From: a virus
Length of the DNA: 64,000 bases
Reading direction: 5' to 3' (one strand)
IMG/VR virus record: IMGVR_UViG_3300025168_000038
Location: 32,001 to 96,000 of that record
Shown here: piece after piece, positions 1 through 64,000 of the stretch
How positions within the stretch are numbered: position 1 is the first letter of the stretch
Layout: each line of letters opens with the position of its first letter
Notes under the pieces: generated by a model
What the model saw: the letters and a program-made list of their open reading frames with translations, nothing else
The model's database searches: none
What the model was told of the DNA's origin: nothing
Made by a program: the position numbers and the translations under genes

Positions 1-1
1 T

Positions 2-679
2 TTTATAATTTTAGATTCACTTAAATCTTTAAATCTGTATCAGTCTCTAAAAGCGGATGAGTCAAGAATAGCTAAGATAAGAACTGAAGACAATGAACCA
101 TATTGGAAGTTCCTGGGTAATAATAACATTGATGTTGTTGACCAGGATACTTTATCAAGATGTGAAGAAAGAGTTGAAGTACTTAAACAAAATAAAGATG
201 TAATGTCTTTGTTTAATGAAGTACAAACAGACTTTGATTTAGATCCTATTGAAACATTTAGTGAGAAGTATCTAAAATCTGAACTAATTGATTGTGATTT
301 TGGCCTGCACGGATATGTAGATTACTATTCAGTAGATACAGATAAAAAGGAAGTTGTTATATGTGATCTTAAAACAACAGGGAAGACCGTCTCTGAGTTT
401 AAAGACACTGTAGATTTTTATAATTACTGGCTCCAAGCTGCTATTTATATGAAACTTGTTTATGATACTTTAGGTGATGATAAAGAAGAATATAATATAG
501 ATTTTAAATTCATTGTAATAGACAAATATGATCAGGTTTATGTTTTTGATGTATCAAATAATACAGTAAATGATTGGGCGGATGGTCTTGGAGGTGCAAT
601 AAATACTGCAAAATTTCATTATAATAGTAGAAATTACTCATTACCTATTGAATTCTTAACAAATAAGATTAAATTATAG
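2..679 (+). CDS. PD-(D/E)XK (Cas4/RecB-like) exonuclease, 5'-truncated by the window edge
   Basis: The frame is open from position 2, upstream of the track start at 203. Motifs: E(SEK)...GYVD...ICDLKTT...YWLQAAIY. Confidence 0.85.
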   Translation, partial: FIILDSLKSLNLYQSLKADESRIAKIRTEDNEPYWKFLGNNNIDVVDQDTLSRCEERVEVLKQNKDVMSLFNEVQTDFDLDPIETFSEKYLKSELIDCDFGLHGYVDYYSVDTDKKEVVICDLKTTGKTVSEFKDTVDFYNYWLQAAIYMKLVYDTLGDDKEEYNIDFKFIVIDKYDQVYVFDVSNNTVNDWADGLGGAINTAKFHYNSRNYSLPIEFLTNKIKL

Positions 680-680
680 T

Positions 681-1265
681 ATGAGTAATGTATATACAGA
701 ATATTTTCAGAAGAGTAAAGTTTTTCTATACCCCTTGCTAGATTTAGGTAGGGGTATAAAGTATGTACCTAAGGAAACTTATTGTGCATGGGAAGATGTA
801 TACTCTACTGATGATATGATGTTCTTATGTGTATATAAATGTAAGCTTACCCTTGATTTTAAAAAGTTTGCAAATAGACATCTAATAGCACACCCTTTGT
901 TTAGGGATCATATCTCTTTAGGTACAAACAGACAGTTGTTTGTATTTAATTTTGATAAATATTCTCATGATTATAAGAACTTTCTTAAAGGGAAGTATTC
1001 TCAATACTCAATAAATGGAAAGATTTCAATACTAGAATTCTTTGAGACAGCTGAAGAAGAGCAAGTACAATATATACAAGGTTTTTTGCAGCCAGATGAA
1101 GTACATGAAGCATATGCTATAGACTTAAATGTAGACATAGAGTTATTAGAAGATGTTTATGAAGTCTGTTCTGCACCAAACATGGAAAAGGAAATATTAA
1201 TTGATAATAATCATATTTTGACTCAATTATTAAAAGAAAGTTCCATATATTTGACAAATAAATAA
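681..1265 (+). CDS. Hypothetical phage protein (194 aa)
   Basis: Intact ORF starting 1 nt after the upstream stop; no motif recognised. Confidence 0.75.
   Translation: MSNVYTEYFQKSKVFLYPLLDLGRGIKYVPKETYCAWEDVYSTDDMMFLCVYKCKLTLDFKKFANRHLIAHPLFRDHISLGTNRQLFVFNFDKYSHDYKNFLKGKYSQYSINGKISILEFFETAEEEQVQYIQGFLQPDEVHEAYAIDLNVDIELLEDVYEVCSAPNMEKEILIDNNHILTQLLKESSIYLTNK
1246..1253 (+). promoter_or_regulatory. Bacteroidota-type -7 promoter box TATATTTG
   Basis: Matches TAnnTTTG, 20 nt upstream of ATG 1274. Confidence 0.5.
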
Positions 1266-1273
1266 TATATAAA

Positions 1274-1690
1274 ATGGCACAAATAGGACAAAATATGATG
1301 TTAGTAAATTCTACATTTAGAAATGCTAAATCATTTACATTAATTCCAGTGAGTATGGACTCACCTTATACAGAAGCTATGTTTGACCCTGCGTCAGGCA
1401 TCTTAGCTGTCATCAGCAAAGTGATGAAACAATCTTATCATATGGTACCTAAGTTAGATGATGATGGTCAGCCACAAAGACTTAAAACACCTAACCAGCA
1501 AACAGGTAAGACACATAAAGAAGAGAGAAGATTGGTTGACACATTCTCTGAGTTCTATCTTAGTGATAGAGCTGATATTGAAACTTTTATTCATATGTTT
1601 GCTGTAAATGCAGAAAACTTTTCAGTTGAAGAATTCTTTGTAGACTTAAAGAAAACTGAACCATCAAAAATTATATTACCTGGTCAATAG
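1274..1690 (+). CDS. Hypothetical phage protein (138 aa)
   Basis: A-rich leader, own putative promoter upstream and a terminator-like hairpin downstream. Confidence 0.8.
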   Translation: MAQIGQNMMLVNSTFRNAKSFTLIPVSMDSPYTEAMFDPASGILAVISKVMKQSYHMVPKLDDDGQPQRLKTPNQQTGKTHKEERRLVDTFSEFYLSDRADIETFIHMFAVNAENFSVEEFFVDLKKTEPSKIILPGQ

Positions 1691-1728
1691 TGTTGAGTTG
1701 AGTAATATCCTTATTGACTAAAAAAAAG

Positions 1729-1754
1729 AAAGCTCATTGATTTGGGCTTTTTTT
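1729..1754 (+). terminator. Intrinsic terminator-like hairpin
   Basis: AAAGCTCA-ttgatt-TGGGCTTT followed by a T run and preceded by an A run. Confidence 0.6.
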
Positions 1755-1773
1755 GGCTCTAATAAAAAAAATC

Positions 1774-2058
1774 ATGGCAGAAATAACTAATGAACAAATA
1801 ATGGATGTAAATATTCTATTAGCAATGAATAGATGTATGTCTGAAATAGCACATAATTTACAATATATACACACTCAACAGGTCAAACAAAGAATTAAGC
1901 ACGTTATAAAAACTGTAGACCTATATGATAGAGAAGTTAAAAGAAAGTTAAACACAGATCAGTCACAAGCAATAGAAGATATATATGACTGTATAATGGA
2001 CTTAGTTCTAGAAGCTAGAGAAGTTACTCTTAAAAATGCCAAGAATGAAAGAGTATAA
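1774..2058 (+). CDS. Hypothetical helical protein
   Basis: The track starts at TTG 1753 inside the terminator. ATG 1774 (MAEITNEQ) after an A-rich leader is more plausible. Confidence 0.7.
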   Translation: MAEITNEQIMDVNILLAMNRCMSEIAHNLQYIHTQQVKQRIKHVIKTVDLYDREVKRKLNTDQSQAIEDIYDCIMDLVLEAREVTLKNAKNERV

Positions 2059-2218
2059 TACATATATCATGCAAATAGGAGAAGGTATGGCCGGTGCTCT
2101 TAAAGCTCCTGAAAAGAAGAAGTATACACGTATAGATAAGAGGACTAAGAAATATGGTAATCCTAGAAAACGTAAAGATGATTGGCAAGGTACAATATAT
2201 AAAACAAAAAAAGTATGA
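2045..2218 (+). CDS. Small basic hypothetical protein
   Basis: Lys/Arg-rich; ATGA overlap with the polymerase start. Start is 2036 or 2045. Confidence 0.55.
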   Translation: MKEYNTYIMQIGEGMAGALKAPEKKKYTRIDKRTKKYGNPRKRKDDWQGTIYKTKKV

Positions 2219-4209
2219 AAAATCATTGGGTAATGGATTATGAAACTCTATTTGATTGTTTCACTGCCGTATTTGAAGATTACAAAACTAACAAAACAGA
2301 AGTCTTTGTAATATGCAGGCTAAGAAATGATCTGACAGAGTTTATACAATTTTTACAACAAAATATAGAAAAGAAAGAATGGCATATATCATATAATGGT
2401 TTAGGATTTGATGCTCAGGTTACACACTATATCTTAGACAACCATAAAAGTTGGTGGAATATAGATGGTAATGACGTAGCTTACACTATATATAAATATG
2501 CACAGAGAACAATTGAGAAAAGTAATAATAGAGAGTTCAGTGATTATCCACAATGGAAAATGCAGATAGGTCAGATAGACTTATTTAAGTTACATCATTG
2601 GGATAACCCGGCTAAACGTTCAAGTCTTAAGTGGATACAATATAGTATGGACTGGGAGAATATCCTAGACATGCCTATACATCATACATCTAAGATAGAT
2701 AACCAAGAAGATCTAGACACTATTCTAGAGTATTGCGTTAATGATGTAAGATCTACTAAAGAAATATTTAATAGGTCTACTGATTTAATAAGACTAAGGA
2801 AAGAACTAACTAATACATATGGTATTAATATGTTTAGTGCATCAGAGCCAAGGATTAGTAAAGAAGTATTTGGTTATTTCTTAACACGTATGTTAAATAT
2901 ACCTAAGAGAGATCTTAGAAACATGAAGACTTATCGTGATACTGTAAAAGTAAAAGATATAATATTACCATACATCTCTTTCACATCACCAGAGTTTAAT
3001 ATGTTACTTGATAGGTTTAAATCTATTGAAGTAAAAGGAGATAAACTTAAAGGTAGTTTTAAATATAGTGTAAACTATAAAAATGTTAAGACACACTTTG
3101 GTTTAGGTGGTGTTCATGGTGCTGCTAGCAAAGGAGTATATGAGTCTTCAGATGATATGGTTATAATGTCTTCTGACGTAACAAGTTTTTACCCTAATCT
3201 AGCAATTAAGAATCAATTTGCTCCTGCACATTTTCCAAAGAAAGCATTTTGTGATCAGTATGAGTGGTTCTTTACTGAAAGAAAGAAAATACCTAAAAGC
3301 AACCCTATGAATTATGTATATAAAATTATACTTAACTCAACGTTTGGTCTTAGTAATGATGAAAAGAGTTTCTTTTATGACCCTGAGCTGTGTTTACGTA
3401 TTACAATTAATGGCCAGCTTACTCTAATGATGTTATATGAACAGATTATGGAAAGAATACCTGGTGCTGTTCCTTTGTTACAGAATACAGACGGTGTAGA
3501 GACTTTAATACCAAGAGAATACGTGGATGATTATATGGGTATTTGTAAAGAATGGGAAGAAAAGACAAATCTTAACCTAGAACATGATGAATATCAAAAA
3601 CTAGTATTAGCTGATGTCAACAATTATATAGGTGTGAATAACTTTATAGATGTTGATATTACTAAATGGAGAGAAGTTAAACAAAGTCAACCTCATTACC
3701 TATTTAAGGTAGAGAATGACAAGTTTAGCTTTGCTCCTGTTAAGTTAAAGGGACGTTTTGATTTTCATAATTTACAATTGCATAAGAATAAGTCCAAACT
3801 AGTTATACCAAAAGCTATATATCAATACTTTGTTAATAATATATTGCCTGAAGACTATCTAGATGAAAATAAAAATATTCTAGATTACTGTATAGGAGGT
3901 AAATCAAAAGGTGATTGGGAACAAGTAGCTAGATACATTAAAGATGGTGCATTTGCTGAAGATAAATTACAAAAGATAAATAGATATTTCATCTCTAATG
4001 ATGGAGTAAAGATTATCAAAGTAAATAAAAAAGACAATAGAGAAATACAACTAGAGTCTGGCAGATGGGTTCAAACTATTTTTAACGTATTAAAGGTAGA
4101 GCCTAAGTGGGAAAACTATAATATTAATAAAGCATATTACATGCAAGCAATAGAGACTGAGATCAATAGTATCTTGACAGTCTCAACTAATCAATTAAAA
4201 CTATTTTAA
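2215..4209 (+). CDS. polB: Family B DNA polymerase with 3'-5' exonuclease domain (crAss-like PolB)
   Basis: Exo motifs DYE, YNGLGFD and YCVND; polymerase motifs DVTSFYPN, KIILNSTFG and NTDG. Confidence 0.93.
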   Translation: MKNHWVMDYETLFDCFTAVFEDYKTNKTEVFVICRLRNDLTEFIQFLQQNIEKKEWHISYNGLGFDAQVTHYILDNHKSWWNIDGNDVAYTIYKYAQRTIEKSNNREFSDYPQWKMQIGQIDLFKLHHWDNPAKRSSLKWIQYSMDWENILDMPIHHTSKIDNQEDLDTILEYCVNDVRSTKEIFNRSTDLIRLRKELTNTYGINMFSASEPRISKEVFGYFLTRMLNIPKRDLRNMKTYRDTVKVKDIILPYISFTSPEFNMLLDRFKSIEVKGDKLKGSFKYSVNYKNVKTHFGLGGVHGAASKGVYESSDDMVIMSSDVTSFYPNLAIKNQFAPAHFPKKAFCDQYEWFFTERKKIPKSNPMNYVYKIILNSTFGLSNDEKSFFYDPELCLRITINGQLTLMMLYEQIMERIPGAVPLLQNTDGVETLIPREYVDDYMGICKEWEEKTNLNLEHDEYQKLVLADVNNYIGVNNFIDVDITKWREVKQSQPHYLFKVENDKFSFAPVKLKGRFDFHNLQLHKNKSKLVIPKAIYQYFVNNILPEDYLDENKNILDYCIGGKSKGDWEQVARYIKDGAFAEDKLQKINRYFISNDGVKIIKVNKKDNREIQLESGRWVQTIFNVLKVEPKWENYNINKAYYMQAIETEINSILTVSTNQLKLF

Positions 4210-4210
4210 A

Positions 4211-4528
4211 ATGACGTATAGACCATTGCCTGAAGGGACTACTATTAAAGAGTCCCTTCTCCATGGCCTTGGATTATATTCTACTAAATCTATTAGTAAG
4301 GATACAGTCCTAGGCATATCACATATTAGAAATACAAAATATCAAAACAATTATATTAGAACCCCGCTAGGAGGTTTTATAAATCATAGTGACACACCTA
4401 ATCTAAGAAAGATTGGTAGTGCTGAATCAAGAGATATAGAAGCAGGGGTTATGATGATCCAAACAACTAAAGACATCCTCCCCGGGGAAGAGCTAACACT
4501 TAAATATAATCTATATGCAATTGAATGA
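4211..4528 (+). CDS. Minimal SET-domain protein (putative lysine methyltransferase)
   Basis: HGLGLYS, GGFINHSDTPN and DILPGEELTLKY SET signature motifs. Confidence 0.88.
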   Translation: MTYRPLPEGTTIKESLLHGLGLYSTKSISKDTVLGISHIRNTKYQNNYIRTPLGGFINHSDTPNLRKIGSAESRDIEAGVMMIQTTKDILPGEELTLKYNLYAIE

Positions 4529-4742
4529 AGTCAAGAAAGGAACAAAACTAAAATTAATTAAAAGAATGCATTACTTAGGTAAAAAACCTGAGGCAATGAA
4601 TATATTAGATGGAGAGCTTCTAGTATTTGAAGCTAATGATGGCTTATATTCTATTTGTACAGATAGAGAAGGCAACCAATACAACATTCCAGGATGGTCT
4701 AAGGTAGAAATAATTGAAGAACCTTTGGCTGACTCAGAATAA
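4515..4742 (+). CDS. Hypothetical protein (75 aa)
   Basis: Overlaps the end of the SET gene; beta-rich pattern. Confidence 0.6.
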   Translation: MQLNEVKKGTKLKLIKRMHYLGKKPEAMNILDGELLVFEANDGLYSICTDREGNQYNIPGWSKVEIIEEPLADSE

Positions 4743-4755
4743 TTTATTATATTTA
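4724..4755 (+). promoter_or_regulatory. Bacteroidota-type -33/-7 promoter
   Basis: TTTG (4724-4727), 20-nt spacer, TATATTTA (4748-4755); 20 nt before ATG 4776. Confidence 0.5.
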
Positions 4756-4775
4756 CACTTTAAAAGTTTATAATT

Positions 4776-5630
4776 ATGGGGTATACAAAACCTAAAGAAA
4801 CAACAAGATGGCATTTAGAAAATGCACCCTTACCTAACCATGGTGAGTCATATACAGTAATATCACATGGAGAAGTGATAGAAAACACATATAAATTATT
4901 ATCAGATAGTGGATTTATGGTCTCTAGAGAGATGTATAGATCCAGTAAGAATGCTAACATAGCTCAAGGAGTATATCATATATACCCAACTAATCCAACA
5001 GATGGAGACATTATAATGGAAAAGGAACTTGGAATGATGTTTGCTTGGACTAATTCATATGATAAAACAAAAAGCTTTGCTTCAGCAATTGGGGCCTACG
5101 TTGCAGTTTGTAACAACGGTATGATAGCCGGAGACATGATGAACTATAAAAGAAAACATAGATGGTCTGCCTCACATGATATACATGTTCACATGAGTGA
5201 TCAGATGAAGTCAGCAGAGAAGTACTATAAAAGACTGATAAAAGATAAAGAGGCACTAAAGAATGTTATAGTTACACATAAAGAAGCAGCTGAACTAGCT
5301 GGCCGTTTATTTATTGAAGAGGAGTTGCTTGATTCACAACAGTTATCTTGTGTTAAACAAGAACTAATCAAGCCTTCTTATAACTATTCAGTAGGTGCAG
5401 AGTCAGGATGGGCCTTTTATAATCATATAACACATGCATTAAAGAAAGCACATCCACGGGACTGGGTCAATGATCAGCAGAACTTTCATGACTTTATAAC
5501 TGTTGAGTTATTAGGATCACCTGCATCTAAACCTATGTTTGAAAAGCCTGCAGAGTATGTAGACATGGGTCAACTTAGTATTGATGTGGATTTAGTAGAG
5601 CAAGATAAATTTACATTTGATATATTATAG
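4776..5630 (+). CDS. DUF932-family protein
   Basis: Y-x-VISH, NSYDKT and VAVCNNGMI motifs, followed by KRKH and W-x-FYN-x-T. Confidence 0.8.
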   Translation: MGYTKPKETTRWHLENAPLPNHGESYTVISHGEVIENTYKLLSDSGFMVSREMYRSSKNANIAQGVYHIYPTNPTDGDIIMEKELGMMFAWTNSYDKTKSFASAIGAYVAVCNNGMIAGDMMNYKRKHRWSASHDIHVHMSDQMKSAEKYYKRLIKDKEALKNVIVTHKEAAELAGRLFIEEELLDSQQLSCVKQELIKPSYNYSVGAESGWAFYNHITHALKKAHPRDWVNDQQNFHDFITVELLGSPASKPMFEKPAEYVDMGQLSIDVDLVEQDKFTFDIL

Positions 5631-5633
5631 AGT

Positions 5634-5711
5634 ATGCTAGAGGATATGCTATTATTTTTTTTATTTCTATTCCTCTTATGGTTTGCTTTAACAGATCAAA
5701 TGGACAAATAG
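5634..5711 (+). CDS. 25-aa hydrophobic micro-protein MLEDMLLFFLFLFLLWFALTDQMDK (not in the ORF track)
   Basis: ATG 3 nt after the upstream stop; single hydrophobic stretch. Confidence 0.45.
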   Translation: MLEDMLLFFLFLFLLWFALTDQMDK

Positions 5712-5762
5712 GGAGAAACCAACTGGGGTCTGAGTTTTTGCATTCTTAGGCCCCGCCCTCCC
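5711..5762 (+). other. GC-rich nested stem-loop
   Basis: Inner stem GGGGTCTGAG (5725-5734)/CTTAGGCCCC (5745-5754); outer stem GGGAG/CTCCC. Confidence 0.55.
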
Positions 5763-5792
5763 AATATAATACCTGTAAAGATTTAGTAACAC

Positions 5793-5984
5793 ATGAAAAA
5801 ATTTATTGAGTTTGCACTAATTTGGTACAGTCAACAGATGGCCATACCATTTTGGATCGTTGGTCATATACATTTAAGCGTAAACATATATCAAGACATA
5901 CATGAAATACTAGCTAGCATGGGGTTAAATCTAATCGTACTAGTTGGGTTTATAATAGACTATAAAAAAAATAAAGACAAATGA
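5793..5984 (+). CDS. Small membrane protein (63 aa)
   Basis: Hydrophobic segments with a basic C-terminus; ATGA overlap with the next gene. Confidence 0.7.
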   Translation: MKKFIEFALIWYSQQMAIPFWIVGHIHLSVNIYQDIHEILASMGLNLIVLVGFIIDYKKNKDK

Positions 5985-6283
5985 ATTCAAAAGAAAGAAA
6001 AGAGAGACCAGTCTATACTGGAGTATTAAAATATTTTCCTGATGCTATCCTGGAAGTAGCAAGGGTATCGTTAGCTGGGAACAAACAACATCATCCTGAT
6101 CAACCATTACACTGGGATCGTACAAAGTCTAATGATGACCTAGATGCTTTATCTAGACATCTTATAGATGCTGGTAAAATAGATAATGATGGTATACGTC
6201 ACTCTGCTAAAGTAGCGTGGAGGGCCTTGGCTAACTTACAGAAAGAAATAGAAAAAGCTTATATAATTAAAAATGACTTATGA
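5981..6283 (+). CDS. dATP/dGTP diphosphohydrolase-domain protein (DUF5664-like)
   Basis: FPDAILEVARVS..G..KH...W...DALSRHL...D..G..H.AKVAW.AL pattern. Confidence 0.8.
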   Translation: MNSKERKERPVYTGVLKYFPDAILEVARVSLAGNKQHHPDQPLHWDRTKSNDDLDALSRHLIDAGKIDNDGIRHSAKVAWRALANLQKEIEKAYIIKNDL

Positions 6284-6462
6284 TATACTGGGATATATAC
6301 TATATACCGTGGGATAAACTTTTATTAAAAGATCCTGCTCGTTATACTGAATGGATGATAATAATGGCAGATGATAAAGGAAGTGCTAAAGAGGCAGGAA
6401 GACAAGAAGGTATGGTAACTAAGGTAACTCATCTTAATAAAAATAGAGATACAAGATTTTAA
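6280..6462 (+). CDS. Hypothetical protein (60 aa)
   Basis: ATGA-coupled; last gene of the + strand block. Confidence 0.6.
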   Translation: MIYWDIYYIPWDKLLLKDPARYTEWMIIMADDKGSAKEAGRQEGMVTKVTHLNKNRDTRF

Positions 6463-6563
6463 ATATGATAAGGGATAAGAAGGAGTGGGAATAATCCCAT
6501 AATTTTACAGGCGTAAGATGCCTTAATATTAAATGTTTTACTCCTTTTTATTTCTTATTATAT
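6463..6563 (+). ncRNA. Candidate structured RNA or terminator: 24-bp stem closing a multi-hairpin loop
   Basis: 6463-6486 pairs contiguously with 6540-6563 (4 G-U pairs). Internal hairpins GGGA-ataa-TCCC and AGGCGT-aag-ATGCCT. Confidence 0.5.
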
Positions 6564-6724
6564 CCTTCTTTAATAATTGTATTCATAGTACCTAGTACTG
6601 TAGAATCAGGATTAGGTCTAAAACCACCTTTACCTCCACCTTCTGAATACTTTACAACAGAACCAGATTCTCTTTTTATACCTGGTTCTACATTACCTAA
6701 TACTTTATTTGTTTTATTGCTCAT
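6548..6724 (-). CDS. 58-aa protein with KYSEGG motif (not in the ORF track)
   Basis: MSNKTNKVLGNVEPGIKRESGSVVKYSEGGGKGGFRPNPDSTVLGTMNTIIKEGYNKK; starts 7 nt after the upstream stop. Confidence 0.65.
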   Translation of the reverse strand: MSNKTNKVLGNVEPGIKRESGSVVKYSEGGGKGGFRPNPDSTVLGTMNTIIKEGYNKK

Positions 6725-6731
6725 AATTTAT

Positions 6732-7151
6732 TTATTTCCAGAATATACCACCTACAACATCACCTGCTCCTACTGCATTAGTATTACCATTGGCAGATCC
6801 TGATGTTAAATTCATACCTATTCCTAATTTAAATGCAATACCAATTGGTAAGGATACATCTAAATAACTATCTGCTGCTACACAAAAGATTGCTGCAGGT
6901 ATATCTGCATTGACTGGTGCACTAGCTTTATCAAATAATCTTACAAATACATCAGAGCTGGTATTGTTATGTAAGCTTATAGAATACACACTACCTCCCC
7001 CTTTTTTTATAAAATCTAAATTAGTTGATGCTGTTGAAATTATTTTATGAACTTCTAGTCCTCCAAATCCATATTGGTTTGGAACTGACATGCTTTTTGG
7101 ATAGTCTGAGTTTAGACTAGATGATTCTGATGTGTTAAATTGTACTCCCAT
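6732..7151 (-). CDS. Beta-rich putative virion protein (139 aa)
   Basis: Late-block position; small-residue, beta-strand composition. Confidence 0.65.
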   Translation of the reverse strand: MGVQFNTSESSSLNSDYPKSMSVPNQYGFGGLEVHKIISTASTNLDFIKKGGGSVYSISLHNNTSSDVFVRLFDKASAPVNADIPAAIFCVAADSYLDVSLPIGIAFKLGIGMNLTSGSANGNTNAVGAGDVVGGIFWK

Positions 7152-7170
7152 TTTATTTTATTTTTAATTG

Positions 7171-10100
7171 TTATATGCTAAATCCTATGGCTATTAGCTC
7201 TTGTCTTACAAGATTGTAGTAATATACACTACCATTAGATGGCTGATTTGATACACTACCAACATAAGTTATTCTTTTTGGTGCTGTACTTGAAAAACTT
7301 TGTAAACTTTGTGTATTTACAGTATATGCTAATGCTTCTGGGTTGTAACTAGTATTATAACCTAAAGCATTACGTCCTCCTGTTTCAGCAAAACCACCTG
7401 GACCCATTATTTCTTCCAAGTCATTGTTGGCATTAGTTAGTACCCTAAAGGCTATACCTCTATATATTGAATTGTTACCAGCTACTCCTTCTAGTGCATT
7501 AATAAATCCTCTTGTTGCGGATACATCTGCTACTAATACTGTATTTACTGAACCTCCAGGCATTCCTCTATCATTCCAAGTATCAGCACCAACTTCAGTA
7601 GGACCAGCCTTGTAAGTATTGGTTTGTGGGGGAGGTCCAGTGTTAGTGCCTGATTCATCAGCCCATGCCATTACAACAATGCTTTCTGCATCTGGAAAAT
7701 ATCCTGTTGAACCTATTGTTGCTACTTGGAAACCACCTTGTGCTTGGAAACCTAAATAACCAATCGGTCTTTCTTGAGGATTGTGGTACCAATATAAATG
7801 ACTATCATACATATCTTGTCCATTAGTTGCTGAATTTGTATTACCACTAGCAAATGTACCACCTGTTGCATAGTAATCTTGAAGTAAGTTTCTAAAGTTA
7901 TTAGAACCATTGTAGGCTGTTTCCTTTTGATCTTGAGTTAAAGTAAATGTTAGAACATCATTAGCAGTTGCAAAATGATTTGCACTTAACTCTAAGTCAA
8001 GCGTTGCATTACTAGGGGTGCCTCCACCACCTGAAACTACTGTAGTACCTGCAGTAATTCCATTACCTGAAACTTCCATACCATCTATAATACATAAAAA
8101 AGAATCATCTACTAATCCTAATGGATCATTAACTCTTCCTGCTTGATTTCCACTAGCCAGTCTTAGAGTTTTAGAACCAGTAAAACCCCCATTAGATTTA
8201 CTTGTTACTACAGGTACACTACTCATTTGTGCTGTCTCTTGAATTGTGGTAATCATAGATCCTGAAGTATCACTACAGAATACAAAGTATGAATCTTTTG
8301 TTACTGTTAATCCACCAATAGTAAATGATTGTGAACCTAAATTAGGATCTGGATCTCTAACTTCCATTATAACTTCAAAGTTACCACCAGCAATTGGATA
8401 AGTTCCTGCTAAAGTTCCTGTACAGTTATTAGTTGGATCAGGAGTAAAAGTTAACCAACTAGGACTTGGTTGTCCAGAAGGTAAAGGCCATATTTGTACA
8501 GCCCCAGTACTATTTGCATTTACTGTAATTACATAAGTTAAGAGATTACATGGATGATCTGCATCAGATGTAGTCCAGGTATATGTCCAAGCATCTCCGC
8601 CTGTTAAGTTAGGATATGTGTTTGCATCTACTGGATCTTGGGAAGTCCATATTGGAGGTTCAGCTACTGGTGTAATATTTAAGACAATTGTACCTGGAGC
8701 ACTATCACAGTAACCATCATTATAAGTATATGTAAATGTTGTACTTCCATTAAAGTTTGTAGTAGGTGTAAATACAAATGCACCCGTACTTGAATTAAAA
8801 ACTAATGTTCCTGCTGCAGGATTAGCTAATGCACTTGCTGTATATACCCCTGTATACCCTCCATAACCATCATCTACTGCAGTAACAGTTTGAGATATAG
8901 GATTGTCTTCAAGCGCAGTATAGGTTGCATTACTAACAGTTGGACATGTGTTTAAAGAAAATAATTTACAACAAGACTCCCAGTATAACACATATTTATA
9001 TGCAAAACCTCCTCCAGGGATCTCGTAGTTATGATATTTGAATTTAAGTGACTCACCATATTTAAGTGTTGATGTAGGATAACCGTTATCAAATCCTGCT
9101 GCCCAGCTTATTTTACTATTATATAGATTACCAACAGTACCCCACCCAATAGGAAATCTTAGTACATCATCTGCTAGAAATGTTCCTTGCTTTACATTTT
9201 CTGCTATAACAACTCCTGTCTGACCATCAGTTAATGTAGTCATACCTTTAATTGATCTATACGGTACTGTAGTATCATCTAGTGATATGTATGCATTTAA
9301 AAATGTCTGATTCCAATCTGCTGTAGTACTCATTGTAAGAGTATCAAATCCTACAGGAGGAACAATTGTAGCAACATTTCTAAATTTAACTTCATTAGCA
9401 GAACTCGCATCTCTTACTAATACTTCTGTAAGTGTGTCATCTTGTGTTACAGTATCTAGATATAGTTCTTTTGTTTGTTGTAGACTACCATCATTAGTAA
9501 GTTTTTGATTAGTAAAATTAGGATCAGCCACTGGATAATTTGCAGGAGGTTGAACCATACCACTTTGTATTAATAGTGAACTCTGTAAATTTAATCCATC
9601 AGGAGACCATAAAGGTACTCTTCTAAGTGTGCTAGTTCCTGTAAGACCAATACTATTTGCAAATCTAAATTTAACTTGACCTGTACTTGTATCTAGTACA
9701 AGAACCTTTTCTTGTGTAGCATCTTGAGGTACATCTAGTAATTTCATTGTACCTGTATTTATCCACTTACCAGAATTTGTAATTGTTTGAGTAGCAAAAC
9801 TTGGATCTACAATTGGAAGATTATTATCTTGAACTAATAGAGAATCTATTAACGTATTAGTAGTATTAAATGCAGATAATCTGAATGGAGTTCCACTACC
9901 ATTAATTCCTGGATTGGGAGCCCAGCTAGGGAAACCATTTGGTCCTCCAGATGTTAAAACATCATTATTATTACCTGTCCCAAGTGCTCCAGAAGTGAAA
10001 GATCCAACTGCTGGAACAATAGTACCAGAAGGTGGCTGAGGGTTTTTATATCCTATAATTAATTCACCAAATTGTAAATCTGGTATTGCCTGATCTCCCC

Positions 10101-10842
10101 ATAAAACTCTTCCGTCTGATACACCTGCGTTGTTTGGATCTTCTCTTGCTATAAGTACTTGACCTATATTTGGTAATCCCGTACCACCACCTGATGAAGC
10201 AGCATCAAACACAGGACCACTTAAAATAAGTTTGTTATTAACTCTAGTACTAGTAGGTGGTGAGCTAGCACCAGTAGTAATACTTCCAAAACTAGTATTT
10301 ACAAATCCATTAACTAAAAAGTTGTTGCCGTTAGTAAAAGTAAAACTATCATTTGTTTTTAATTCACCATCTTTATCTGCAAAAACCACTTGACCACGGA
10401 AATTTGGGAAAGGATTGTTTGGTTGTAACTTAGGAATAAAAACTCTATCATAAACAGTGAGTGAAGCAGGTTTAAATGATGTGCCAACATATATCATTGG
10501 ATCTCCAACACCTATTTCCTGACTCATTATAGAATTCTTTATTGTATCCCAATTACATTGTCCTGATGGGACAGTATATACAGGAATTATACCAGGTTCT
10601 CCAGAATATTTTTCAGTGCTTGTAAATCTACCAAGACCCATGGGTCCTGTTTGACTACATAACCAACTACCAGCACTAATTGATAAAGCCTGACCTTGAG
10701 GAGCAAAACCTCCTGCTGAAGTTTTTGCTCTAGACAAAGCACCTTTTCTTACAAACTGAAAATAATCATCAGTTGGATTTAAAGATGTCTTAACAAAATT
10801 TCTTTTTAATAGTCCTAGTACTTCCTGTACAAATATGCTCAT
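7171..10842 (-). CDS. Fibre/adhesin with Ig/cadherin-like (Big_9) domains and a C-terminal vWA-like domain
   Basis: PTVSNATYTALED...FVFTPTTNFNGSTTFTYTYNDG is a Big_9-like pattern; FVFCSDTSGSM is a MIDAS DxSxS (8257-8271); VVMAWADES follows. Confidence 0.75.
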   Translation of the reverse strand: MSIFVQEVLGLLKRNFVKTSLNPTDDYFQFVRKGALSRAKTSAGGFAPQGQALSISAGSWLCSQTGPMGLGRFTSTEKYSGEPGIIPVYTVPSGQCNWDTIKNSIMSQEIGVGDPMIYVGTSFKPASLTVYDRVFIPKLQPNNPFPNFRGQVVFADKDGELKTNDSFTFTNGNNFLVNGFVNTSFGSITTGASSPPTSTRVNNKLILSGPVFDAASSGGGTGLPNIGQVLIAREDPNNAGVSDGRVLWGDQAIPDLQFGELIIGYKNPQPPSGTIVPAVGSFTSGALGTGNNNDVLTSGGPNGFPSWAPNPGINGSGTPFRLSAFNTTNTLIDSLLVQDNNLPIVDPSFATQTITNSGKWINTGTMKLLDVPQDATQEKVLVLDTSTGQVKFRFANSIGLTGTSTLRRVPLWSPDGLNLQSSLLIQSGMVQPPANYPVADPNFTNQKLTNDGSLQQTKELYLDTVTQDDTLTEVLVRDASSANEVKFRNVATIVPPVGFDTLTMSTTADWNQTFLNAYISLDDTTVPYRSIKGMTTLTDGQTGVVIAENVKQGTFLADDVLRFPIGWGTVGNLYNSKISWAAGFDNGYPTSTLKYGESLKFKYHNYEIPGGGFAYKYVLYWESCCKLFSLNTCPTVSNATYTALEDNPISQTVTAVDDGYGGYTGVYTASALANPAAGTLVFNSSTGAFVFTPTTNFNGSTTFTYTYNDGYCDSAPGTIVLNITPVAEPPIWTSQDPVDANTYPNLTGGDAWTYTWTTSDADHPCNLLTYVITVNANSTGAVQIWPLPSGQPSPSWLTFTPDPTNNCTGTLAGTYPIAGGNFEVIMEVRDPDPNLGSQSFTIGGLTVTKDSYFVFCSDTSGSMITTIQETAQMSSVPVVTSKSNGGFTGSKTLRLASGNQAGRVNDPLGLVDDSFLCIIDGMEVSGNGITAGTTVVSGGGGTPSNATLDLELSANHFATANDVLTFTLTQDQKETAYNGSNNFRNLLQDYYATGGTFASGNTNSATNGQDMYDSHLYWYHNPQERPIGYLGFQAQGGFQVATIGSTGYFPDAESIVVMAWADESGTNTGPPPQTNTYKAGPTEVGADTWNDRGMPGGSVNTVLVADVSATRGFINALEGVAGNNSIYRGIAFRVLTNANNDLEEIMGPGGFAETGGRNALGYNTSYNPEALAYTVNTQSLQSFSSTAPKRITYVGSVSNQPSNGSVYYYNLVRQELIAIGFSI

Positions 10843-10857
10843 AATATGTGTTTTTTA

Positions 10858-10865
10858 CAAATATA
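10858..10865 (-). promoter_or_regulatory. TATATTTG -7 box upstream of the 1223-aa adhesin
   Basis: Exact TAnnTTTG on the minus strand in the 30-nt intergenic gap. Confidence 0.4.
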
Positions 10866-10872
10866 TTAAATT

Positions 10873-13800
10873 TTATGCATATACTGTAATGTTAATATTT
10901 GGGTTAATACCACTTGGTGTACCATTAGCACATGTTTTTAATACTACAATAAAGCCTGATGTTGTTTTAGTTCTTATTTCACAATATACACAACCACCAG
11001 CATTTTCTATTTCTGGATTAGCATTAACTAAATATGTAGCATTAGATCTTGTTTGGTTAAAAGTTACTTCATATACATAACCTGTTACAGATACAGTGTT
11101 ATTTCCAGAAAATAAAGATTTTCCTTGATTTTCAATTCCTCCTGTACTCATAGCAAAGTAATCAGTTGGTTGTCTATCTACTGCTACTGCAGCTCCACTT
11201 GATGCAGCAGTAAGTCTTCCTTGTTGGTCTACTGTAATAGTAGAACTAGTATACGTACCTGGAGTTACAGATGTATCAGAAATTTTAATTTCTATAGTGT
11301 CATTACCTGCTGATGTTGTTGCTACACCAGTTCCTCCAGATAAAATTAATGTATTTCCATCTGTAATTGAATTTGTAGTTCCAGTATCTCCTTTAGCACT
11401 AAATGAATACTGAGCAGTATCTGTCCACGGAACATTAACTACTAATTGTTCAGCAGCGTTAATTTGTAATCCATATGTTCTACTAGCTATAGCACTTACT
11501 GCATTTGCAGCAACTGTCTGAGTTATATCTGAACTTAATTCAGCACCACCACGTGCAGTAGCTGTCATTAAAGGTAATGCGTAATCATTCCATGGTACAT
11601 TAACTACCATCTGACCTGCAGCATTTAATTGGATACCATATGTTCTAAGTGCAGTAGTACTTATTGAAGCAGAAGCAACTGTTTGAACTGTATTTGAAAA
11701 CAATTCAACTCCACCAAGTACAGTTGCTGTTGCAACTGGTAAAGTGTAAGCTCCAGCATACTGGGGTATGTTAAGAACACCACTACTTAATGTAGCTGCA
11801 CCTGAAGTTCCTGTCGTAGTTAAACTAACAAATGTTGGTGCTGAACCTGCTACAACACTAGTTACATGTCCTTGTGCATCTGTAACTACTGAACTTGGAT
11901 AAGCAAATGTACCTGCTGTACCAAACGCATCATGATTAACTGTAATTGTGTCTGGAGCTGAAGTAACTGAAGTTAATGCAGTTCCTCCTAATACCTTAAC
12001 GGCATTTCCACTTGCAACAGTTTGTGCAAGTCCTGAATCTCCTTGTATAGTAAAGCCTTCATAGTAACCAGGCATAGTATTAATTGCAACCTTATAAACA
12101 TTAGTATCAGTTAGATCACTAAATGCTATAAAGTCTTCTGGTGCTGCTACTACTGTAGATCTTAAGTTAATATAGTTATCAGCACCTAAATAATCCAAGT
12201 TAAAAGTAATTCCGGATGCTGTATTTAGTGTTGTTATACCTAGTCCTCCTGCAAAATCTACTATGTTACCACTATTTATAGTAACATTTGATCCTGCATC
12301 TGCTTGAGTTACCCAAGTATAACCACCTGCAGGACCATTTGCTGCTGCTGTTAGTCTACCTTGTGCGTCAACTGTTATATTAGCATTTGTATATGAACCA
12401 GCTGTTACTGCTGTGTTATCTAAATCAAGTGTAAGCTTTCTTGTACCTGCTAAAGTTGATGTTAAACCAACGCCTCCTAAAACTTCTAATATTTCACCAT
12501 TAGCTACTGTTTGATTTGCTCCTACATCAGAACCAACAGTCCATGATGTCATTCCAGCACCACCACTGCTTGCTGTAGTTATTCTTCCATATGTATCAAC
12601 AGTTACATTTGCATTTGTATAAGATCCTGCTACTACACCACTTGCTGTGCTGTTTATATTAATTGTATCTCCTCCTGAGTTTACAGTAGTTAGAGTACCT
12701 GTAGTATTTCTAAATTTAATTACTTCATCCTTTAAAACCTCTATATTAGTACCTGTTACTGAATCTGCAAGCCATCTATAGTTAGTTGGAAAACTTGATA
12801 GTAATGATTTTTTAATAGTGCTGTCTGTTGCATCACTAAACCAAAAGAAATCATCTGGATCTGGTGCAGCTGTGTTTGCAAATAATATTGCATTAGTTGC
12901 ACTAGCATATGTTATATTTACTGTAGGCGTTAGCGTTGCTGTTCCTGTTACAGTTATCCCATTTCCACCTGATACTGAAGTCACTGTACCACCAGATGCA
13001 TAATTAGGAATATTTAATACTCCTGAATTTAATGTTGCAGCTCCTGATGTTCCAGTAGTTGTTAAACTTGTGAAAGGAATTGTTAACGTAGCTAAATTAC
13101 CTTGACCTGTTATATATTGAGCTGCGCTTCCTGCCCATGTAAATCCTAAAGCTGGTGCAGTTGTAGGGTTTGCAACAGTTACATCAAAAGCATCTCCTGC
13201 AATTGTTGCACTTACTGTAGTTACACTACCAGATCCTGCCGGTATTGCCCATGTATTATCTCCTCTAAGGAATGTAGTATTACCTGGAGTTCCTGTTGCT
13301 GATAAATCTCCTGTAATTGTACCTGCAGCTGTTATTGTTCCACCAGTTACATTTACAAATGTTCCATTAGATGTTGCTACAGAAGTTACTGTACCTGCAG
13401 GAATAGCCGGAAAAGTAACTAAGTCTCCCTCTCCATTTATATATTGAGAAGCTGTACCTGCCATTGTAAAAGATACATTTCCTGCAGTTGTTACAGCAGA
13501 TCCGTCAATAAATGCATTACCATCAGTTTGTAAACCAACAGAAGTTACTGTCCCAGTTCCTACTGTAGGAAAGGTTACTAAATCACCTGCACCATTCACA
13601 TATTGAGATGATGAACCTGCCCAAGTAAAAGCTAATGTACCAGAAGAAGTAATAGGAGTTCCTGCCACATCTAATGCATTACCAGCTGTTGATGCTGCAA
13701 CACTTGTAACTGTTCCAGTTCCACCAGAAGCAGTAATTGTAACTTGGTTTGATCCGTTATCTGATAGTGTTATATTATTACCAGCTACTAATTTTACTGT

Positions 13801-14088
13801 ATCTACACTTGCATCTGACCCTGTAAGTTTTAAATCTACACTCCCTCCAGGTGCTTGTATACTACTATAATCATAAGTAGTATTTGCAGCTACTACAATA
13901 GCATCTGCAAATTGTTTAGCTGAAATTAAATTTTGATCTACTTTAGGTAAGTAAGCCATTACATTTAATGAACTATCTCCTTTATTAGATAGTACAAAAT
14001 AATCATCCTCGCTTGGTACATAAGGTAGAGGTTTTACAAATTTTTTCTTTGAAAATAGTGTTAAAACATCTTGAAGTAGTGAGCCCAT
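10873..14088 (-). CDS. Long repeat-rich fibre protein (1071 aa)
   Basis: Thr/Gly/Ala-rich with repeats GTVTSV, GSYTNANITVDAQGRLT (x3), TSLTTTGTSGAATL.SGVLNIP (x2) and RTYG.Q.NAA.Q.VVNVPW (x2). Confidence 0.85.
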   Translation of the reverse strand: MGSLLQDVLTLFSKKKFVKPLPYVPSEDDYFVLSNKGDSSLNVMAYLPKVDQNLISAKQFADAIVVAANTTYDYSSIQAPGGSVDLKLTGSDASVDTVKLVAGNNITLSDNGSNQVTITASGGTGTVTSVAASTAGNALDVAGTPITSSGTLAFTWAGSSSQYVNGAGDLVTFPTVGTGTVTSVGLQTDGNAFIDGSAVTTAGNVSFTMAGTASQYINGEGDLVTFPAIPAGTVTSVATSNGTFVNVTGGTITAAGTITGDLSATGTPGNTTFLRGDNTWAIPAGSGSVTTVSATIAGDAFDVTVANPTTAPALGFTWAGSAAQYITGQGNLATLTIPFTSLTTTGTSGAATLNSGVLNIPNYASGGTVTSVSGGNGITVTGTATLTPTVNITYASATNAILFANTAAPDPDDFFWFSDATDSTIKKSLLSSFPTNYRWLADSVTGTNIEVLKDEVIKFRNTTGTLTTVNSGGDTININSTASGVVAGSYTNANVTVDTYGRITTASSGGAGMTSWTVGSDVGANQTVANGEILEVLGGVGLTSTLAGTRKLTLDLDNTAVTAGSYTNANITVDAQGRLTAAANGPAGGYTWVTQADAGSNVTINSGNIVDFAGGLGITTLNTASGITFNLDYLGADNYINLRSTVVAAPEDFIAFSDLTDTNVYKVAINTMPGYYEGFTIQGDSGLAQTVASGNAVKVLGGTALTSVTSAPDTITVNHDAFGTAGTFAYPSSVVTDAQGHVTSVVAGSAPTFVSLTTTGTSGAATLSSGVLNIPQYAGAYTLPVATATVLGGVELFSNTVQTVASASISTTALRTYGIQLNAAGQMVVNVPWNDYALPLMTATARGGAELSSDITQTVAANAVSAIASRTYGLQINAAEQLVVNVPWTDTAQYSFSAKGDTGTTNSITDGNTLILSGGTGVATTSAGNDTIEIKISDTSVTPGTYTSSTITVDQQGRLTAASSGAAVAVDRQPTDYFAMSTGGIENQGKSLFSGNNTVSVTGYVYEVTFNQTRSNATYLVNANPEIENAGGCVYCEIRTKTTSGFIVVLKTCANGTPSGINPNINITVYA

Positions 14089-14098
14089 TGTTTATTGT

Positions 14099-14443
14099 TT
14101 ATAAGTACAGAGCAGATAGCTTTACGCTTGTCTGTGCTGAACATGTTATTGTTATATTACCAGTAGCATCATTAAAAGCATCAACTTCAAAAGGTCCTAA
14201 AAATCCTTCCTCACCAGCCGCTAAGCTAAGTACTGCATTTTCTTTTTTAAGTGTACCCAATAAAGGATCCACTACTGTTGTAACAACTGGAACTACTGTA
14301 GCTGTCATAGTTACACCTCCACCATTTTCAACATGAAAAAATTGTATTGCTGTATTTGCAAGTGTATCACCACTTACACCTGGAGTAACCGTTACAGGTT
14401 TTAATCCAGCTTGAGTTATTTGTTGTGCTGTTAATACTGCCAT
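14099..14443 (-). CDS. Putative head-decoration/small structural protein (114 aa)
   Basis: Beta-rich GDT..N....F.V.NGG pattern reminiscent of capsid-associated phage proteins. Confidence 0.5.
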   Translation of the reverse strand: MAVLTAQQITQAGLKPVTVTPGVSGDTLANTAIQFFHVENGGGVTMTATVVPVVTTVVDPLLGTLKKENAVLSLAAGEEGFLGPFEVDAFNDATGNITITCSAQTSVKLSALYL

Positions 14444-14453
14444 AATATTTTAT

Positions 14454-14699
14454 TTATTTACCGTTTACATATCCACTTCTAAAAGCAGCTGACTGAACTG
14501 GTTCTGCAGCTCTAGTAGACTTTTGTGGTGGATTTAAATTTGTTTTCTTTGCTAGCTTAATTCTAGCTGCAACTTTTTTCTTATTCTCAGCATTCTGTAA
14601 TGATTGTTGAATAGATGTAGGATTATAATATCCATTAGTTGTTTCTCTGTTATACACCTCTCCTTGCATAGGAAAGGATGCTTTATTTGCTTTACCCAT
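14454..14699 (-). CDS. Basic hypothetical protein (81 aa)
   Basis: Tightly packed in the operon; Lys-rich. Confidence 0.65.
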   Translation of the reverse strand: MGKANKASFPMQGEVYNRETTNGYYNPTSIQQSLQNAENKKKVAARIKLAKKTNLNPPQKSTRAAEPVQSAAFRSGYVNGK

Positions 14700-14704
14700 T
14701 TTTT

Positions 14705-14788
14705 TTATTTTTTAAGTAAGTGTGATCCATCACAAATTCCTTCAGAATTCTGCGTGCCACCACATGTACATTGATTTCTATTATTCAT
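14705..14788 (-). CDS. 27-aa CDGSH iron-sulfur-motif micro-protein (not in the ORF track)
   Basis: MNNRNQCTCGGTQNSEGICDGSHLLKK; fills the gap between the flanking genes (1 nt and 5 nt spacing). Confidence 0.8.
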   Translation of the reverse strand: MNNRNQCTCGGTQNSEGICDGSHLLKK

Positions 14789-14789
14789 T

Positions 14790-14987
14790 TTATTTTTTCA
14801 TTTTACCTAATGTTAAAGCAAGCCTAGCACGCTGTGCAGTCTTACCACTTCCTTTTGCTTTCTCTCTCAACCAGCTTTTTTTAATTGTACCATCTGCCTT
14901 CATGGCTCCTGCTCTTTTTGCAGTTGCTTTTAAAGCACCAGGCTTTTTAATTGCCCCTTTGATCCAATTTTTTTTCTTAGCTGCCAT
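14790..14987 (-). CDS. Highly basic putative DNA-binding virion core protein (65 aa)
   Basis: KKNWIKGAIKKPGAL...QRARLALTL; strongly K/R/A-rich. Confidence 0.75.
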   Translation of the reverse strand: MAAKKKNWIKGAIKKPGALKATAKRAGAMKADGTIKKSWLREKAKGSGKTAQRARLALTLGKMKK

Positions 14988-14992
14988 CCTTA

Positions 14993-15436
14993 TTATTTTT
15001 TACGTCCACTTGATCTGTTACCAGAATAAGCTCTTTTACCTGCAGCTTTTTTAGCTCCTTTACTTTCATCTCTTCTAGACTTCATAGATTGTTTCTTCTT
15101 TCCGTTTCTCATTCCTAAAGACTCATTTAATCTAGAATTGTAACCCTGCTTTTTCTTTTTCTTTTTAACAGCTCCACCTTTTTTCATCATTCCTTGTACA
15201 GGATCTAATACTGAACCACCATTATCTTTAAACATTTCTAAACCACCAGCTGCAGCCATTGTATCCATAGCCATAGCTTGTGGAGTAAGATCTCTCATTC
15301 CATCAATTGATGATGTAAAGCCTCCCATTCCGGTTCCTCCCATATCATATCTTTTCATGTTATTTACTTTTTTCTTTTTTTTCTTTGCTGAAGAGCTTCC
15401 ACCTATTTTGTAAGCATTTCTCATATTGTTTGGCAT
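14993..15436 (-). CDS. Lys/Met/Gly-rich basic protein with repeated xxxxGG motifs (147 aa)
   Basis: Poly-Lys tracts; AYKIGG, RYDMGG, MAAAGG, FKDNGG and MMKKGG. Confidence 0.75.
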   Translation of the reverse strand: MPNNMRNAYKIGGSSSAKKKKKKVNNMKRYDMGGTGMGGFTSSIDGMRDLTPQAMAMDTMAAAGGLEMFKDNGGSVLDPVQGMMKKGGAVKKKKKKQGYNSRLNESLGMRNGKKKQSMKSRRDESKGAKKAAGKRAYSGNRSSGRKK

Positions 15437-15448
15437 AATTTCTAAATT

Positions 15449-15850
15449 TTATTTGTTATTGTTTTTTACTTTTTCTAATGAACGTCCTCCAAAGTATGCA
15501 CCTATTACTGTAATTAAAACTAATTGTAATAAATCCACCCAAGAAGCTTTGACATCAAATGAAATAAAACCTGCATCAACAAATACTAATAGTACTGTTG
15601 ATACAACTAAAAATATTAATGTCATTGGTCTTACGTTCTTACTTAACCAACTATCTGAATTCATATCTGAACTCCATCTTGTTGAAATTTCTTTCTCCAT
15701 ATCTACTTCATGCTTGGAGATTAACTCTTTTATCTTTAACTCAGCAGCAAGCTTTTCATCAGCTGAAGTATGTAGCTCGTCTATAACTCCACCAATACCT
15801 TTAACTAATTCTTTAGCTCCTCCTGAAAATATTTTACTTAGTATACTCAT
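15449..15850 (-). CDS. Holin (3TM/GTA-holin-like)
   Basis: RW.SDM.SDSWLSKNVRP, two TM helices and AYFGGRS.EK. Confidence 0.85.
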   Translation of the reverse strand: MSILSKIFSGGAKELVKGIGGVIDELHTSADEKLAAELKIKELISKHEVDMEKEISTRWSSDMNSDSWLSKNVRPMTLIFLVVSTVLLVFVDAGFISFDVKASWVDLLQLVLITVIGAYFGGRSLEKVKNNNK

Positions 15851-15854
15851 AATT

Positions 15855-17477
15855 TTATGGATAAATTATAATTTCTATTCCTGTTCTTTCTAATACACTA
15901 TCAGCTTGAGTTAAAGATGAAGTCTCATAGGTAAATATATTAAAGCTATTAGTAGTTGCTGATGTTATATTTGTTAATGAAGGTCCGTTCTTATAATTTC
16001 CTGTTGCAGCTGTCATATATACTTTATTTACATCAGCTAATGCAGATGACCATGTAGCTCTATAATTTCCTACTCCTACACGTACATAAGTTAATGTTTT
16101 ACCTGTTGTGTTTTCTAAAACTGTTTCTACTGGATTTCCATTTGTTGTCTGAGTTAACAGAGCTCTATAAACTGTAGAACCAACAGAACCTGCTGTTATA
16201 GAAGTAACATGTCCTTGTGCATTTGTTGTAATTGATGAAGGAGATGCATATGTTCCCGCTGTACCATAATCATTATGATTTATAGTTACTCTTTTCTGTT
16301 GAGCTTGACCAGTTGGTGTGAGCTCAGCACCAACAGTACCTAAGGCTGTACCTCCTACAATATTTAAATCTTCTTCATTTGTTACAGCACTGCTTCCTAC
16401 AAGTATATTATTAGCTCTAACTAAAAAACCATTATAAAAACCAGGCATAAGATAAATCTGTTGCTTTATAAGTTGATCACCTGCACTACTATCACTATAC
16501 ATTATATAGTCTACAGTTGCTGGAGTAACTGTAGGTCTTGACATTATTAAGTTATCTGTACCTAAAGCATTCACACCTATTGTTACTGTGTCAGCTGCAC
16601 TTACTCCTATTTTAAGACCACCTTCTGTTGATGATAAATTTGATTGTGTAAAAGTTACTGTATCATTATTAGCTATAGCCTGTGTTGTAGATCCATCTGT
16701 TATATTAAATGTATAACTACCTCCTCCACCTGATCCATTACTTGCTGCAGTCAATCTACCCTGTTGATCTACAGTAATGTTTGCATTGGTGTAAGATCCC
16801 GGTGTAACAGCGGTGTCATCTAAGTCAATTTCTAATGTACCATTTAGACCTGATGCAGCCATACTAGTTGTAATTCCTGTATCTCCACTAATCAATAAAC
16901 TAAATCCTGACCCTACACTTATGCTAGGGTTTAAACCACCATCTGATCTTACTACCCAATTATATGTATTAGTAATTGTTAGCTCATCAGCAGTTTGTCC
17001 AATAGTAATATTAGTTCCCTCAACTAATGTTCTAAAGTTAAGTGTCTCACCAACTTTATTTTTCCATACTTCTTTACCAGTTCCTACATTAGCTGCAAGA
17101 TTAGGTTCACCTGTTGTTGTAATTTCTATATAATCATCATCTGCAGAAGTAGCAAGAGTAAGGTTGCTGCTCATTGATTTAAGGGATCTATAAAATACAG
17201 TACACTTTTGTGTAGTTGGATCAACTACAGTTTTTTGATATACTTGCCCTGTACCAGCAGCTGGTATAGCTGGAGAATTTGCATGGTCACAATGTTCAGC
17301 AGCAACCTTAAAATCTCTTACCTTTATTACTTTTATGCTTTTATAAGGAATAGGAGAGGCAACACCAGTCATATCTGGTTCTTCATTCACACCTAAAACT
17401 AATACATCATCAAGACCTGCTGTCTTTGCATATACAGATCTTTTTATTAAACTTAATACATCAGTTAAAATGTTCAT
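15855..17477 (-). CDS. Fibre protein (540 aa)
   Basis: Shares the GSYTNANITVDQQGRLTAA and PSS.TT.AQGHVTS repeats with the 1071-aa fibre; LNFRTLVEG motif. Confidence 0.8.
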   Translation of the reverse strand: MNILTDVLSLIKRSVYAKTAGLDDVLVLGVNEEPDMTGVASPIPYKSIKVIKVRDFKVAAEHCDHANSPAIPAAGTGQVYQKTVVDPTTQKCTVFYRSLKSMSSNLTLATSADDDYIEITTTGEPNLAANVGTGKEVWKNKVGETLNFRTLVEGTNITIGQTADELTITNTYNWVVRSDGGLNPSISVGSGFSLLISGDTGITTSMAASGLNGTLEIDLDDTAVTPGSYTNANITVDQQGRLTAASNGSGGGGSYTFNITDGSTTQAIANNDTVTFTQSNLSSTEGGLKIGVSAADTVTIGVNALGTDNLIMSRPTVTPATVDYIMYSDSSAGDQLIKQQIYLMPGFYNGFLVRANNILVGSSAVTNEEDLNIVGGTALGTVGAELTPTGQAQQKRVTINHNDYGTAGTYASPSSITTNAQGHVTSITAGSVGSTVYRALLTQTTNGNPVETVLENTTGKTLTYVRVGVGNYRATWSSALADVNKVYMTAATGNYKNGPSLTNITSATTNSFNIFTYETSSLTQADSVLERTGIEIIIYP

Positions 17478-17481
17478 TGTT

Positions 17482-17583
17482 TTATTTTTTACTATCTTTG
17501 GTTTTACATAAGTGCTTTCTACAATAACCCATACAGATTTTTCCTCTTGAAAGCCATTGTATTAATAAACATAAGTTTCTCAT
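17482..17583 (-). CDS. 33-aa Cys-rich micro-protein (not in the ORF track)
   Basis: MRNLCLLIQWLSRGKICMGYCRKHLCKTKDSKK; ATGA-coupled to the upstream ORF. Confidence 0.6.
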   Translation of the reverse strand: MRNLCLLIQWLSRGKICMGYCRKHLCKTKDSKK

Positions 17584-17714
17584 CTTCCTTGACCTCTATA
17601 TTTTTTTTTATAATTCTTACTACTTACTAAATTTGAGTTTTTAGACTTAGAGTGTACTCCTGGTCTTTTAGCTCTACTAGGTTTAGCATATGTATTGTGT
17701 AATATCCTAGACAT
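17580..17714 (-). CDS. 44-aa highly basic micro-protein (not in the ORF track)
   Basis: MSRILHNTYAKPSRAKRPGVHSKSKNSNLVSSKNYKKKYRGQGR; TAATG overlap with the upstream gene. Confidence 0.75.
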   Translation of the reverse strand: MSRILHNTYAKPSRAKRPGVHSKSKNSNLVSSKNYKKKYRGQGR

Positions 17715-17968
17715 TACTTTATTTCTTTTTTCTTTCTGCCTTTTCTAGCATTACCTTTTACTGCACCTGCAATATCACCCATTTGATTTCCTACTTCTTT
17801 AAGTGCTTTAGCAACATCTTGAATTTCAGATGCTGTCAAACCATATCTGTACTGTAAGTCAGAAGCTAACGCTCTTACTTTTTCATCTAAAGATGTTTTA
17901 GACCAAAGTTTTATCCAATAGTCTTGTGGGCTATATGTCCATAATATACTTACAAATTTTTTAAACAT
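17714..17968 (-). CDS. Hypothetical helical protein with basic tail (84 aa)
   Basis: First gene downstream of the tandem late-promoter-like repeats. Confidence 0.75.
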   Translation of the reverse strand: MFKKFVSILWTYSPQDYWIKLWSKTSLDEKVRALASDLQYRYGLTASEIQDVAKALKEVGNQMGDIAGAVKGNARKGRKKKEIK

Positions 17969-17992
17969 AATAATTAATTTTAAACACTATAT

Positions 17993-18083
17993 TAATAATA
18001 TACAAAATTTGAAGCACTCAGTCAAATAATATATTATATTTGTTCTATAAGTGTAATTAGTGTATAATAATAATATACAAAAT
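17993..18083 (-). promoter_or_regulatory. Two exact 16-bp direct repeats (minus strand ATTTTGTATATTATTA), putative phage late promoters
   Basis: TAATAATATACAAAAT at 17993-18008 and 18068-18083; the core recurs at 50758-50768. Confidence 0.6.
18035..18042 (+). promoter_or_regulatory. TATATTTG -7 box for nrdB-nrdA
   Basis: TAnnTTTG match with an upstream TTTG at 18008-18011. Confidence 0.5.
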
Positions 18084-18188
18084 ATATTACAATTATAAAA
18101 TCATTAAGTAAGTAAATGCAAAATATGAAAATATCATCTGTAAGGTTTTTTTGTCTTACCAATTTTTCTTAAATTATAATTACTCAAT

Positions 18189-18221
18189 GGCTACATTTCT
18201 TACTCAGGAGGTGTGGCTTTT
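18189..18221 (+). promoter_or_regulatory. GU-rich 13-bp hairpin plus T run in the nrdB leader
   Basis: GGCTACATTTCTT-actc-AGGAGGTGTGGCT-TTT. Confidence 0.4.
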
Positions 18222-18251
18222 GTGTCCTTAACAATTAAATACATATAAAAT

Positions 18252-19229
18252 ATGAAAGACATCTTTAAACCCAGACTAAATATACTACCCTATCAATATC
18301 CACAATTATTAGAATACAAAGATGCAATAAGACATTCATATTGGATAGATACAGAATTTAATTTCACAGAAGACATACAAGACTTTAAAATCACTATAAC
18401 ACCTAAAGAAAAAGATGTTATTAAAAAAACAATGTTGGCCATTGCTCAGATAGAAGTTAATGTAAAAACTTTTTGGGGAGACTTATATAAGCGTATGCCT
18501 ATTACAGAAATAGGAGATGTAGGTTTTACTTTTGCAGAATCTGAAGTAAGACATAAAGATGCCTATGCTAGACTGTTGAGGATCTTAGGTTTAGAAAAAG
18601 AATTTGAAACTGTTGTTGAGGTACCAGCTATTAAAGGTAGAATTAAATACTTAAAAAAATATTTAGATGGTACAAGAAGTAGTGATGATAAAATGTATAC
18701 TAAGTCTGTCCTTCTATTCTCTTTGTTTATAGAGCATGTTAGTTTGTTTAGTCAGTTCTTAATCATGATGTCTTTTAACAAAGAGAAAAACCTTTTTAAA
18801 GGAATCTCTAACGTTGTTGAAGCCACCAGTAAAGAAGAAGAAATACATGGAAACTTTGGTGCAGAATTAATAAACATAATAAAAAAAGAAAACCCACATT
18901 GGTTTAACTCACAGTTCAGGCAGTTAATTTATTCTGCTTGTCACAAGGCTTATGAAGCAGAATGTAAAATATTAGACTGGATATTTGAAAAAGGTGAACT
19001 ATCTTTTCTTCCAAAAGAAACAATTGAAAACTTTATAAAGAATAGATTCAACAACTCACTACAAAAAATAGGAATGAAAACTATATTTGAAGTAGATGAA
19101 AACAAATTAAAACAAGTAGAATGGTTTGATATAGAGATAACAGCTACTAAAGAAGGAGATTTCTTCTATAAAAAAAGTGTAGACTACAATAAAAAAAGTA
19201 AAAGCATAACTGAAGATGATCTCTTCTAA
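18252..19229 (+). CDS. nrdB: Ribonucleotide reductase beta subunit, class Id-like
   Basis: Ferritin-like ligands QIE68VNVK72, E98VRH101KDAY105, IEHVSLF and EEEIH; C-terminal DFF...Y. Confidence 0.93.
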   Translation: MKDIFKPRLNILPYQYPQLLEYKDAIRHSYWIDTEFNFTEDIQDFKITITPKEKDVIKKTMLAIAQIEVNVKTFWGDLYKRMPITEIGDVGFTFAESEVRHKDAYARLLRILGLEKEFETVVEVPAIKGRIKYLKKYLDGTRSSDDKMYTKSVLLFSLFIEHVSLFSQFLIMMSFNKEKNLFKGISNVVEATSKEEEIHGNFGAELINIIKKENPHWFNSQFRQLIYSACHKAYEAECKILDWIFEKGELSFLPKETIENFIKNRFNNSLQKIGMKTIFEVDENKLKQVEWFDIEITATKEGDFFYKKSVDYNKKSKSITEDDLF

Positions 19230-19239
19230 AAAAGCAAAC

Positions 19240-20865
19240 ATGGAATACAAAAAATATTACTGGCTTAATCAAGATAGCAGAACGTTTCTGTCTAGAGGTT
19301 ATATAACTGAAACACCAGAACAAAGAATAAAAGACATTGCTATTAAGGCAGAAAAATATTTAAACATCAAAGGCTTTGCTGAAAAGTTTGAAGACTATAT
19401 GGCACGTGGTTTTTACTCTTTATCTACTCCTGTATGGATTAACTTTGGTAAACAAAAAGGTTTGCCTATTAGTTGTTATGGTTCTAATATAGATGATAAC
19501 TTAGATAGTATACTAAACGCAGGCCGTGAAATAGGTATGATGTCTAAGTATGGCGGAGGGACAAGTGCTTTCTTAGGAAACATTAGACCAAGAGGTAGTG
19601 AGATATCTACAGGCGGTCATGCTGATGGTCCTATTCACTATGCTAGGATGTATGATACAGTAGTTGATGTATGTAAACAATCAGAAGCTAGACGTGGTGC
19701 ATGTGCAGTATATTTACCTGTAGAGCATCCAGATATTGCTGAGTTCCTAGACATAGGTACTGAAGGTAACCCTATACAAAACTTACAGTATGGTATTACT
19801 GTTACTGATGAATGGATGAAAGAAATGAAAGAAGGAGACAGAAAAAAACGTAAAGTTTGGGCTAAGATTATACAGCGTAGATCTGAGTTTGGATATCCTT
19901 ATATAATGTTTAAAGATAATAGTAATAATAATTCTCCATATAAAGAAATAGGACTTGAAATTACAGCATCAAATCTATGTTCAGAGATACAGCTGCCAAC
20001 AGATAGTTATAATTCTTTTGTGTGTTGTTTAGGATCTATAAATCTATTACACTGGGATGAGATCAAAGAGACTGATGCAGTACAAACTTATGTATACTTT
20101 TTAAATGCTGTTATGGATGAGTTCATTATCAAGTCAGAAACAATGCCCGGAATGAAAAGAGCATATAACTTTGCAGAAAAACACAGAGCAATTGGCTTAG
20201 GTGTATTAGGATACCATTCTTTATTTCAATCAAAGCTTATAGAGTTTGAATCACTAGAAGCTAAACAACTTAACTCAGAGATATTTAGAACAATAAAAGA
20301 TAGAAGTGAAATAGCCTCAAGAAAACTAAACTCTGAATATGGATATAGGTGTTTAAGAGAAGGTTATGCTAACACTACACTTATGGCTATTGCTCCTACT
20401 AAATCTAGCTCCTTTATACATGGTGCAGTCTCTATGGGTATAGAACCTATTAAGTCTAACTACTTTATTAAGGATCTTGCTAAGTCTAAAACAGTTTATA
20501 AAAATCCTTTTTTAGAGTGTGAGTTAGAAAAACATGGTATTAATAATGATAAGACATGGAAATCTATACTTAAAAAAGACGGAAGTGTACAACACTTAGA
20601 CTTTCCTACTAAGGCTGTGTTTAAATCATTTGTAGAGATAACACCAAAGGAACTTGTACTACAAGCAGCACAAAGACAAAAGTATATTGATCAATCACAA
20701 TCACTTAACTTAATGATAGACCCTTCTGTATCAGCTAAACAAATTAATCAGTTGTATTTGTATGCACATGAGGAAGGAGTAAAAACCTTATACTATCAGT
20801 TTAGTAAGAGTTCTGCACAGGACTTTGCAAGAAACATTTTAGAGTGTGGTAGCTGTGAGGGTTAG
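19240..20865 (+). CDS. nrdA: Ribonucleotide reductase alpha subunit, no ATP cone
   Basis: PISC, GGG, RRGA, SNLCSEI, APTKSSS, KTLYY and C-terminal CGSCEG. Start is probably ATG 19240 (track gives 19216). Confidence 0.95.
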   Translation: MEYKKYYWLNQDSRTFLSRGYITETPEQRIKDIAIKAEKYLNIKGFAEKFEDYMARGFYSLSTPVWINFGKQKGLPISCYGSNIDDNLDSILNAGREIGMMSKYGGGTSAFLGNIRPRGSEISTGGHADGPIHYARMYDTVVDVCKQSEARRGACAVYLPVEHPDIAEFLDIGTEGNPIQNLQYGITVTDEWMKEMKEGDRKKRKVWAKIIQRRSEFGYPYIMFKDNSNNNSPYKEIGLEITASNLCSEIQLPTDSYNSFVCCLGSINLLHWDEIKETDAVQTYVYFLNAVMDEFIIKSETMPGMKRAYNFAEKHRAIGLGVLGYHSLFQSKLIEFESLEAKQLNSEIFRTIKDRSEIASRKLNSEYGYRCLREGYANTTLMAIAPTKSSSFIHGAVSMGIEPIKSNYFIKDLAKSKTVYKNPFLECELEKHGINNDKTWKSILKKDGSVQHLDFPTKAVFKSFVEITPKELVLQAAQRQKYIDQSQSLNLMIDPSVSAKQINQLYLYAHEEGVKTLYYQFSKSSAQDFARNILECGSCEG

Positions 20866-20969
20866 TCTTTAATAAAAACTACAATATCACAACCATGACA
20901 AAAGTAATATTTGTCATCACCTGCACCAGAATAATAAGTCATTGCTGAATTGCATTTTTTACATCTCAT
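20862..20969 (-). CDS. 35-aa zinc-ribbon micro-protein (not in the ORF track)
   Basis: MRCKKCNSAMTYYSGAGDDKYYFCHGCDIVVFIKD = CxxC-x17-CxxC; its stop overlaps the nrdA stop. Confidence 0.7.
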   Translation of the reverse strand: MRCKKCNSAMTYYSGAGDDKYYFCHGCDIVVFIKD

Positions 20970-20971
20970 GT

Positions 20972-21058
20972 TTATTTTTGTTTTAAGTCATCTATTAATA
21001 GTTGACAAACTGTAAAAATAATAAATATATAAAATACTAAAAGTGTATACTTTTCCAC
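20972..21058 (-). CDS. 28-aa single-TM micro-protein, GTG start (not in the ORF track)
   Basis: MEKYTLLVFYIFIIFTVCQLLIDDLKQK; abuts both neighbours. Confidence 0.5.
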   Translation of the reverse strand: MEKYTLLVFYIFIIFTVCQLLIDDLKQK

Positions 21059-21478
21059 TTAGTAACTTGCTTCACGCCTAACTACTTCTATAGCTCTGAC
21101 CATTTTGTTATAGTCTACAGGGCATAATAGATCAAGCTTAGCTCTTGCTGTAAATTTAATGTATGCATCACCCTTTAAATATAATAGTAGGGTTGGTGCC
21201 ATTCTAATTCTAAGTTCTTTTTTTAATTTTGGTGATGTTGCAATATCACATCTATAATATGTGACTCCTTCAAGTTTGTTAATTTTTTCCCAGTCTTGAA
21301 ACGCATTATCTTTATTAAACTCTGCCCAGAATTCTACTACAATTACATCATCTTCTTCATTTTCATCAAAAGCTGATCCTGCTGTAACTTTTTCTTCAAA
21401 GTTTTTATCTGTTATCCATTCCTGAGACAGTACAGTTGTTGTTGTTAAAAGCAATAATACTGTAAGGAGATACTTCAT
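21059..21478 (-). CDS. Secreted thioredoxin-fold protein lacking CxxC
   Basis: Signal-peptide-like N-terminus; ITDKNF...VVEFWAEFN and IRMAPTLLLY (cis-Pro loop). Confidence 0.75.
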   Translation of the reverse strand: MKYLLTVLLLLTTTTVLSQEWITDKNFEEKVTAGSAFDENEEDDVIVVEFWAEFNKDNAFQDWEKINKLEGVTYYRCDIATSPKLKKELRIRMAPTLLLYLKGDAYIKFTARAKLDLLCPVDYNKMVRAIEVVRREASY

Positions 21479-21479
21479 T

Positions 21480-21770
21480 TTAATTCTTTTTAGTTAACTC
21501 GTAGATTCTCTCTTCCATTTTGTCAAACTTTTCTAATAAAGCTTCTACATCTTCTTGAGTATCCATAATGGTTTGTCTAATAAGCTCATCTTTTAAATCA
21601 TACTCTACTCTTTCTATTGGAGGTTTTGGATTCTCCATTGCCGTAGCTATGTCTGCTTTTAATGTAAACCACATTGTAGAAAGTGAGATTGTAAAGCCCA
21701 CAACCATACCAATTGTTTTTAAATCTAAAGTTATTTTTGTTTTTTCTCCTATTTCTGGTACTCCTGCCAT
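21480..21770 (-). CDS. Single-TM coiled-coil membrane protein (96 aa)
   Basis: TM segment IGMVVGFTISLSTMWF; heptad C-terminus. Confidence 0.75.
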   Translation of the reverse strand: MAGVPEIGEKTKITLDLKTIGMVVGFTISLSTMWFTLKADIATAMENPKPPIERVEYDLKDELIRQTIMDTQEDVEALLEKFDKMEERIYELTKKN

Positions 21771-21782
21771 TGTTTTATTTTT

Positions 21783-22985
21783 TTACTTGAATGTATAATT
21801 TAATCCTAATGTTGTTTGAAACAGCTCACTGTCCCACATCTTAGAGTATTCTCCTTCCATAAATAACCCTATATTTTTATTTATCTTCCAGCCTAAGTTA
21901 GCACCAAAAGAATAGTCTGCCCATTGTTCTGGGTCATTATCCTCTATCAATCCTCCCTTACCCCAATTATTTCTGTTTAAATAAGAAACAACCTCATCAC
22001 CTTTTAAGTAGTTATGGTAAGGTAATATATAGTTAGCATATGCATGCAACCAAAAGTTTCTTTTATAATGATAAAAGTCCATCCCTACTATTGGTGCTAT
22101 CTCACCAAATGCAGGCACCTCTTCTAACATTTCTCTATTATAACGGTTCATTAAATCTGTAAATACAGTTTCTCTAAAATCAATATCAGAATAAGCTACA
22201 ATAGTTCCATCTTGATCTCTCCATATCCAGTCTTGCATTTGTTGACCTGTTTCAGCATCTGTGTATGTAGTAAGATGATCAGTATAACCATATTCAAACC
22301 CTAATGTATACCAATAGTTAACTGGATATTCTTGACCGTTAATTATTTGTGTTTCATTTAACCAGATTTCAATAGGGTTATAACCATATGCACGGCTATG
22401 AGTTCTATAAATTGCACCTGCAGAGATACTAAACTTTTCTCCTAAAGGCAACCTTAATCTTGCTTCTGCTGATTCATAGGCTAGATTTATCTTTCCTACC
22501 TCTCTTGACTCAACTTTAAAGATGTGATGGTCTCCTGTATGCTTTATGAAGAATCTGTGATTTCTAAACATCTCACCTCTCCAACGTTCTTTCTCCCAAT
22601 GTAATTGATATTCTAAGCCTTTTAATGCAGAACTTGGAGCACTAAACGCTAACTGTTCTTCTGTACCATCATAAAAGTTTCTTGGTTTTCTCTCGTAACT
22701 AAACCTTGCTAGCTTTCTAATACCAAAACCAATTCTATAATCATATGGATAGTCAGGTGTATTGTCTACTACAACAGGTATATCATACAGACCATTGCCA
22801 TCTCCTGTTCTTACAAAATAGGTTGACACATCTTCTTCTATAGAGTTGTTTATATCAACAGCTCCGTATACAGTACCATATTTAATAAAATCTTTATATA
22901 GGGATTTAAAAAATGGTGAACCATCTTGAGCAGAAGCACCATTCATAACCAATATACACACTAATAAACTTACATATCTTTTCAT
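21783..22985 (-). CDS. Putative outer-membrane beta-barrel protein (400 aa)
   Basis: Signal peptide ending ASA-Q; alternating aromatic beta strands; C-terminal LGLNYTFK beta-signal. Confidence 0.65.
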   Translation of the reverse strand: MKRYVSLLVCILVMNGASAQDGSPFFKSLYKDFIKYGTVYGAVDINNSIEEDVSTYFVRTGDGNGLYDIPVVVDNTPDYPYDYRIGFGIRKLARFSYERKPRNFYDGTEEQLAFSAPSSALKGLEYQLHWEKERWRGEMFRNHRFFIKHTGDHHIFKVESREVGKINLAYESAEARLRLPLGEKFSISAGAIYRTHSRAYGYNPIEIWLNETQIINGQEYPVNYWYTLGFEYGYTDHLTTYTDAETGQQMQDWIWRDQDGTIVAYSDIDFRETVFTDLMNRYNREMLEEVPAFGEIAPIVGMDFYHYKRNFWLHAYANYILPYHNYLKGDEVVSYLNRNNWGKGGLIEDNDPEQWADYSFGANLGWKINKNIGLFMEGEYSKMWDSELFQTTLGLNYTFK

Positions 22986-23078
22986 ATTGTAGTTTTGTTA
23001 TGTTAATACTATTGGTTTATATAATAATATAAGAACTTTTTATGAATCTAAGAAGAACTTAACCTGAAAATTTGGCAT

Positions 23079-26000
23079 TTAATTACCAATATACCAACTG
23101 TCAAGTTTCTCAAAAGATTCCCACTTTTGTATGCTTGATAGAATTGGTGCTGCGTCAGCCAAGTTTTTCCAGAACTTTAAGTCTCCTTTTCTTGGTTTAT
23201 TTTGATACACAAGATCACTATCCTCTCTAAACTCTGGGCTATCAAAACCATAATATGATCCATATGCTAAAGTACCTAGACCTACAGAAAAGGCTTCTGC
23301 TAACTCACCAAGAGTTCTTGTAGAAGCAATTGGACTACCAATCATAGCAAAGAGTTCTTGTACACCATCAGGTGATATTGGAACAAACATTACCATTTCT
23401 TTATATGTTCTTTGTGTTTGATATTTTGCAAAGTTCTTTATTTTCTTAACCCATAGCGGCTCATCACCTTCATCATCATCCCATGCATTTTCTAATAGTG
23501 ACATCATCATCATGCTTAATATAATCATAGATGCTTCACCAACAGTTCTATTTATATTACCAACTTTGTTTTGTACTAAAGCTTCCATATCTGAAGCACT
23601 TATTTCCCCACCACTATCTGTTTGATTGTTTTCTCTGACAGAGTTTTTATATTCTGATACTACCTCACTCATTTTTACTTTTCCTGTTGCCACTTGTTTA
23701 AGTGAATATCTAAGAAACTGTAAAGATGATCTATATCTTCCTTCCATCCAACCTAAATTCTGATCATAGTACTGTTGTTGAAATCTAGCTCTCATTGCTG
23801 GTGGAAACCACTTATGAAACTGAAATAGTACTACACCCAACCAATGATTCTGTGCAACCGTTCTATCTATTCTAGCATAGTTACCATGTGTCTGTTTGTT
23901 TACTTCTCTTATTTCATTTCTTATATCAGCAAAGGCTTTAGTAGATTGAGTCAGAGGCCCTCCTATTTCAACTTCTATTCCTGTTACTTTATTAGGAACA
24001 TACTTAATCCACTTTTTATCATATGTAATCTCTTTCTTAACAGGATCCCATTGTGCAGCATCATACATACTAGCACTTGTGCCATCCTTTGCTATAAGCT
24101 GAGTATCAAATAATACAGCAGATCCAATTTTAGTTTGTACAGCATATTCAAATCCATCCTGTAATGTATAACCTATAGCTTTAAATCTTTCCCAAATAGT
24201 TTTTTGTCCAGATGATTCTCTACCAGATTCTCTTATATCTTGACTGTCATCCATCATTCTCCAGAACTCATTTACACCTTCATATTTATTTGTAGGTTTA
24301 TTTGGATCATATGAACGTCCTGCAAAGTTTGTTGCACCTATAGTAGATACATCCACAACCTCTGGAATACCATACATTGCTGTTCTTTTAATAATTCCAG
24401 CCATTCCTTCTGTATTAAACTCTTTTTCTGCCCGCAAGTATGCTTTTCTTGAAAAGAATCTACCACCTATACCTTCTATTGTATTATTGACTTGACCTAA
24501 TACAAAGTTATTTATGTTACCAAAAGGGTTAAAGGCTACATAAGCTAAGGATGAAACTGAAACTAACACCTCAACAAATCTGTCAACAAAACCTTTACTA
24601 TCTTTAGCATTATTATATAATACCATCTTTTGCCACATTCGTGCTCTACGTACTACATTCTTTTGAAGTCCTTCATTACCAGCTTCACCTTTAATATTCC
24701 ATTTTTCTGGTGTAACTTTATCTAACATTCCTGTAACTAAATTTCCTCCTGATTCAATGTATGATCTTTTTTCTAATACTTTTATTAATGCATTAATTGT
24801 ATCTTCTACAGCACCCATAGTCTCAAAATGTTCAGCCATTCTATTAAACTGTAATAAACTATCTGTTAAATCAGTGCTTACCTCACCTATAGTAGGCTGG
24901 CTTCTTTGTTTTTGTACTAAGCCTTCTAATATATTTCTTTGTTTATTATATTCTTTTAGTTTTATCTTTTTGTTTTTATAATCCTCTTTGAGCTGTGTAA
25001 TTTTATTTTCTAACTGAGTAAGTCTTTCTTCTACTCTAGGGTTACCAGTAAAAAATATAGGCATGCTATCCACTCTTTCTCCTAATTCATTAACAACAAC
25101 AGTTTTCTGTTCTGTAGTAGATGTAAATAAATTTTTCATACTTCTACTTGACTTAGCCCACATTCTGGTAAAGAATCCTCCATAAGCGTTTTTCTTTAAG
25201 TCATCTGCAATATTACTTTTTACCAACGGTATACTACCTAACATCTTTTGTCTTGTCTGTGGGGGTAATTTACTAAGCATCTCTCCTTCATACAACTCTA
25301 TAAACATATCATAGTATTCTCTACGTGCTACAGCTAATGCATCATTAACCTTAGGATCCATTATATCTATGTACTTTTGACTTCGCATATCTTCTGGCTT
25401 ACCTGTTTTTGGATCTATAGGTCTAGCTATTAGTCTAGGTTCAATGTAATCTTGCTTTACAGATGGATAAGTTTCATCACGTTTAATTTGACCTGTAGGC
25501 TCACCTGCCTTTTTAAAAGCTTTTACATAATCTGTAGTTCTATAATACTTAGCTCTATATTTAGTGTAGTCATTTTTTGATACACCACTACGCTTTTCCC
25601 AACTAAAAGACCTAGAGTTCCACTCTTCATAAACATTACGCACATCTTTAAACTCTTGTGTATATCTATGATAGTCACCATCTATTGGTTGTTTCTGATC
25701 ATTGATTATTTCAGCTCTCATAAACTGATTCACATTAGTCTTTAATCTAGATAGTTTTTTATTCCATTCTATATCTTTTCTACCTTGAGCTGTCTTTTTT
25801 GCTTCTTCAAGATTTGTAACATCTGCATATTGAAAAGGTACACCCGCTTCATCTTGTGTTGCAGCAAACAAATCTCTACGTCTTTCACGGAATTTTAAAC
25901 TTAATGGTTGTACATATGCATCAGGTTTTAGCTGACCGTTCTCATCAAAATTTAACATGAAATCATAGAGCCTATTTTTAGATACACCAGGTTGAAGTAA

Positions 26001-28868
26001 TCTAAGCTTTTCAGCTGCAGCTATAACTTTGCTATCACGCATAGAAATATTAGTTAATAACTTTTGCATTTGAGCTTTATAGATTTTATCCATTGTTGCT
26101 AATATAGCATCTTTACTTGTTGATAAATCTTTTGAATATAAGGCTGAATTAGATATATCAGGAACTGTTGTTAAAAGGGCTTGAAAGTCTGCCAAAGTAA
26201 ATGTCATACCTGAATGATCTTGAATAATAACTTTATCAGTTGGATCAAAACCATCTCTCATGTTTACTCTAACAACTTCTTCAGCAAAATCAAACAGTGC
26301 TCTATTTACTAATCCTTGTCTATCAATCTTTCTATTAACTACTGAGGCAGGACCATTTAGTTCAATTAATACTGCATTAATATTATTTATTAAATATCTT
26401 TGTGTAGCATTTAATTGTTCTATTAAACCTTTGTTTTGTTTAAAGCTATACAAACCCTCAAAGGTTGTCATAAATCTATTAAAACCTAATACTTTATTAA
26501 TAAAACCATCTTCTTTGACATTATCTGGATTACTAATATAATCTTTGTATTCTTTCATTTGTCTTAATGAATCCTGCAACAATGTTGTATATGTAGTAGA
26601 TATATCTTTATTATTTTCTGGATCAATCAATGCTAGATCTATAATAGCTAAAGTATTATCTATTTGTTCTTTAGCTTCTGCACTACTTCTTTCCATGTAG
26701 ATATTACTTTTTACTTTGTCTAACATTTCTTGTTTAGTAACAATAGCTAATCTATAATCTTTGATTGCACCAAATACAGAACTTAAAGCTACATTTTCAT
26801 ATGGATCTACAACTTCTATGTCTTCCATTAATGCATCTTCTATTTCTTCTTTTCTTGAATCATATGCAATTCCATCAGTACCACCTTCGTCTAATTTTTG
26901 ATCTAGCATTTCTCCTTCAACATTATAAACTGTCTCAGGAATTAAATAGTCTACATTAATACCATTATCCATTTCATTATGCGGAACTGTACTTGTATAT
27001 TCTAGTTTAGGGAGTGTAGATATATCATCATTTATTTGAATATTTATAGTTGATCTAGCAAATTTATCCATATCCACCTTATATCCCATGTTGGTAGCCA
27101 TTCTAGCTATAAGATTTATCTGAATAGCATCTTGTACTCTAAGAGGTAGCTCAGAAACATTATTATTTTTTAATCTGTTACCAGATGCTAATGGAACTAA
27201 GACATCTTCATATCCAGATGCTTGATCAGAATTAATTATATTAATTTTTATAATTTTTAAATTACCAAACTTATCAACTAATACTATATCTGCTTTTGCA
27301 GCAACATTAGTTTTAGGGTCAGAAAAAATAACATTAGTTAATATAACATCACTATCATTTTTGATTGTTACAATATCAGCTTTAATGTTTTCAAATGCTG
27401 CTTGTGCTAATTCTTTGTCCAATGATAAACCTTCAGATATTTCTTCAAAAGTTTTATATGATGCCACTGCATCAACTATAGTACTAATATCATTTTTAAT
27501 TGCTGTAGAAAACTTATCAGTTTTACCTATAACCTCACCAGCTGATTGATATGCTTCTCTTGTATTTATATCATAAAAAGTATTATTGTCTTTGTTAAGA
27601 ACCACTAGGTTGTTAATAAAGTTATTAGGTGTGTTAGCAGATAATGAATCTGATAAAGCAGCTGTTTCTTTTATATTATGAAACATTTCATTAATAACTG
27701 TTTTTTGTTGGTCTGTCCTAGAAGACTTCAAAGCTTGATTTACTAAACTTTGTTTTTCTGGTGTAAGATTATATCTTACTCTACCATTGATAGATTGACC
27801 TGTTTCAAAAGATATACCTGAAGTATTTAATAACTTAGCTACGTCAGACAAAGTTAGATCAGATCTTATTGCTTGTACTGGTAATTTTCTACCAGTTATA
27901 TATTGATTAAGGTTTTCAATTATATTTTTAAACCACTTAAGCAATTCTTCTATACTATTTAAAAAAGACTGTGTAGGACTTTCTTCATACTCTTTATTAA
28001 AATGTCTTGACAAAGCTTGAGTAACTACTTCCATTTCCCTTTCCTCTGCAGTTATATTTCTTTTCTTATTATATGCATCTTCTATTTGTTGAGTCATCTC
28101 AGGAAACATACGTCTAGATTCATCTAATAAAGTTTCATACAATGGAATGTTATCTACCTTTACTGCCTCTATAAAAGGATGTAGCATTTCTTCAATTAGT
28201 ATTTCATCAGTGACTCTACCTTTAATTAAAATAGCATTATTAGCAACATAAAAAGAATTAACCTGTGAAAAAGGTACTTTAGCTTTTCTCCACTGTGGTA
28301 ATAAATCATACTTCTTTTTTGCTTCTGTAGGTGTAAGTAATTGTACACTTACATCAGGAAACATCCTCATTAAATGTTTTACTACTTGCCTTGCTCTAGG
28401 GGTGTCCCAAGATCTTGATTGAGGAAGCATGTCTTTTGCTGTAAATAAATTACTATTAACTGACACTGCATATGTTTTAGGAGTCTTATCTATATTTAAT
28501 GAGTCTGCTGGTAAATTATTAGCCTCTAAATATCTTTTTGCTCTTCTAACATTTGAATCTATTAATGAATCACTTATCTGTAATGTATCTTGATCAGTAT
28601 TATTTATATAGTAAGAACCTTGATGACTATGAATAATCTTTTCTCTACTTAGATTATTTAATAAGGCTTGTCCAAATTCTTTTTGCTTTAAATTGTTTAA
28701 AGCTCTTTTATCTTTAACATATGAAGCAGCCTCTACTACAGTAGGAATTGCATCACTATCAGTTGATTCTTGCCAACTATTAATAACATTAGTAGTTATA
28801 AGATCTGTTTTATAAACTTCTAATAATGCTATATACTCTGCCGTGTTTTTATTTGGACATTTTGCCAT
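23079..28868 (-). CDS. Large polyvalent virion/ejected protein (1929 aa) with degenerate zincin and PD-(D/E)XK-like domains
   Basis: IEEMLHPF (28179-28193) with a downstream EVVTQ; KADIVLVDKFG..KII; C-terminal hydrophobic helices; adjacent to the vRNAP. Confidence 0.7.
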   Translation of the reverse strand: MAKCPNKNTAEYIALLEVYKTDLITTNVINSWQESTDSDAIPTVVEAASYVKDKRALNNLKQKEFGQALLNNLSREKIIHSHQGSYYINNTDQDTLQISDSLIDSNVRRAKRYLEANNLPADSLNIDKTPKTYAVSVNSNLFTAKDMLPQSRSWDTPRARQVVKHLMRMFPDVSVQLLTPTEAKKKYDLLPQWRKAKVPFSQVNSFYVANNAILIKGRVTDEILIEEMLHPFIEAVKVDNIPLYETLLDESRRMFPEMTQQIEDAYNKKRNITAEEREMEVVTQALSRHFNKEYEESPTQSFLNSIEELLKWFKNIIENLNQYITGRKLPVQAIRSDLTLSDVAKLLNTSGISFETGQSINGRVRYNLTPEKQSLVNQALKSSRTDQQKTVINEMFHNIKETAALSDSLSANTPNNFINNLVVLNKDNNTFYDINTREAYQSAGEVIGKTDKFSTAIKNDISTIVDAVASYKTFEEISEGLSLDKELAQAAFENIKADIVTIKNDSDVILTNVIFSDPKTNVAAKADIVLVDKFGNLKIIKINIINSDQASGYEDVLVPLASGNRLKNNNVSELPLRVQDAIQINLIARMATNMGYKVDMDKFARSTINIQINDDISTLPKLEYTSTVPHNEMDNGINVDYLIPETVYNVEGEMLDQKLDEGGTDGIAYDSRKEEIEDALMEDIEVVDPYENVALSSVFGAIKDYRLAIVTKQEMLDKVKSNIYMERSSAEAKEQIDNTLAIIDLALIDPENNKDISTTYTTLLQDSLRQMKEYKDYISNPDNVKEDGFINKVLGFNRFMTTFEGLYSFKQNKGLIEQLNATQRYLINNINAVLIELNGPASVVNRKIDRQGLVNRALFDFAEEVVRVNMRDGFDPTDKVIIQDHSGMTFTLADFQALLTTVPDISNSALYSKDLSTSKDAILATMDKIYKAQMQKLLTNISMRDSKVIAAAEKLRLLQPGVSKNRLYDFMLNFDENGQLKPDAYVQPLSLKFRERRRDLFAATQDEAGVPFQYADVTNLEEAKKTAQGRKDIEWNKKLSRLKTNVNQFMRAEIINDQKQPIDGDYHRYTQEFKDVRNVYEEWNSRSFSWEKRSGVSKNDYTKYRAKYYRTTDYVKAFKKAGEPTGQIKRDETYPSVKQDYIEPRLIARPIDPKTGKPEDMRSQKYIDIMDPKVNDALAVARREYYDMFIELYEGEMLSKLPPQTRQKMLGSIPLVKSNIADDLKKNAYGGFFTRMWAKSSRSMKNLFTSTTEQKTVVVNELGERVDSMPIFFTGNPRVEERLTQLENKITQLKEDYKNKKIKLKEYNKQRNILEGLVQKQRSQPTIGEVSTDLTDSLLQFNRMAEHFETMGAVEDTINALIKVLEKRSYIESGGNLVTGMLDKVTPEKWNIKGEAGNEGLQKNVVRRARMWQKMVLYNNAKDSKGFVDRFVEVLVSVSSLAYVAFNPFGNINNFVLGQVNNTIEGIGGRFFSRKAYLRAEKEFNTEGMAGIIKRTAMYGIPEVVDVSTIGATNFAGRSYDPNKPTNKYEGVNEFWRMMDDSQDIRESGRESSGQKTIWERFKAIGYTLQDGFEYAVQTKIGSAVLFDTQLIAKDGTSASMYDAAQWDPVKKEITYDKKWIKYVPNKVTGIEVEIGGPLTQSTKAFADIRNEIREVNKQTHGNYARIDRTVAQNHWLGVVLFQFHKWFPPAMRARFQQQYYDQNLGWMEGRYRSSLQFLRYSLKQVATGKVKMSEVVSEYKNSVRENNQTDSGGEISASDMEALVQNKVGNINRTVGEASMIILSMMMMSLLENAWDDDEGDEPLWVKKIKNFAKYQTQRTYKEMVMFVPISPDGVQELFAMIGSPIASTRTLGELAEAFSVGLGTLAYGSYYGFDSPEFREDSDLVYQNKPRKGDLKFWKNLADAAPILSSIQKWESFEKLDSWYIGN

Positions 28869-28870
28869 AA

Positions 28871-31800
28871 CTATAAATTACATTTTTTAATTTGATCAAT
28901 TAATTCTTGTGGGCTACCCCACATAGAGTTAGGATTCCTATCATACAAATCTAATAAATCTTCTAAACTATTAATATTATTTTCTCTTTTAAAGTTTTTA
29001 ACCTCTGTACTAAATGAACCATCTTCTATATTGCTATCCCAAAACTCTGTTATTTCAGGATGACTAATAAAAGGATCAAACATATCTAACTGACCTATCA
29101 ACTCCTGTCTATTCTCACTAATAGGAAGCTCTTCTACTTCTAATATACCTAGTTCTTCAGAAGTAATATTGTCTGTTGCCTCTGCAATTGATGCCGCAAT
29201 AGCATCTAATTCTGCAGTGTCTACTATATTTACACTATCTATAATTACTGATTCGTCTGTTACATCCAGATTAATAGATTGATTACGGAATATTTGTGGT
29301 ACAGTTTTACTTGTATCTTCTGTTTCTTTAACAACCTCTGGTGTGCTTTTTGATACTTCAGGTTTCTCCATCATTTGTTTTAGAGTAGGTCTATTACCAA
29401 ACATAAATCCTGCACCAAACTGTAAAGGAGAACCTATCAAATCAACTGATGTTTTTTCTTGATCATTTCTTTGATATATAGTTGATTCTATACCGGTCTG
29501 ACGGTCTATAGTATCCATCCTTTTTATTGCAATTGAATCAGTTTCAGAATTAAACTTTCTTGGTAATAACTTAGCATTAGATGCAGATAGCAAATAGTTT
29601 TCTACAAAAGATGTCGTACCTCCAGCATCTGTAAATTCTTTAGATCTTAAATATTTTTCTGTAGAATTAATTTCAGATAAATAGTCTTCTAGAACATACG
29701 GGCTAATTGATTCTAATAAACCACCCGGTGCTAATTGTAAACCATCTTTAACCATAATATAATTTATAACAGTTTTTGCAAATTGTCTTGTATCAGGGTT
29801 ATTGTATAATTTATTAAATGAGGTTTGTAGATCATATTTTTGTAATCTATTTAGCTTTCTCCATGTGTTTGCTTGAGCTAGATACAAACCTGATCTATTA
29901 CCCTTATCAGTTGGTTTGTATGTTGTAACAAAATCAAATAAAAAGAAATTGCCAGGATCACTTATTCTAAGTTGTTCTACTGCATGCCATACATTACCTT
30001 GTTCATTATCTTGTCCTGGATATAGTATACCGTTACTTAAAGGATTATTTTTATCTATATTTTGATATGCACTTAATGTGACAAATGCTAATACATCTTT
30101 TTTAACTTTTGTTCTAACGGCCTCACTATTCTTATATAAGTTTGTATCTAATCTTCCAACTAATTCTGATGTAATTCTTTTTACACCTGGTGTCTGTGAT
30201 AAAAACATCTTTGGTAAAATATTTACATTTATGTCTGATAGTTGTTCAGATAATCCAGATAGATATGAACTACTCAACATATTTCTTACCTTTATAAAAT
30301 AAGGATTTTTTATAAAATCATTTATGCTTTCTACCCTTTGAGAAATACTATCAATGTTTTTTCCTAATCCATTGTTAAGACTTACTAGACTATTTAATTT
30401 AACCGTAAAATTAGATATAGTAATTACTTTTGCAAAAACCTGTAAGGCCCCTTGTAATTCAAGTACTTCTAAATTATCAGCTACTCCTCTTTCTAAAGCA
30501 TCTTTATCAGGAACTATACCCTTTACTATTTTTCCTTTATCATCTCTTTCTATTAGATCATTTATTCTATCTCCAATAGAAGGAGATATACCATCACTAT
30601 TATCAATTTGTCTATATATATCTTGTATAATTTTTTGATTTAAAAGTAGTATAGAAGTTTCTAACGGAACACCAAGTTGAATCATATTTGATAACATACG
30701 TGTAGCATGAGCGTTCAAACCTAACTTACTTACCAAAAACTCTTTAGCATTGTCTGTCATAGCAACTATTAGAGAAGACATTAAATCTTGTTTTCTCATT
30801 CCGTTTTCATTTAAAGTTCCACCAAAAGACTTATACTCTTTACCATCAAGCTCAAACTTTAAAGTACCTAAACCTATTTTATATTCTTTAAATAAAGACA
30901 AATATAAATTTGGTGAAACTACTGAACCAATTGAAGCACCCTTATTGTTTGTAAAAGCAACAGTTTGTCCAGTAAGGGTATCTATATCTTTACCTGCTTG
31001 GTTAGTTCTTTCTGAAAAACCAGGTAATTTTCTAACACTCTCCCAAACATTCTTTAATAAATCTAAGTTAGACGGTCTATAAGCTATTGGATATGTACCT
31101 GATGTTAAATAATCATTACTTACTAATTGACGTTTATAATCTACTAGTTTATTGCTTACAGGTGCTTCATAAGGAGCCTGCTTATTATCTTTTACAAATT
31201 GATTAAACTCACTTTGAGTAATAGGCATACCTAATACTTTTAAAGCACCAACAGCATTCTTACTAAAGCCAGCATTTTCAGCAGGTGTTTGATCTATATC
31301 AACTAATGAATCAGATATTATAACACCTTGTAGTTTATATAATTTTATAGCTTCAGAATATTGGTTTCCTGTTTCATTAACCTTTTTGTTTACATAATTA
31401 ATATAACTAGAATAATTATTTTCATATGCTTTAAACTCACCTTTCTCTACATAAAACTCCTTCATGTGTATGTATGCTTGATCTATATCAAAATCTGCAC
31501 CAGACACTTCTATAAGTTCATTTGAAAACATTGCTGAACCTCCCATGAAGTTGGGTAAAAAATCTACAACCTTTACATTAAAGGCAGAATGATAGTCTTC
31601 ACTAGGTATACGTACAGCATACATCTCACTAACTACATCAGGTATAGTATTTTTATATCTTCTATATTTACTCTTATAAGCCAATAAGTCATTTACTTCT
31701 TTTGATTGAGGAGGCATAATTGCTTCAGAATATCTTTGACCTTGATATTCACCACCTTTATATTCTTTTAAGTTATATCTTAAACGGTCTACTATAATAA

Positions 31801-34800
31801 CACCTTCAGCTGGTAAAGGATCACCAGTGTTTAATTCTTCAAGGCTTCTATTATCTAATGTAAAGTTTCCATTAAGAAATTCATTTTCTCTTATTACTTC
31901 TTGTCTATCAGGAGTAACTTTACCATTAAAGGTTTCTATACTAAATACTCTTCTGTATACATTCTTTCCTAATGATGATACTAATGCAACACTAGTTCCA
32001 TTTACTTTTTCTTGAAAAACACCTTGACTAAAGTATGTCAAGAACAGCTGTTCATATTTACTTATAGTATAAGGGTTATCTAAATTATATTTAAGTTGAT
32101 TGTTTTCATCAGAACTAAAAAATTCAATTAGATTACTAGTTGATTGACCAGCCTGTAAAGAATTAACTGCATACTTAGAAAACAATACTAAGTTAGGACT
32201 TACTATCTTATTTAATTTTGATGCATCTATTTCTGATCTTACATCTTCTACATTAAATGTTAATTTAACTTTAGCATTATACTTTAATCTTGATCTATAT
32301 TTTAAATCATTATTATAGTTTATAATTGTTTGTTGAATATCCTTATTTCTAGGATCTTGTTCAGATGTGTTTAGAGTTTTCATCTGACTTTGTAAAGTAA
32401 TCTGTTTTTTATTTGATGGATTAATTTGTTGTAAGCCAAAGTACTTAGCATAAATAGTTGTGGCATTGTTTGTAAAACCACTAGGTTGACCATTTAAATC
32501 ACTAATAGGATTTAAATTTTGTTTCATCATTTTTAGTGCTGATTCAGGTGCTGCTATACTTACAGTTTGATTTTCTTTATCTAATTCTTCTAAGTTGACT
32601 CTTAAGTTGTGTAGTTTTTCTTGACCTGGCTTAGCAACCCACATATCATCAGAGTTCTGCATAGATGTTAACTCTTTGGTTAAAGTAGTATAAGACATCT
32701 TTATATATGTTTCACCATCAAAATACGCATACTTTTTAGAATTTAACATGTTGCCTTGAGATATAAGCTCACCAATCTCTTCCCATTGTAGAACTTCTCC
32801 TTGTTCAATTTTATTTAATGCAGCAGCTAATGCTGGTGTCATTTCACCAATACCAAATTGAAAATGTCTAGTGGCTTTTACAGTACCATATACTTGTGCA
32901 TCTGCAATCTGAATAGAATTTGAACTTAATCCAGACATTAATGTTGGCTCATTAAAAGCAACTAAATTTATTTTGTTTGTCTCATGCATTACCCCCAAAC
33001 GTGGGTCAGTTAAATATGTTTCAGCAGGTATAAAAGAGTTATTATTACCCTTTGCTCTTTTACTTTTATCAGTAAAGTCTTTTAAAACTTTAGCTTGATC
33101 ACTTAAATAAAGCTCATTTAATGATTTAACATTTAAGTAATTATTAAAAAACACTTGTTTAAGGTTATAAATAGGATCCATGTCAATTAGATTATACATA
33201 GCTGCAGTTGACTTAGCAGCTTCTTTAACAGCTCCAGTAGTACCTCTACTTATACCACGTACAATTTTCTTATCTATTCTATTTCTAACGTTTAGTGTAT
33301 CTATTAAGTTATCAAACTCATTAAACTTACTATCTAAGTTGGCTTCTAATTGTTTCTTAAATGACTTTTTATTTAGCTTAGCTGCTCTTAAAGCTTGTTC
33401 AAATGCAGCTGGCTCTTCTGAAAGTGCTTCTTTTATTAGCCCGCTTCTAGTATCTATATTTAAAAGTGTCTCATTATTGGCAAATGTTTTTGATCTAAAC
33501 TCTCCAGTGTTATACCCTTCTATTACATCAGTAGTTCTATTTGGACCATTCTCTCTTACTATTCTATTGTACTCATTCTCAACAAAATTATAAAAGGCCT
33601 CTAATACTTCATCAGTAATAACGTCTCTTCCTTGTATTTTTTCTACTGCTTTTATAATAGGTAAAGTTGTTTGATCACCTGTATTTGAAGACTCCATAAC
33701 TCTAATTAAATTTGGAGATATAGCAAATCTACTATCTGTACCATTTACAGGATTCTTAACCAGTACAGATTTCAAAGGTTTTCTATTAAGAGAATTGTAA
33801 AAAGCTAAATAGTTGTTTATGTTAGTAACTAAAAATTCAGCAGGAGTATATTTCCCATAGTCTGTACTCTTTAATGTTAAACTAGATTTTACATCTAAGT
33901 CAGCAGATAAACTTCTTAAAACTTTTGTGCCAGATATTCTAGATATCTTTACTTGATTATTGTCTGCTAAAGCATTAAATGCAGGTGAGTTCAATAAAAA
34001 GTTATTACTTAAATAATCATCCTGTAATAATCTTGCCCTCTCACTTGCAGAGTTTAATGCTCTTGTCTTTCTTAAATTAAATGTTGGTTGTTGATGTGAA
34101 TTAACTAAATCATTATTTGAATTCTTAAATACTGTAGCTCCAATTGTTTCATCAAATGATGCATTACCTAAAGCTAATTTTTTTAATTTGCTTTCTGCTC
34201 CCTCAGGTGAAAATAAATCTACTCCTTCTTTAATCAACTCAAAAAACACCTCTATATCATTAAGTGTCATTGGTTGTACATCAGGATGAAAAGATAGCAA
34301 TTGTTCTTGTGCTTTAGTAAGATTCTCTCTTGCCATAAGCCTACTATAAGACATATAACCTGGACTAATAGAAATACCTAAATTATCAAATAAAAGTTTA
34401 GATAATTTTCTAGATCGTTCATTTAATGCATTGTTTCTTATTGTAGTTTTTTTAGGTCTTAACTCTGTTTGTAATGTAACAAGTGCTTTTAATGCATCCT
34501 TTCTTATATTTAAATCATCTTGCCATAACTGTAGCTTAGATGAATATCCTTCTGACCATGAGTCTAATTGATTATTAGAATCATCTCTTTGAGATGCTGA
34601 ATGAACAATTGAATTACCCAACATATCTCTTTGAGTAAAAAACCACTCTACTCTAAAGTTTGTAAATGAATTAAGTACTTTAATCAAAAAGTTTGGGTTA
34701 GTAATACCTTCAGGAAACTGTTCAAAAGTAAAGTCTTCTGTATAACTCTCTGGCATATTAATACCTGAGTTTTCAAATATTTGGTTTACAACAGCTTCAG

Positions 34801-37800
34801 TCTGTGGATTAGTTTGTGAAAAAGCATACATAGCTTGTAGCATTTCTACTGGATCCTCAAGACCTTCTAATGATTTAAGCATTCCATTGTATACTACATT
34901 AGCATTAACAGGTACTGTAATAGGCGTACCATTAACTAAAGTAGTATTACCAAAATAATCCTTTTCAATATATGTTACTGTTCCTATGTACTTTCTTACT
35001 GCAGCAGGTAAATTATCTAAACCACCACTAAGATATGTTTCTTTACCATACTGCTGTACAGTTCTTAAACCTTCATTATCTATAAACTCATCATTTCTTT
35101 CTACTTGTTGTGCTGACTGTAGATCTATTATATCTAATACGTCTGTAACAGATTGTTTTATTTGAGGAATAAAATCTTCAAATGCTGCTGTAAGCAACTT
35201 AAGCATGTCATGCTCTTTGCTTCCTTCTAAAAATTGTGAGTTAGCATTACTAAATACATCATATGTCTCAGCAAACTCATCAACTATAACATCTAGTTCT
35301 TCATCTTGATTGAACTTTAGCTTTTCTTCTGTAGGTATAAAATTAAATTTTCTATCTATTAACACTCCTGCCATAGAAGATATTATACCATTTGCTACAA
35401 AGCTTGGTACATATAGCTCACCTATACCAGCATTTCTATCTACCATTTGATATGGTATAAGTTTGTTAGCTTCAACAGATGATCCTAAAGTAGTAAACTC
35501 ATTTGTTGCTATAGGAGCAGATTGAAATTTACCTCCATCTATGTTTTCAAATAATGAAGTTAGTTCATTTTTATAGAATTGATTTAGTACTCCTTTAATC
35601 CAATCTAATATTTTTGTAAACAAAGATTTTACTTCTGAAGAAGTCTTAGTGTTTTTTGGTCCAGTTTTAAACAGCTCAAACTGATCTGCCATATATTCTT
35701 CAAAGTATTCTCTTTCTAATCTCTCTTGACTCATATTAGTATATGTATCAGCAGAGTTTCTAAATTTTTGTAATTCAGATGCTAGACTTTTTCCTTCCTT
35801 TCTTAGGTTGGCTCTTTGTTCTTTTCTGGCTATTCTTAAATACTTAGCTTGTTCTTGTGGCGTAAGTATCATTCTGTATACACCGTGGAAAGCCTCATGA
35901 TATCTAAATGGACTATTTGCTCCTGTGTATATAGTTCCTGAAACATCAAGTCCACCAGCTATATCATTTATGTTTAAAACAAATGATCCTACACGTGTAC
36001 CTGTAGTTATTAAATTACTTCTTAGTGTAGCTATATCAGCTATACCTATATAATCAGGTAATGTTTGTGAAGCCCATACAGAAAAAGAATCAATACTTTC
36101 TACATCAGTAGAGTTAAAAGATCCTTTAACAATCTTATTAGCACCTCTTAGTTCATCTCTTTTCTTAAATAAATCTTGTAGTTCCTTGTTTTCTTTATAT
36201 GCTTGTCTTAATCTCTTCCTATTTGTAGGACCGTACTGATCTTCTAATTGAGCTTTTAATATGCTTATCTTAGTTAAAATAGAATTTAAATCACTTACCT
36301 CTTCTAAAACTTCTACCTCTTCTGCTATATCTGGTAATACTTCTACATTCTCTGGTGCACTTTCTTCTATTAAAGGTGTGACAGATATGTTACCTTTAGA
36401 TAACTCTCTTCCAATTGATTTAGGATTAGCTGTTGTTAAAAGTCTAAATCCTTTTCTTAATTGATTAGGGTCTATAGCTGTTTCCAAGTCTACTAAGAAA
36501 TCAGTTATACTTGCGTCTTCTGCTATAGATGTTGTAAAGTTTTTTAAAGATATTGTACCCTCTCCTAAATTTTCATCTCCATTAATTTTATCTAACAAAA
36601 GTTGTATTAAATCTTGTGGTGATTTTCTTGTTTCTTCTGCAACACCTAGATTAAGATCTGCCGGATATAAATATTGTGTCTTTCCTGTCTGCTTATATAA
36701 TGCACCACCTAATGTTCTGTTTTCATTAGCTATAGCATCTTTAACTCTCATTCTAATATTACCATACTGATCTACATCTAAAAATACTTTTCTTTTAGAT
36801 CCAGGTTTGCTTGTTATAAATATTTTACTTAAAGTTTCTTTATTAAACTCTTCATTAAAGTTTATGTCTTTTGGTTTTTTATCTTTATCAAGATTGCTTT
36901 CTACAGTTGTCTGAGCTCTATTGATAAGTCTTAAAAGTTCTATGTCTAAGTCTACTTTCTGTTGTAATTTTGGTTTTGAAGTAACAACTGAATAAACTCC
37001 ATTAGGCTGCTTAAGAACAACCATATATCTATTAGTTCCGCCCTCTACACTTTGTTTCCATAAGCCGTTTCTTTTTAATGCAGCTTCAGTCTCTTCTCTT
37101 AACACATCTAATGCATCACCTTCTAAATTACTAATAACTTTTGGTGCTGAATTATTTCCTCCTACACTAATATCATATATTAAATAGTTACCTAAACCAT
37201 CAGAACTATATTTTAAATCTTTTAATGAAGTAAAAGTATTTGGTGATGTATAGTTATCATAACCCTCAAATAAATTTATTCTTATTCCATCTGGTAATTC
37301 ACCAAATATAGCCTCTCCTCTACCATCTTGATTAGCTAGTTTTTGTATTGCTTGATTTAAAACTGCAGCCTTAGCAAAATTTTCTTGTATATATTGTAGA
37401 GTCTGCACACCAGGTGATAAATTAGATTGAGAATCTATTTCCACTCCAGTTAAGTCTTTATCAAATTTAATTACACTCTTCATAAACTCTACATCAAAGT
37501 CATGTGGCATAACTGCTTTTCCATCTTTATCAAAAAAACTGAATCTTTGACTTGGTAAATATGCAAATACATTATTAGCTGATTCTTCTAGTCTAGTTAT
37601 ATCAGGATTTGTATCATATAAGTTATTGATCTTATCTATAACATTAACATCAATAACTTGTATTCCTATATTATAACTATTAGTATTCTCTTTTATATAA
37701 GGATTAGGTTTTAATCCATCAGCAGGTATTACATAATTTTTTGATGGTGATTGTGTTACTGGTGTTATAAATAAATTTAATCCATTTAGTTCTTCTGTAG

Positions 37801-40800
37801 TTAAATTACTAATAATTAAATCTGTTCTTTCATTAGCACTGTCTTTAGGCTCAGTAAAATTATTTTTATGTGACCATGCCTCTATCATTTCATTAGGGCG
37901 TATTTTAGAATAAGTTTTACCTAAACTATCAAAATTAATTGGTGCTGCTAAAACAAAATTATTTATAAAGTCTTGTTCTGAAATAGGTATTGAGTTCTCT
38001 AGGTTAGTATAATAGTCATTACTAAACTTATTAAAAGGAATAATAAATATACTTTGTTGAGAGCCTTTATCAAATGATGTTTTACCTGTATTAACTACAA
38101 ATACTTCCCCTTGCTTATTAATTATTCTTTCATTCTTACTTATAGATAGCCCATTTATTCCACCAAATCTATATACTCCTCCTGTATCAACCTCTTTTTC
38201 TAATTTTTCAGCAGCTTGAATTGCATCAGCTTTTATACTATATACACCTAAACTATTGGCACCAATAATTTGTCTAAGCTCTTGAGATATCTTGTTACCT
38301 TTCTTATCTAGTATTGTATAAATAGATGTATTTGCTTTATCTCTTTTATTTATAACCTTTTCTTCTACATCAACTATTGCCCCTTCAAAAATAATATTTG
38401 AAGGCTTCTGTCTTACTGTTTGAAAAATAGACAGATTTAAATTTAATTGATCTAGTATATTTAATATATCTGCATTCTCTGCTGCAGGTCCGTTTATAAA
38501 ATCTTGAAAGCCTGTTTCATTTTTTATATCACTCTCTGTTGGAATTAATTCTGCAACCTGACCATTAACCAATACTGGATATCCTTTTGACCATATTTTC
38601 TTAATAGCATCATAGGCTGTTTGTATGTTAATCCCAGCAGCGCTTTCTTTCCATTCTTCTATACTTAATGAATCTCTATTAGGTATAGCCTGATATTGTC
38701 TAAACTGGTCTTCTAATGTTCTATTTAATACAACAGAATTGATTGTTGGTATTACTTCTACATTTTCTATACCAGCATCATCTAAAATCTGATTAACATC
38801 CTTTGCACTCTCATCAGCAACTTCTTCTTGTGACCTCTCTGCTTTTGCAAGTTCTTCTGTTTGTAGATTATAACTATTTATTATTGGATTAATTTTATTA
38901 TTGATAATTATAGCATCTTCCAGTATAGATGGATCTAGTAATCTGCCTGCAAATAAATATGAATTTGACTGGTCTATTGAAGATGTTTCTCCTGTTTCTA
39001 AAAAAACTTGAGTAGCTTCCGGTGTTAAATAAACATCTTCTGCAGCTAAACTATTTAGCATCTGGTTTTGTTTATCTAATACTAGCTGGGCTTTAGTTTG
39101 TTCTATTATTATTTGTTTTTGATTAGCCTCTAATACTTTAAAATATTCTGCAGATCTATTTATTAAGTCTTCCATTTTATTAGGATCTAATAAATAATCT
39201 ATAGTATTGTTAAACAAGAATGCATCTTGAGATAAAGCTGCGTAGTCTACTATTTCATTAATTGCATTATCCACTGCATCAGCATCAACAAACGTTCCTT
39301 TAGAAGCAGCTAATGAATTCAAATAGTTTTCTATTGGGCCCTTTAACTTATTCTTTTTACGCTGATCAAAAAATCCTTTTGCTGTTAGATTATCATTATA
39401 TACTTTATTAATTCTATCTAGATTCTTTTTCCTTCTTTTCTTTTCCTTAAGAGATTTTTTATTTCTCTTAATTGCAATCTCATCTAATCCAGATTCATTA
39501 TTAGCATTTTGTTCTAGTATTAATATCTCTTGTTGTAATCTATCTACTTCTACTTCTAAAGATTCTTTATCTAATAAAGGTGTAACATCATTAGCAGCCA
39601 TATTACCAAACAATGGAGTAGACTCTAATGACTGAGCAATTTTTACTTTTCTATTTAGTGCATCTTTAAATGCATTCTGAGTAAACATATAAAACATTTC
39701 TTGATGTTCATATGCCTTTTTTAATCTTTGCTCATCTCTATATTTTCTTGTTCCAGGCGTAAACATTTCTGGCTTGTATCTAGGTTTAAATATGCTTTTC
39801 TTATTATTAAACATATCACCATACTCAGTAATAAGATCTAATTGTTTTTGTATCTTTGATCTTACTTGTTCTATACTACCATAATCCTTTTTAGGAAATG
39901 CCTCACCTAAAGCTTTATCATCAAGCTGACTAAAATCTACCATCTCTTGTTGATAAAATCCTATTGAGCCTTTTTTATATTTATCATGTAAATTTTTAAA
40001 CTCTAAGAAATTTCTACCATTAAAGTAATCATACTTATCATTCCTTGAAATAGCATCATCCATAGCATTGGATGTTTGTTTCATAGTTGACATCATTAGC
40101 TGATCATTATTTAAGATAGCATCTAAACCATCTACACCTTTTTCAGACATATCTTCTGATTGGCGTATAATATCTGCTATTACTTTTTCCTCTGCTGTTC
40201 TTGCGTTTGCATAATCCGCTCTAGAAGCTTTACTTCTCAAAGCATAGAGTTTAGGAACTTGTTGAAATAAAACATTTTGATAAGGCCCAGCTAAACCACC
40301 CATCAAAAATCCGGATAAAAATGTATTTAATCCTTGTGCTGTAAACTGATCCTGTATACCATCCATTGCAAATGAACCATATAAATTCTTTGTACCTGCA
40401 CCAGGCTCTCTAAGCAAGGCACCATAGTAGCCTTCATTAGTTGCAGCAATAGCTTCTTGTGAAACTTCTTGTAGTCCCTCTGCTATTCCTGCTGCACCGT
40501 ATCTTAACATCATACCTCCAAAAACTCTTGGAGCATTTTTTATTCCACCAGCTGTAAATTGTCTAACAATATTTGTAGGAGTAGGCATACCTAAAAAAGT
40601 TGCACCCTTTTGATAAGTTCCTTTTAAAGCTTTTCCTGTAACAGCATCTACTAGTGGATTAGTTCTAAATACTTTTTCTGATAGATTCTTATATCCTCTT
40701 CTCCAACTTCCAAAGGCACCTCTTAAAACAAACTTGTTTGATAAATATATTATACCAAAGTTTTGCATTTGTGTTCTAAATGCAGCTTGAGCAGCTTTTA

Positions 40801-42034
40801 CTTTTGTATCAGATAGTTGATCTGCTGTAATAGCTTTACCAGGATTTTGTTGTGCTAAATATTTTAAATGATTTTGTTCTACTCTATTACTAACCATACC
40901 AGCTTCTAGTTTAGCTTCAGATAAAGCAATATTAAATTGTCTTATATCTCTATAGAAAGCACCAAAAGCATTACCACTTTTAGTAATATTAAATAAATTT
41001 TGTGCAGCATTACCTGTTGTTTGCCAATTCTTTATAGCATAAGTTAGTTCTGGTGCAACAAATCTTCCAAAAGCTTCTGCACCACCATAATAGAATTGTT
41101 TAGCGTTTTCAGCATTATTAAGTGTTCTAACCAATGCTTCACCAGAACTTGCATATCTTTTTACATCAAATAAATTAGCAATAGCTTTTCCTGTCCTGAC
41201 TAAATTTCTACCTGTGCCTGCCACAAAAGCAGCAAAACCTGCTGGTGCTCCTGCGCCTGTTGATGTTAATGCAGCTGATCCCATTGCTAACACTAACTCT
41301 TCTACTGCTATAGATGCAATAATACCTGCTGTATAACCAAAGCTTAAACCAGTATTAGTTAATAAACCAAAAGGTCCTCCTTTGCTTGTTGAACCTATTC
41401 TCATAGCATCTTCCATAGTATTTGCTGCTTCTAAGTCTGGAGCTGACCAATAACCATCTCCATCAAATGCATCTGCTATAGATCTATAAGAAGAACCAAG
41501 ACCTATAGAAAATTGACTGCCTAATTGATTCCAAGCTCTAGAAAAATCATCATACTTGCTACTATTAGCATTATAAAAAGATTCATTGTTTGAATAAGGG
41601 TTAAAGCCTAACTCACTATAATTAGGACTAGCATAAAATCTATCAAAATTACTATTCTTAATATTACCATAATCTGGTGCAGCAGCCACTAAATTATTTT
41701 GTGATGGTGCGTTTGCTGTTGCTTTCATCTGCTCACCTAAACTAAGATCTGATATTTGAGTCTTAGATGGATTATATCCTATATCTAATAAACCAGGATT
41801 GTTGCTAGAAACATTACCAATTACTTCAGGACCATACTTAAACATATCACGTTGATACCTGTCTACATTTAATAAAGCAGCTGGGTCAGCCATATTTAAA
41901 AAGTCTGGACCATATTGTTCTGTATCCATTAAAGACTGCATTGTCTTATATGGTTTAGCATCATTTACTAAATCAACCTTAGGATTGTTGCCTGTAAGGT
42001 TCTCCTGAAGGGCTTGTGGATCTTGGTTTTCCAT
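28871..42034 (-). CDS. Giant virion RNA polymerase polyprotein (4387 aa), crAss-like
   Basis: Catalytic GADFDID (31481-31495) preceded by VRIPS; zincin HEAFH (35885-35899); N-terminal Gly/Ala hydrophobic segments. Confidence 0.9.
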   Translation of the reverse strand: MENQDPQALQENLTGNNPKVDLVNDAKPYKTMQSLMDTEQYGPDFLNMADPAALLNVDRYQRDMFKYGPEVIGNVSSNNPGLLDIGYNPSKTQISDLSLGEQMKATANAPSQNNLVAAAPDYGNIKNSNFDRFYASPNYSELGFNPYSNNESFYNANSSKYDDFSRAWNQLGSQFSIGLGSSYRSIADAFDGDGYWSAPDLEAANTMEDAMRIGSTSKGGPFGLLTNTGLSFGYTAGIIASIAVEELVLAMGSAALTSTGAGAPAGFAAFVAGTGRNLVRTGKAIANLFDVKRYASSGEALVRTLNNAENAKQFYYGGAEAFGRFVAPELTYAIKNWQTTGNAAQNLFNITKSGNAFGAFYRDIRQFNIALSEAKLEAGMVSNRVEQNHLKYLAQQNPGKAITADQLSDTKVKAAQAAFRTQMQNFGIIYLSNKFVLRGAFGSWRRGYKNLSEKVFRTNPLVDAVTGKALKGTYQKGATFLGMPTPTNIVRQFTAGGIKNAPRVFGGMMLRYGAAGIAEGLQEVSQEAIAATNEGYYGALLREPGAGTKNLYGSFAMDGIQDQFTAQGLNTFLSGFLMGGLAGPYQNVLFQQVPKLYALRSKASRADYANARTAEEKVIADIIRQSEDMSEKGVDGLDAILNNDQLMMSTMKQTSNAMDDAISRNDKYDYFNGRNFLEFKNLHDKYKKGSIGFYQQEMVDFSQLDDKALGEAFPKKDYGSIEQVRSKIQKQLDLITEYGDMFNNKKSIFKPRYKPEMFTPGTRKYRDEQRLKKAYEHQEMFYMFTQNAFKDALNRKVKIAQSLESTPLFGNMAANDVTPLLDKESLEVEVDRLQQEILILEQNANNESGLDEIAIKRNKKSLKEKKRRKKNLDRINKVYNDNLTAKGFFDQRKKNKLKGPIENYLNSLAASKGTFVDADAVDNAINEIVDYAALSQDAFLFNNTIDYLLDPNKMEDLINRSAEYFKVLEANQKQIIIEQTKAQLVLDKQNQMLNSLAAEDVYLTPEATQVFLETGETSSIDQSNSYLFAGRLLDPSILEDAIIINNKINPIINSYNLQTEELAKAERSQEEVADESAKDVNQILDDAGIENVEVIPTINSVVLNRTLEDQFRQYQAIPNRDSLSIEEWKESAAGINIQTAYDAIKKIWSKGYPVLVNGQVAELIPTESDIKNETGFQDFINGPAAENADILNILDQLNLNLSIFQTVRQKPSNIIFEGAIVDVEEKVINKRDKANTSIYTILDKKGNKISQELRQIIGANSLGVYSIKADAIQAAEKLEKEVDTGGVYRFGGINGLSISKNERIINKQGEVFVVNTGKTSFDKGSQQSIFIIPFNKFSNDYYTNLENSIPISEQDFINNFVLAAPINFDSLGKTYSKIRPNEMIEAWSHKNNFTEPKDSANERTDLIISNLTTEELNGLNLFITPVTQSPSKNYVIPADGLKPNPYIKENTNSYNIGIQVIDVNVIDKINNLYDTNPDITRLEESANNVFAYLPSQRFSFFDKDGKAVMPHDFDVEFMKSVIKFDKDLTGVEIDSQSNLSPGVQTLQYIQENFAKAAVLNQAIQKLANQDGRGEAIFGELPDGIRINLFEGYDNYTSPNTFTSLKDLKYSSDGLGNYLIYDISVGGNNSAPKVISNLEGDALDVLREETEAALKRNGLWKQSVEGGTNRYMVVLKQPNGVYSVVTSKPKLQQKVDLDIELLRLINRAQTTVESNLDKDKKPKDINFNEEFNKETLSKIFITSKPGSKRKVFLDVDQYGNIRMRVKDAIANENRTLGGALYKQTGKTQYLYPADLNLGVAEETRKSPQDLIQLLLDKINGDENLGEGTISLKNFTTSIAEDASITDFLVDLETAIDPNQLRKGFRLLTTANPKSIGRELSKGNISVTPLIEESAPENVEVLPDIAEEVEVLEEVSDLNSILTKISILKAQLEDQYGPTNRKRLRQAYKENKELQDLFKKRDELRGANKIVKGSFNSTDVESIDSFSVWASQTLPDYIGIADIATLRSNLITTGTRVGSFVLNINDIAGGLDVSGTIYTGANSPFRYHEAFHGVYRMILTPQEQAKYLRIARKEQRANLRKEGKSLASELQKFRNSADTYTNMSQERLEREYFEEYMADQFELFKTGPKNTKTSSEVKSLFTKILDWIKGVLNQFYKNELTSLFENIDGGKFQSAPIATNEFTTLGSSVEANKLIPYQMVDRNAGIGELYVPSFVANGIISSMAGVLIDRKFNFIPTEEKLKFNQDEELDVIVDEFAETYDVFSNANSQFLEGSKEHDMLKLLTAAFEDFIPQIKQSVTDVLDIIDLQSAQQVERNDEFIDNEGLRTVQQYGKETYLSGGLDNLPAAVRKYIGTVTYIEKDYFGNTTLVNGTPITVPVNANVVYNGMLKSLEGLEDPVEMLQAMYAFSQTNPQTEAVVNQIFENSGINMPESYTEDFTFEQFPEGITNPNFLIKVLNSFTNFRVEWFFTQRDMLGNSIVHSASQRDDSNNQLDSWSEGYSSKLQLWQDDLNIRKDALKALVTLQTELRPKKTTIRNNALNERSRKLSKLLFDNLGISISPGYMSYSRLMARENLTKAQEQLLSFHPDVQPMTLNDIEVFFELIKEGVDLFSPEGAESKLKKLALGNASFDETIGATVFKNSNNDLVNSHQQPTFNLRKTRALNSASERARLLQDDYLSNNFLLNSPAFNALADNNQVKISRISGTKVLRSLSADLDVKSSLTLKSTDYGKYTPAEFLVTNINNYLAFYNSLNRKPLKSVLVKNPVNGTDSRFAISPNLIRVMESSNTGDQTTLPIIKAVEKIQGRDVITDEVLEAFYNFVENEYNRIVRENGPNRTTDVIEGYNTGEFRSKTFANNETLLNIDTRSGLIKEALSEEPAAFEQALRAAKLNKKSFKKQLEANLDSKFNEFDNLIDTLNVRNRIDKKIVRGISRGTTGAVKEAAKSTAAMYNLIDMDPIYNLKQVFFNNYLNVKSLNELYLSDQAKVLKDFTDKSKRAKGNNNSFIPAETYLTDPRLGVMHETNKINLVAFNEPTLMSGLSSNSIQIADAQVYGTVKATRHFQFGIGEMTPALAAALNKIEQGEVLQWEEIGELISQGNMLNSKKYAYFDGETYIKMSYTTLTKELTSMQNSDDMWVAKPGQEKLHNLRVNLEELDKENQTVSIAAPESALKMMKQNLNPISDLNGQPSGFTNNATTIYAKYFGLQQINPSNKKQITLQSQMKTLNTSEQDPRNKDIQQTIINYNNDLKYRSRLKYNAKVKLTFNVEDVRSEIDASKLNKIVSPNLVLFSKYAVNSLQAGQSTSNLIEFFSSDENNQLKYNLDNPYTISKYEQLFLTYFSQGVFQEKVNGTSVALVSSLGKNVYRRVFSIETFNGKVTPDRQEVIRENEFLNGNFTLDNRSLEELNTGDPLPAEGVIIVDRLRYNLKEYKGGEYQGQRYSEAIMPPQSKEVNDLLAYKSKYRRYKNTIPDVVSEMYAVRIPSEDYHSAFNVKVVDFLPNFMGGSAMFSNELIEVSGADFDIDQAYIHMKEFYVEKGEFKAYENNYSSYINYVNKKVNETGNQYSEAIKLYKLQGVIISDSLVDIDQTPAENAGFSKNAVGALKVLGMPITQSEFNQFVKDNKQAPYEAPVSNKLVDYKRQLVSNDYLTSGTYPIAYRPSNLDLLKNVWESVRKLPGFSERTNQAGKDIDTLTGQTVAFTNNKGASIGSVVSPNLYLSLFKEYKIGLGTLKFELDGKEYKSFGGTLNENGMRKQDLMSSLIVAMTDNAKEFLVSKLGLNAHATRMLSNMIQLGVPLETSILLLNQKIIQDIYRQIDNSDGISPSIGDRINDLIERDDKGKIVKGIVPDKDALERGVADNLEVLELQGALQVFAKVITISNFTVKLNSLVSLNNGLGKNIDSISQRVESINDFIKNPYFIKVRNMLSSSYLSGLSEQLSDINVNILPKMFLSQTPGVKRITSELVGRLDTNLYKNSEAVRTKVKKDVLAFVTLSAYQNIDKNNPLSNGILYPGQDNEQGNVWHAVEQLRISDPGNFFLFDFVTTYKPTDKGNRSGLYLAQANTWRKLNRLQKYDLQTSFNKLYNNPDTRQFAKTVINYIMVKDGLQLAPGGLLESISPYVLEDYLSEINSTEKYLRSKEFTDAGGTTSFVENYLLSASNAKLLPRKFNSETDSIAIKRMDTIDRQTGIESTIYQRNDQEKTSVDLIGSPLQFGAGFMFGNRPTLKQMMEKPEVSKSTPEVVKETEDTSKTVPQIFRNQSINLDVTDESVIIDSVNIVDTAELDAIAASIAEATDNITSEELGILEVEELPISENRQELIGQLDMFDPFISHPEITEFWDSNIEDGSFSTEVKNFKRENNINSLEDLLDLYDRNPNSMWGSPQELIDQIKKCNL

Positions 42035-42043
42035 ACTTACCTA

Positions 42044-45000
42044 TTAATTATTTTTTGATTCTTTGCTTTTTGCTGTATAAGCTGCGTCATTGTTTATTTT
42101 TTGCTTAGATAATATACCTAATACATAATCATAATATTCATCATAACCCGTTTTGTTTTCTTGCTCACCACCTAATATTGTTGAAATTGGCTCTTGTCTA
42201 TAACCTTTAGGAAATTTAGTAGCATCAGATTCATAATGATTCAAATAACCATTTACATTTATTCTACCACCAACTTTCTGGAAACTAAAAGAACCGTGTC
42301 CAGCATTACCTGCAAAATATGGTGCAGCATAAGCAGATGGATCAATTGTAAGTATGTTATTATTTGTGCTAGCAATTCTTTTCTCTAATGTAGTATTACT
42401 TTGTGTAACATCATAACCTAATGGGTTTGCTTTTATAGTAGAGCTTCTAGGAAATATATATGTAAATCCTGATCTTAAAACTTCAGTTACATCACTTGCA
42501 TCCACATCTGCAGGATAAACTGAATTATCTTTATCTGTTAATGCTTTTATTAACTCTTGAGAAAAATTACTTAATTCATATGCAGCGTAAGGTTCATTTT
42601 GTAGTTCACCTGTCTTATCTCTTATCTCTGGACCATAGCTATCATAAAAAGTTAATCTCATTGCTAGTTTATCTGCACCTAAGCTTTGTTCATTTGTTAT
42701 TCTATCATAAATATACATAGCAGCTTTACTTTTAGTGCTTGATACATCCATAGCATCAGCTGTTAAAATATCTACAAAATCATCACTGTCTTCTGAACCT
42801 ATTGTTGTACCTATAAAACCATAGTTACCACTTCCGCTTGCTTTATTAGAATTAATTTGTGCATAAAAATCACCTAAAAATTTATTTTGTGTTGATCCAG
42901 CTTTTGGTGCCAATGTTAAGTCTGATGAGTTTGCTACATCAAATCTTATATTACTAGCTGGTATAGCACCCAGTCCTTGACTGTTATTCATAAATGTTCT
43001 AGAAGGAGTAGTTGACATTAATTTGTTTATGTCTGCTTTAAATCTTTTATATATTTTTCCTAAATTCTTATCTAATTGATTTTCATCAAAAGCAGTTACA
43101 AACTTATATGGACTAGAAAACTTATCATTACCATATCTAGACATCATGTCCAATTCATCTTGTGACTTTAACACTTGTTTGGTAGTCATTAAATCATCAT
43201 TATTGAAAATACCATAAAAGTCAATTGTTTTATTTGGGTCTATATCACCTGATTGAATACGTGCCATGTTAGCATCCTTAAACTGCTCCTCAGTCATAAT
43301 GCTTTTAGAATCATTGTCTATTGGAAAAATATATCCATTCTCTAGTAATAAATGAATATTTTTTTCTGCAGGAGTAAGGTCCTTTTTATTAGTATTTGAT
43401 AAAGCAAGTTCAATTAATCTTGCTTTGTCATATTGATCTTTCATAGCTAGATCTACAGCAGTATTATAAAGTTCAATCTGTGTTGATAAACCAGGAGTTG
43501 TTATGCTTGTTCCACTATTAAATAGTTTATTACTTATAGACATAAATGGACTATTAGGAGATGTATCAATACCATTTGCATGTGCACCTGTTGCATCAGT
43601 ATAATATTTTTGTAAATCACCAAATAAAGATTCTATACCGTTTGCATATTGATAATTGTCTGTTTCTAATTGATCATCATCTAATTGTCTATTGCTTAAT
43701 TTTTTAACAACATCTTGTAAGTTAGCGGTGTAATAATCTTCTGGTTGATTTGGATCAGGGTTTTCAACTAAAGGAACAGTATAAAAACCAGGTCTATCAG
43801 GAACATCATATAAACCAGAACCTGCTATCATCTCTTCTAACATACCTAAACGTTCAGTTAAAAGTTCATTACCACGTTCTTGTATTGCAATGACGTCCAT
43901 TTCAAGTGGGTTGTCTGTTCCAACAAAATTATTATTTTTATCTACAGCAAAAGTTGCACCAAGACCTTTTACATCTTGTACAGTGTTTCTCATCTGTTGT
44001 GCATAATCTATTCCTCCAAGTTCCATTAGTTTTAAGGATTGATCTCTTTTATACTTTATAGTAGCTGCATCAGCATCTATTTCGGCTTTTTGTACTTGTA
44101 GATTCCATTTATTTGTATACTTAAGATTTTCTAATTCAAAGTTATTTTGTTCTTGAGTCACTTCCATCTCTCTCATACTAAATTGTCTAGCAGCTTTACG
44201 TACATCTGTATCAATATTGTAATTAGATAAAAGAGCCATTGCTTTATTAAACAATGCTTCATCATCAGGATCAGATGTAGCAGCAAACTGATTAAGTTTA
44301 AATAGCCTATCTAAATCAATCTTCATTCTTTCTGCATCACTCAAGTTTTGATTTTTAATATTCTCATCTAAACTGCCAGGAACTATACCATGATTAGCTG
44401 CATAATTATCCCAGTTTACATTTACTTCATTTTGCTTTCTTAATTCATATTCTTTTTTTGTTTGGTATTCAAGATTCTTGTTTTCTATTCTAGAAATTTG
44501 TTCTGAAGCCCAAGCATTTAGCCCTTCTTGTTCTGTTGCAAACACACCTTTGCCAACCATAGTTTCAGCAAAGTCATAAGCTTGTACGTAAGACTTAGCA
44601 TTATAAAACTTTTGCACTCTTGGATCATCTATTAAAGCAGACATAATCTGTTCATAAGCAGGTCCTTCTACTAAGCTTCCATTTTTTTGTGTTATTATAA
44701 AATTCTTATCTTCCATTAGGATAGGGTTTCCTTGTCCATCTACTTTACCTGTATCTTTGATGTTTGGTATAGGTAAAGATATAGTTAATCCAGGATCTAA
44801 TTCTGATAAATATTTTTGTGCATTTTGCACTAAATCAGCATCTAAAATTAATTCAGGAAGCGGTTGACTTTGTAATTCACCTCTTCCAGCTTCCATAAAC
44901 TTTCTTCTATCTATTTCAAGTTTACGTAAACTTACTTCACTATTTGCTAACTCTCTTGTTTCTTGATTATTACTTGATGCTAAATTCTGGTATTTTTTTA

Positions 45001-45355
45001 TAGCATCATTATATGATCCAGTCCATACCATATCATACACTACTTCATCATCCTCAAAAAATGGTGCAAATGCTGACTTAGCAGCTTGTACATTTTGTTC
45101 TAAAGAAAGATCCATACCAGATATTTTTTCTAGTGATGGTCCTAATTTTTCAGCATATTGTCTTTGATACTCTAAGCTGTTTGGGTTAGTAAGTGGTGAA
45201 TATACAACTTTATTATATAAATCATTCTGTGCTTTCCACCCTGCATCATATTTAGCCTGACGTGCATCTAATGTAGCAGACAAAAATTTATAGTCTGGTG
45301 TAAATGGTTTTATGTCTGGGTAAAAATTCTTTTGTCCTTTAATGTATGTTGCCAT
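42044..45355 (-). CDS. Virion cargo/ejected protein (1103 aa)
   Basis: Helical and acidic; lies directly upstream of the vRNAP, as cargo genes do in crAss-like phages. Confidence 0.65.
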   Translation of the reverse strand: MATYIKGQKNFYPDIKPFTPDYKFLSATLDARQAKYDAGWKAQNDLYNKVVYSPLTNPNSLEYQRQYAEKLGPSLEKISGMDLSLEQNVQAAKSAFAPFFEDDEVVYDMVWTGSYNDAIKKYQNLASSNNQETRELANSEVSLRKLEIDRRKFMEAGRGELQSQPLPELILDADLVQNAQKYLSELDPGLTISLPIPNIKDTGKVDGQGNPILMEDKNFIITQKNGSLVEGPAYEQIMSALIDDPRVQKFYNAKSYVQAYDFAETMVGKGVFATEQEGLNAWASEQISRIENKNLEYQTKKEYELRKQNEVNVNWDNYAANHGIVPGSLDENIKNQNLSDAERMKIDLDRLFKLNQFAATSDPDDEALFNKAMALLSNYNIDTDVRKAARQFSMREMEVTQEQNNFELENLKYTNKWNLQVQKAEIDADAATIKYKRDQSLKLMELGGIDYAQQMRNTVQDVKGLGATFAVDKNNNFVGTDNPLEMDVIAIQERGNELLTERLGMLEEMIAGSGLYDVPDRPGFYTVPLVENPDPNQPEDYYTANLQDVVKKLSNRQLDDDQLETDNYQYANGIESLFGDLQKYYTDATGAHANGIDTSPNSPFMSISNKLFNSGTSITTPGLSTQIELYNTAVDLAMKDQYDKARLIELALSNTNKKDLTPAEKNIHLLLENGYIFPIDNDSKSIMTEEQFKDANMARIQSGDIDPNKTIDFYGIFNNDDLMTTKQVLKSQDELDMMSRYGNDKFSSPYKFVTAFDENQLDKNLGKIYKRFKADINKLMSTTPSRTFMNNSQGLGAIPASNIRFDVANSSDLTLAPKAGSTQNKFLGDFYAQINSNKASGSGNYGFIGTTIGSEDSDDFVDILTADAMDVSSTKSKAAMYIYDRITNEQSLGADKLAMRLTFYDSYGPEIRDKTGELQNEPYAAYELSNFSQELIKALTDKDNSVYPADVDASDVTEVLRSGFTYIFPRSSTIKANPLGYDVTQSNTTLEKRIASTNNNILTIDPSAYAAPYFAGNAGHGSFSFQKVGGRINVNGYLNHYESDATKFPKGYRQEPISTILGGEQENKTGYDEYYDYVLGILSKQKINNDAAYTAKSKESKNN

Positions 45356-45414
45356 AATTCAAAATTAATATAATTTATTAAGTTTACTAATATTAGTTAA
45401 TAAACCTTTATTGT

Positions 45415-48219
45415 TTAACGCCCCATCTTTCCTACTGTCATCCAGTATGGGTATGCTGTACGTTTAAGTTTAGTCATGCCTCCTTTTTTTGCAGTAGGTT
45501 GATTCACATCTGTTCTTACGCTTGGTACATTATATTGCTCAAAAGGATTATCATCATCTTTATTTGCATTCTTCTTACTATTCTCTCCCATAATAAGTTG
45601 TATATAATCTATTTTATTTTTTTCATCTTTTACTCCTTGTTCATCTGCTTTGTTCCATAACCTAAGTACTTCCTCTTCTCTTTTCTCACTTTCAGTTCTT
45701 TGATCTGTTTTTGCATTTGGATTATTAGTAGAATCAGTAAATGTATTTAAACCATATAGTTCAGGTCTAATTTGGAATTCAGGAGATTTGGTTTTATTAA
45801 GGTTAGAAGTATTGGCCATATTAGTTTGCATAGTGTTCCACAACTCATTACTTTTAATAGTATCCCAGTTCTTAAAGTCAGTAAACCTTTGTAAAGCTAA
45901 ATTAGTACCTTCATCTTGTAACTCTCTTTGTTTCATATTAAACTGATTGTTTCTCATGTTTAAATCAGCATTTACTCTTCCAGCTTGATTAATAATGTTA
46001 ATGTTATTTGTATTAGTCTTATTAATAGCATCCTCACTTAAAGCTACAGCTTTACCAAAGTCTGATCCAGCTACTGCACCTCTACCAAAAGCTTTCATAG
46101 CATCTAGCTTAGAATTTAAAGCTGCATTAATATTATTTACTTTACCTGTCCAGTCATCTAAAGCTATATCTAATTGTACTGGTGGTGCTTGTCCTAATAC
46201 TGGTAATATTAAAGGATTATCTAATCTATTTTGTGCTGCTATATTATTAACATCTTGCATCCATGGCATAGGTCTTTCAGGAACAAATTCATCATTTAAT
46301 TTAGGATCTGGAGTATCAGCAGGATCATCTAATGAACCAATTATAGTATTAGCTTGAGGATTAGCAAGATACCTTCTGTCTATATTATATGTATGTAAAC
46401 CTAATACACCATCTATATTAGTTCCCCCTCTATCACCAGCAAATAAATTTCTAGGTTCTAAACCATGTTTTTCAGAAAACTCATTATCTAACCTTTGCAT
46501 ATTTTCTTGAACAGTAGTCCATTGTTTTGTATACGCTGGATTTTTTCTTCCTGCTGCTCTATCTGCTTCATTCAAATATAAAGGTGTATTATAATCAAAA
46601 CCTTCTTCAGGTATAGCATCACCCCATCTTAATTCAAAATCTTCTTGAAACTTTGGGTCAGATAAATCTGCACCTGCGCTCATTTGTCCTGCAGAACTCT
46701 GTTGCTCAGGTCTATTACCTCCAGAAGCTATACCTCTTCTTACTTTAACTTGTGGATAACCCTCTAACGTAGCTATAACTTCATTATCATTATCTGTATA
46801 TATAGGAGTTTCACCTGTTCCAGAAGTAGTTACTGTTACTTGTTGTGATTCTTTAATTTCATCTAATGGATTTGGTTCCTTTTCAACTAATGTAAACTCT
46901 CTTCTTTTTTTAACAGCATCATAATATTCATTTATACTTATAACATTGCCTCTATCTATAGCATCTGCAAACTGTTGATAATTAGGGTGTCCTTCTGGAA
47001 AAGGGTTATCATCCTTACCATATACTTTAACATCTTCTGTTTCATTAACAACTACATTATTACCATTCTCAGTAACCTCTTCCTCTATACTTTCTCTTAT
47101 AGATAAATCTCCTTGAAATCTTTCTTTATTAATTTCAAAATCTAATGGATCATAATCTTTTATATCTATTAAAGCTTTACCATATAAAAGCTTTTCTTCA
47201 TCAGTTAACATTTCAACAAATTTTTGATCAACTTTACCTTGCATATTTATATGCATACCTCCTCTAATTCTACCTTCTATATATTGTTCTCTGCTTACAT
47301 TTTGTCCATTAAGCTTATAATTTGTAGTTTTCTCATTATTACCTTCTTGAGCTTTATCTAATTCAGTACCATACATTGCCATTTGTTCTACTGGTCCTAC
47401 ATTACCTTGTGGATTGCCTTCTTGTGGTTGTTCTTGATCTTGCATCTGAGCCATCATCTCTTGTAGCATAATTACTTGTGCTTGTTGTTCCGGAGGTAAA
47501 CTAGCTATTGCATTTAGCTCTGCTTGTTTTTTAGTAATGTCTTCTACTTGTGCAGTAAATTTAATAGGGTCTATACCCTTTTCAGTTAAATAAGGATATG
47601 CGGCTAAAGGTACACCTTCTTCAAAATTCTTTTTAAGTTCTTGACCAAATGCTAATTTAGACAAGTTACCCATATTCTTTTTAAGCATAAGCTCAGCACT
47701 TGTAGTAGATATATCATCTGCATACTGATCATTAATAGCTGCTAAATATGGATTGAGCTGATACTTTTTAGATATGTTAGCTGGTGTTTTTCTTTTTCCT
47801 GTCTCTATACCAAACTCAGCCATCTCATCTTTATTAAACTTCATTTTGTTTGTATCTGAATAAATAAATGATTGTTCTGGTAAAAACATAGGCACGCCTC
47901 CACCTGTATGTCTTGGTCCATTAATATCATATAAACCAAACTGACCATTACTATTTAAATCAGCCAATACTGTTTCTCCACCTTCTGCTTCAACATTAGC
48001 ATCTTCTCTTGGTACACCTGTTAAACTATATCTAACATCACTATCTAAACTATTATTAAAATTAGTAGATCCATAATACTCTTGAGGAGTTGTAACTAAA
48101 CCATAATCAGCTTGATCTCCTGTAACATACCCACCATCTTTTTTAACTTCAGTTTTTTTAAGTTTTCCATCAACTAATTCAAAACCATCAGGTAATTTAT
48201 TTATCTTTATTTTTGCCAT
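45415..48219 (-). CDS. Virion cargo protein (934 aa)
   Basis: NVEAEGGETV...GPRHTGGGVP...FIYSD domain, IDGVLGLHT (PG-binding-like), Gln/Asn coiled coils and xxxxGG motifs. Confidence 0.7.
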   Translation of the reverse strand: MAKIKINKLPDGFELVDGKLKKTEVKKDGGYVTGDQADYGLVTTPQEYYGSTNFNNSLDSDVRYSLTGVPREDANVEAEGGETVLADLNSNGQFGLYDINGPRHTGGGVPMFLPEQSFIYSDTNKMKFNKDEMAEFGIETGKRKTPANISKKYQLNPYLAAINDQYADDISTTSAELMLKKNMGNLSKLAFGQELKKNFEEGVPLAAYPYLTEKGIDPIKFTAQVEDITKKQAELNAIASLPPEQQAQVIMLQEMMAQMQDQEQPQEGNPQGNVGPVEQMAMYGTELDKAQEGNNEKTTNYKLNGQNVSREQYIEGRIRGGMHINMQGKVDQKFVEMLTDEEKLLYGKALIDIKDYDPLDFEINKERFQGDLSIRESIEEEVTENGNNVVVNETEDVKVYGKDDNPFPEGHPNYQQFADAIDRGNVISINEYYDAVKKRREFTLVEKEPNPLDEIKESQQVTVTTSGTGETPIYTDNDNEVIATLEGYPQVKVRRGIASGGNRPEQQSSAGQMSAGADLSDPKFQEDFELRWGDAIPEEGFDYNTPLYLNEADRAAGRKNPAYTKQWTTVQENMQRLDNEFSEKHGLEPRNLFAGDRGGTNIDGVLGLHTYNIDRRYLANPQANTIIGSLDDPADTPDPKLNDEFVPERPMPWMQDVNNIAAQNRLDNPLILPVLGQAPPVQLDIALDDWTGKVNNINAALNSKLDAMKAFGRGAVAGSDFGKAVALSEDAINKTNTNNINIINQAGRVNADLNMRNNQFNMKQRELQDEGTNLALQRFTDFKNWDTIKSNELWNTMQTNMANTSNLNKTKSPEFQIRPELYGLNTFTDSTNNPNAKTDQRTESEKREEEVLRLWNKADEQGVKDEKNKIDYIQLIMGENSKKNANKDDDNPFEQYNVPSVRTDVNQPTAKKGGMTKLKRTAYPYWMTVGKMGR

Positions 48220-48221
48220 AA

Positions 48222-50747
48222 TTATAAAATTTCTATATCAGCTCCTGCTGCTATTAATTGTATTAGTAAGTCCTGATCTACATCCATTATATCTCCACCC
48301 ATTTGATTTTTTGGTATGGTCATAAATGATACACCACTCATGTTAAAAGGATCATTAGGTATAATATCAAAAATATTATTGTAATCTACATTACCATCAA
48401 ATCCGGCATCATACATTTTATTATTAAGTGCACGTCTTCTACCTGCAGGATTTGGGGAATAAGACCCACTACTAATAATAGTGTCATTATCACTATTGAA
48501 ACCATGATTTTTTATCATATTTTCAATAATACTTTTTGTTTCTTTCTTGCTAAAATTACCACCTGCATTATTAAATGCTTTTTTATACTCTTTATTACCA
48601 TCTTCTGCTTTAGCCATTTCTCTTTTAATAACTCTATCTCTGTTTGCTAAGTATGCTGCCTCACCACCTTCTTTTGCTTTATCTTGTTCAGCTATTGCTG
48701 CTTTGATAACTCTATCTCTATTAGCTAAATAGCTTTCTTCACCGCCACTAGCCATATTGCTAAGTATATTATGCTGTGCTTCTGGTGGTAAAGCTTTAAA
48801 TCCATCATTGTTCACTCCTCCTCCTTTTTTACTAAACTGAGTTGTCATAAAAGGATTAAACGTAGCTTCATCTAAACCTACTACTCTGTCCTTTGTACTT
48901 CTTAACATGCCTGTATTTGTTTTGTAGTTACCTTTTGAACCAGGAGCATCAGTTACAACACTTGCCCAATTGTCTGCCATAAACATATCTTGCCTGTCTT
49001 CCTTGGCTTTTTCTTGATTTATTCTATTATAAATATTATCATTAGCAAAACTAGCAGCATCTACACCTACTTTTGATAAACTTGTTCCTATTCTAAAAAA
49101 TGGATTGTCACCTATTTCAGTTAACATTCCAGCTAAGCTATTTGTCCTTTCTGATTCAGGCATATTTATTTTGCTATATACATCAGCTGCTGTTTGTACA
49201 TTATTTACAGCTCCTTCTGTTGACGCATCTGCAATAACTGGATCTACTTCTTCCATTCCTTCTGCATTAGAAGTGGTGTAGTTAGCCATATCAAAAGGAG
49301 TTCCGTCAGAAAGAAATTCTAAAACTTCACTTTCTTCTTCTGTAAAAGGACCTCCGCCCCCTTCTTGTAATTTTGGATATGTTTTATTATAAGATTCTAA
49401 ATATTGATCATATAATTTTTGATTAAAATCACTACCCATCATTTTATTATTTTTGTCTAAACCAATAGATTGAAAATATGATTCTTGATCCATCAACTCT
49501 GGAACTATACCTGATGCTTCAGAAATATTATTATCATAATCAGATTTTAATTTTCTTTGTTTTTCTTCTTCTTCAGCTAATGTTAAAGCTTTGTAATCTT
49601 CTATATTCTTAAGATTTTCATCTGATAAATCATATGTTGTTTTTTTACCATAGTATAAAGGACTAGCAGTACTAGCATAATCTACTTTATCTTTTAATCC
49701 GGCAAAAGCACCTTTTTTTAAATTATTCTCACCAACCTCTTTACTAAATAACTCTTGGTTTATATCACTAGCTAAACCTAAACCTTCTAATAGTATATTA
49801 CCTTCAGGGTTTATATTTTGAAAAAAGTCTCCCATGTTATAACTATTATTAGCCACAGGTTTAGAATACTGCGTTGGATTATCTATAAACATTCCAATTT
49901 CATCTCCTGTTGCTTTACTACCATACCACTCCATAAAACTTCTTGGCTCACCACCATAATCTCTAAACCTTGAGTCTAAAGTATATTTTCTGTTAGGAGG
50001 ATTATAAGAGCCTTCTCTTTGTCTTACACCTTCTGTATAATCCATTCCTCCTCCATTTCCAGCAAGATGGATATAACCCTTTTCACCTAATTCAAGATGT
50101 TGGTCATGTGTCATAGCCATTACACCATCATCTCCTTTATACATCATGTGTGGTTTAAACTCACCACCCTCTTCTTTTTTCCAACCAGCTGCATTCTTTG
50201 CAAAATTAGCCATCTTAACTACAGACGTAGGGTATGCATCAGTATTGTCCATAACTTTATTATATGCTTCTGAAACACTCATACCACGTGCTTTAGCCCA
50301 TCTAGTAAACTTACCTCTATTCTCTGGTTCAATTTCTATTCCTGATTTAGCAAAACCAGGTATTGTATCTTGTTTAGGTTTACTGCTTTCTAATGCTTCA
50401 TTTCTAGCTAAAAGCTGAGGACTAGAATTAACTTCTTCTGGACTAGATGGCCCAGGAGGTTGTGCTTTTACACTTACTTGTTGAAACAAAGTCATTATAT
50501 CTTCTTGTTGCATACCACCCATCATAAGTGCTTGTGCAATAACTTGTTGATCAACTTGTTGTTGTGAAAGTTCTAAGACTATATCAACTATATCCTTACC
50601 TTGATTTACTGAAGAAGATATTATTTCTGTAACTTGTTGAATCATAGGATCCACTACAGGCTGCTGATTACTCATAGCTGGTTGACTAGGAATCATTGCA
50701 CCGCCTTGTTGTTTTACACTTTTTTTGTTTAATTTCACTTTGCTCAT
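48222..50747 (-). CDS. Modular virion cargo protein (841 aa) with about 11 xxxxG(G) junction motifs
   Basis: Short modules such as IEIEPENRGKFT...ANFAKNAAGW and FKPHMMY are separated by the motifs. Confidence 0.7.
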   Translation of the reverse strand: MSKVKLNKKSVKQQGGAMIPSQPAMSNQQPVVDPMIQQVTEIISSSVNQGKDIVDIVLELSQQQVDQQVIAQALMMGGMQQEDIMTLFQQVSVKAQPPGPSSPEEVNSSPQLLARNEALESSKPKQDTIPGFAKSGIEIEPENRGKFTRWAKARGMSVSEAYNKVMDNTDAYPTSVVKMANFAKNAAGWKKEEGGEFKPHMMYKGDDGVMAMTHDQHLELGEKGYIHLAGNGGGMDYTEGVRQREGSYNPPNRKYTLDSRFRDYGGEPRSFMEWYGSKATGDEIGMFIDNPTQYSKPVANNSYNMGDFFQNINPEGNILLEGLGLASDINQELFSKEVGENNLKKGAFAGLKDKVDYASTASPLYYGKKTTYDLSDENLKNIEDYKALTLAEEEEKQRKLKSDYDNNISEASGIVPELMDQESYFQSIGLDKNNKMMGSDFNQKLYDQYLESYNKTYPKLQEGGGGPFTEEESEVLEFLSDGTPFDMANYTTSNAEGMEEVDPVIADASTEGAVNNVQTAADVYSKINMPESERTNSLAGMLTEIGDNPFFRIGTSLSKVGVDAASFANDNIYNRINQEKAKEDRQDMFMADNWASVVTDAPGSKGNYKTNTGMLRSTKDRVVGLDEATFNPFMTTQFSKKGGGVNNDGFKALPPEAQHNILSNMASGGEESYLANRDRVIKAAIAEQDKAKEGGEAAYLANRDRVIKREMAKAEDGNKEYKKAFNNAGGNFSKKETKSIIENMIKNHGFNSDNDTIISSGSYSPNPAGRRRALNNKMYDAGFDGNVDYNNIFDIIPNDPFNMSGVSFMTIPKNQMGGDIMDVDQDLLIQLIAAGADIEIL
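48596..48760 (-). repeat. Tandem duplicated module GGE..YLANRDRVIK
   Basis: MASGGEESYLANRDRVIKAAIAEQD / KAKEGGEAAYLANRDRVIKREMA / KAEDG; also visible at DNA level (ataactctatctct x2). Confidence 0.85.
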
Positions 50748-50757
50748 ATTATATTAT

Positions 50758-50768
50758 TAATATACAAA
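50758..50768 (-). promoter_or_regulatory. Late-promoter-like TTTGTATATTA
   Basis: Same core as the 17993/18068 repeats, 10 nt before ATG 50747. Confidence 0.55.
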
Positions 50769-50810
50769 TAATTAAGGAGATTCACTAATATTTAAGGTTT
50801 AACAATCATC

Positions 50811-53800
50811 CTAAAGATGCGTCATTATATAGTTTGGTACACTCATACCCATTCTCCTTGCATCATTTAAATGTATTCTATTTAGTTTATCATATATATT
50901 ATTGGCTTCCTGACTTTTTACTTTTCCGTTAATATAGTTCTTATAAGTATTTAACATCTCTGACTCACCACCTTTTTTATATGGTAGTAAATCTTCTAAA
51001 CTAAATTGTAAAAAACCTGTTTTACCTAATTCCTTTTTTGCTGCTTCCATGCTATTTGCAAAACTTTTTCTATTGCCTTTTTTAGAAACATTCTTATGCC
51101 CTTTTAACCATACATCTGCCATTGATAATTTACCATCTGCATAGTCTTTTAATACAGCTGGAGATTCAATTAAATTAGCAAAGAATAATGTATACTGATC
51201 TTTTGCACTTAAATCTAGTGCACTTTCTGCATTAAGTATATTTTCATTAAGTGTATATTTTATTCCTGTTTTTTTACCAGCTGCTTCAGCAACATTTTTA
51301 TATCTTGTTTTTGCAGTATCAAAAGATTCTGGTTCAAACTGAAACATTCCTCTTCCTAAGCCGTCTTTTTCTCCATCTTTGGTAATCTGTCTAGCTAGAG
51401 GGTTCATTCTTTGCTGGGGACCAGATTCATGAAAAGCTATATTATCAGCTAAATCTGTCCATGTTTTTTCATTACCCCCTCTACTCTCAACCATATAATC
51501 TATAATATTAGTAAGACCTAATACTTGATTATTTTTTTTATTTTGTTCATCTTCACTTACAATAATTTGAGATCTAGAAGGTATAAAACCACCATCTTGT
51601 TCTTGTGATAGTGCTGTACTAGCTCCAACAACAGGAATAGCAGCAGGTAATTTATTTAAAGCTCTAGAAAGAATCTCTCTGTTTTTTGCTGTTTTCTCAT
51701 ATAAATCTAATACTCTTGTGTTACTTAAAAAACCTGAGTTCTTTCCACCACGATCCCACCCATAATCATAAAAACCTCTAGGTTTATTAGCAAAACTAAC
51801 TTCAGCTTGTATAAGTTTATTTGGTGTTATCTTATCATAAATATTTTTTATAATACCTCTATCTAACATTGATTGTCTTAGTTCAGCTAAATATGATGTA
51901 GGTTCCTGACCACTACTTCCTTCTTTAAAATATTCCCATTGAGCTTTTCCTGTTTTACTTAAATTTGCAGATGGGGTAAGTTTTCTAGCATAATCATCCA
52001 AAGGCATTTTTCTTCCTGCTTGTAATAAGTGGTTTAGTTCATGTACTTCCACAGGTGCATTATTTGAATATTTCATACCTGTAGTCACTTTGCCTGGAAT
52101 AGATTCTTTGCCTAAACGTTTTAGATTAATTACCATATTTGGGTCTGCAAGATATTTATTATATAATTCATCTGGAAATGGCATTTCCACTCCTGTTACA
52201 GGATCTAAATATTTTTTAGGAACAAAATCACCTGTCTCATATACTGCTTTTCTTGGTGCGTTTTGAAACCAAGCGTTAAAATATAATCCATCATTATTCT
52301 TAAATAATTCTCTAGCTATATTATGATTAACATGTTTAGGATCACCTATTGCATCTTTCCACATTGCTAATGCATTATCATTAATAGTATTTCCTTTAGC
52401 TGATACTAACTCGTTATATCTTGCTAATGCATTTCTTTCTGCAAAAACTTTATTATATGGTTGTCCAACTGATTGAAGATATTTAGCTTCTGCTTCAACT
52501 AATCTTTCAAAACCTTCTGAGCCAGGTTTTAAATCATTTAATCTTTTTTGTATGGTAGCTCTAAAACTATCTGCACCTGCAGCTAACTGTTGTAAAGGCT
52601 TTTGTAAATTTGAACCTTCTGGCATAATATCTGCACCACCTCTACCTATGTGAGGCGGCCTTACACCTTTAACTGGTGTAATATCATCTAAATTTCTTGG
52701 TGTATTACCTGAATATTTTTTTACTTGATCTTTAATAAGACTAGGTGCTTTAGGGTTTATAAGTTTATTAATCATCTTAGGAAGCTCACCAATTTTAGCT
52801 CTAGACAACCAAGCAGGTATAACAGGTATAGCACCTAAAGCATTTAATGAACCTGATAAAATTTCACCTTCTTCAAAATCTCTTTTAGAATTTTCAGCAT
52901 ACTGTGCCCATGCAAATGGGTTAAAAACATCAACAAGCATATCTAAATTATTTCTTTCAGGATTAGAAACATTTAATCCTTTAGGAATAGGTTCATTACG
53001 TGCACTATAACCAAATGCTGTAAAAGGGCTAGCTAATTTATCAGCAAAATTTTTGTAATCAAAAATCTCTTTTTGAAATAAATTCTCATCACCTTGTCTA
53101 AACTCATATCCTTGTTGAGCCATTACAGGTTGATTAGGATTATTTTCTTGTACTAACTCATTAAAGTATATTTTCATTTTTCTTTCTACTTCAGGTCTTA
53201 AATCATTTATATCATTTTCAAGTCCTTTTCTATAATCAATAATTGATTTTTGATCAGCTATATTTTGTATATTATCAACACCTTCAACAAACTCTAATGC
53301 TTTATTATATTTTTTACCTCTTTTTGTTTTACTATTTTTAAGTAAATATTTAGCATTTTGATAAGGTGATTTATCTCCATAAGGACCATCCTCAAATGAA
53401 TATCTTTTATTATCCTGTAACCATGAATCATAAAAAGAATCTTGTTCATCAAAAGTACTAACATTATATCCTTCATCATATACATCTCTTAGTTTACGCT
53501 TATTATCATTTTTATCAAAGTTCTTTAAATCATTCATCATACCTTTAAGATTGCTAAACTCCATACTTTGAAAATGCAATTGTGCCTCACTATTATTTGG
53601 TACTAATTTTTCATTAGTATTCAACATTTTTTCAAACTGACTTGAGCCAAATTTTTCTTTATTATAATCCCAAATTCCTTCATCTAATAATCTACCTTCT
53701 GTTTCTGCTTTAGCTGAGCTTATTTCTGCAGGCATACCAGCATGCATATTAAAATCTTTAAAGTTCTCTTTACCAAATAAATCTTCATACACTTTTAATA

Positions 53801-55517
53801 AACTTCCCTCAGCATTATAATGTCCCATATTAGTACGGTATTTTTGTTTACCATCTACTGTTACTCTATTAGTTGGATCATCAATCATATCATCAAATAA
53901 AGGACTGGTGTTTGTATTATAACTATGAGCCAATTCATGACGTAATAAACCTTTTAAAGGATCTCCATAATTAGTTCTTATATTTCCAGAGTTGTCGTAT
54001 TGTAAACCAATAGAATAAGGGTAATTATAAGCATCTTTAGATATTATATCTGATGCTAATTTTCTATCATCTCCATATTGAAATGGTCTAGTCTCAAATG
54101 AAGCAATTGCGTTATCTCTTTTAATTTGAGTACTGTCTCCTGAACCATCACCATAATATGGACTATATGTAGTTGCTTCATTCTCTGATCCCGTATATGG
54201 ATAAACTATAGCATTATCTGATCCTGCATTTGTAAAATCTATTTGATTTTTAACATTCTTTTTAGCCACTTCAATATCTATATCTTTTCCAGTAACATGC
54301 TTATAGTTTGCTACATATCTATTTAAAAAAGTTTCACTATTTAATTTATTAATTAGTTCTTCTTTTTCTTCTTTAATAGGATAAGATCCAAGATTACCCA
54401 TTTGTCCTTTAGGTAATGTTTTAACTTTACCATTCTTAGTTCTAGCATATCTATTGTTTTCATTTTCCATGCTAGGAATAAGTGTGCCTGAGTATGATTT
54501 ACCTTTCCAATTCCAACTTACTGAGCCACCTCCTTTTTGAGCCTTTGGAATATATTCTCCTGAATCTTTATTTTCTTCTACATATATTCTATCATATATT
54601 TCAAAAGGTTTTACTATATTCTCTGTATCAACTCCTCTAAAATCATATTTATCATAAATAGATAAATATTTTTCCTTTCTTTCATTATCATATCCCCATT
54701 GAAGTTGAAACCCTTGTAGTGGGTCTCTTCCATAAAAATCATCTGCATCCATAAAGTCATCTTTAATAAACCTAGATAATCCTTCTACAAATTTTTTCTT
54801 TCCTTCAGTTTTATTATCATCTCCTTTGTCATAATCACCCATGTGTTTTATTAATTTATTCCAATCTATAACATCTGGATTTAATTTTACATATTTATCA
54901 TTAGGATTCTTTGCATCAGAAGGCATATATTCTGAAGGAATAAAATACTTTGCATCATTTGGAAGACCTAATGCCTTTGCCCATGCTTCCTCATCTATAC
55001 TATAACTACCATCCTTATCTAATACAGGTGGTTTACCTTCTTTACCAAAATAATCTCTCCATCCTGCACCAGCTAAACCAGATATACTTGGATACCCTTC
55101 AGGCCTAATTTGCTCAAAAAGCAGTCGTTTCATATTTGCATCATTCACATCATTTGAATACATATTATTATACAAACTATTAGCTGCATTTACCATCAAA
55201 GCATTGTCACTACGACTTCTATCTACAACCCTTTCTCCAACATTACCTTCCTGAGCCATAGGTATTTCAAATACTTGATCTCCTGGAAACTCATAATTCA
55301 TACCTGGTTGCATCATTTGTGAGTTGCCTAAGTTATCTGTACCTAGTACAGGAAACTCCACATCTTCCATAGTAATACTTCCTGACTCAATAATGTTAAA
55401 AGGATTATCTACATCAGGACTATTAAACTTATACCCCTCTATAGATAAATATTCTGATATATCAGTAATATATTCATTTGGTCCTCCTGGTAATCCTATG
55501 CTTTTTTTATTTGCCAT
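50811..55517 (-). CDS. Modular virion protein (1568 aa) with two HExxH domains and a lysozyme-like domain
   Basis: LLRHELAH..E, EVHELNH..E and IAFHESG...GRGMFQF; six xxxxG(G) junctions. Confidence 0.72.
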   Translation of the reverse strand: MANKKSIGLPGGPNEYITDISEYLSIEGYKFNSPDVDNPFNIIESGSITMEDVEFPVLGTDNLGNSQMMQPGMNYEFPGDQVFEIPMAQEGNVGERVVDRSRSDNALMVNAANSLYNNMYSNDVNDANMKRLLFEQIRPEGYPSISGLAGAGWRDYFGKEGKPPVLDKDGSYSIDEEAWAKALGLPNDAKYFIPSEYMPSDAKNPNDKYVKLNPDVIDWNKLIKHMGDYDKGDDNKTEGKKKFVEGLSRFIKDDFMDADDFYGRDPLQGFQLQWGYDNERKEKYLSIYDKYDFRGVDTENIVKPFEIYDRIYVEENKDSGEYIPKAQKGGGSVSWNWKGKSYSGTLIPSMENENNRYARTKNGKVKTLPKGQMGNLGSYPIKEEKEELINKLNSETFLNRYVANYKHVTGKDIDIEVAKKNVKNQIDFTNAGSDNAIVYPYTGSENEATTYSPYYGDGSGDSTQIKRDNAIASFETRPFQYGDDRKLASDIISKDAYNYPYSIGLQYDNSGNIRTNYGDPLKGLLRHELAHSYNTNTSPLFDDMIDDPTNRVTVDGKQKYRTNMGHYNAEGSLLKVYEDLFGKENFKDFNMHAGMPAEISSAKAETEGRLLDEGIWDYNKEKFGSSQFEKMLNTNEKLVPNNSEAQLHFQSMEFSNLKGMMNDLKNFDKNDNKRKLRDVYDEGYNVSTFDEQDSFYDSWLQDNKRYSFEDGPYGDKSPYQNAKYLLKNSKTKRGKKYNKALEFVEGVDNIQNIADQKSIIDYRKGLENDINDLRPEVERKMKIYFNELVQENNPNQPVMAQQGYEFRQGDENLFQKEIFDYKNFADKLASPFTAFGYSARNEPIPKGLNVSNPERNNLDMLVDVFNPFAWAQYAENSKRDFEEGEILSGSLNALGAIPVIPAWLSRAKIGELPKMINKLINPKAPSLIKDQVKKYSGNTPRNLDDITPVKGVRPPHIGRGGADIMPEGSNLQKPLQQLAAGADSFRATIQKRLNDLKPGSEGFERLVEAEAKYLQSVGQPYNKVFAERNALARYNELVSAKGNTINDNALAMWKDAIGDPKHVNHNIARELFKNNDGLYFNAWFQNAPRKAVYETGDFVPKKYLDPVTGVEMPFPDELYNKYLADPNMVINLKRLGKESIPGKVTTGMKYSNNAPVEVHELNHLLQAGRKMPLDDYARKLTPSANLSKTGKAQWEYFKEGSSGQEPTSYLAELRQSMLDRGIIKNIYDKITPNKLIQAEVSFANKPRGFYDYGWDRGGKNSGFLSNTRVLDLYEKTAKNREILSRALNKLPAAIPVVGASTALSQEQDGGFIPSRSQIIVSEDEQNKKNNQVLGLTNIIDYMVESRGGNEKTWTDLADNIAFHESGPQQRMNPLARQITKDGEKDGLGRGMFQFEPESFDTAKTRYKNVAEAAGKKTGIKYTLNENILNAESALDLSAKDQYTLFFANLIESPAVLKDYADGKLSMADVWLKGHKNVSKKGNRKSFANSMEAAKKELGKTGFLQFSLEDLLPYKKGGESEMLNTYKNYINGKVKSQEANNIYDKLNRIHLNDARRMGMSVPNYIMTHL

Positions 55518-55523
55518 ATTTAA

Positions 55524-58500
55524 TTATCTTTGAGACAGGTTTAATTTAGTATTGTTTAATCTTAACAACATCTTTCTATTATTAGATTGCATTCTTCTTA
55601 GCAATACGTGATTAGAATAATGTCTAAACTTCTTACGTTGTGTTTCAGGCTTGTTGTAATTTAAGTTAATACTATTAAGTGTTCTTACATAACCATTACA
55701 TGACGTTGACCATACAGGTTGTTCAGCATTTGTAAATTCACCTCTATCATTTGTTATATCCCAAAATTGGTTTAATCTAAATTTATGTTCTACTTTGTCT
55801 GCTAATACATTTATATTTTGTGAACCTATAATTGGATAAGTTAATTCATTCCATGGGTTATTATAAGGTGACATATTTAATAATAATAATCCTGAAACTT
55901 GTTCATTGTTATATATTGTAGCTTGATCAAAATTAAAGTTCAAATCTTCATATGCATCACCACCACATGCATTATCCATAGTACCTTTATAAACATAAGT
56001 TTCTAATTGGTATTCTATGCTTCTTATTGTATTTACTGCTTGTCCTGTATTACTAATAAGATCTATCTCCCATGGATAATCAGTTCCATAAAAATTACTA
56101 AACAAATCACATCTAACGTTGTGTCTCCAAAAAGAACTTACATTATAGTTTGGAGGGGTCTGTACTAAAGTATTGTAATTACATAAAGCTGGATCAGGAT
56201 CTACCCATGCTGGATCCCCTATAGAATATATTTCTGGTGGAGTATCAGGACATGTGCCGCCTGATGGAGGTGGTATTAGGGTTCCATTAGTATCACAACT
56301 GCATTCTACTTTTCTACAAATAGGTGGTGTACCTGCTTGATTAGCAGCATCACAATCATCTGTGGCAGAAGTCAGTGAGTTATAGAAACCTGTAGCAGGA
56401 TCTAAAAATACTTTTGTATATCCAGCTGGACATGTACAAACAAATGGTACTGAGCATACATTACCAGCTATGGTTTCTGCAGCTAATGTTAAACTAGCAG
56501 CATCATTTGCTGCCATTATTACTTGTGCTGAACTTGGTGTACTAGTAGAAATATTATATGTTGTATTAGTAGCAGCATTTAATACAATTGGGCTTTGCGG
56601 AACTGAAAATTGTCCTCCTTGATTTGGTGGTGCTAAAGGAGCACAAAATACAGAATATATTTCTTGCTTAAATTCACTTTGTAAAGTTGGTTCATTTTGT
56701 GCCCAACTTCCAGTATTATTTGGTATAATAGATGGAGGTATAGAATAAAATGAAGGCTGCCCTTGATTACCTTGATTATATCCAGCTGTAAATGCAGGAT
56801 CTAATCCTACAGAAGTTTGAGTAAAATTTGAACTTTGACTTATTCCTGTCATATATAAATCACCACCATAACCATTTGCTACTACGTTTCCATCAGTAAT
56901 AACAATCATTATTTGTTTAAAAAATGAATCTAATGATCTTGCAGGATAAGCACTTGCACCTAATTCACTTTGATTTTTCTTATTTAAACAATTAAGACCA
57001 GTCTCTACGTTAAATTGATTTTCAGGAGCTACACCTGAAATATTAAAATTAGCATTTCCTCCACCACTTACTGGTCCAAGACCCGTTCCTACTGACAAAC
57101 GTGTCTCGTCATTTTCCCAGTTTTTATAATAAAATGCAATTATTTCACATACATCACAATTATGCTTCATAGTATAAATACCACCTTGCAACAAACGGAA
57201 TGTATGTGTAGACCATGCAGTAAAACCTATTTGCATTGTTTCTGCAGCTAATTGTGCTACAACGCCAGGATCAGTTAAAAATGAATATAAAAATTTTAAT
57301 TGTGCGTTACCTCTATCGGCTAATCCTCCAGGTGAGTTACCAGGCCCTTGAGGAAAAGTAAATGATCCATATGATAAACCAGCACATTCAATTGGAATCC
57401 AATTAAGATTAGTTAAAAGACCACCTGTTGTACTACCTGAAACATCCATAGAAAAAACTAGATCTAATAAACAATCTGTAGAACCACCTGTAATTGTTGC
57501 AGCTAATTCACTTACATCAACATTAGAAGGAGCATTAAAATTAGATCCCTGTTCACACAACCCTGTTGTAGGATTAAAATTATAACCCGGAGGACATTGT
57601 GGAATAGTTGTAGTTGTTGTCTTAGTAGTAAAGAAATGATTTATACTTGGTAAAGATAATTCAGGATGCCAGTCATGGAATGAAATCCATGCTTTAGTTT
57701 TTGGATCATAACTTATAGTCCATGAACAATCATCAAAATATATTGGGTCTCCTAAAGTAATAACAACACCATCAGCTGCTGTAGCTCCTGTGTTCAATAT
57801 AAATCCTTCAGAAAGATTAAATGAAACTGTAGCTATGTGTTCTTTTTTTACTTTATAATCTCTTTTCATAAAATAGACTATATCATCATTAGCATCATAT
57901 ACTGTTTGACATCCAATACCTGCAACCGGATTATCAGCCAAAGGTGAATTCTCTAAATCAGGAAACTGTTTAATTAATGATGATGGTAAATACTCACTAA
58001 ACCAATACTTCATACCTTGATTAGATATAGGTGTAAGTCCTTTACCAGGAGCATATTGAAATATTTTACCTTGTGCTTGTGATATATAAAATAATCCAGC
58101 AGGTGTGTTCATTACACTTCTTAAACTTTCACATGATCCATATTCATTAGATACATCTGCATTGGCAATATTTTGAAAAGGCTGGCTAAACAATCCTCCA
58201 TCACCAATTGTCAACTTAGTATCAGTCATTGTTTTAAGCTGATCTACACCTTGAAAAAGTTGTGGAGATAAAAATGGAAAAAATACTACAGCTCCACTTT
58301 TACTAAATGGTTTAATTACACTAACTTCACCTTTAAAGTCTTTGTAATTAAATGGTAAAAATACTCTCCAAAAATCTTTTTTTAGTTCATTCTGTGCTTG
58401 TAATGAATAGATTAATCTTTTAGGATAAATAGTAAAACAAGTCTCTGCAACAGTAGGGTCATAACTTCTTGATTGTATTTGACCAAATGTAGTTATCTGT

Positions 58501-61500
58501 GATTGAAACTTTGCAGGTGTTAATGATTCATCATACTTATAGTAATTGTCAAACTTTTGAATCTCTGCATGAAATAGTTCTACTAAGTCATTGTATTTAT
58601 AAATATCATAAAATCTTTTTTCTTTTGGTTCTTCATAATCTCTATACGCTATATTAATTTCTGTCTCTACAAAGAAATCATTTATACCGTTAACGTGAGT
58701 ATACATATAAGCATGAACCATACTAAATGCGTCATTTAAATCATCACCTTGAAAAAGAGATCCAAATATATCAGATACACCACAAGTATTTTCACCTCTA
58801 TCTAAATAAAATAAATCTTTAGGTAGAACTGGACCTGAACCAGGTAACAAAGCAGATAAACCTGCTGTAGAAATAACTTCTGCTAATCCAGAAATATCAT
58901 ACTTCCTTGTATCCATCCAAAATCTTGGGTAAGGTAAATTTACTCTTAAACTATAATCATATGGAAAACCATCATATTGACCCATCATAAAATCAGTAAA
59001 TATTGGCATAATACATTTTTCAGTATATCTACCTATAAAAACATCACCACTAAAAATTGGATCTGTTGTATACATAAATGTATCAGGAAGTGTTGGATCA
59101 AGATGTGCAACACAACCTCTCATTTGTATTTGTTTGATGCCTTCTAATTGACCATATTGATTGCTCATATTGAACTTAAGGGCACCATACATTGCTGATA
59201 TATTTTCTTTAAACGGACCTTCAGGATTTAATAATCTTTCATTAGAATTGCTAGGGTCAACACCATTACCTGCATCATTAATAAATCCACCTGCAACAAA
59301 TCTTGATCTATCAGTAACACTGTAATTAGAATCAAAAGGATCACTAGTAGATACAGCAACATAATCTGGTCTAAATAAATTATTTATTTTATATTTATTA
59401 TTATCAAATGTTTGAAAAGATGAACCTAAATAATTAGATGCTTCTGTGTTACTTCTAAATCTGTTATCATAACCAAGTGGATTAAACCCACTATAAAAAC
59501 CATGTGAGTTATACTTTAAAGCATGCTGTTGAAATGAAATCATATTATATATCAAGTCTACTACTTCTTGACCACCTATTGCAATATTTTTTTGAGTTAA
59601 TAAAAACCCTATAGCTATTCTTATAGGTTTAGGTAAATTTGAATCTGGTGAATCTCTAACAACACCTTGTTGTGCACCACCACCCATAAAACCATCTCCA
59701 AATGCTTGTGCTTGATCTATATTTTCTATTGCTAAATCATTTATTTCATCGGTTGTAGATTTACCTGAAACAAAATCAGTTATGCTATTCCATGTATTAT
59801 TTAAAAATTGAGAAACTTGTTGCCATATATTTCCTCCAATACCTGAACCAGTTACATTATTGTAATAATCTTGAATGTTATCTCCAGCTCCAGTATATGC
59901 ATTACTGCCCTTTTCATTATTATCACCATCTATTTCTCCACCACTTCTATTATTTAAATTTACTGTTGCAAGACCAGGTGGTACTGTTAAACTAACAAAT
60001 CCACCACCTCCTTTTTGTTCTTCACCTTTTATTTTCCATTCTGGAAAAGCATTGTTAATAGCTTGTACAGGCATTGCTCTTGTATCAGGAGTTCCTTGAA
60101 TTTGCCTAATAGAATAACCAAGACCTACAAACCCAGCTAACATTGCAGCAAGTCCTCTTAATAATTTTTGCCCCGGATGATTTTCAGATGAAATAAAACC
60201 ACCTGAAGATGCACCATTTATTTCTCCATAAATTTTAGTTTCATTAGCATTTAAAAAAGGCCTAGTAAACATTAAATCTGGGGAATGAAAAGAAAATACA
60301 TCTTCCGTATAACCACTTAATGCAGGATATGAACTTACAGATTGTGCTATACCATCGTCACAATCTTCTGTTCTATCTTGAGAAAAATAAACATCATCTC
60401 TTAAATCATTATATGGATAGTTAGCATAAAGTCCTTGTATGCTTCCACCTATTAAATTTTCATTATCTGGTACATCATACTTACGCATGTTTTTAAACAT
60501 ACCTTTTGCTAAAATACTTTTAGCTCCAAGTCTTGAACCTCTTAATATTTCATAACCAACTACATTTGGTATATAAGTTATACCATCATTTAATAATGGT
60601 CTACCTATATTGCTAAATTCTACACCAAGTATATTTATACTATCTCCTGCATCTTCAGTTAAATGTAACTGATTACCTCCACTTTGTTCAGAAGGCATTT
60701 TATGATGCCTAATATATTCTCCACAAAGGCTACCCCATATTTCTGGTCTGTTAGGATATCTTTCTGTTGATTGCCAGTATCCCATATCCCCTTTGGCAAT
60801 TATAGTTGTCTCATCACTAAGTTGAATATTCACTGGTTGAGTTACTACTCCTGTATTATATATTTCAAATAAATATTCTTCTGTTCCCAATACATTGATG
60901 GAATTAGAAGAAGTTATTAAGTCATCTTCAGCAATAACCAAACCATTTGGCAATGTATAATCTTGAGGTGGTCTACCAGGTATGTGATAAGATGAAGACC
61001 TTTCTCCTGTATTATATATCCATCTTATGAAAAATGCATATTGTTCATCACGCATAAATCCTAGTTTGTTTCCTGCTTTATTATAATAATTACTAGGAAC
61101 TTTATTTACAACAAATTTAGTTATTATATTATTTGCAATAGGTTGATAATTAAAATCAAATTGCTCAGATGGTCCTTGTCTTATTAACCAATCATTTACT
61201 ACAAACATAGATTGTGACTTCTCATATGAAGGAGAAATATAAAATAAATTCTCTGCACTTTCAGACACTAATGATGGATCAATAAAGTCTATACTTATAT
61301 CAGTTATTTCTGTACTATACAGTCCAATTATTTTTCTAAATAACTGTCCTTGATTTCTTATTAATAGTGTTAACTGAAAATTATCAAATCTTTTATCTAG
61401 ATTGGATATAGTTATATCCAAACCACATGCGTTATCAGAATGGTTCCATAAAGTTTGTATATTAGAAATACCAATATAATCACTTACTCTTTGTTCATTT

Positions 61501-62183
61501 TGCACATAAGCAACATAAGCCTGATAAGATCCATCTTCTAATAAACCACCATCCCTACTCTTATTTAATTTAATACATGGTGTACTCATTAAAGGTGCTA
61601 ACCTAATCTCTTCACAATCTAATCTTAGAGGTTGTGCATCAGGATATATTAGACATGGTTCAATACCTGTTGGGTTATCATAATCTTTAATGTATGGTAC
61701 ATTATCTATATTTAATGTTCTTGATGGATTGTTACTATCATCCCAGTATACTTGCCATGTACAATCAAAATTCTCTTTTGAAGCACCTGTAATTAAAAAC
61801 TTCTTTTTAAAATTTAAACACTGATCATTTACTATTGTAGTATATTTACATTCACTGTCATCAAATCTACCTATTTCAGAATTTATATCATCTGTAGAAT
61901 ATACAATCCATTCATCTCCATATCTATGTATAGCACCTATAACTGTATAAGGAATAACACCACACTGTAAATTTGCTGGCTCATTACCAATTAGACCTAC
62001 ATCACCATCATTATCATTATTTGCTGCATTTCTAGCATGCCACCAAGCATTATTTAACTCAAGAGACTGAGCAATATCTTTGTTCATCCCTTTTGTAAAA
62101 CTGTTTGTTCTTACAGATGATGAAGAAAACTTAGGTTTTGCAGCAGGTTTTTTAGAAGCAGGTGTAGACTTTTTCTTTGCCAT
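55524..62183 (-). CDS. Tail stabilisation/muzzle protein (P22 gp10-like) with vWA and Cys-rich insert (2219 aa)
   Basis: FTKGMNKD N-terminus, GFMRDEQYAF and WTISY.P..KAWISFHDW are typical of crAss-like stabilisation proteins; DLVFSMDVSGS...IVITDG vWA. Confidence 0.8.
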   Translation of the reverse strand: MAKKKSTPASKKPAAKPKFSSSSVRTNSFTKGMNKDIAQSLELNNAWWHARNAANNDNDGDVGLIGNEPANLQCGVIPYTVIGAIHRYGDEWIVYSTDDINSEIGRFDDSECKYTTIVNDQCLNFKKKFLITGASKENFDCTWQVYWDDSNNPSRTLNIDNVPYIKDYDNPTGIEPCLIYPDAQPLRLDCEEIRLAPLMSTPCIKLNKSRDGGLLEDGSYQAYVAYVQNEQRVSDYIGISNIQTLWNHSDNACGLDITISNLDKRFDNFQLTLLIRNQGQLFRKIIGLYSTEITDISIDFIDPSLVSESAENLFYISPSYEKSQSMFVVNDWLIRQGPSEQFDFNYQPIANNIITKFVVNKVPSNYYNKAGNKLGFMRDEQYAFFIRWIYNTGERSSSYHIPGRPPQDYTLPNGLVIAEDDLITSSNSINVLGTEEYLFEIYNTGVVTQPVNIQLSDETTIIAKGDMGYWQSTERYPNRPEIWGSLCGEYIRHHKMPSEQSGGNQLHLTEDAGDSINILGVEFSNIGRPLLNDGITYIPNVVGYEILRGSRLGAKSILAKGMFKNMRKYDVPDNENLIGGSIQGLYANYPYNDLRDDVYFSQDRTEDCDDGIAQSVSSYPALSGYTEDVFSFHSPDLMFTRPFLNANETKIYGEINGASSGGFISSENHPGQKLLRGLAAMLAGFVGLGYSIRQIQGTPDTRAMPVQAINNAFPEWKIKGEEQKGGGGFVSLTVPPGLATVNLNNRSGGEIDGDNNEKGSNAYTGAGDNIQDYYNNVTGSGIGGNIWQQVSQFLNNTWNSITDFVSGKSTTDEINDLAIENIDQAQAFGDGFMGGGAQQGVVRDSPDSNLPKPIRIAIGFLLTQKNIAIGGQEVVDLIYNMISFQQHALKYNSHGFYSGFNPLGYDNRFRSNTEASNYLGSSFQTFDNNKYKINNLFRPDYVAVSTSDPFDSNYSVTDRSRFVAGGFINDAGNGVDPSNSNERLLNPEGPFKENISAMYGALKFNMSNQYGQLEGIKQIQMRGCVAHLDPTLPDTFMYTTDPIFSGDVFIGRYTEKCIMPIFTDFMMGQYDGFPYDYSLRVNLPYPRFWMDTRKYDISGLAEVISTAGLSALLPGSGPVLPKDLFYLDRGENTCGVSDIFGSLFQGDDLNDAFSMVHAYMYTHVNGINDFFVETEINIAYRDYEEPKEKRFYDIYKYNDLVELFHAEIQKFDNYYKYDESLTPAKFQSQITTFGQIQSRSYDPTVAETCFTIYPKRLIYSLQAQNELKKDFWRVFLPFNYKDFKGEVSVIKPFSKSGAVVFFPFLSPQLFQGVDQLKTMTDTKLTIGDGGLFSQPFQNIANADVSNEYGSCESLRSVMNTPAGLFYISQAQGKIFQYAPGKGLTPISNQGMKYWFSEYLPSSLIKQFPDLENSPLADNPVAGIGCQTVYDANDDIVYFMKRDYKVKKEHIATVSFNLSEGFILNTGATAADGVVITLGDPIYFDDCSWTISYDPKTKAWISFHDWHPELSLPSINHFFTTKTTTTTIPQCPPGYNFNPTTGLCEQGSNFNAPSNVDVSELAATITGGSTDCLLDLVFSMDVSGSTTGGLLTNLNWIPIECAGLSYGSFTFPQGPGNSPGGLADRGNAQLKFLYSFLTDPGVVAQLAAETMQIGFTAWSTHTFRLLQGGIYTMKHNCDVCEIIAFYYKNWENDETRLSVGTGLGPVSGGGNANFNISGVAPENQFNVETGLNCLNKKNQSELGASAYPARSLDSFFKQIMIVITDGNVVANGYGGDLYMTGISQSSNFTQTSVGLDPAFTAGYNQGNQGQPSFYSIPPSIIPNNTGSWAQNEPTLQSEFKQEIYSVFCAPLAPPNQGGQFSVPQSPIVLNAATNTTYNISTSTPSSAQVIMAANDAASLTLAAETIAGNVCSVPFVCTCPAGYTKVFLDPATGFYNSLTSATDDCDAANQAGTPPICRKVECSCDTNGTLIPPPSGGTCPDTPPEIYSIGDPAWVDPDPALCNYNTLVQTPPNYNVSSFWRHNVRCDLFSNFYGTDYPWEIDLISNTGQAVNTIRSIEYQLETYVYKGTMDNACGGDAYEDLNFNFDQATIYNNEQVSGLLLLNMSPYNNPWNELTYPIIGSQNINVLADKVEHKFRLNQFWDITNDRGEFTNAEQPVWSTSCNGYVRTLNSINLNYNKPETQRKKFRHYSNHVLLRRMQSNNRKMLLRLNNTKLNLSQR

Positions 62184-62200
62184 GTCTTGAGTTTATTATT

Positions 62201-63187
62201 TTATGATGCTGATGTTTGAGATGCGGTTCCACATCCAGCTGTTGCATCTTGTACAACAGAGTTTCTACCACTTGTTACTACATTTGGTCCTGCCAATGTA
62301 GGATTAATAGGAGCATAACTTAGAAACATATTATAATAATTATGATATTGTGCCCTTCTATTCATTGTCCATACCTTTTGCATTTCTGCAAAATCAGGAG
62401 TATTAACAAAAGATAATGCATTGTTTCTTGCTGCACGCAATCTAGTTTCTATTAAACCAAGTTGTTGAGATACATTCTCACCTTGCCACACCATGTTTTC
62501 TAATATTCTTTGCTTTATAGCATATTCATAATACTCATTACAATATGGTTGATCTAATACTAATAAATCACCAGAAGCATCTTCCATAGCACCTTGATAA
62601 CTTAAATATACTTTACCTGTTCTAAATGTTGTAATTAAAAATCCATCTTTTATTTGTGCAATGTCTAATGCTTGTGCACCCAAAGATGGACAAAAACAAA
62701 CTGGGTCATTAACATTTTGAATTCTTAACTGTGTCCAACTTGAAAATTGTCTATATTGATTAGGACCTACTCTTTGAATAAGTTGATGACTGTTTTCTCC
62801 ATCACAAGTTTTTATAACACATACGTCTTTACATGTATCATCTTTACTACAAGGAGACATTTCTCCTGGAGCTGGTACATAGGGTACATCATTAAAAGTT
62901 TCTACGTGTGTGCCTGAGGGCATAGTATTATTAATAGTGTATGACCCGCATCTAAATGCATAATTTAAAAAAGCAAAATCCATTGGTAATTGTGCTCTAC
63001 CATGTTCAATATCTAATACTACTTCTTTAGTTCTATGTATTTTTAATCCCAAATCATAATTAACTCTAGTTGCAACTTTAATTAATTGTTGAGGTTCAAT
63101 CATTCCTTCTAATGCATATGTAGAAAAATCAATGGAAACATCTTCCATCAACTGACTGAATGTTCTATATTTTTGTGATACTCCCAT
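62201..63187 (-). CDS. Tail tubular/ring protein (328 aa)
   Basis: Synteny upstream of the stabilisation protein; G.VYLSY.G..ED..G...V.D..Y..EY.EY pattern. Confidence 0.7.
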   Translation of the reverse strand: MGVSQKYRTFSQLMEDVSIDFSTYALEGMIEPQQLIKVATRVNYDLGLKIHRTKEVVLDIEHGRAQLPMDFAFLNYAFRCGSYTINNTMPSGTHVETFNDVPYVPAPGEMSPCSKDDTCKDVCVIKTCDGENSHQLIQRVGPNQYRQFSSWTQLRIQNVNDPVCFCPSLGAQALDIAQIKDGFLITTFRTGKVYLSYQGAMEDASGDLLVLDQPYCNEYYEYAIKQRILENMVWQGENVSQQLGLIETRLRAARNNALSFVNTPDFAEMQKVWTMNRRAQYHNYYNMFLSYAPINPTLAGPNVVTSGRNSVVQDATAGCGTASQTSAS

Positions 63188-63861
63188 TATTGTCTATTTA
63201 TATTACGTTTATTATCTGAATCCTCAGAAGGGATTTGCATTGTGCCTAACATTGTTTGTATAACTTGTGCCTCAATCTCTGCAAATAAAGCTTCAGGAAT
63301 ATATATAGGTTGTTCATATCTAGGAGTACAATCATCTGAAGTATCACAATTCCATTTTGTTATGTCAGAATTAAATACTCCTTCTACTTGTAGTGCATCC
63401 CAATTAATATTTGGTGAATATATATATCCATCTAACCACCAAAAATATAATGTTCTATTGTATTTAAATGAAGTTGTTTTAGTCATAGATGTATAAGTAC
63501 CAGGTTGAGTAGCTTGAAGCTCTTGTGAGCCATCTATAGAGCTTACAGTACGGATTAAAGGTCCCCAGTATCCTTCTATCATTGAAGGTAGTCTATGTTT
63601 AGAACGTTTTATAATACATCCACTTGTTATTCCTGAACAACCTGCTTCTACTTTATCTACTTCTATTAATTCTACATATGGTAAGTTTTTCCATACAGCA
63701 TTAAACTTCATTAATTTATTAGCATAATCTTGTCTTCTCATTAAGATTTGTGCAAACTTTTCTATTAAGCTATATATGTATCTGTCAGTTACAAATGCAT
63801 CTTGTACTTCTGCTTTAACTTGTCCTCTAATTCTTGATACTACTTCAGCTATTGTTGACAT
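63187..63861 (-). CDS. Tail ring/adaptor protein (224 aa)
   Basis: MSTIAEVVSRIR N-terminus, YFWWLDGYIY and C-terminal IPSEDSDN; TAATG-coupled to the next gene. Confidence 0.65.
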   Translation of the reverse strand: MSTIAEVVSRIRGQVKAEVQDAFVTDRYIYSLIEKFAQILMRRQDYANKLMKFNAVWKNLPYVELIEVDKVEAGCSGITSGCIIKRSKHRLPSMIEGYWGPLIRTVSSIDGSQELQATQPGTYTSMTKTTSFKYNRTLYFWWLDGYIYSPNINWDALQVEGVFNSDITKWNCDTSDDCTPRYEQPIYIPEALFAEIEAQVIQTMLGTMQIPSEDSDNKRNINRQ

Positions 63862-63866
63862 ATTAT

Positions 63867-63998
63867 TTATGTTTCAAATTCATTATAATATTTTAATTGT
63901 TCATTGGTCTCTTCAAGATTAGGATCATATAAATGAGCAACTCTGTATTTATTTTGCATAATAACATACTGTGTCCATTTTTTTGGATATTCTTTAGC
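63867..63998 (-). CDS. C-terminal fragment of a gene running off the window
   Basis: Open frame AKEYPKKWTQYVIMQNKYRVAHLYDPNLEETNEQLKYYNEFET* ending 5 nt before the next ATG. Confidence 0.6.
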   Translation of the reverse strand, partial: AKEYPKKWTQYVIMQNKYRVAHLYDPNLEETNEQLKYYNEFET

Positions 63999-64000
63999 TA

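Follow-up and report, generated by a model that had tools for sequence, protein, structure and literature searches.

Proteins of the CDGSH (CISD/NEET) family carry the consensus C-x-C-x2-(S/T)-x3-P-x-C-D-G-(S/A/T)-H, in which eight residues separate the second Cys from the third (PMC5859297, PMC3174974), and were first annotated as zinc fingers (PMC5859297). According to Lin et al. (PMC3174974), the second-sphere residues of this loop are universally conserved and an integral CISD needs, besides the loop, an N-strand, a beta-sandwich and a lid-proline. Two evolutionary surveys of the family include no viral entries and no mini-forms among Flavobacteria, and full-text literature searches returned no paper about CDGSH proteins that are encoded by phages or consist of the loop alone.

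Lysis in the phages of Bacteroidota has barely been studied. The small cytoplasmic or membrane-associated regulators of phage lysis include the antiholins RI and RIII of T4 and S107 of lambda, and to our knowledge no antiholin is a Cys3His metalloprotein. Here we analyse a gene of 27 codons (the micro-gene) in a 64,000-nt stretch of viral DNA, hereafter the window (positions 32,001 to 96,000 of the IMG/VR record IMGVR_UViG_3300025168_000038).

The phage and the surroundings of the micro-gene

The window derives from a marine phage of ~108 kb that probably has a member of the Flavobacteriaceae as its host. The nearest cultured phage is the crAss-like Cellulophaga phage phi14:2 (Crassvirales), a distant relative as judged by DNA polymerase B (33% identity), in which no CxC...CDGxH motif was found. 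Seven giant ORFs of 1929, 4387, 1103, 934, 841, 1568 and 2219 aa (23079-62183, minus strand) are laid out in a manner reminiscent of the giant virion proteins in crAss-like phages; the three that were scanned (1103, 934 and 841 aa) had no match in PHROGs. The window also encodes thioredoxin (21059-21478, minus strand), both subunits of class I RNR (18252-20865, plus strand), a SET-domain protein (4211-4528, plus strand) and a protein with a dATP/dGTP diphosphohydrolase N-terminal domain (5981-6283, plus strand).

The micro-gene lies in a minus-strand run that encodes, in this order, a 540-aa fibre-like protein, a holin, basic proteins of 147 and 65 aa, the micro-protein, an 81-aa protein, a 114-aa tail protein and a 1071-aa fibre-like protein. 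The GTA-type three-TM holin (15449..15850, minus strand) was recognized by its match to phrog_3427 (holin, E 7.6e-31), the match to PF11351 (GTA_holin_3TM, E 9.6e-4) being below the cut-off. It is located three genes upstream of the micro-gene, on the same strand and in the same operon-like run, with two unrelated genes in between; the closeness of the micro-gene to the holin, already pointed out in the initial annotation, amounts to 660 nt. Of the intervening products, the 147-aa protein (14993..15436, minus strand) is a low-complexity, Gly/Met/Lys-rich basic protein with no family in Pfam or PHROGs, and the very Lys-rich 65-aa protein (14790..14987, minus strand) matches phrog_20603 (E 5.6e-9) and is found upstream of the micro-gene in some relatives only. 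The earlier description of these basic neighbours as core proteins has no support from any family assignment. The content of the 147-aa slot varies among relatives: in the window and in the homologous slots at loci L082-L132, the basic proteins encoded there are rich in Gly, Met and Lys, differ strongly from one another, match no known family and share a recurrent G-G-G-L-x-G-F motif.

The 81-aa protein (14454..14699, minus strand) is encoded directly downstream of the micro-gene and is followed by the 114-aa protein (14099..14443, minus strand), a homologue of the tail protein phrog_16194 (E 1.9e-8) with 52 related loci that served as a synteny anchor. No Peptidase_M15_3 endolysin, the only endolysin family sought, was found in the genome of the window phage.

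A conserved gene of 27 codons

The micro-gene spans positions 14705..14788 of the minus strand (stop codon included), and its translation is the 27-aa peptide quoted in the initial annotation, a loop-only CDGSH-type Cys3His protein with the putative ligands Cys7, Cys9, Cys19 and His23. Its ATG is found 1 nt past the TAA of the 65-aa ORF and its TAA 5 nt ahead of the ATG of the 81-aa ORF; as noted before, the ORF fills the intergenic gap, taking up 84 of its 90 bases. A 51-nt degenerate pattern for C-x-C-G-x-[ST]-x4-G-x-C-D-G-[ST]-H had a single match in the window, which is also the count for the whole 108-kb virus record, and none in 100 dinucleotide shuffles.

The synteny and dN/dS check proposed in the initial annotation was carried out on 132 related viral loci, for which the holin and the tail protein of 114 aa, on either side of the micro-gene, served as anchors. 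At the nucleotide level, the micro-ORF was present in these loci in 12 distinct versions, all of them on the coding strand, with the ATG 0-3 nt from the preceding stop and the stop 2-8 nt before the next ATG. Wherever the micro-gene is present in the lineage of the window, it stands directly 5' of the homologue of the 81-aa gene, and the 'p81' seed representing that gene was located 9-35 nt downstream of it in 12/12 type-A versions. The micro-gene is missing from ~60% of the syntenic relatives and the gap there shrinks to 6-10 nt, which marks it as a discrete accessory gene, not a spacer. Eleven positions are invariant in the 12 syntenic versions (M1, C7, C9, G10, T12, G17, C19, D20, G21, H23 and K27), and the codons of the invariant Cys, Gly, Thr, Asp and His vary synonymously among them. 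The same versions indicate purifying selection, with a pooled pN/pS of 0.36 and a Jukes-Cantor omega of 0.24.

These observations are hard to reconcile with a chance ORF or with a conserved non-coding spacer, such as a translational-coupling or regulatory element, from which no protein is made. An explanation of this kind would suit an ORF that is shorter than the usual gene-calling length, that encodes a peptide with no exact copy in a collection of 15 billion proteins and that is set apart by no sigma-70-like or terminator feature, the promoter and terminator scan at the micro-gene giving background only. However, frame, start and stop are kept in the 12 syntenic and in more than 100 non-syntenic versions, variation is concentrated at the synonymous sites of invariant residues, the motif does not turn up in shuffles, the gap vanishes where the ORF is absent, and homologues of 28-33 aa have been called and named by IMG and NCBI. 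We consider the absence of a protein product extremely improbable; the micro-gene is supported as a genuine stand-alone conserved gene, predicted to be translationally coupled.

Relationship to the CDGSH loop

All four CDGSH ligands are present in the window peptide in the canonical order (C7, C9, C19 and H23) and are the same in all of the 45 micro-proteins and 123 module sequences compared. The initial annotation was right about the ligands but not about their spacing, which it had taken to be canonical: C9 and C19 are separated by nine residues, compared with eight in the consensus. Nor does Gly simply replace the consensus Pro, as had been proposed. The window copy has no loop proline (S15-E16-G17), and its relatives have P-x-G, with the Pro one position earlier than Gly17, so the C-x-C-x8-C-x3-H spacing with Pro at motif position 11 is not found in the window peptide. 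The second-sphere residues of CDGSH proteins are represented by T12, D20, G21 and S22, which correspond family-wide to T/S, D, G and S/T.

Outside the loop, there is almost nothing to compare. The peptide is indeed little more than the motif, with six residues before it and four after it, and the N-strand, the beta-sandwich dimerisation module and the lid-proline are all absent. Motif position 1, hydrophobic in canonical domains, is Gln in the window peptide and polar in the micro-proteins, and the residue before the third Cys, again hydrophobic in canonical domains, is variable in the micro-proteins. The search with the Pfam model zf-CDGSH (PF09360), which the initial annotation had suggested as a check, gave the window peptide 13.7 bits, below the gathering threshold of 29.5 (homologues scored 13-15 bits), and the match was confined to profile positions 32-47 of 48.

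The relationship became apparent in a profile-profile comparison. We aligned the 45 micro-proteins with 16 canonical single-domain CDGSH proteins from Bacteroidia genomes and obtained an hhalign probability of 95.5% (E 1.5e-8) over 21 columns with one single-residue gap. The canonical single-domain family is present in 79/151 sampled Bacteroidia genomes, a tally that counts the unpublished genome G494, whose sequence was left out of the comparison. Micro-proteins and canonical domains have in common C-x-C-G-x-[ST]-x-N, a proline and C-D-G-[ST]-H; these shared residues include the universally conserved second-sphere set of Lin et al. The alignment supports homology of the CDGSH loop.

Other searches added little. 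No model in PHROGs or NCBIfam matched the peptide, and a profile search of the PDB returned only chance NPDG matches to designed trefoils and weak CDGSH matches (E 1.1-1.4); besides 3TBM and 3S2Q, no CDGSH entry was among the weak sequence matches in the PDB. An AlphaFold model of a 33-aa homologue had a pLDDT of 71.5, the size of the protein limiting what such a fold can tell, and this tiny query had no structural match in Foldseek against the PDB or in a wide VIA-align search. On the evidence of these comparisons, the micro-protein is a homologue of the CDGSH cluster-binding loop, which is the sole detectable relationship of the window peptide, and it is not a canonical CDGSH domain; the CDGSH identity given in the initial annotation therefore holds for the loop and not for the features outside it. 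As the N-strand, beta-sandwich and lid-proline are missing, any bound cluster would be very exposed.

Viral family and its forms

The window peptide is not a one-off: by its motif, it is a member of a large family of 22-60 aa proteins shared with Flavobacteriaceae chromosomes. Among the matches listed, the in-frame module pattern occurred in at least 119 IMG/VR contigs and 105 unique ORFs, ~50 of which encode stand-alone proteins of 22-33 aa. Other viral forms include proteins of 38-45 aa whose C-terminal tails are conserved, a family of ~109 aa in which the module is N-terminal, proteins of 82-120 aa that combine the module with a SAP/Rho_N-like N-terminus, and XkdF-type proteases of 383-595 aa (PF14550 + DUF3721) with the module at the C-terminus. 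In the 123 distinct module sequences, every invariant residue (Cys, Gly, Asp or His) is encoded by several synonymous codons.

Several of the longer forms have unusual architectures. Proteins of 38-43 aa (L213:506-634, L225:1385-1498, L230, L237, L246, L277, L309 and L310) have the hydrophobic C-terminal tail L-F-D/E-M-N-x-L-P-F-P-Y/F-L, which may be a holin- or membrane-contacting motif; these forms start 3-12 nt past the stop of the holin gene in cassettes of the order M15, holin, micro-gene. In the 42-45 aa proteins from L243, L254 and L260 the module is followed by an acidic tail with D-V-P-F that recalls the C-terminal tip of SSB. The XkdF-type serine proteases (PF14550) with DUF3721 from L170:1294-3057, L221, L248 and other contigs have the module as their last 20 residues. 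A 96-aa protein (L288:3130-3420) has two tandem modules; the first, C-x-C-G-R-S-P-T-G-x-C-x-G-W-H, is a variant that lacks both the D and the S and whose loop is shorter.

Loop-only CDGSH ORFs with the canonical 8-residue loop (x8) are also common in viral contigs (51/96 unique ORFs are of 60 aa or less), and the idea that the 9-residue loop accompanies the loss of the beta-sandwich was accordingly dropped. Many of the x8 forms, found in viral contigs L340-L459, are of 24-60 aa. Searches of 50,697 GenBank phage records by tblastn with three family members gave no credible match and thus no cultured carrier. In the ESM Atlas, the look-alikes were unnamed clusters of 30-44 aa and one 38-aa cluster with PF09360.

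Copies in Flavobacteriaceae chromosomes

The module was found in 15/401 Flavobacteriaceae genomes, in 17 places (the reversed-pattern control gave 0), and all 15 are genomes or MAGs of no more than 2.7 Mb. At 8/9 loci examined, a YceI-family gene is directly upstream (within 10 nt) of the 26-32 aa ORF, and a gene for a MarR- or HxlR-type regulator is found beside the YceI-micro pair in those loci. At two loci the micro-gene is followed by genes for an NAD(P)H-FMN reductase and a pirin-like protein; the pirin-like assignment was made by eye, as NCBIfam gave no match. The bacterial YceI context was seen in none of the viral loci. Some members bear the IMG label 'CDGSH-type Zn-finger protein', a historical name, and for the flavobacterial entries of 28-33 aa a literature search found no study, only the automatic name.

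Two further observations were made on the chromosomal copies. In P0004 (JGI/IMG, 185 aa), a YceI-like protein and the micro-protein are naturally fused by read-through; this fusion would put the module on a Sec-exported protein, which fits badly with Fe-S loading. A Flavobacteriaceae MAG contig (JAPKAF010000051.1, L195:3190-3300) contains a frameshifted, start-less relic of the micro-gene, broken in a run of C, with a YceI gene just before it and a terminator after it; an intact copy is present on a different contig of the same MAG (G001:C29:98-148).

Proximity to lysis genes

Among the immediate neighbours of 51 other stand-alone copies, Peptidase_M15_3 endolysins are the commonest (13 cases), and holins are found as well. 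We scored proximity by tblastn with holin (phrog_3427) and Peptidase_M15_3 seeds, which detect this type of holin and endolysin only, using a cut-off of 2.5 kb on the same strand. Among the matches listed, 42/58 unique forms of up to 36 aa and 17/25 unique forms of 37-60 aa are near a holin and/or an M15 endolysin; for the short forms combined (22-60 aa) the count is 59/83, in about six gene arrangements and mostly at less than 700 nt. The fused forms of more than 60 aa reached 3/49 among the matches listed, and the x8-spaced CDGSH ORFs 0/96, control values that argue against an artefact of the data set. With the 10 loci fetched via the holin and tail anchors removed, the Fisher test gave p 2.6e-12, a value to be read with the caveat that the ORFs counted, though unique, do not stand for independent evolutionary events.

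In the window, the holin gene is followed, after the two intervening genes, by the micro-gene and the 81-aa gene. Elsewhere the order is two-TM protein, micro-gene, small TM protein, M15 and holin; M15, holin and a micro-gene with a tail, which starts 3-12 nt past the holin stop; holin directly followed by the micro-gene; M15 followed by the micro-gene; or micro-gene, M15 and holin. Some copies overlap a preceding membrane-protein gene, and others adjoin genes for thioredoxin, GroEL, terminase or NinG. Thus, same-strand adjacency to holin or endolysin genes recurs across lineages, with the micro-gene of the phages closely abutting the flanking genes. Accessory genes are commonly inserted near lysis genes, and this weighs against a lysis role.

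Proposed metal centre and possible role

Taken as a whole, the evidence leads us to favour, with fair confidence, a Cys3His and probably [2Fe-2S] micro-protein that would serve the phage as an accessory factor of the lysis cassette. Cys7, Cys9, Cys19 and His23 would hold the metal centre, and it appears rather probable that this centre is a labile [2Fe-2S] cluster, redox- and pH-sensitive as in characterised CDGSH proteins and probably stabilised through dimerisation of the peptide or its docking to a partner. We favour [2Fe-2S] since it is what the characterised CDGSH motifs all bind, since the second-sphere residues have been retained along with the ligands and since the bacterial neighbours are redox enzymes and redox-type regulators. 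The phage gene may be a copy of a host redox-stress micro-protein. More tentatively, we suggest that the phage copy, a small cytoplasmic metalloprotein, acts together with the holin/endolysin system, perhaps so that lysis is timed or carried out according to the state of the dying cell with respect to redox, Fe-S or pH. The initial annotation had hinted at lysis timing, and synteny with lysis genes across lineages lends that hint real support; the timing effect itself we infer. Its other suggestion, iron capture, is unsupported.

As the main alternative for the metal centre, the loop might instead bind a single Zn(II) or another single metal ion, which would make it a structural Cys3His knuckle in a protein- or nucleic-acid-binding adaptor. 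Zinc knuckles of 25-30 aa are common, but C-x-C would be an unusual first pair for one of them. A [2Fe-2S] cluster would be poorly held by a 27-aa peptide that lacks the beta-sandwich and lid-proline as shielding, and the loop of the peptide exceeds that of any characterised CDGSH protein by one residue; yet every CDGSH motif tested so far binds [2Fe-2S] (PMC5859297), and the micro-family keeps, besides the ligands, the second-sphere residues G5, S/T7, D14, G15 and S/T16. The attachment of the module to SAP/Rho_N-like helices, to SSB-tip-like tails and to XkdF-type proteases, which also bear DUF3721, another Cys/His mini-domain, follows the pattern of zinc-finger adaptors, and the YceI fusion and the IMG name, historical as it is, are in line with zinc. 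The FMN reductase, pirin and MarR/HxlR neighbours in bacteria, however, point to redox chemistry, and we consider a zinc knuckle unlikely.

A different question is whether the location next to lysis genes reflects function. The micro-gene could be a host-derived moron or AMG that tunes the quinone or oxidative-stress response, its proximity to lysis genes reflecting merely a permissive insertion site in the late operon. This would agree with the stress-type MarR/HxlR-YceI operons that harbour the chromosomal copies, with the thioredoxin and RNR encoded by the window phage itself and with the copies that adjoin thioredoxin, GroEL, terminase or NinG genes. The gene is also dispensable, being missing from many syntenic relatives and from phi14:2, and the window copy sits among tail-associated genes with no adjoining endolysin. 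A permissive site alone, however, does not readily explain why adjacency to holin and endolysin genes recurs in about six gene orders, why some copies begin within a few nucleotides of a holin stop or overlap a membrane-protein gene, and why the fused forms and the x8 micro-forms have no such adjacency. A moron without a part in lysis is doubtful in our opinion. The most far-reaching version of the preferred reading, namely that the peptides of 22-33 residues are the smallest natural Fe-S proteins, bare CDGSH loops with a labile [2Fe-2S] cluster held in a dimer or on a partner, as well as a new class of redox- or iron-sensing regulators of holin-triggered lysis in phages of marine Flavobacteriaceae, borrowed from a host quinone/oxidative-stress operon, appears improbable as a whole.

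The mini-protein family as such is large and undescribed, automatic annotation having named a few of its members, and it exemplifies a widespread family, shared by hosts and phages, that gene callers systematically miss. Structural work has it that the CDGSH loop needs the beta-sandwich, the N-strand and the lid-proline and must come in pairs, a view challenged by hundreds of conserved loop-only genes. If a cluster is bound, ~25 residues would suffice for a minimal natural unit of the Fe-S (or Cys3His metal) type. That a metal-binding micro-protein recurs in lysis cassettes suggests that lysis control in Bacteroidota phages has an input that has gone unrecognised, for example redox state, iron or pH. 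For Fe-S biochemists the interest of the family lies in a possible minimal natural cluster-binding unit, for phage biologists in what may be a new component of the lysis cassette.

Comparison with known systems

The closest characterised proteins are the CISD/NEET proteins (PF09360), especially the prokaryotic type 4 RsCISD (PDB 3TBM) and the single-domain forms of Bacteroidia, with which the micro-protein shares the 3Cys-1His ligand set, the order C-x-C-G-x-[ST]-x-N ... C-D-G-[ST]-H and, as judged by profile-profile comparison, a homologous loop. It differs from them in size (22-33 aa for whole members of the micro-family, whereas the CISDs described so far have no fewer than about 60 aa), in having nine instead of eight loop residues, in the shifted proline, absent from the window copy, and in the polar residue at position 1. 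The x8 micro-proteins of viral contigs (24-60 aa, stand-alone) likewise keep only the CDGSH loop but, unlike the window family, have the 8-residue loop with its proline, and none of them is near the holin or M15 seeds.

The same loop and the same length, at ~50-65% identity, are found in the 28-33 aa 'CDGSH-type Zn-finger protein' entries of IMG and NCBI from marine Flavobacteriaceae and in the 30-44 aa clusters of the ESM Atlas; those entries are chromosomal and come after yceI in MarR/HxlR operons, whereas the window copy belongs to the late/lysis region of a phage. With the phage antiholins (RI and RIII of T4, S107 of lambda) the micro-protein has no sequence or structural relationship, and the likeness is one of functional analogy: they too are products of small accessory genes of the lysis cassette that are dispensable for lysis itself, and by this analogy a role in the timing of lysis is plausible for the micro-protein.

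Follow-up and report, generated by a model that had tools for sequence, protein, structure and literature searches.

Crassviruses, which are among the most abundant gut phages and are also common in marine waters, load about 5 MDa of protein and eject it. In podoviruses, internal proteins are packed in the head and ejected ahead of the DNA, and gp16 of T7 has a peptidoglycan-cutting domain. The internal proteins of T4 and phiKZ illustrate cargo that is addressed by a short peptide and subsequently cleaved behind Glu by a prohead protease; sites of this type take the form [L/I or S/A/G]-x-E, the rule for the phiKZ-type enzyme being [S/A/G]-x-E. To our knowledge, no repeated junction tag occurs in the internal proteins of T7, P22, T4 or phiKZ. 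Gly-Gly sites are recognized by adenain, according to the rule (M/L/I)-x-G-G↓x or G-G↓x.

The gene order in crAss001 is gp44-gp45-gp46-gp47, and segments of gp45 (C1) are visible on both sides of the portal (PMC10172136). Residues 425-552 of gp45 form one compact, continuously modelled portal-bound domain, and residues 214-245 lie in the tail barrel (Bayfield et al., 2023, PMC10172136). C1 is presented in a review as a single stretched-out chain, and the crAss001 structure paper (PMC10172136) is as silent on cleavage or a protease as this review.

Three probable cargo genes of a distant marine crAss-like phage

The window, i.e., the whole 64,000-nucleotide stretch of DNA analysed here, comes from a distant, uncultured marine crAss-like phage. 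On its minus strand, the genes follow each other in the order 2219-aa protein (a virion structural protein according to PHROG), P0001, P0002, P0003, 1103-aa protein and 4387-aa protein. The three minus-strand open reading frames of 1568, 841 and 934 aa pointed out by a first-pass annotation, made from the sequence alone, are present as described. P0001 (50811..55517) is a 1568-aa modular cargo protein, P0002 (48222..50747) is an 841-aa bead-on-a-string cargo protein that is mostly predicted to be disordered, and P0003 (45415..48219) is a 934-aa cargo protein with N-terminal ~280 aa that occur widely (1421 representative clusters).

The 4387-aa protein contains HExxH at residue 2046 and DFDID at residue 3514, DFDxD being an RNA-polymerase motif according to the literature. 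It has no match in PHROG, and this single DFDID motif, together with the gene position, suggests that it could be the virion RNA polymerase. A muzzle-like protein encoded upstream of P0001-P0003 and a DFDxD giant protein encoded downstream mark the cargo position of the crAss-like virion block: the three genes lie between the muzzle (gp44-like) gene and the putative virion RNA-polymerase gene, like the gene of gp45 in crAss001. The similarity of the 1103-aa protein to crAss001 gp46 is not significant.

Local homology with gp45 is found in P0002, of which residues 132-221 align with gp45 369-461 (pairwise E 2e-5), tag on tag; it is limited to one P0002 module and its two junctions. P0003 does not match gp45 significantly (hhalign probability of its N-terminal family, 0.06); by eye, the top hhalign alignment of this family falls in the portal-bound domain of gp45. 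From the gene order and this one local homology, P0001-P0003 are most likely packed in the particle and injected.

Database searches give little else. No family is found for P0001-P0003 in Pfam-A at E up to 0.01, and the three proteins and pieces of them have essentially no matches in Pfam, PHROG and NCBIfam; P0002 and P0003 have no recognisable enzyme domain. When cultured phages are searched by megablast and tblastn, only the 60-aa module of P0002 matches, in gut crAss-like phages, and P0001 and P0003 give no match. The profiles of families A and C retrieve only low-complexity noise from PDB sequences, and Foldseek with the P0001 model gives no PDB match below E 0.25.

A junction tag restricted to the probable cargo proteins

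The 21 motif peptides listed by the first-pass annotation are all found where it placed them, explicitly or by implication. Its [K/M]-x-x-x-G formula proves loose as written and only mildly enriched, but the motif is real once tightened. Under shuffles that preserve the composition of each protein, [K/M]xxxG is observed 44 times versus 30.6 +/- 5.0 expected, a 1.4-fold enrichment reached by 11 of 2000 shuffles, and GG dipeptides are overall enriched 1.5-fold. Tighter patterns stand out much more clearly: P[KM]xQxG (5 observed, 0.07 expected), [KM]xQxG (9 versus 1.34) and [KQ][KQEDM]GG (10 versus 0.84) reach their observed counts in none of 2000 shuffles, and the rest of the phage proteome (31,284 residues) has only 4 copies of [KM]xQxG. 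These tight patterns were chosen after looking at the data, a choice answered by the independent recurrence of the tag in the related loci L002-L004, whose proteins of families A, B and C contain 23 tags versus about 4.9 expected; their flanking 1103-like, muzzle-like and RNA-polymerase proteins contain 1 versus about 2.1. The tag is absent, as had been noted, from the 4387-aa, 1929-aa and replication proteins.

The logo built from non-redundant sites of the relatives reads E-[LI]-P-[KM]-A-Q-[DE]-G-G-E-[TI], its non-anchor positions being enriched 3- to 8-fold, and degenerate forms read aromatic/basic-x-G-G. Every module border of P0001-P0003, as well as their near-N- and near-C-terminal caps, carries the tag, with the consensus E-[L/I]-P-[K/M]-A-Q-x-G-G-E-[T/I]. 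Of the non-redundant sites, 43 of 126 with [KM]xQxG and 106 of 423 with GG have Glu after G-G or G-x; found in about a quarter to a third of sites, Glu is thus frequent after Gly-Gly, not the rule. The three GGE sites of the window all use GGT GGT GAG. Synonymous codons otherwise differ among tags, so that selection acts on the tag peptide, and conservation at the DNA level is ruled out by this variation. The tag is therefore real, restricted to these protein families and selected at the protein level. Tags are also present in a cultured phage, Leptolyngbya phage Lbo-JY46, in which syntenic proteins of 484, 674 and 495 aa have GLPKAQIG, FQQGG and the like. Literature searches retrieved no description of such a junction tag.

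P0001 begins with a conserved region of ~90 aa and finishes with a conserved one of ~50 aa; in between, its variable middle holds two HExxH modules and a lysozyme-like module (all features are given here and below on the minus strand). MAQEG (87-91, 55245..55259, context EIPMAQEG) is present at the same place in nearly all family-A homologues. KAQKGG (325-330, 54528..54545, context YIPKAQKGGG) and KGQMG (370-374, 54396..54410, context TLPKGQMG) place a tag at both ends of a 39-aa module (331-369, 54411..54527, beginning SVSWNWKGKSYSG), which recurs in the family-B homologue P0066 and directly follows the N-terminal tag in P0127, P0131 and P0134. The first HExxH, HELAH (527-531, 53925..53939), is a putative peptidase motif, HE[LY]AH in homologues; MAQQG (799-803, 53109..53123, context PVMAQQG), kept in homologues, separates it from the second, HELNH (1159-1163, 52029..52043), HE[IL]NH in homologues. 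QEQDGG (1305-1310, 51588..51605) precedes a lysozyme/SLT-like module (about 1355-1449, 51171..51455), with weak matches in P0001 itself and clear SLT or Phage_lysozyme2 domains in its homologues. After YKKGG (1513-1517, 50967..50981) come E and then the conserved ~50 aa of the C-terminus. The two HExxH motifs (527 and 1159), the lysozyme-like stretch and the 39-aa module occupy separate inter-tag intervals, which bears out the view that the motif falls at domain borders.

Neither HExxH region of P0001 matches a peptidase family of Pfam at E up to 10. In P0001 itself, no MPTase-PolyVal domain, the zincin-like domain of polyvalent type (Pfam, E up to 10), and no other polyvalent-protein domain is detected; a protein atlas gives sub-threshold leads to LPD23 (scores 0.82-0.84) and to an M26-like zincin. 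Among family-A homologues, one has ART-PolyVal, and others have SLT, lysozyme, LysM or PG_binding_1 domains.

In P0002, VKQQGG (11-16, 50700..50717) is an N-terminal cap kept in relatives. FAKSG (132-136, 50340..50354) is replaced in relatives by MAKSG or LAKSG, and its counterpart in crAss001 gp45 is IAKDGG. A helical module of ~60 aa (136-195, 50163..50342) is common to gut crAss-like phages and crAss001 gp45; this module ends with KKEEGG (50163..50180), aligned with NTQGG of gp45. It is followed by a mobile EFKPHMMY...GYxH module (196-233, 50049..50162) ending with LAGNGG (50049..50066), which is missing at this position in L002-L004, has another location in L003 and L004, and is a stand-alone small protein in other marine phages. 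FRDYGG (261-266, 49950..49967) ends a ~33-aa MDYTEG...DSRF module whose position shifts among homologues. Farther on come KLQEGG (459-464, 49356..49373, context YPKLQEGGGG) and FSKKGG (638-643, 48819..48836), then MASGG (665-669), KAKEGG (690-695) and KAEDG (713-717), all within 48597..48755, which bracket a tandem duplication of a ~25-aa YLANRDRVIK module. After the last tag, KNQMGG (813-818, 48294..48311, context IPKNQMGGD), the C-terminal 23 aa (48225..48293, ending in LIAAGADIEIL) show the highest conservation in family B and may form an anchoring or packaging helix.

P0003 has fewer tags. VKKDGG (25-30, 48130..48147) is an N-terminal cap with conserved GG, some homologues starting just upstream of it. 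A composite MAMYG-TELD-KAQEG tag (280-293, 47341..47382) is kept in relatives, for instance as MARYGTEIPMAQEGGE, and TAKKGG (909-914, 45478..45495) precedes a conserved basic C-terminal tail.

Comparison of homologues shows what happens at these junctions. Among raw indel borders, 89 of 176 lie at GG versus 18.8 expected. When indels are merged into 58 events, 45 of the 116 borders are found at most 4 residues from GG versus 11.3 expected, a count to be set against a maximum of 25 in 2000 random placements of the 58 events; 14 events have both borders at GG, versus 0.8 expected. Ends of family-A local-alignment blocks near [KM]xQxG number 75 versus 18.4. In addition, modules common to relatives occur in changed order and in different proteins. 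These alignments agree with the initial description of the proteins as mosaics of swappable modules: indels and swaps break at the motif, and the tag is a site where modules are gained, lost, duplicated and moved between relatives.

AlphaFold2 models based on homologue alignments were obtained for P0002 and for P0001 371-1568, and they serve only to tell order from disorder. All 14 tag sites covered by the two models lie in segments of pLDDT <50; with about 60% of each model under this value, the evidence is weak. Tag sites appear as low-pLDDT stretches separating small folded islands, and as the models are poor (mean pLDDT 47 for both), disorder at the tags is weakly supported.

Joint, docking handle or cutting site

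We favour, with a probability of about 0.5, the reading that the tags serve, uncut, as joints or docking handles in the bead-on-a-string ejection proteins of a distant marine crAss-like phage. P0001-P0003 would be ejection proteins in which conserved ends enclose a variable middle built from small modules that fold independently, and the tag would stay uncut in the virion. Gly-Gly could act as a break and a hinge, allowing the chain to be kept in an extended form and to pass through the portal and tail one bead at a time. The residues conserved ahead of Gly-Gly might provide a short handle for a putative repeated partner, either the portal/tail-barrel lumen or a loading factor. Because each module would bring its own tag, any module could be spliced in without disturbing its neighbours. 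The enrichment of the tag and its restriction to three proteins, replicated in L002-L004, the indel borders at GG and the tags in low-pLDDT segments are all consistent with such an uncut joint or handle. So are the tag-on-tag alignment with gp45, the single stretched chain reviewed for C1, the failure to find a maturation protease among the phage ORFs scanned, and the lack of a tag in the 4387-aa putative fused RNA-polymerase protein. Nevertheless, a pure hinge would need neither E-L-P-K/M-A-Q nor a Glu after Gly-Gly, a specificity that fits a protease site as well as a docking handle, and the crAss001 argument concerns one junction of a distant relative, with a different tag flavour (aromatic-x-x-GG).

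The first-pass annotation had proposed, by analogy with adenovirus and ASFV, that a phage maturation protease cuts at the motif, or else that the tag docks the proteins in the capsid; the second proposal is part of the reading favoured here. Under the first, P0001-P0003 would be polyproteins loaded into the procapsid via their conserved ends, the modules being freed by a phage-encoded peptidase after Gly-Gly or after the following Glu. This is possible, and we consider it distinctly less probable than an uncut joint. What keeps it alive as a rival is the presence of HExxH modules within the cargo block (P0001 527 and 1159, and 2046 in the 4387-aa protein); a DUF2201_N putative metallopeptidase is also encoded elsewhere in the genome. 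Conservation is position-specific on both sides of Gly-Gly, G-G-E matches the site of phiKZ-type prohead proteases, tags located 10-30 residues from N-termini resemble removable targeting peptides, and modules are found as stand-alone small proteins in other phages. Separate fragments would also explain the gp45 segments seen on both sides of the portal. Cleavage of fused crAss-like virion proteins was proposed by Drobysheva et al., who described a zincin-like domain adjoining the crAss-like RNA polymerase, and processing of polyvalent proteins by embedded zincins was predicted by Iyer et al. (2017, PMC5512222).

Several results run against cutting. With Pfam and PHROG, no prohead (S77, S78, U35, assemblin), CE-clan or C39 peptidase is detected in the ORFs scanned, namely the structural block and 32 further ORFs, a set made up of ORFs of about 100 aa or more apart from several of 200-550 aa in the replication region; in particular, portal, terminase, neighbouring and further scanned ORFs include no gp21/assemblin-like protease. 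The HExxH stretches lack a peptidase-family match, and the largest fused cargo protein, of 4387 aa, lacks tags. The analogy itself is not supported, K/M being out of register with the (M/L/I)xGG rule; the CE-clan register is rejected, as the logo has A-Q-x between K/M and Gly-Gly. The gp45 junction aligned with KKEEGG-E of P0002 lies inside 425-552, a chain modelled as continuous in crAss001 virions according to the published residue range. Moreover, Glu follows Gly-Gly in only a minority of non-redundant sites, and some homologues begin with a bare M-x-x-G-G. The polyprotein-cleavage reading is thus not supported so far, and the tag resembles an uncut joint or docking handle more than a site for a protease. 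A double-glycine leader was also considered and rejected, NCBIfam giving no leader family at E up to 1 and no C39 domain being found in the ORFs scanned; MSKVKLNKKSVKQQGG resembles such leaders by eye only.

The tags could alternatively have no function of their own, as linker remnants copied with the modules or recombination-promoting DNA microhomologies, their similarity reflecting common descent. Each module indeed seems to bring its own C-terminal tag, insertions regenerate the junction, and identical codons are used at the three GGE sites. However, the consensus is kept beside unrelated modules and across the marine clade, a cultured cyanophage and gut crAss001, tag codons otherwise vary freely, and the N- and C-terminal ends, where swapping is not seen, have tags as caps too, which makes this explanation rather improbable. 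An origin in the mere composition of low-complexity proteins rich in Lys, Gln and Gly would suit the mild enrichment of the loose pattern and of GG, and has hardly any probability left: the core pattern is 7- to 70-fold enriched over composition-keeping shuffles, flanking positions are enriched and positions are conserved in alignments. Shuffles, logo and indel-border placement refute it.

More tentatively, the tag might work in crAss-like phages as an "address and coupling" code of the virion. Its dedicated reader would be either a receptor site repeated around the portal/tail lumen or a cargo-embedded zincin cutting after packaging or injection. If so, any tag-flanked module would be loaded, stored and delivered into the host, and the phage order most abundant in the gut and the sea would possess a general and evolvable system for delivering payloads, as well as a handle for engineering what crAss-like phages inject; a tag that is read by a partner could be used for loading foreign payloads. 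The junction peptide is in any case a concrete sequence feature for mutation, cryo-EM maps and virion mass spectra, it explains the evolution of cargo proteins by cassette exchange, and, by delimiting modules, it assists the annotation of giant ORFs that otherwise resist it.

Relation to known systems

Gly-Gly after a conserved long aliphatic residue is shared with the sites of the adenovirus protease and ASFV pS273R and with C39 leaders, but K/M stands here 5-6 residues before the end of Gly-Gly, and not at P4 as for adenain. Podovirus ejection proteins (T7 gp14-16, P22 gp7/16/20) have no sequence similarity to P0001-P0003, and this phage differs from T4 and phiKZ by its lack of a gp21-like protease among the ORFs scanned.

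Polyvalent proteins (Iyer, Burroughs, Anand, de Souza and Aravind, 2017, PMC5512222) are large, multi-module proteins thought to be codelivered with DNA, with extensive module shuffling and embedded HExxH modules, and ART-PolyVal occurs in one family-A homologue. They differ in that many cargo modules are here non-enzyme modules of 25-60 aa; the word "linker" is absent from the main text of PMC5512222, and there is no sign in it of a conserved junction peptide.

As regards gp45 of crAss001, its tags are mostly aromatic-x-x-GG, without an LPKAQ box, the junction motif is not mentioned in PMC10172136, and C1-like material is distributed here among three genes that are much larger and have enzyme-like modules. 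The gp45 gene nevertheless also lies between the muzzle and virion RNA-polymerase genes, and gp45 has x-x-G-G junctions of its own (SAYGG, FAEGGG, KAFGG, AKDGG, NAFGG, TQGG, FAYGG and KAKGG). The gp45 pieces resolved by cryo-EM are found between these junctions, falling between the GG tags at 209/263 and at 427/562.

The phage and its cargo-position genes

The source record (108 kb, estimated completeness of 94% in IMG/VR), of which bases 32001-96000 form the window, comes from a phage distantly related to Crassvirales. PHROG 6547 matches its portal and PHROG 6681 its terminase, and the nearest portal in tblastn is that of the cultured cyanophage Leptolyngbya phage Lbo-JY46 (33% identity), followed by those of Cellulophaga phages phi4:1 and phi17:2, Flavobacterium phages and gut crAss-like phages. 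No major capsid protein is recognised across the whole record.

The minus-strand order is a 2219-aa protein, assigned as a virion structural protein by PHROG 37948/15100, then P0001 (1568 aa), P0002 (841 aa) and P0003 (934 aa) at 45415-55517, and proteins of 1103, 4387 and 1929 aa. The corresponding crAss001 genes run from muzzle gp44 through cargo C1 gp45 and cargo C2 gp46 to the RNA-polymerase proteins, which start at gp47 (PMC10172136). The P0001-P0003 genes thus occupy the position of cargo genes, as in crAss001, which suggests that their products are packed in the virion. The 4387-aa protein (28871-42034, minus strand), with a single copy of the DFDxD RNA-polymerase motif (DFDID at residue 3514) and HEAFH at 2046, looks like a virion RNA polymerase fused to its partner proteins; a PHROG search gives no match, and its residues 2007-2419 weakly match a gut phage cr118_1 gene annotated helicase/exonuclease V. 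Elsewhere on the minus strand, three large Gly-rich proteins (7171-10842, 10873-14088 and 15855-17477), alike in their N-terminal ~20 residues (M..L.DVL.L.K...), look like alternative tail fibres or spikes sharing an attachment adaptor, and a 407-aa protein amid the virion gene block (genome 96493-97716, L039:2493-3716) matches PHROG 704 'DNA repair exonuclease' (E 1e-41).

A junction peptide in the cargo proteins

All 21 peptides listed in the first-pass annotation are found. The clustered motif that it proposed, [K/M]xxxG, is present but weak as written, with 44 occurrences against 30.6 expected from shuffles preserving the composition of each protein. Sharper patterns are far more enriched in P0001-P0003: [KM]xQxG (9 observed vs 1.3 expected), P[KM]xQxG (5 vs 0.07) and [KQ][KQEDM]GG (10 vs 0.84), and the remaining 31,284 residues of the phage proteome contain only four [KM]xQxG. 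As these patterns were chosen post hoc from the data, they were checked in three syntenic relatives (L002-L004), where the homologues of P0001, P0002 and P0003 (families A, B and C) hold 23 [KM]xQxG against about 4.9 expected, and the flanking 1103-like, muzzle-like and RNA-polymerase proteins hold one against about 2.1. The copies in these relatives are often at sites unaligned with those of the window (EYPMAQGG, ELPKAQQG, DLPKAQWG, DIPKAQMG, EIPMAQEGGE).

In a logo of 126 non-redundant instances, read at the positions not fixed by the pattern, Glu -3 (3.9-fold), Leu/Ile -2 and Pro -1 (7.8-fold) are enriched upstream, and Ala +1 (7.3-fold), a second Gly at +5 (3.5-fold), Glu +6 (4.7-fold) and Thr/Ile +7 inside or downstream, so that the tag consensus is roughly E-[LI]-P-[KM]-A-Q-x-G-G-E-[TI]. 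Degenerate versions (W-K-K-x-E-GG, F-S-K-K-GG, Y-K-K-GG, F-R-x-x-GG) also occur, as does a composite one in P0003, MAMYG-TELD-KAQEG. Tag codons vary synonymously, so that selection acts on the peptide and not on the DNA. The window's three K-x-GG-E junctions (50163-50180, 48663-48680, 50967-50981) are all coded GGT GGT GAG, with GAG the minor Glu codon (24%), a number too small to interpret.

Tags are also borne by syntenic proteins of Lbo-JY46 (PP438436.1 77867-82844), one of which has the N-terminus MKIRIIGLPKAQIGMEE. A 484-aa protein of this phage starts with MKIRIIGLPKAQIG, and a 674-aa protein ends, behind FQQGG, with a P0002-like C-terminal helix.

Modules are bounded by the conserved junction peptides and exchanged at them

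The suggestion that indels and module swaps among homologues break at the motif is borne out by the alignments. When P0002, for which marine metagenomes yield at least 593 homologues and many of whose modules have just 25-60 residues, is aligned with its three syntenic relatives, entire units are gained or lost precisely between tags. Behind KKEEGG, the window has the EFKPHMMY...GYxH unit, which L002-L004 lack at this site and which L003 and L004 carry close to the C-terminus; a second unit, YLANRDRVIK, occurs in the window as a tandem duplication set between the tags MASGG, KAKEGG and KAEDG; and P0002 units are present in different orders in the homologues P0077, P0093 and P0066. The 39-aa WNWKGKSYSG unit of P0001 is also found in the family-B protein P0066, and directly behind the first tag of P0127, P0131 and P0134.

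Well-flanked indels of 20 aa or more in 29 non-redundant homologues give 176 borders, of which 89 fall no more than 4 residues from GG (18.8 expected). Merging these into 58 events, with the first alignment variant of each, leaves 45 of 116 borders at GG (11.3 expected; maximum of 25 in 2000 random placements) and 14 events with both borders at GG (0.8 expected). Local-alignment blocks of family A (33 homologues) end near [KM]xQxG 75 times, against 18.4 expected. In all these counts, the events are not fully independent and the effect is large.

The three families keep conserved ends around a variable middle: about 90 N-terminal residues ending E-[ILV]-P-M-A-Q-x-G and ~50 C-terminal residues behind YKKGGE in A, the first ~195 residues and the C-terminal helix behind the last tag in B, and ~280 N-terminal residues, in 1421 representative clusters, in C. 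P0001 has two conserved HExxH stretches (527 and 1159) and a lysozyme-like stretch with weak matches (PHROG 3108, E 8e-4; Phage_lysozyme2, E 0.022). Its homologues carry clear SLT, Phage_lysozyme2, LysM and PG_binding_1 domains and, once, ART-PolyVal, which connects family A with ejection proteins that breach peptidoglycan and with the 'polyvalent protein' theme (PMC5512222). The ~35-aa, His/Met-rich EFKPHMMY...GY.H module, which we guess to bind metal, is widespread among IMG/VR marine phage contigs that look unrelated; there it often makes up a small protein of its own (45-150 aa, with Lys-rich tails), sometimes with K-x-GG-K tags beside it. A 147-aa Lys-rich, protamine-like protein (14993-15436, minus strand), with poly-Lys runs, the GG motifs YDMGGTGMGG and MMKKGGA and no family match, resembles these small proteins.

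The AlphaFold2 models, built with alignments of homologues, are poor (mean pLDDT 46.8 and 47.1), that of P0002 showing small folded islands (31-95, 141-185, 197-228) separated by long stretches of pLDDT < 50. As for the proposed agreement between motif sites and domain boundaries, all 11 P0002 tags and the three model-covered P0001 tags fall in stretches of pLDDT < 50, consistent with linkers, but this is weak evidence since residues below 50 make up about 60% of either protein.

Cut or uncut junctions, and comparison with crAss001 C1

It is possible, though less likely than that they stay uncut, that the tags are cleavage sites. The tag is specific at either side of Gly-Gly, and tags 10-30 residues from N-termini resemble a removable targeting peptide. 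Head proteases of phiKZ type follow the site rule [S/A/G]-x-E, with which G-G-E agrees. Candidate enzymes could be (i) the HExxH motifs within the cargo block (P0001 527 and 1159; 2046 in the 4387-aa protein), or (ii) a DUF2201_N putative metallopeptidase (HELLH, VWA-like domain; genome 27059-28222), the single peptidase-like gene that Pfam recognised in the phage, located in the replication module on the plus strand (genome 27059-29498, L041:11059-13498, with the adjoining gene, whose product has a P-loop-like motif, GESGIGKT). Zincin processing has moreover been speculated upon for crAss-like virion proteins (Drobysheva et al.) and for polyvalent proteins with embedded zincins (Iyer et al., 2017; PMC5512222). 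Against cleavage, the maturation protease postulated in the first-pass annotation did not turn up: scans of the structural genes and of 32 other ORFs detected no protease of prohead, CE-clan (adenain/Ulp1) or C39 type. No peptidase family matches the HExxH stretches (E up to 10), and the 4387-aa fused protein, a likely polyprotein in the literature, is without tags. A functionless linker remnant is improbable, and chance is more improbable by far; a small share of the probability goes to none of these readings.

The homologous junction in crAss001 C1 (gp45), the nearest characterised protein, also speaks against cleavage. P0002 132-221 aligns with gp45 369-461 (E 2e-5), tag on tag, FAKSG on IAKDGG and KKEEGG-E on NTQGG-D. 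The published gp45 range 425-552, which starts A-F-G-G, spans NTQGG-D and is modelled as one continuous domain bound to the portal, so that at least this junction would be intact in mature virions, as judged from the residue range and not from coordinates. We therefore prefer to read the tags as uncut joints, from this one site in a distant relative and the published range, with a probability of about 0.5, perhaps half of which would go to joints with a true docking role. As uncut joints, the Gly-Gly would disrupt secondary structure and let each bead fold and unfold independently, so that the chain could be stored extended from capsid to tail barrel and threaded via a channel < 50 Å wide. The E-L-P-K/M-A-Q part could be a handle for a repeated partner, and the conserved N- and C-terminal pieces could anchor or address the protein. 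A β-strand-like stretch is often found behind the tag (GGETV.V, GGDIKIK, GGEFKPH).

We found no description of the junction tag in the literature; modular ejection proteins and polyvalent proteins are already known. Further points against cleavage come from gp45, whose two resolved pieces, 214-245 and 425-552, are flanked by GG junctions at 209/263 and 427/562. Neither the crAss001 structure paper (PMC10172136) nor a review mentions cleavage, and in the review C1 is interpreted as one chain stretched through the portal.
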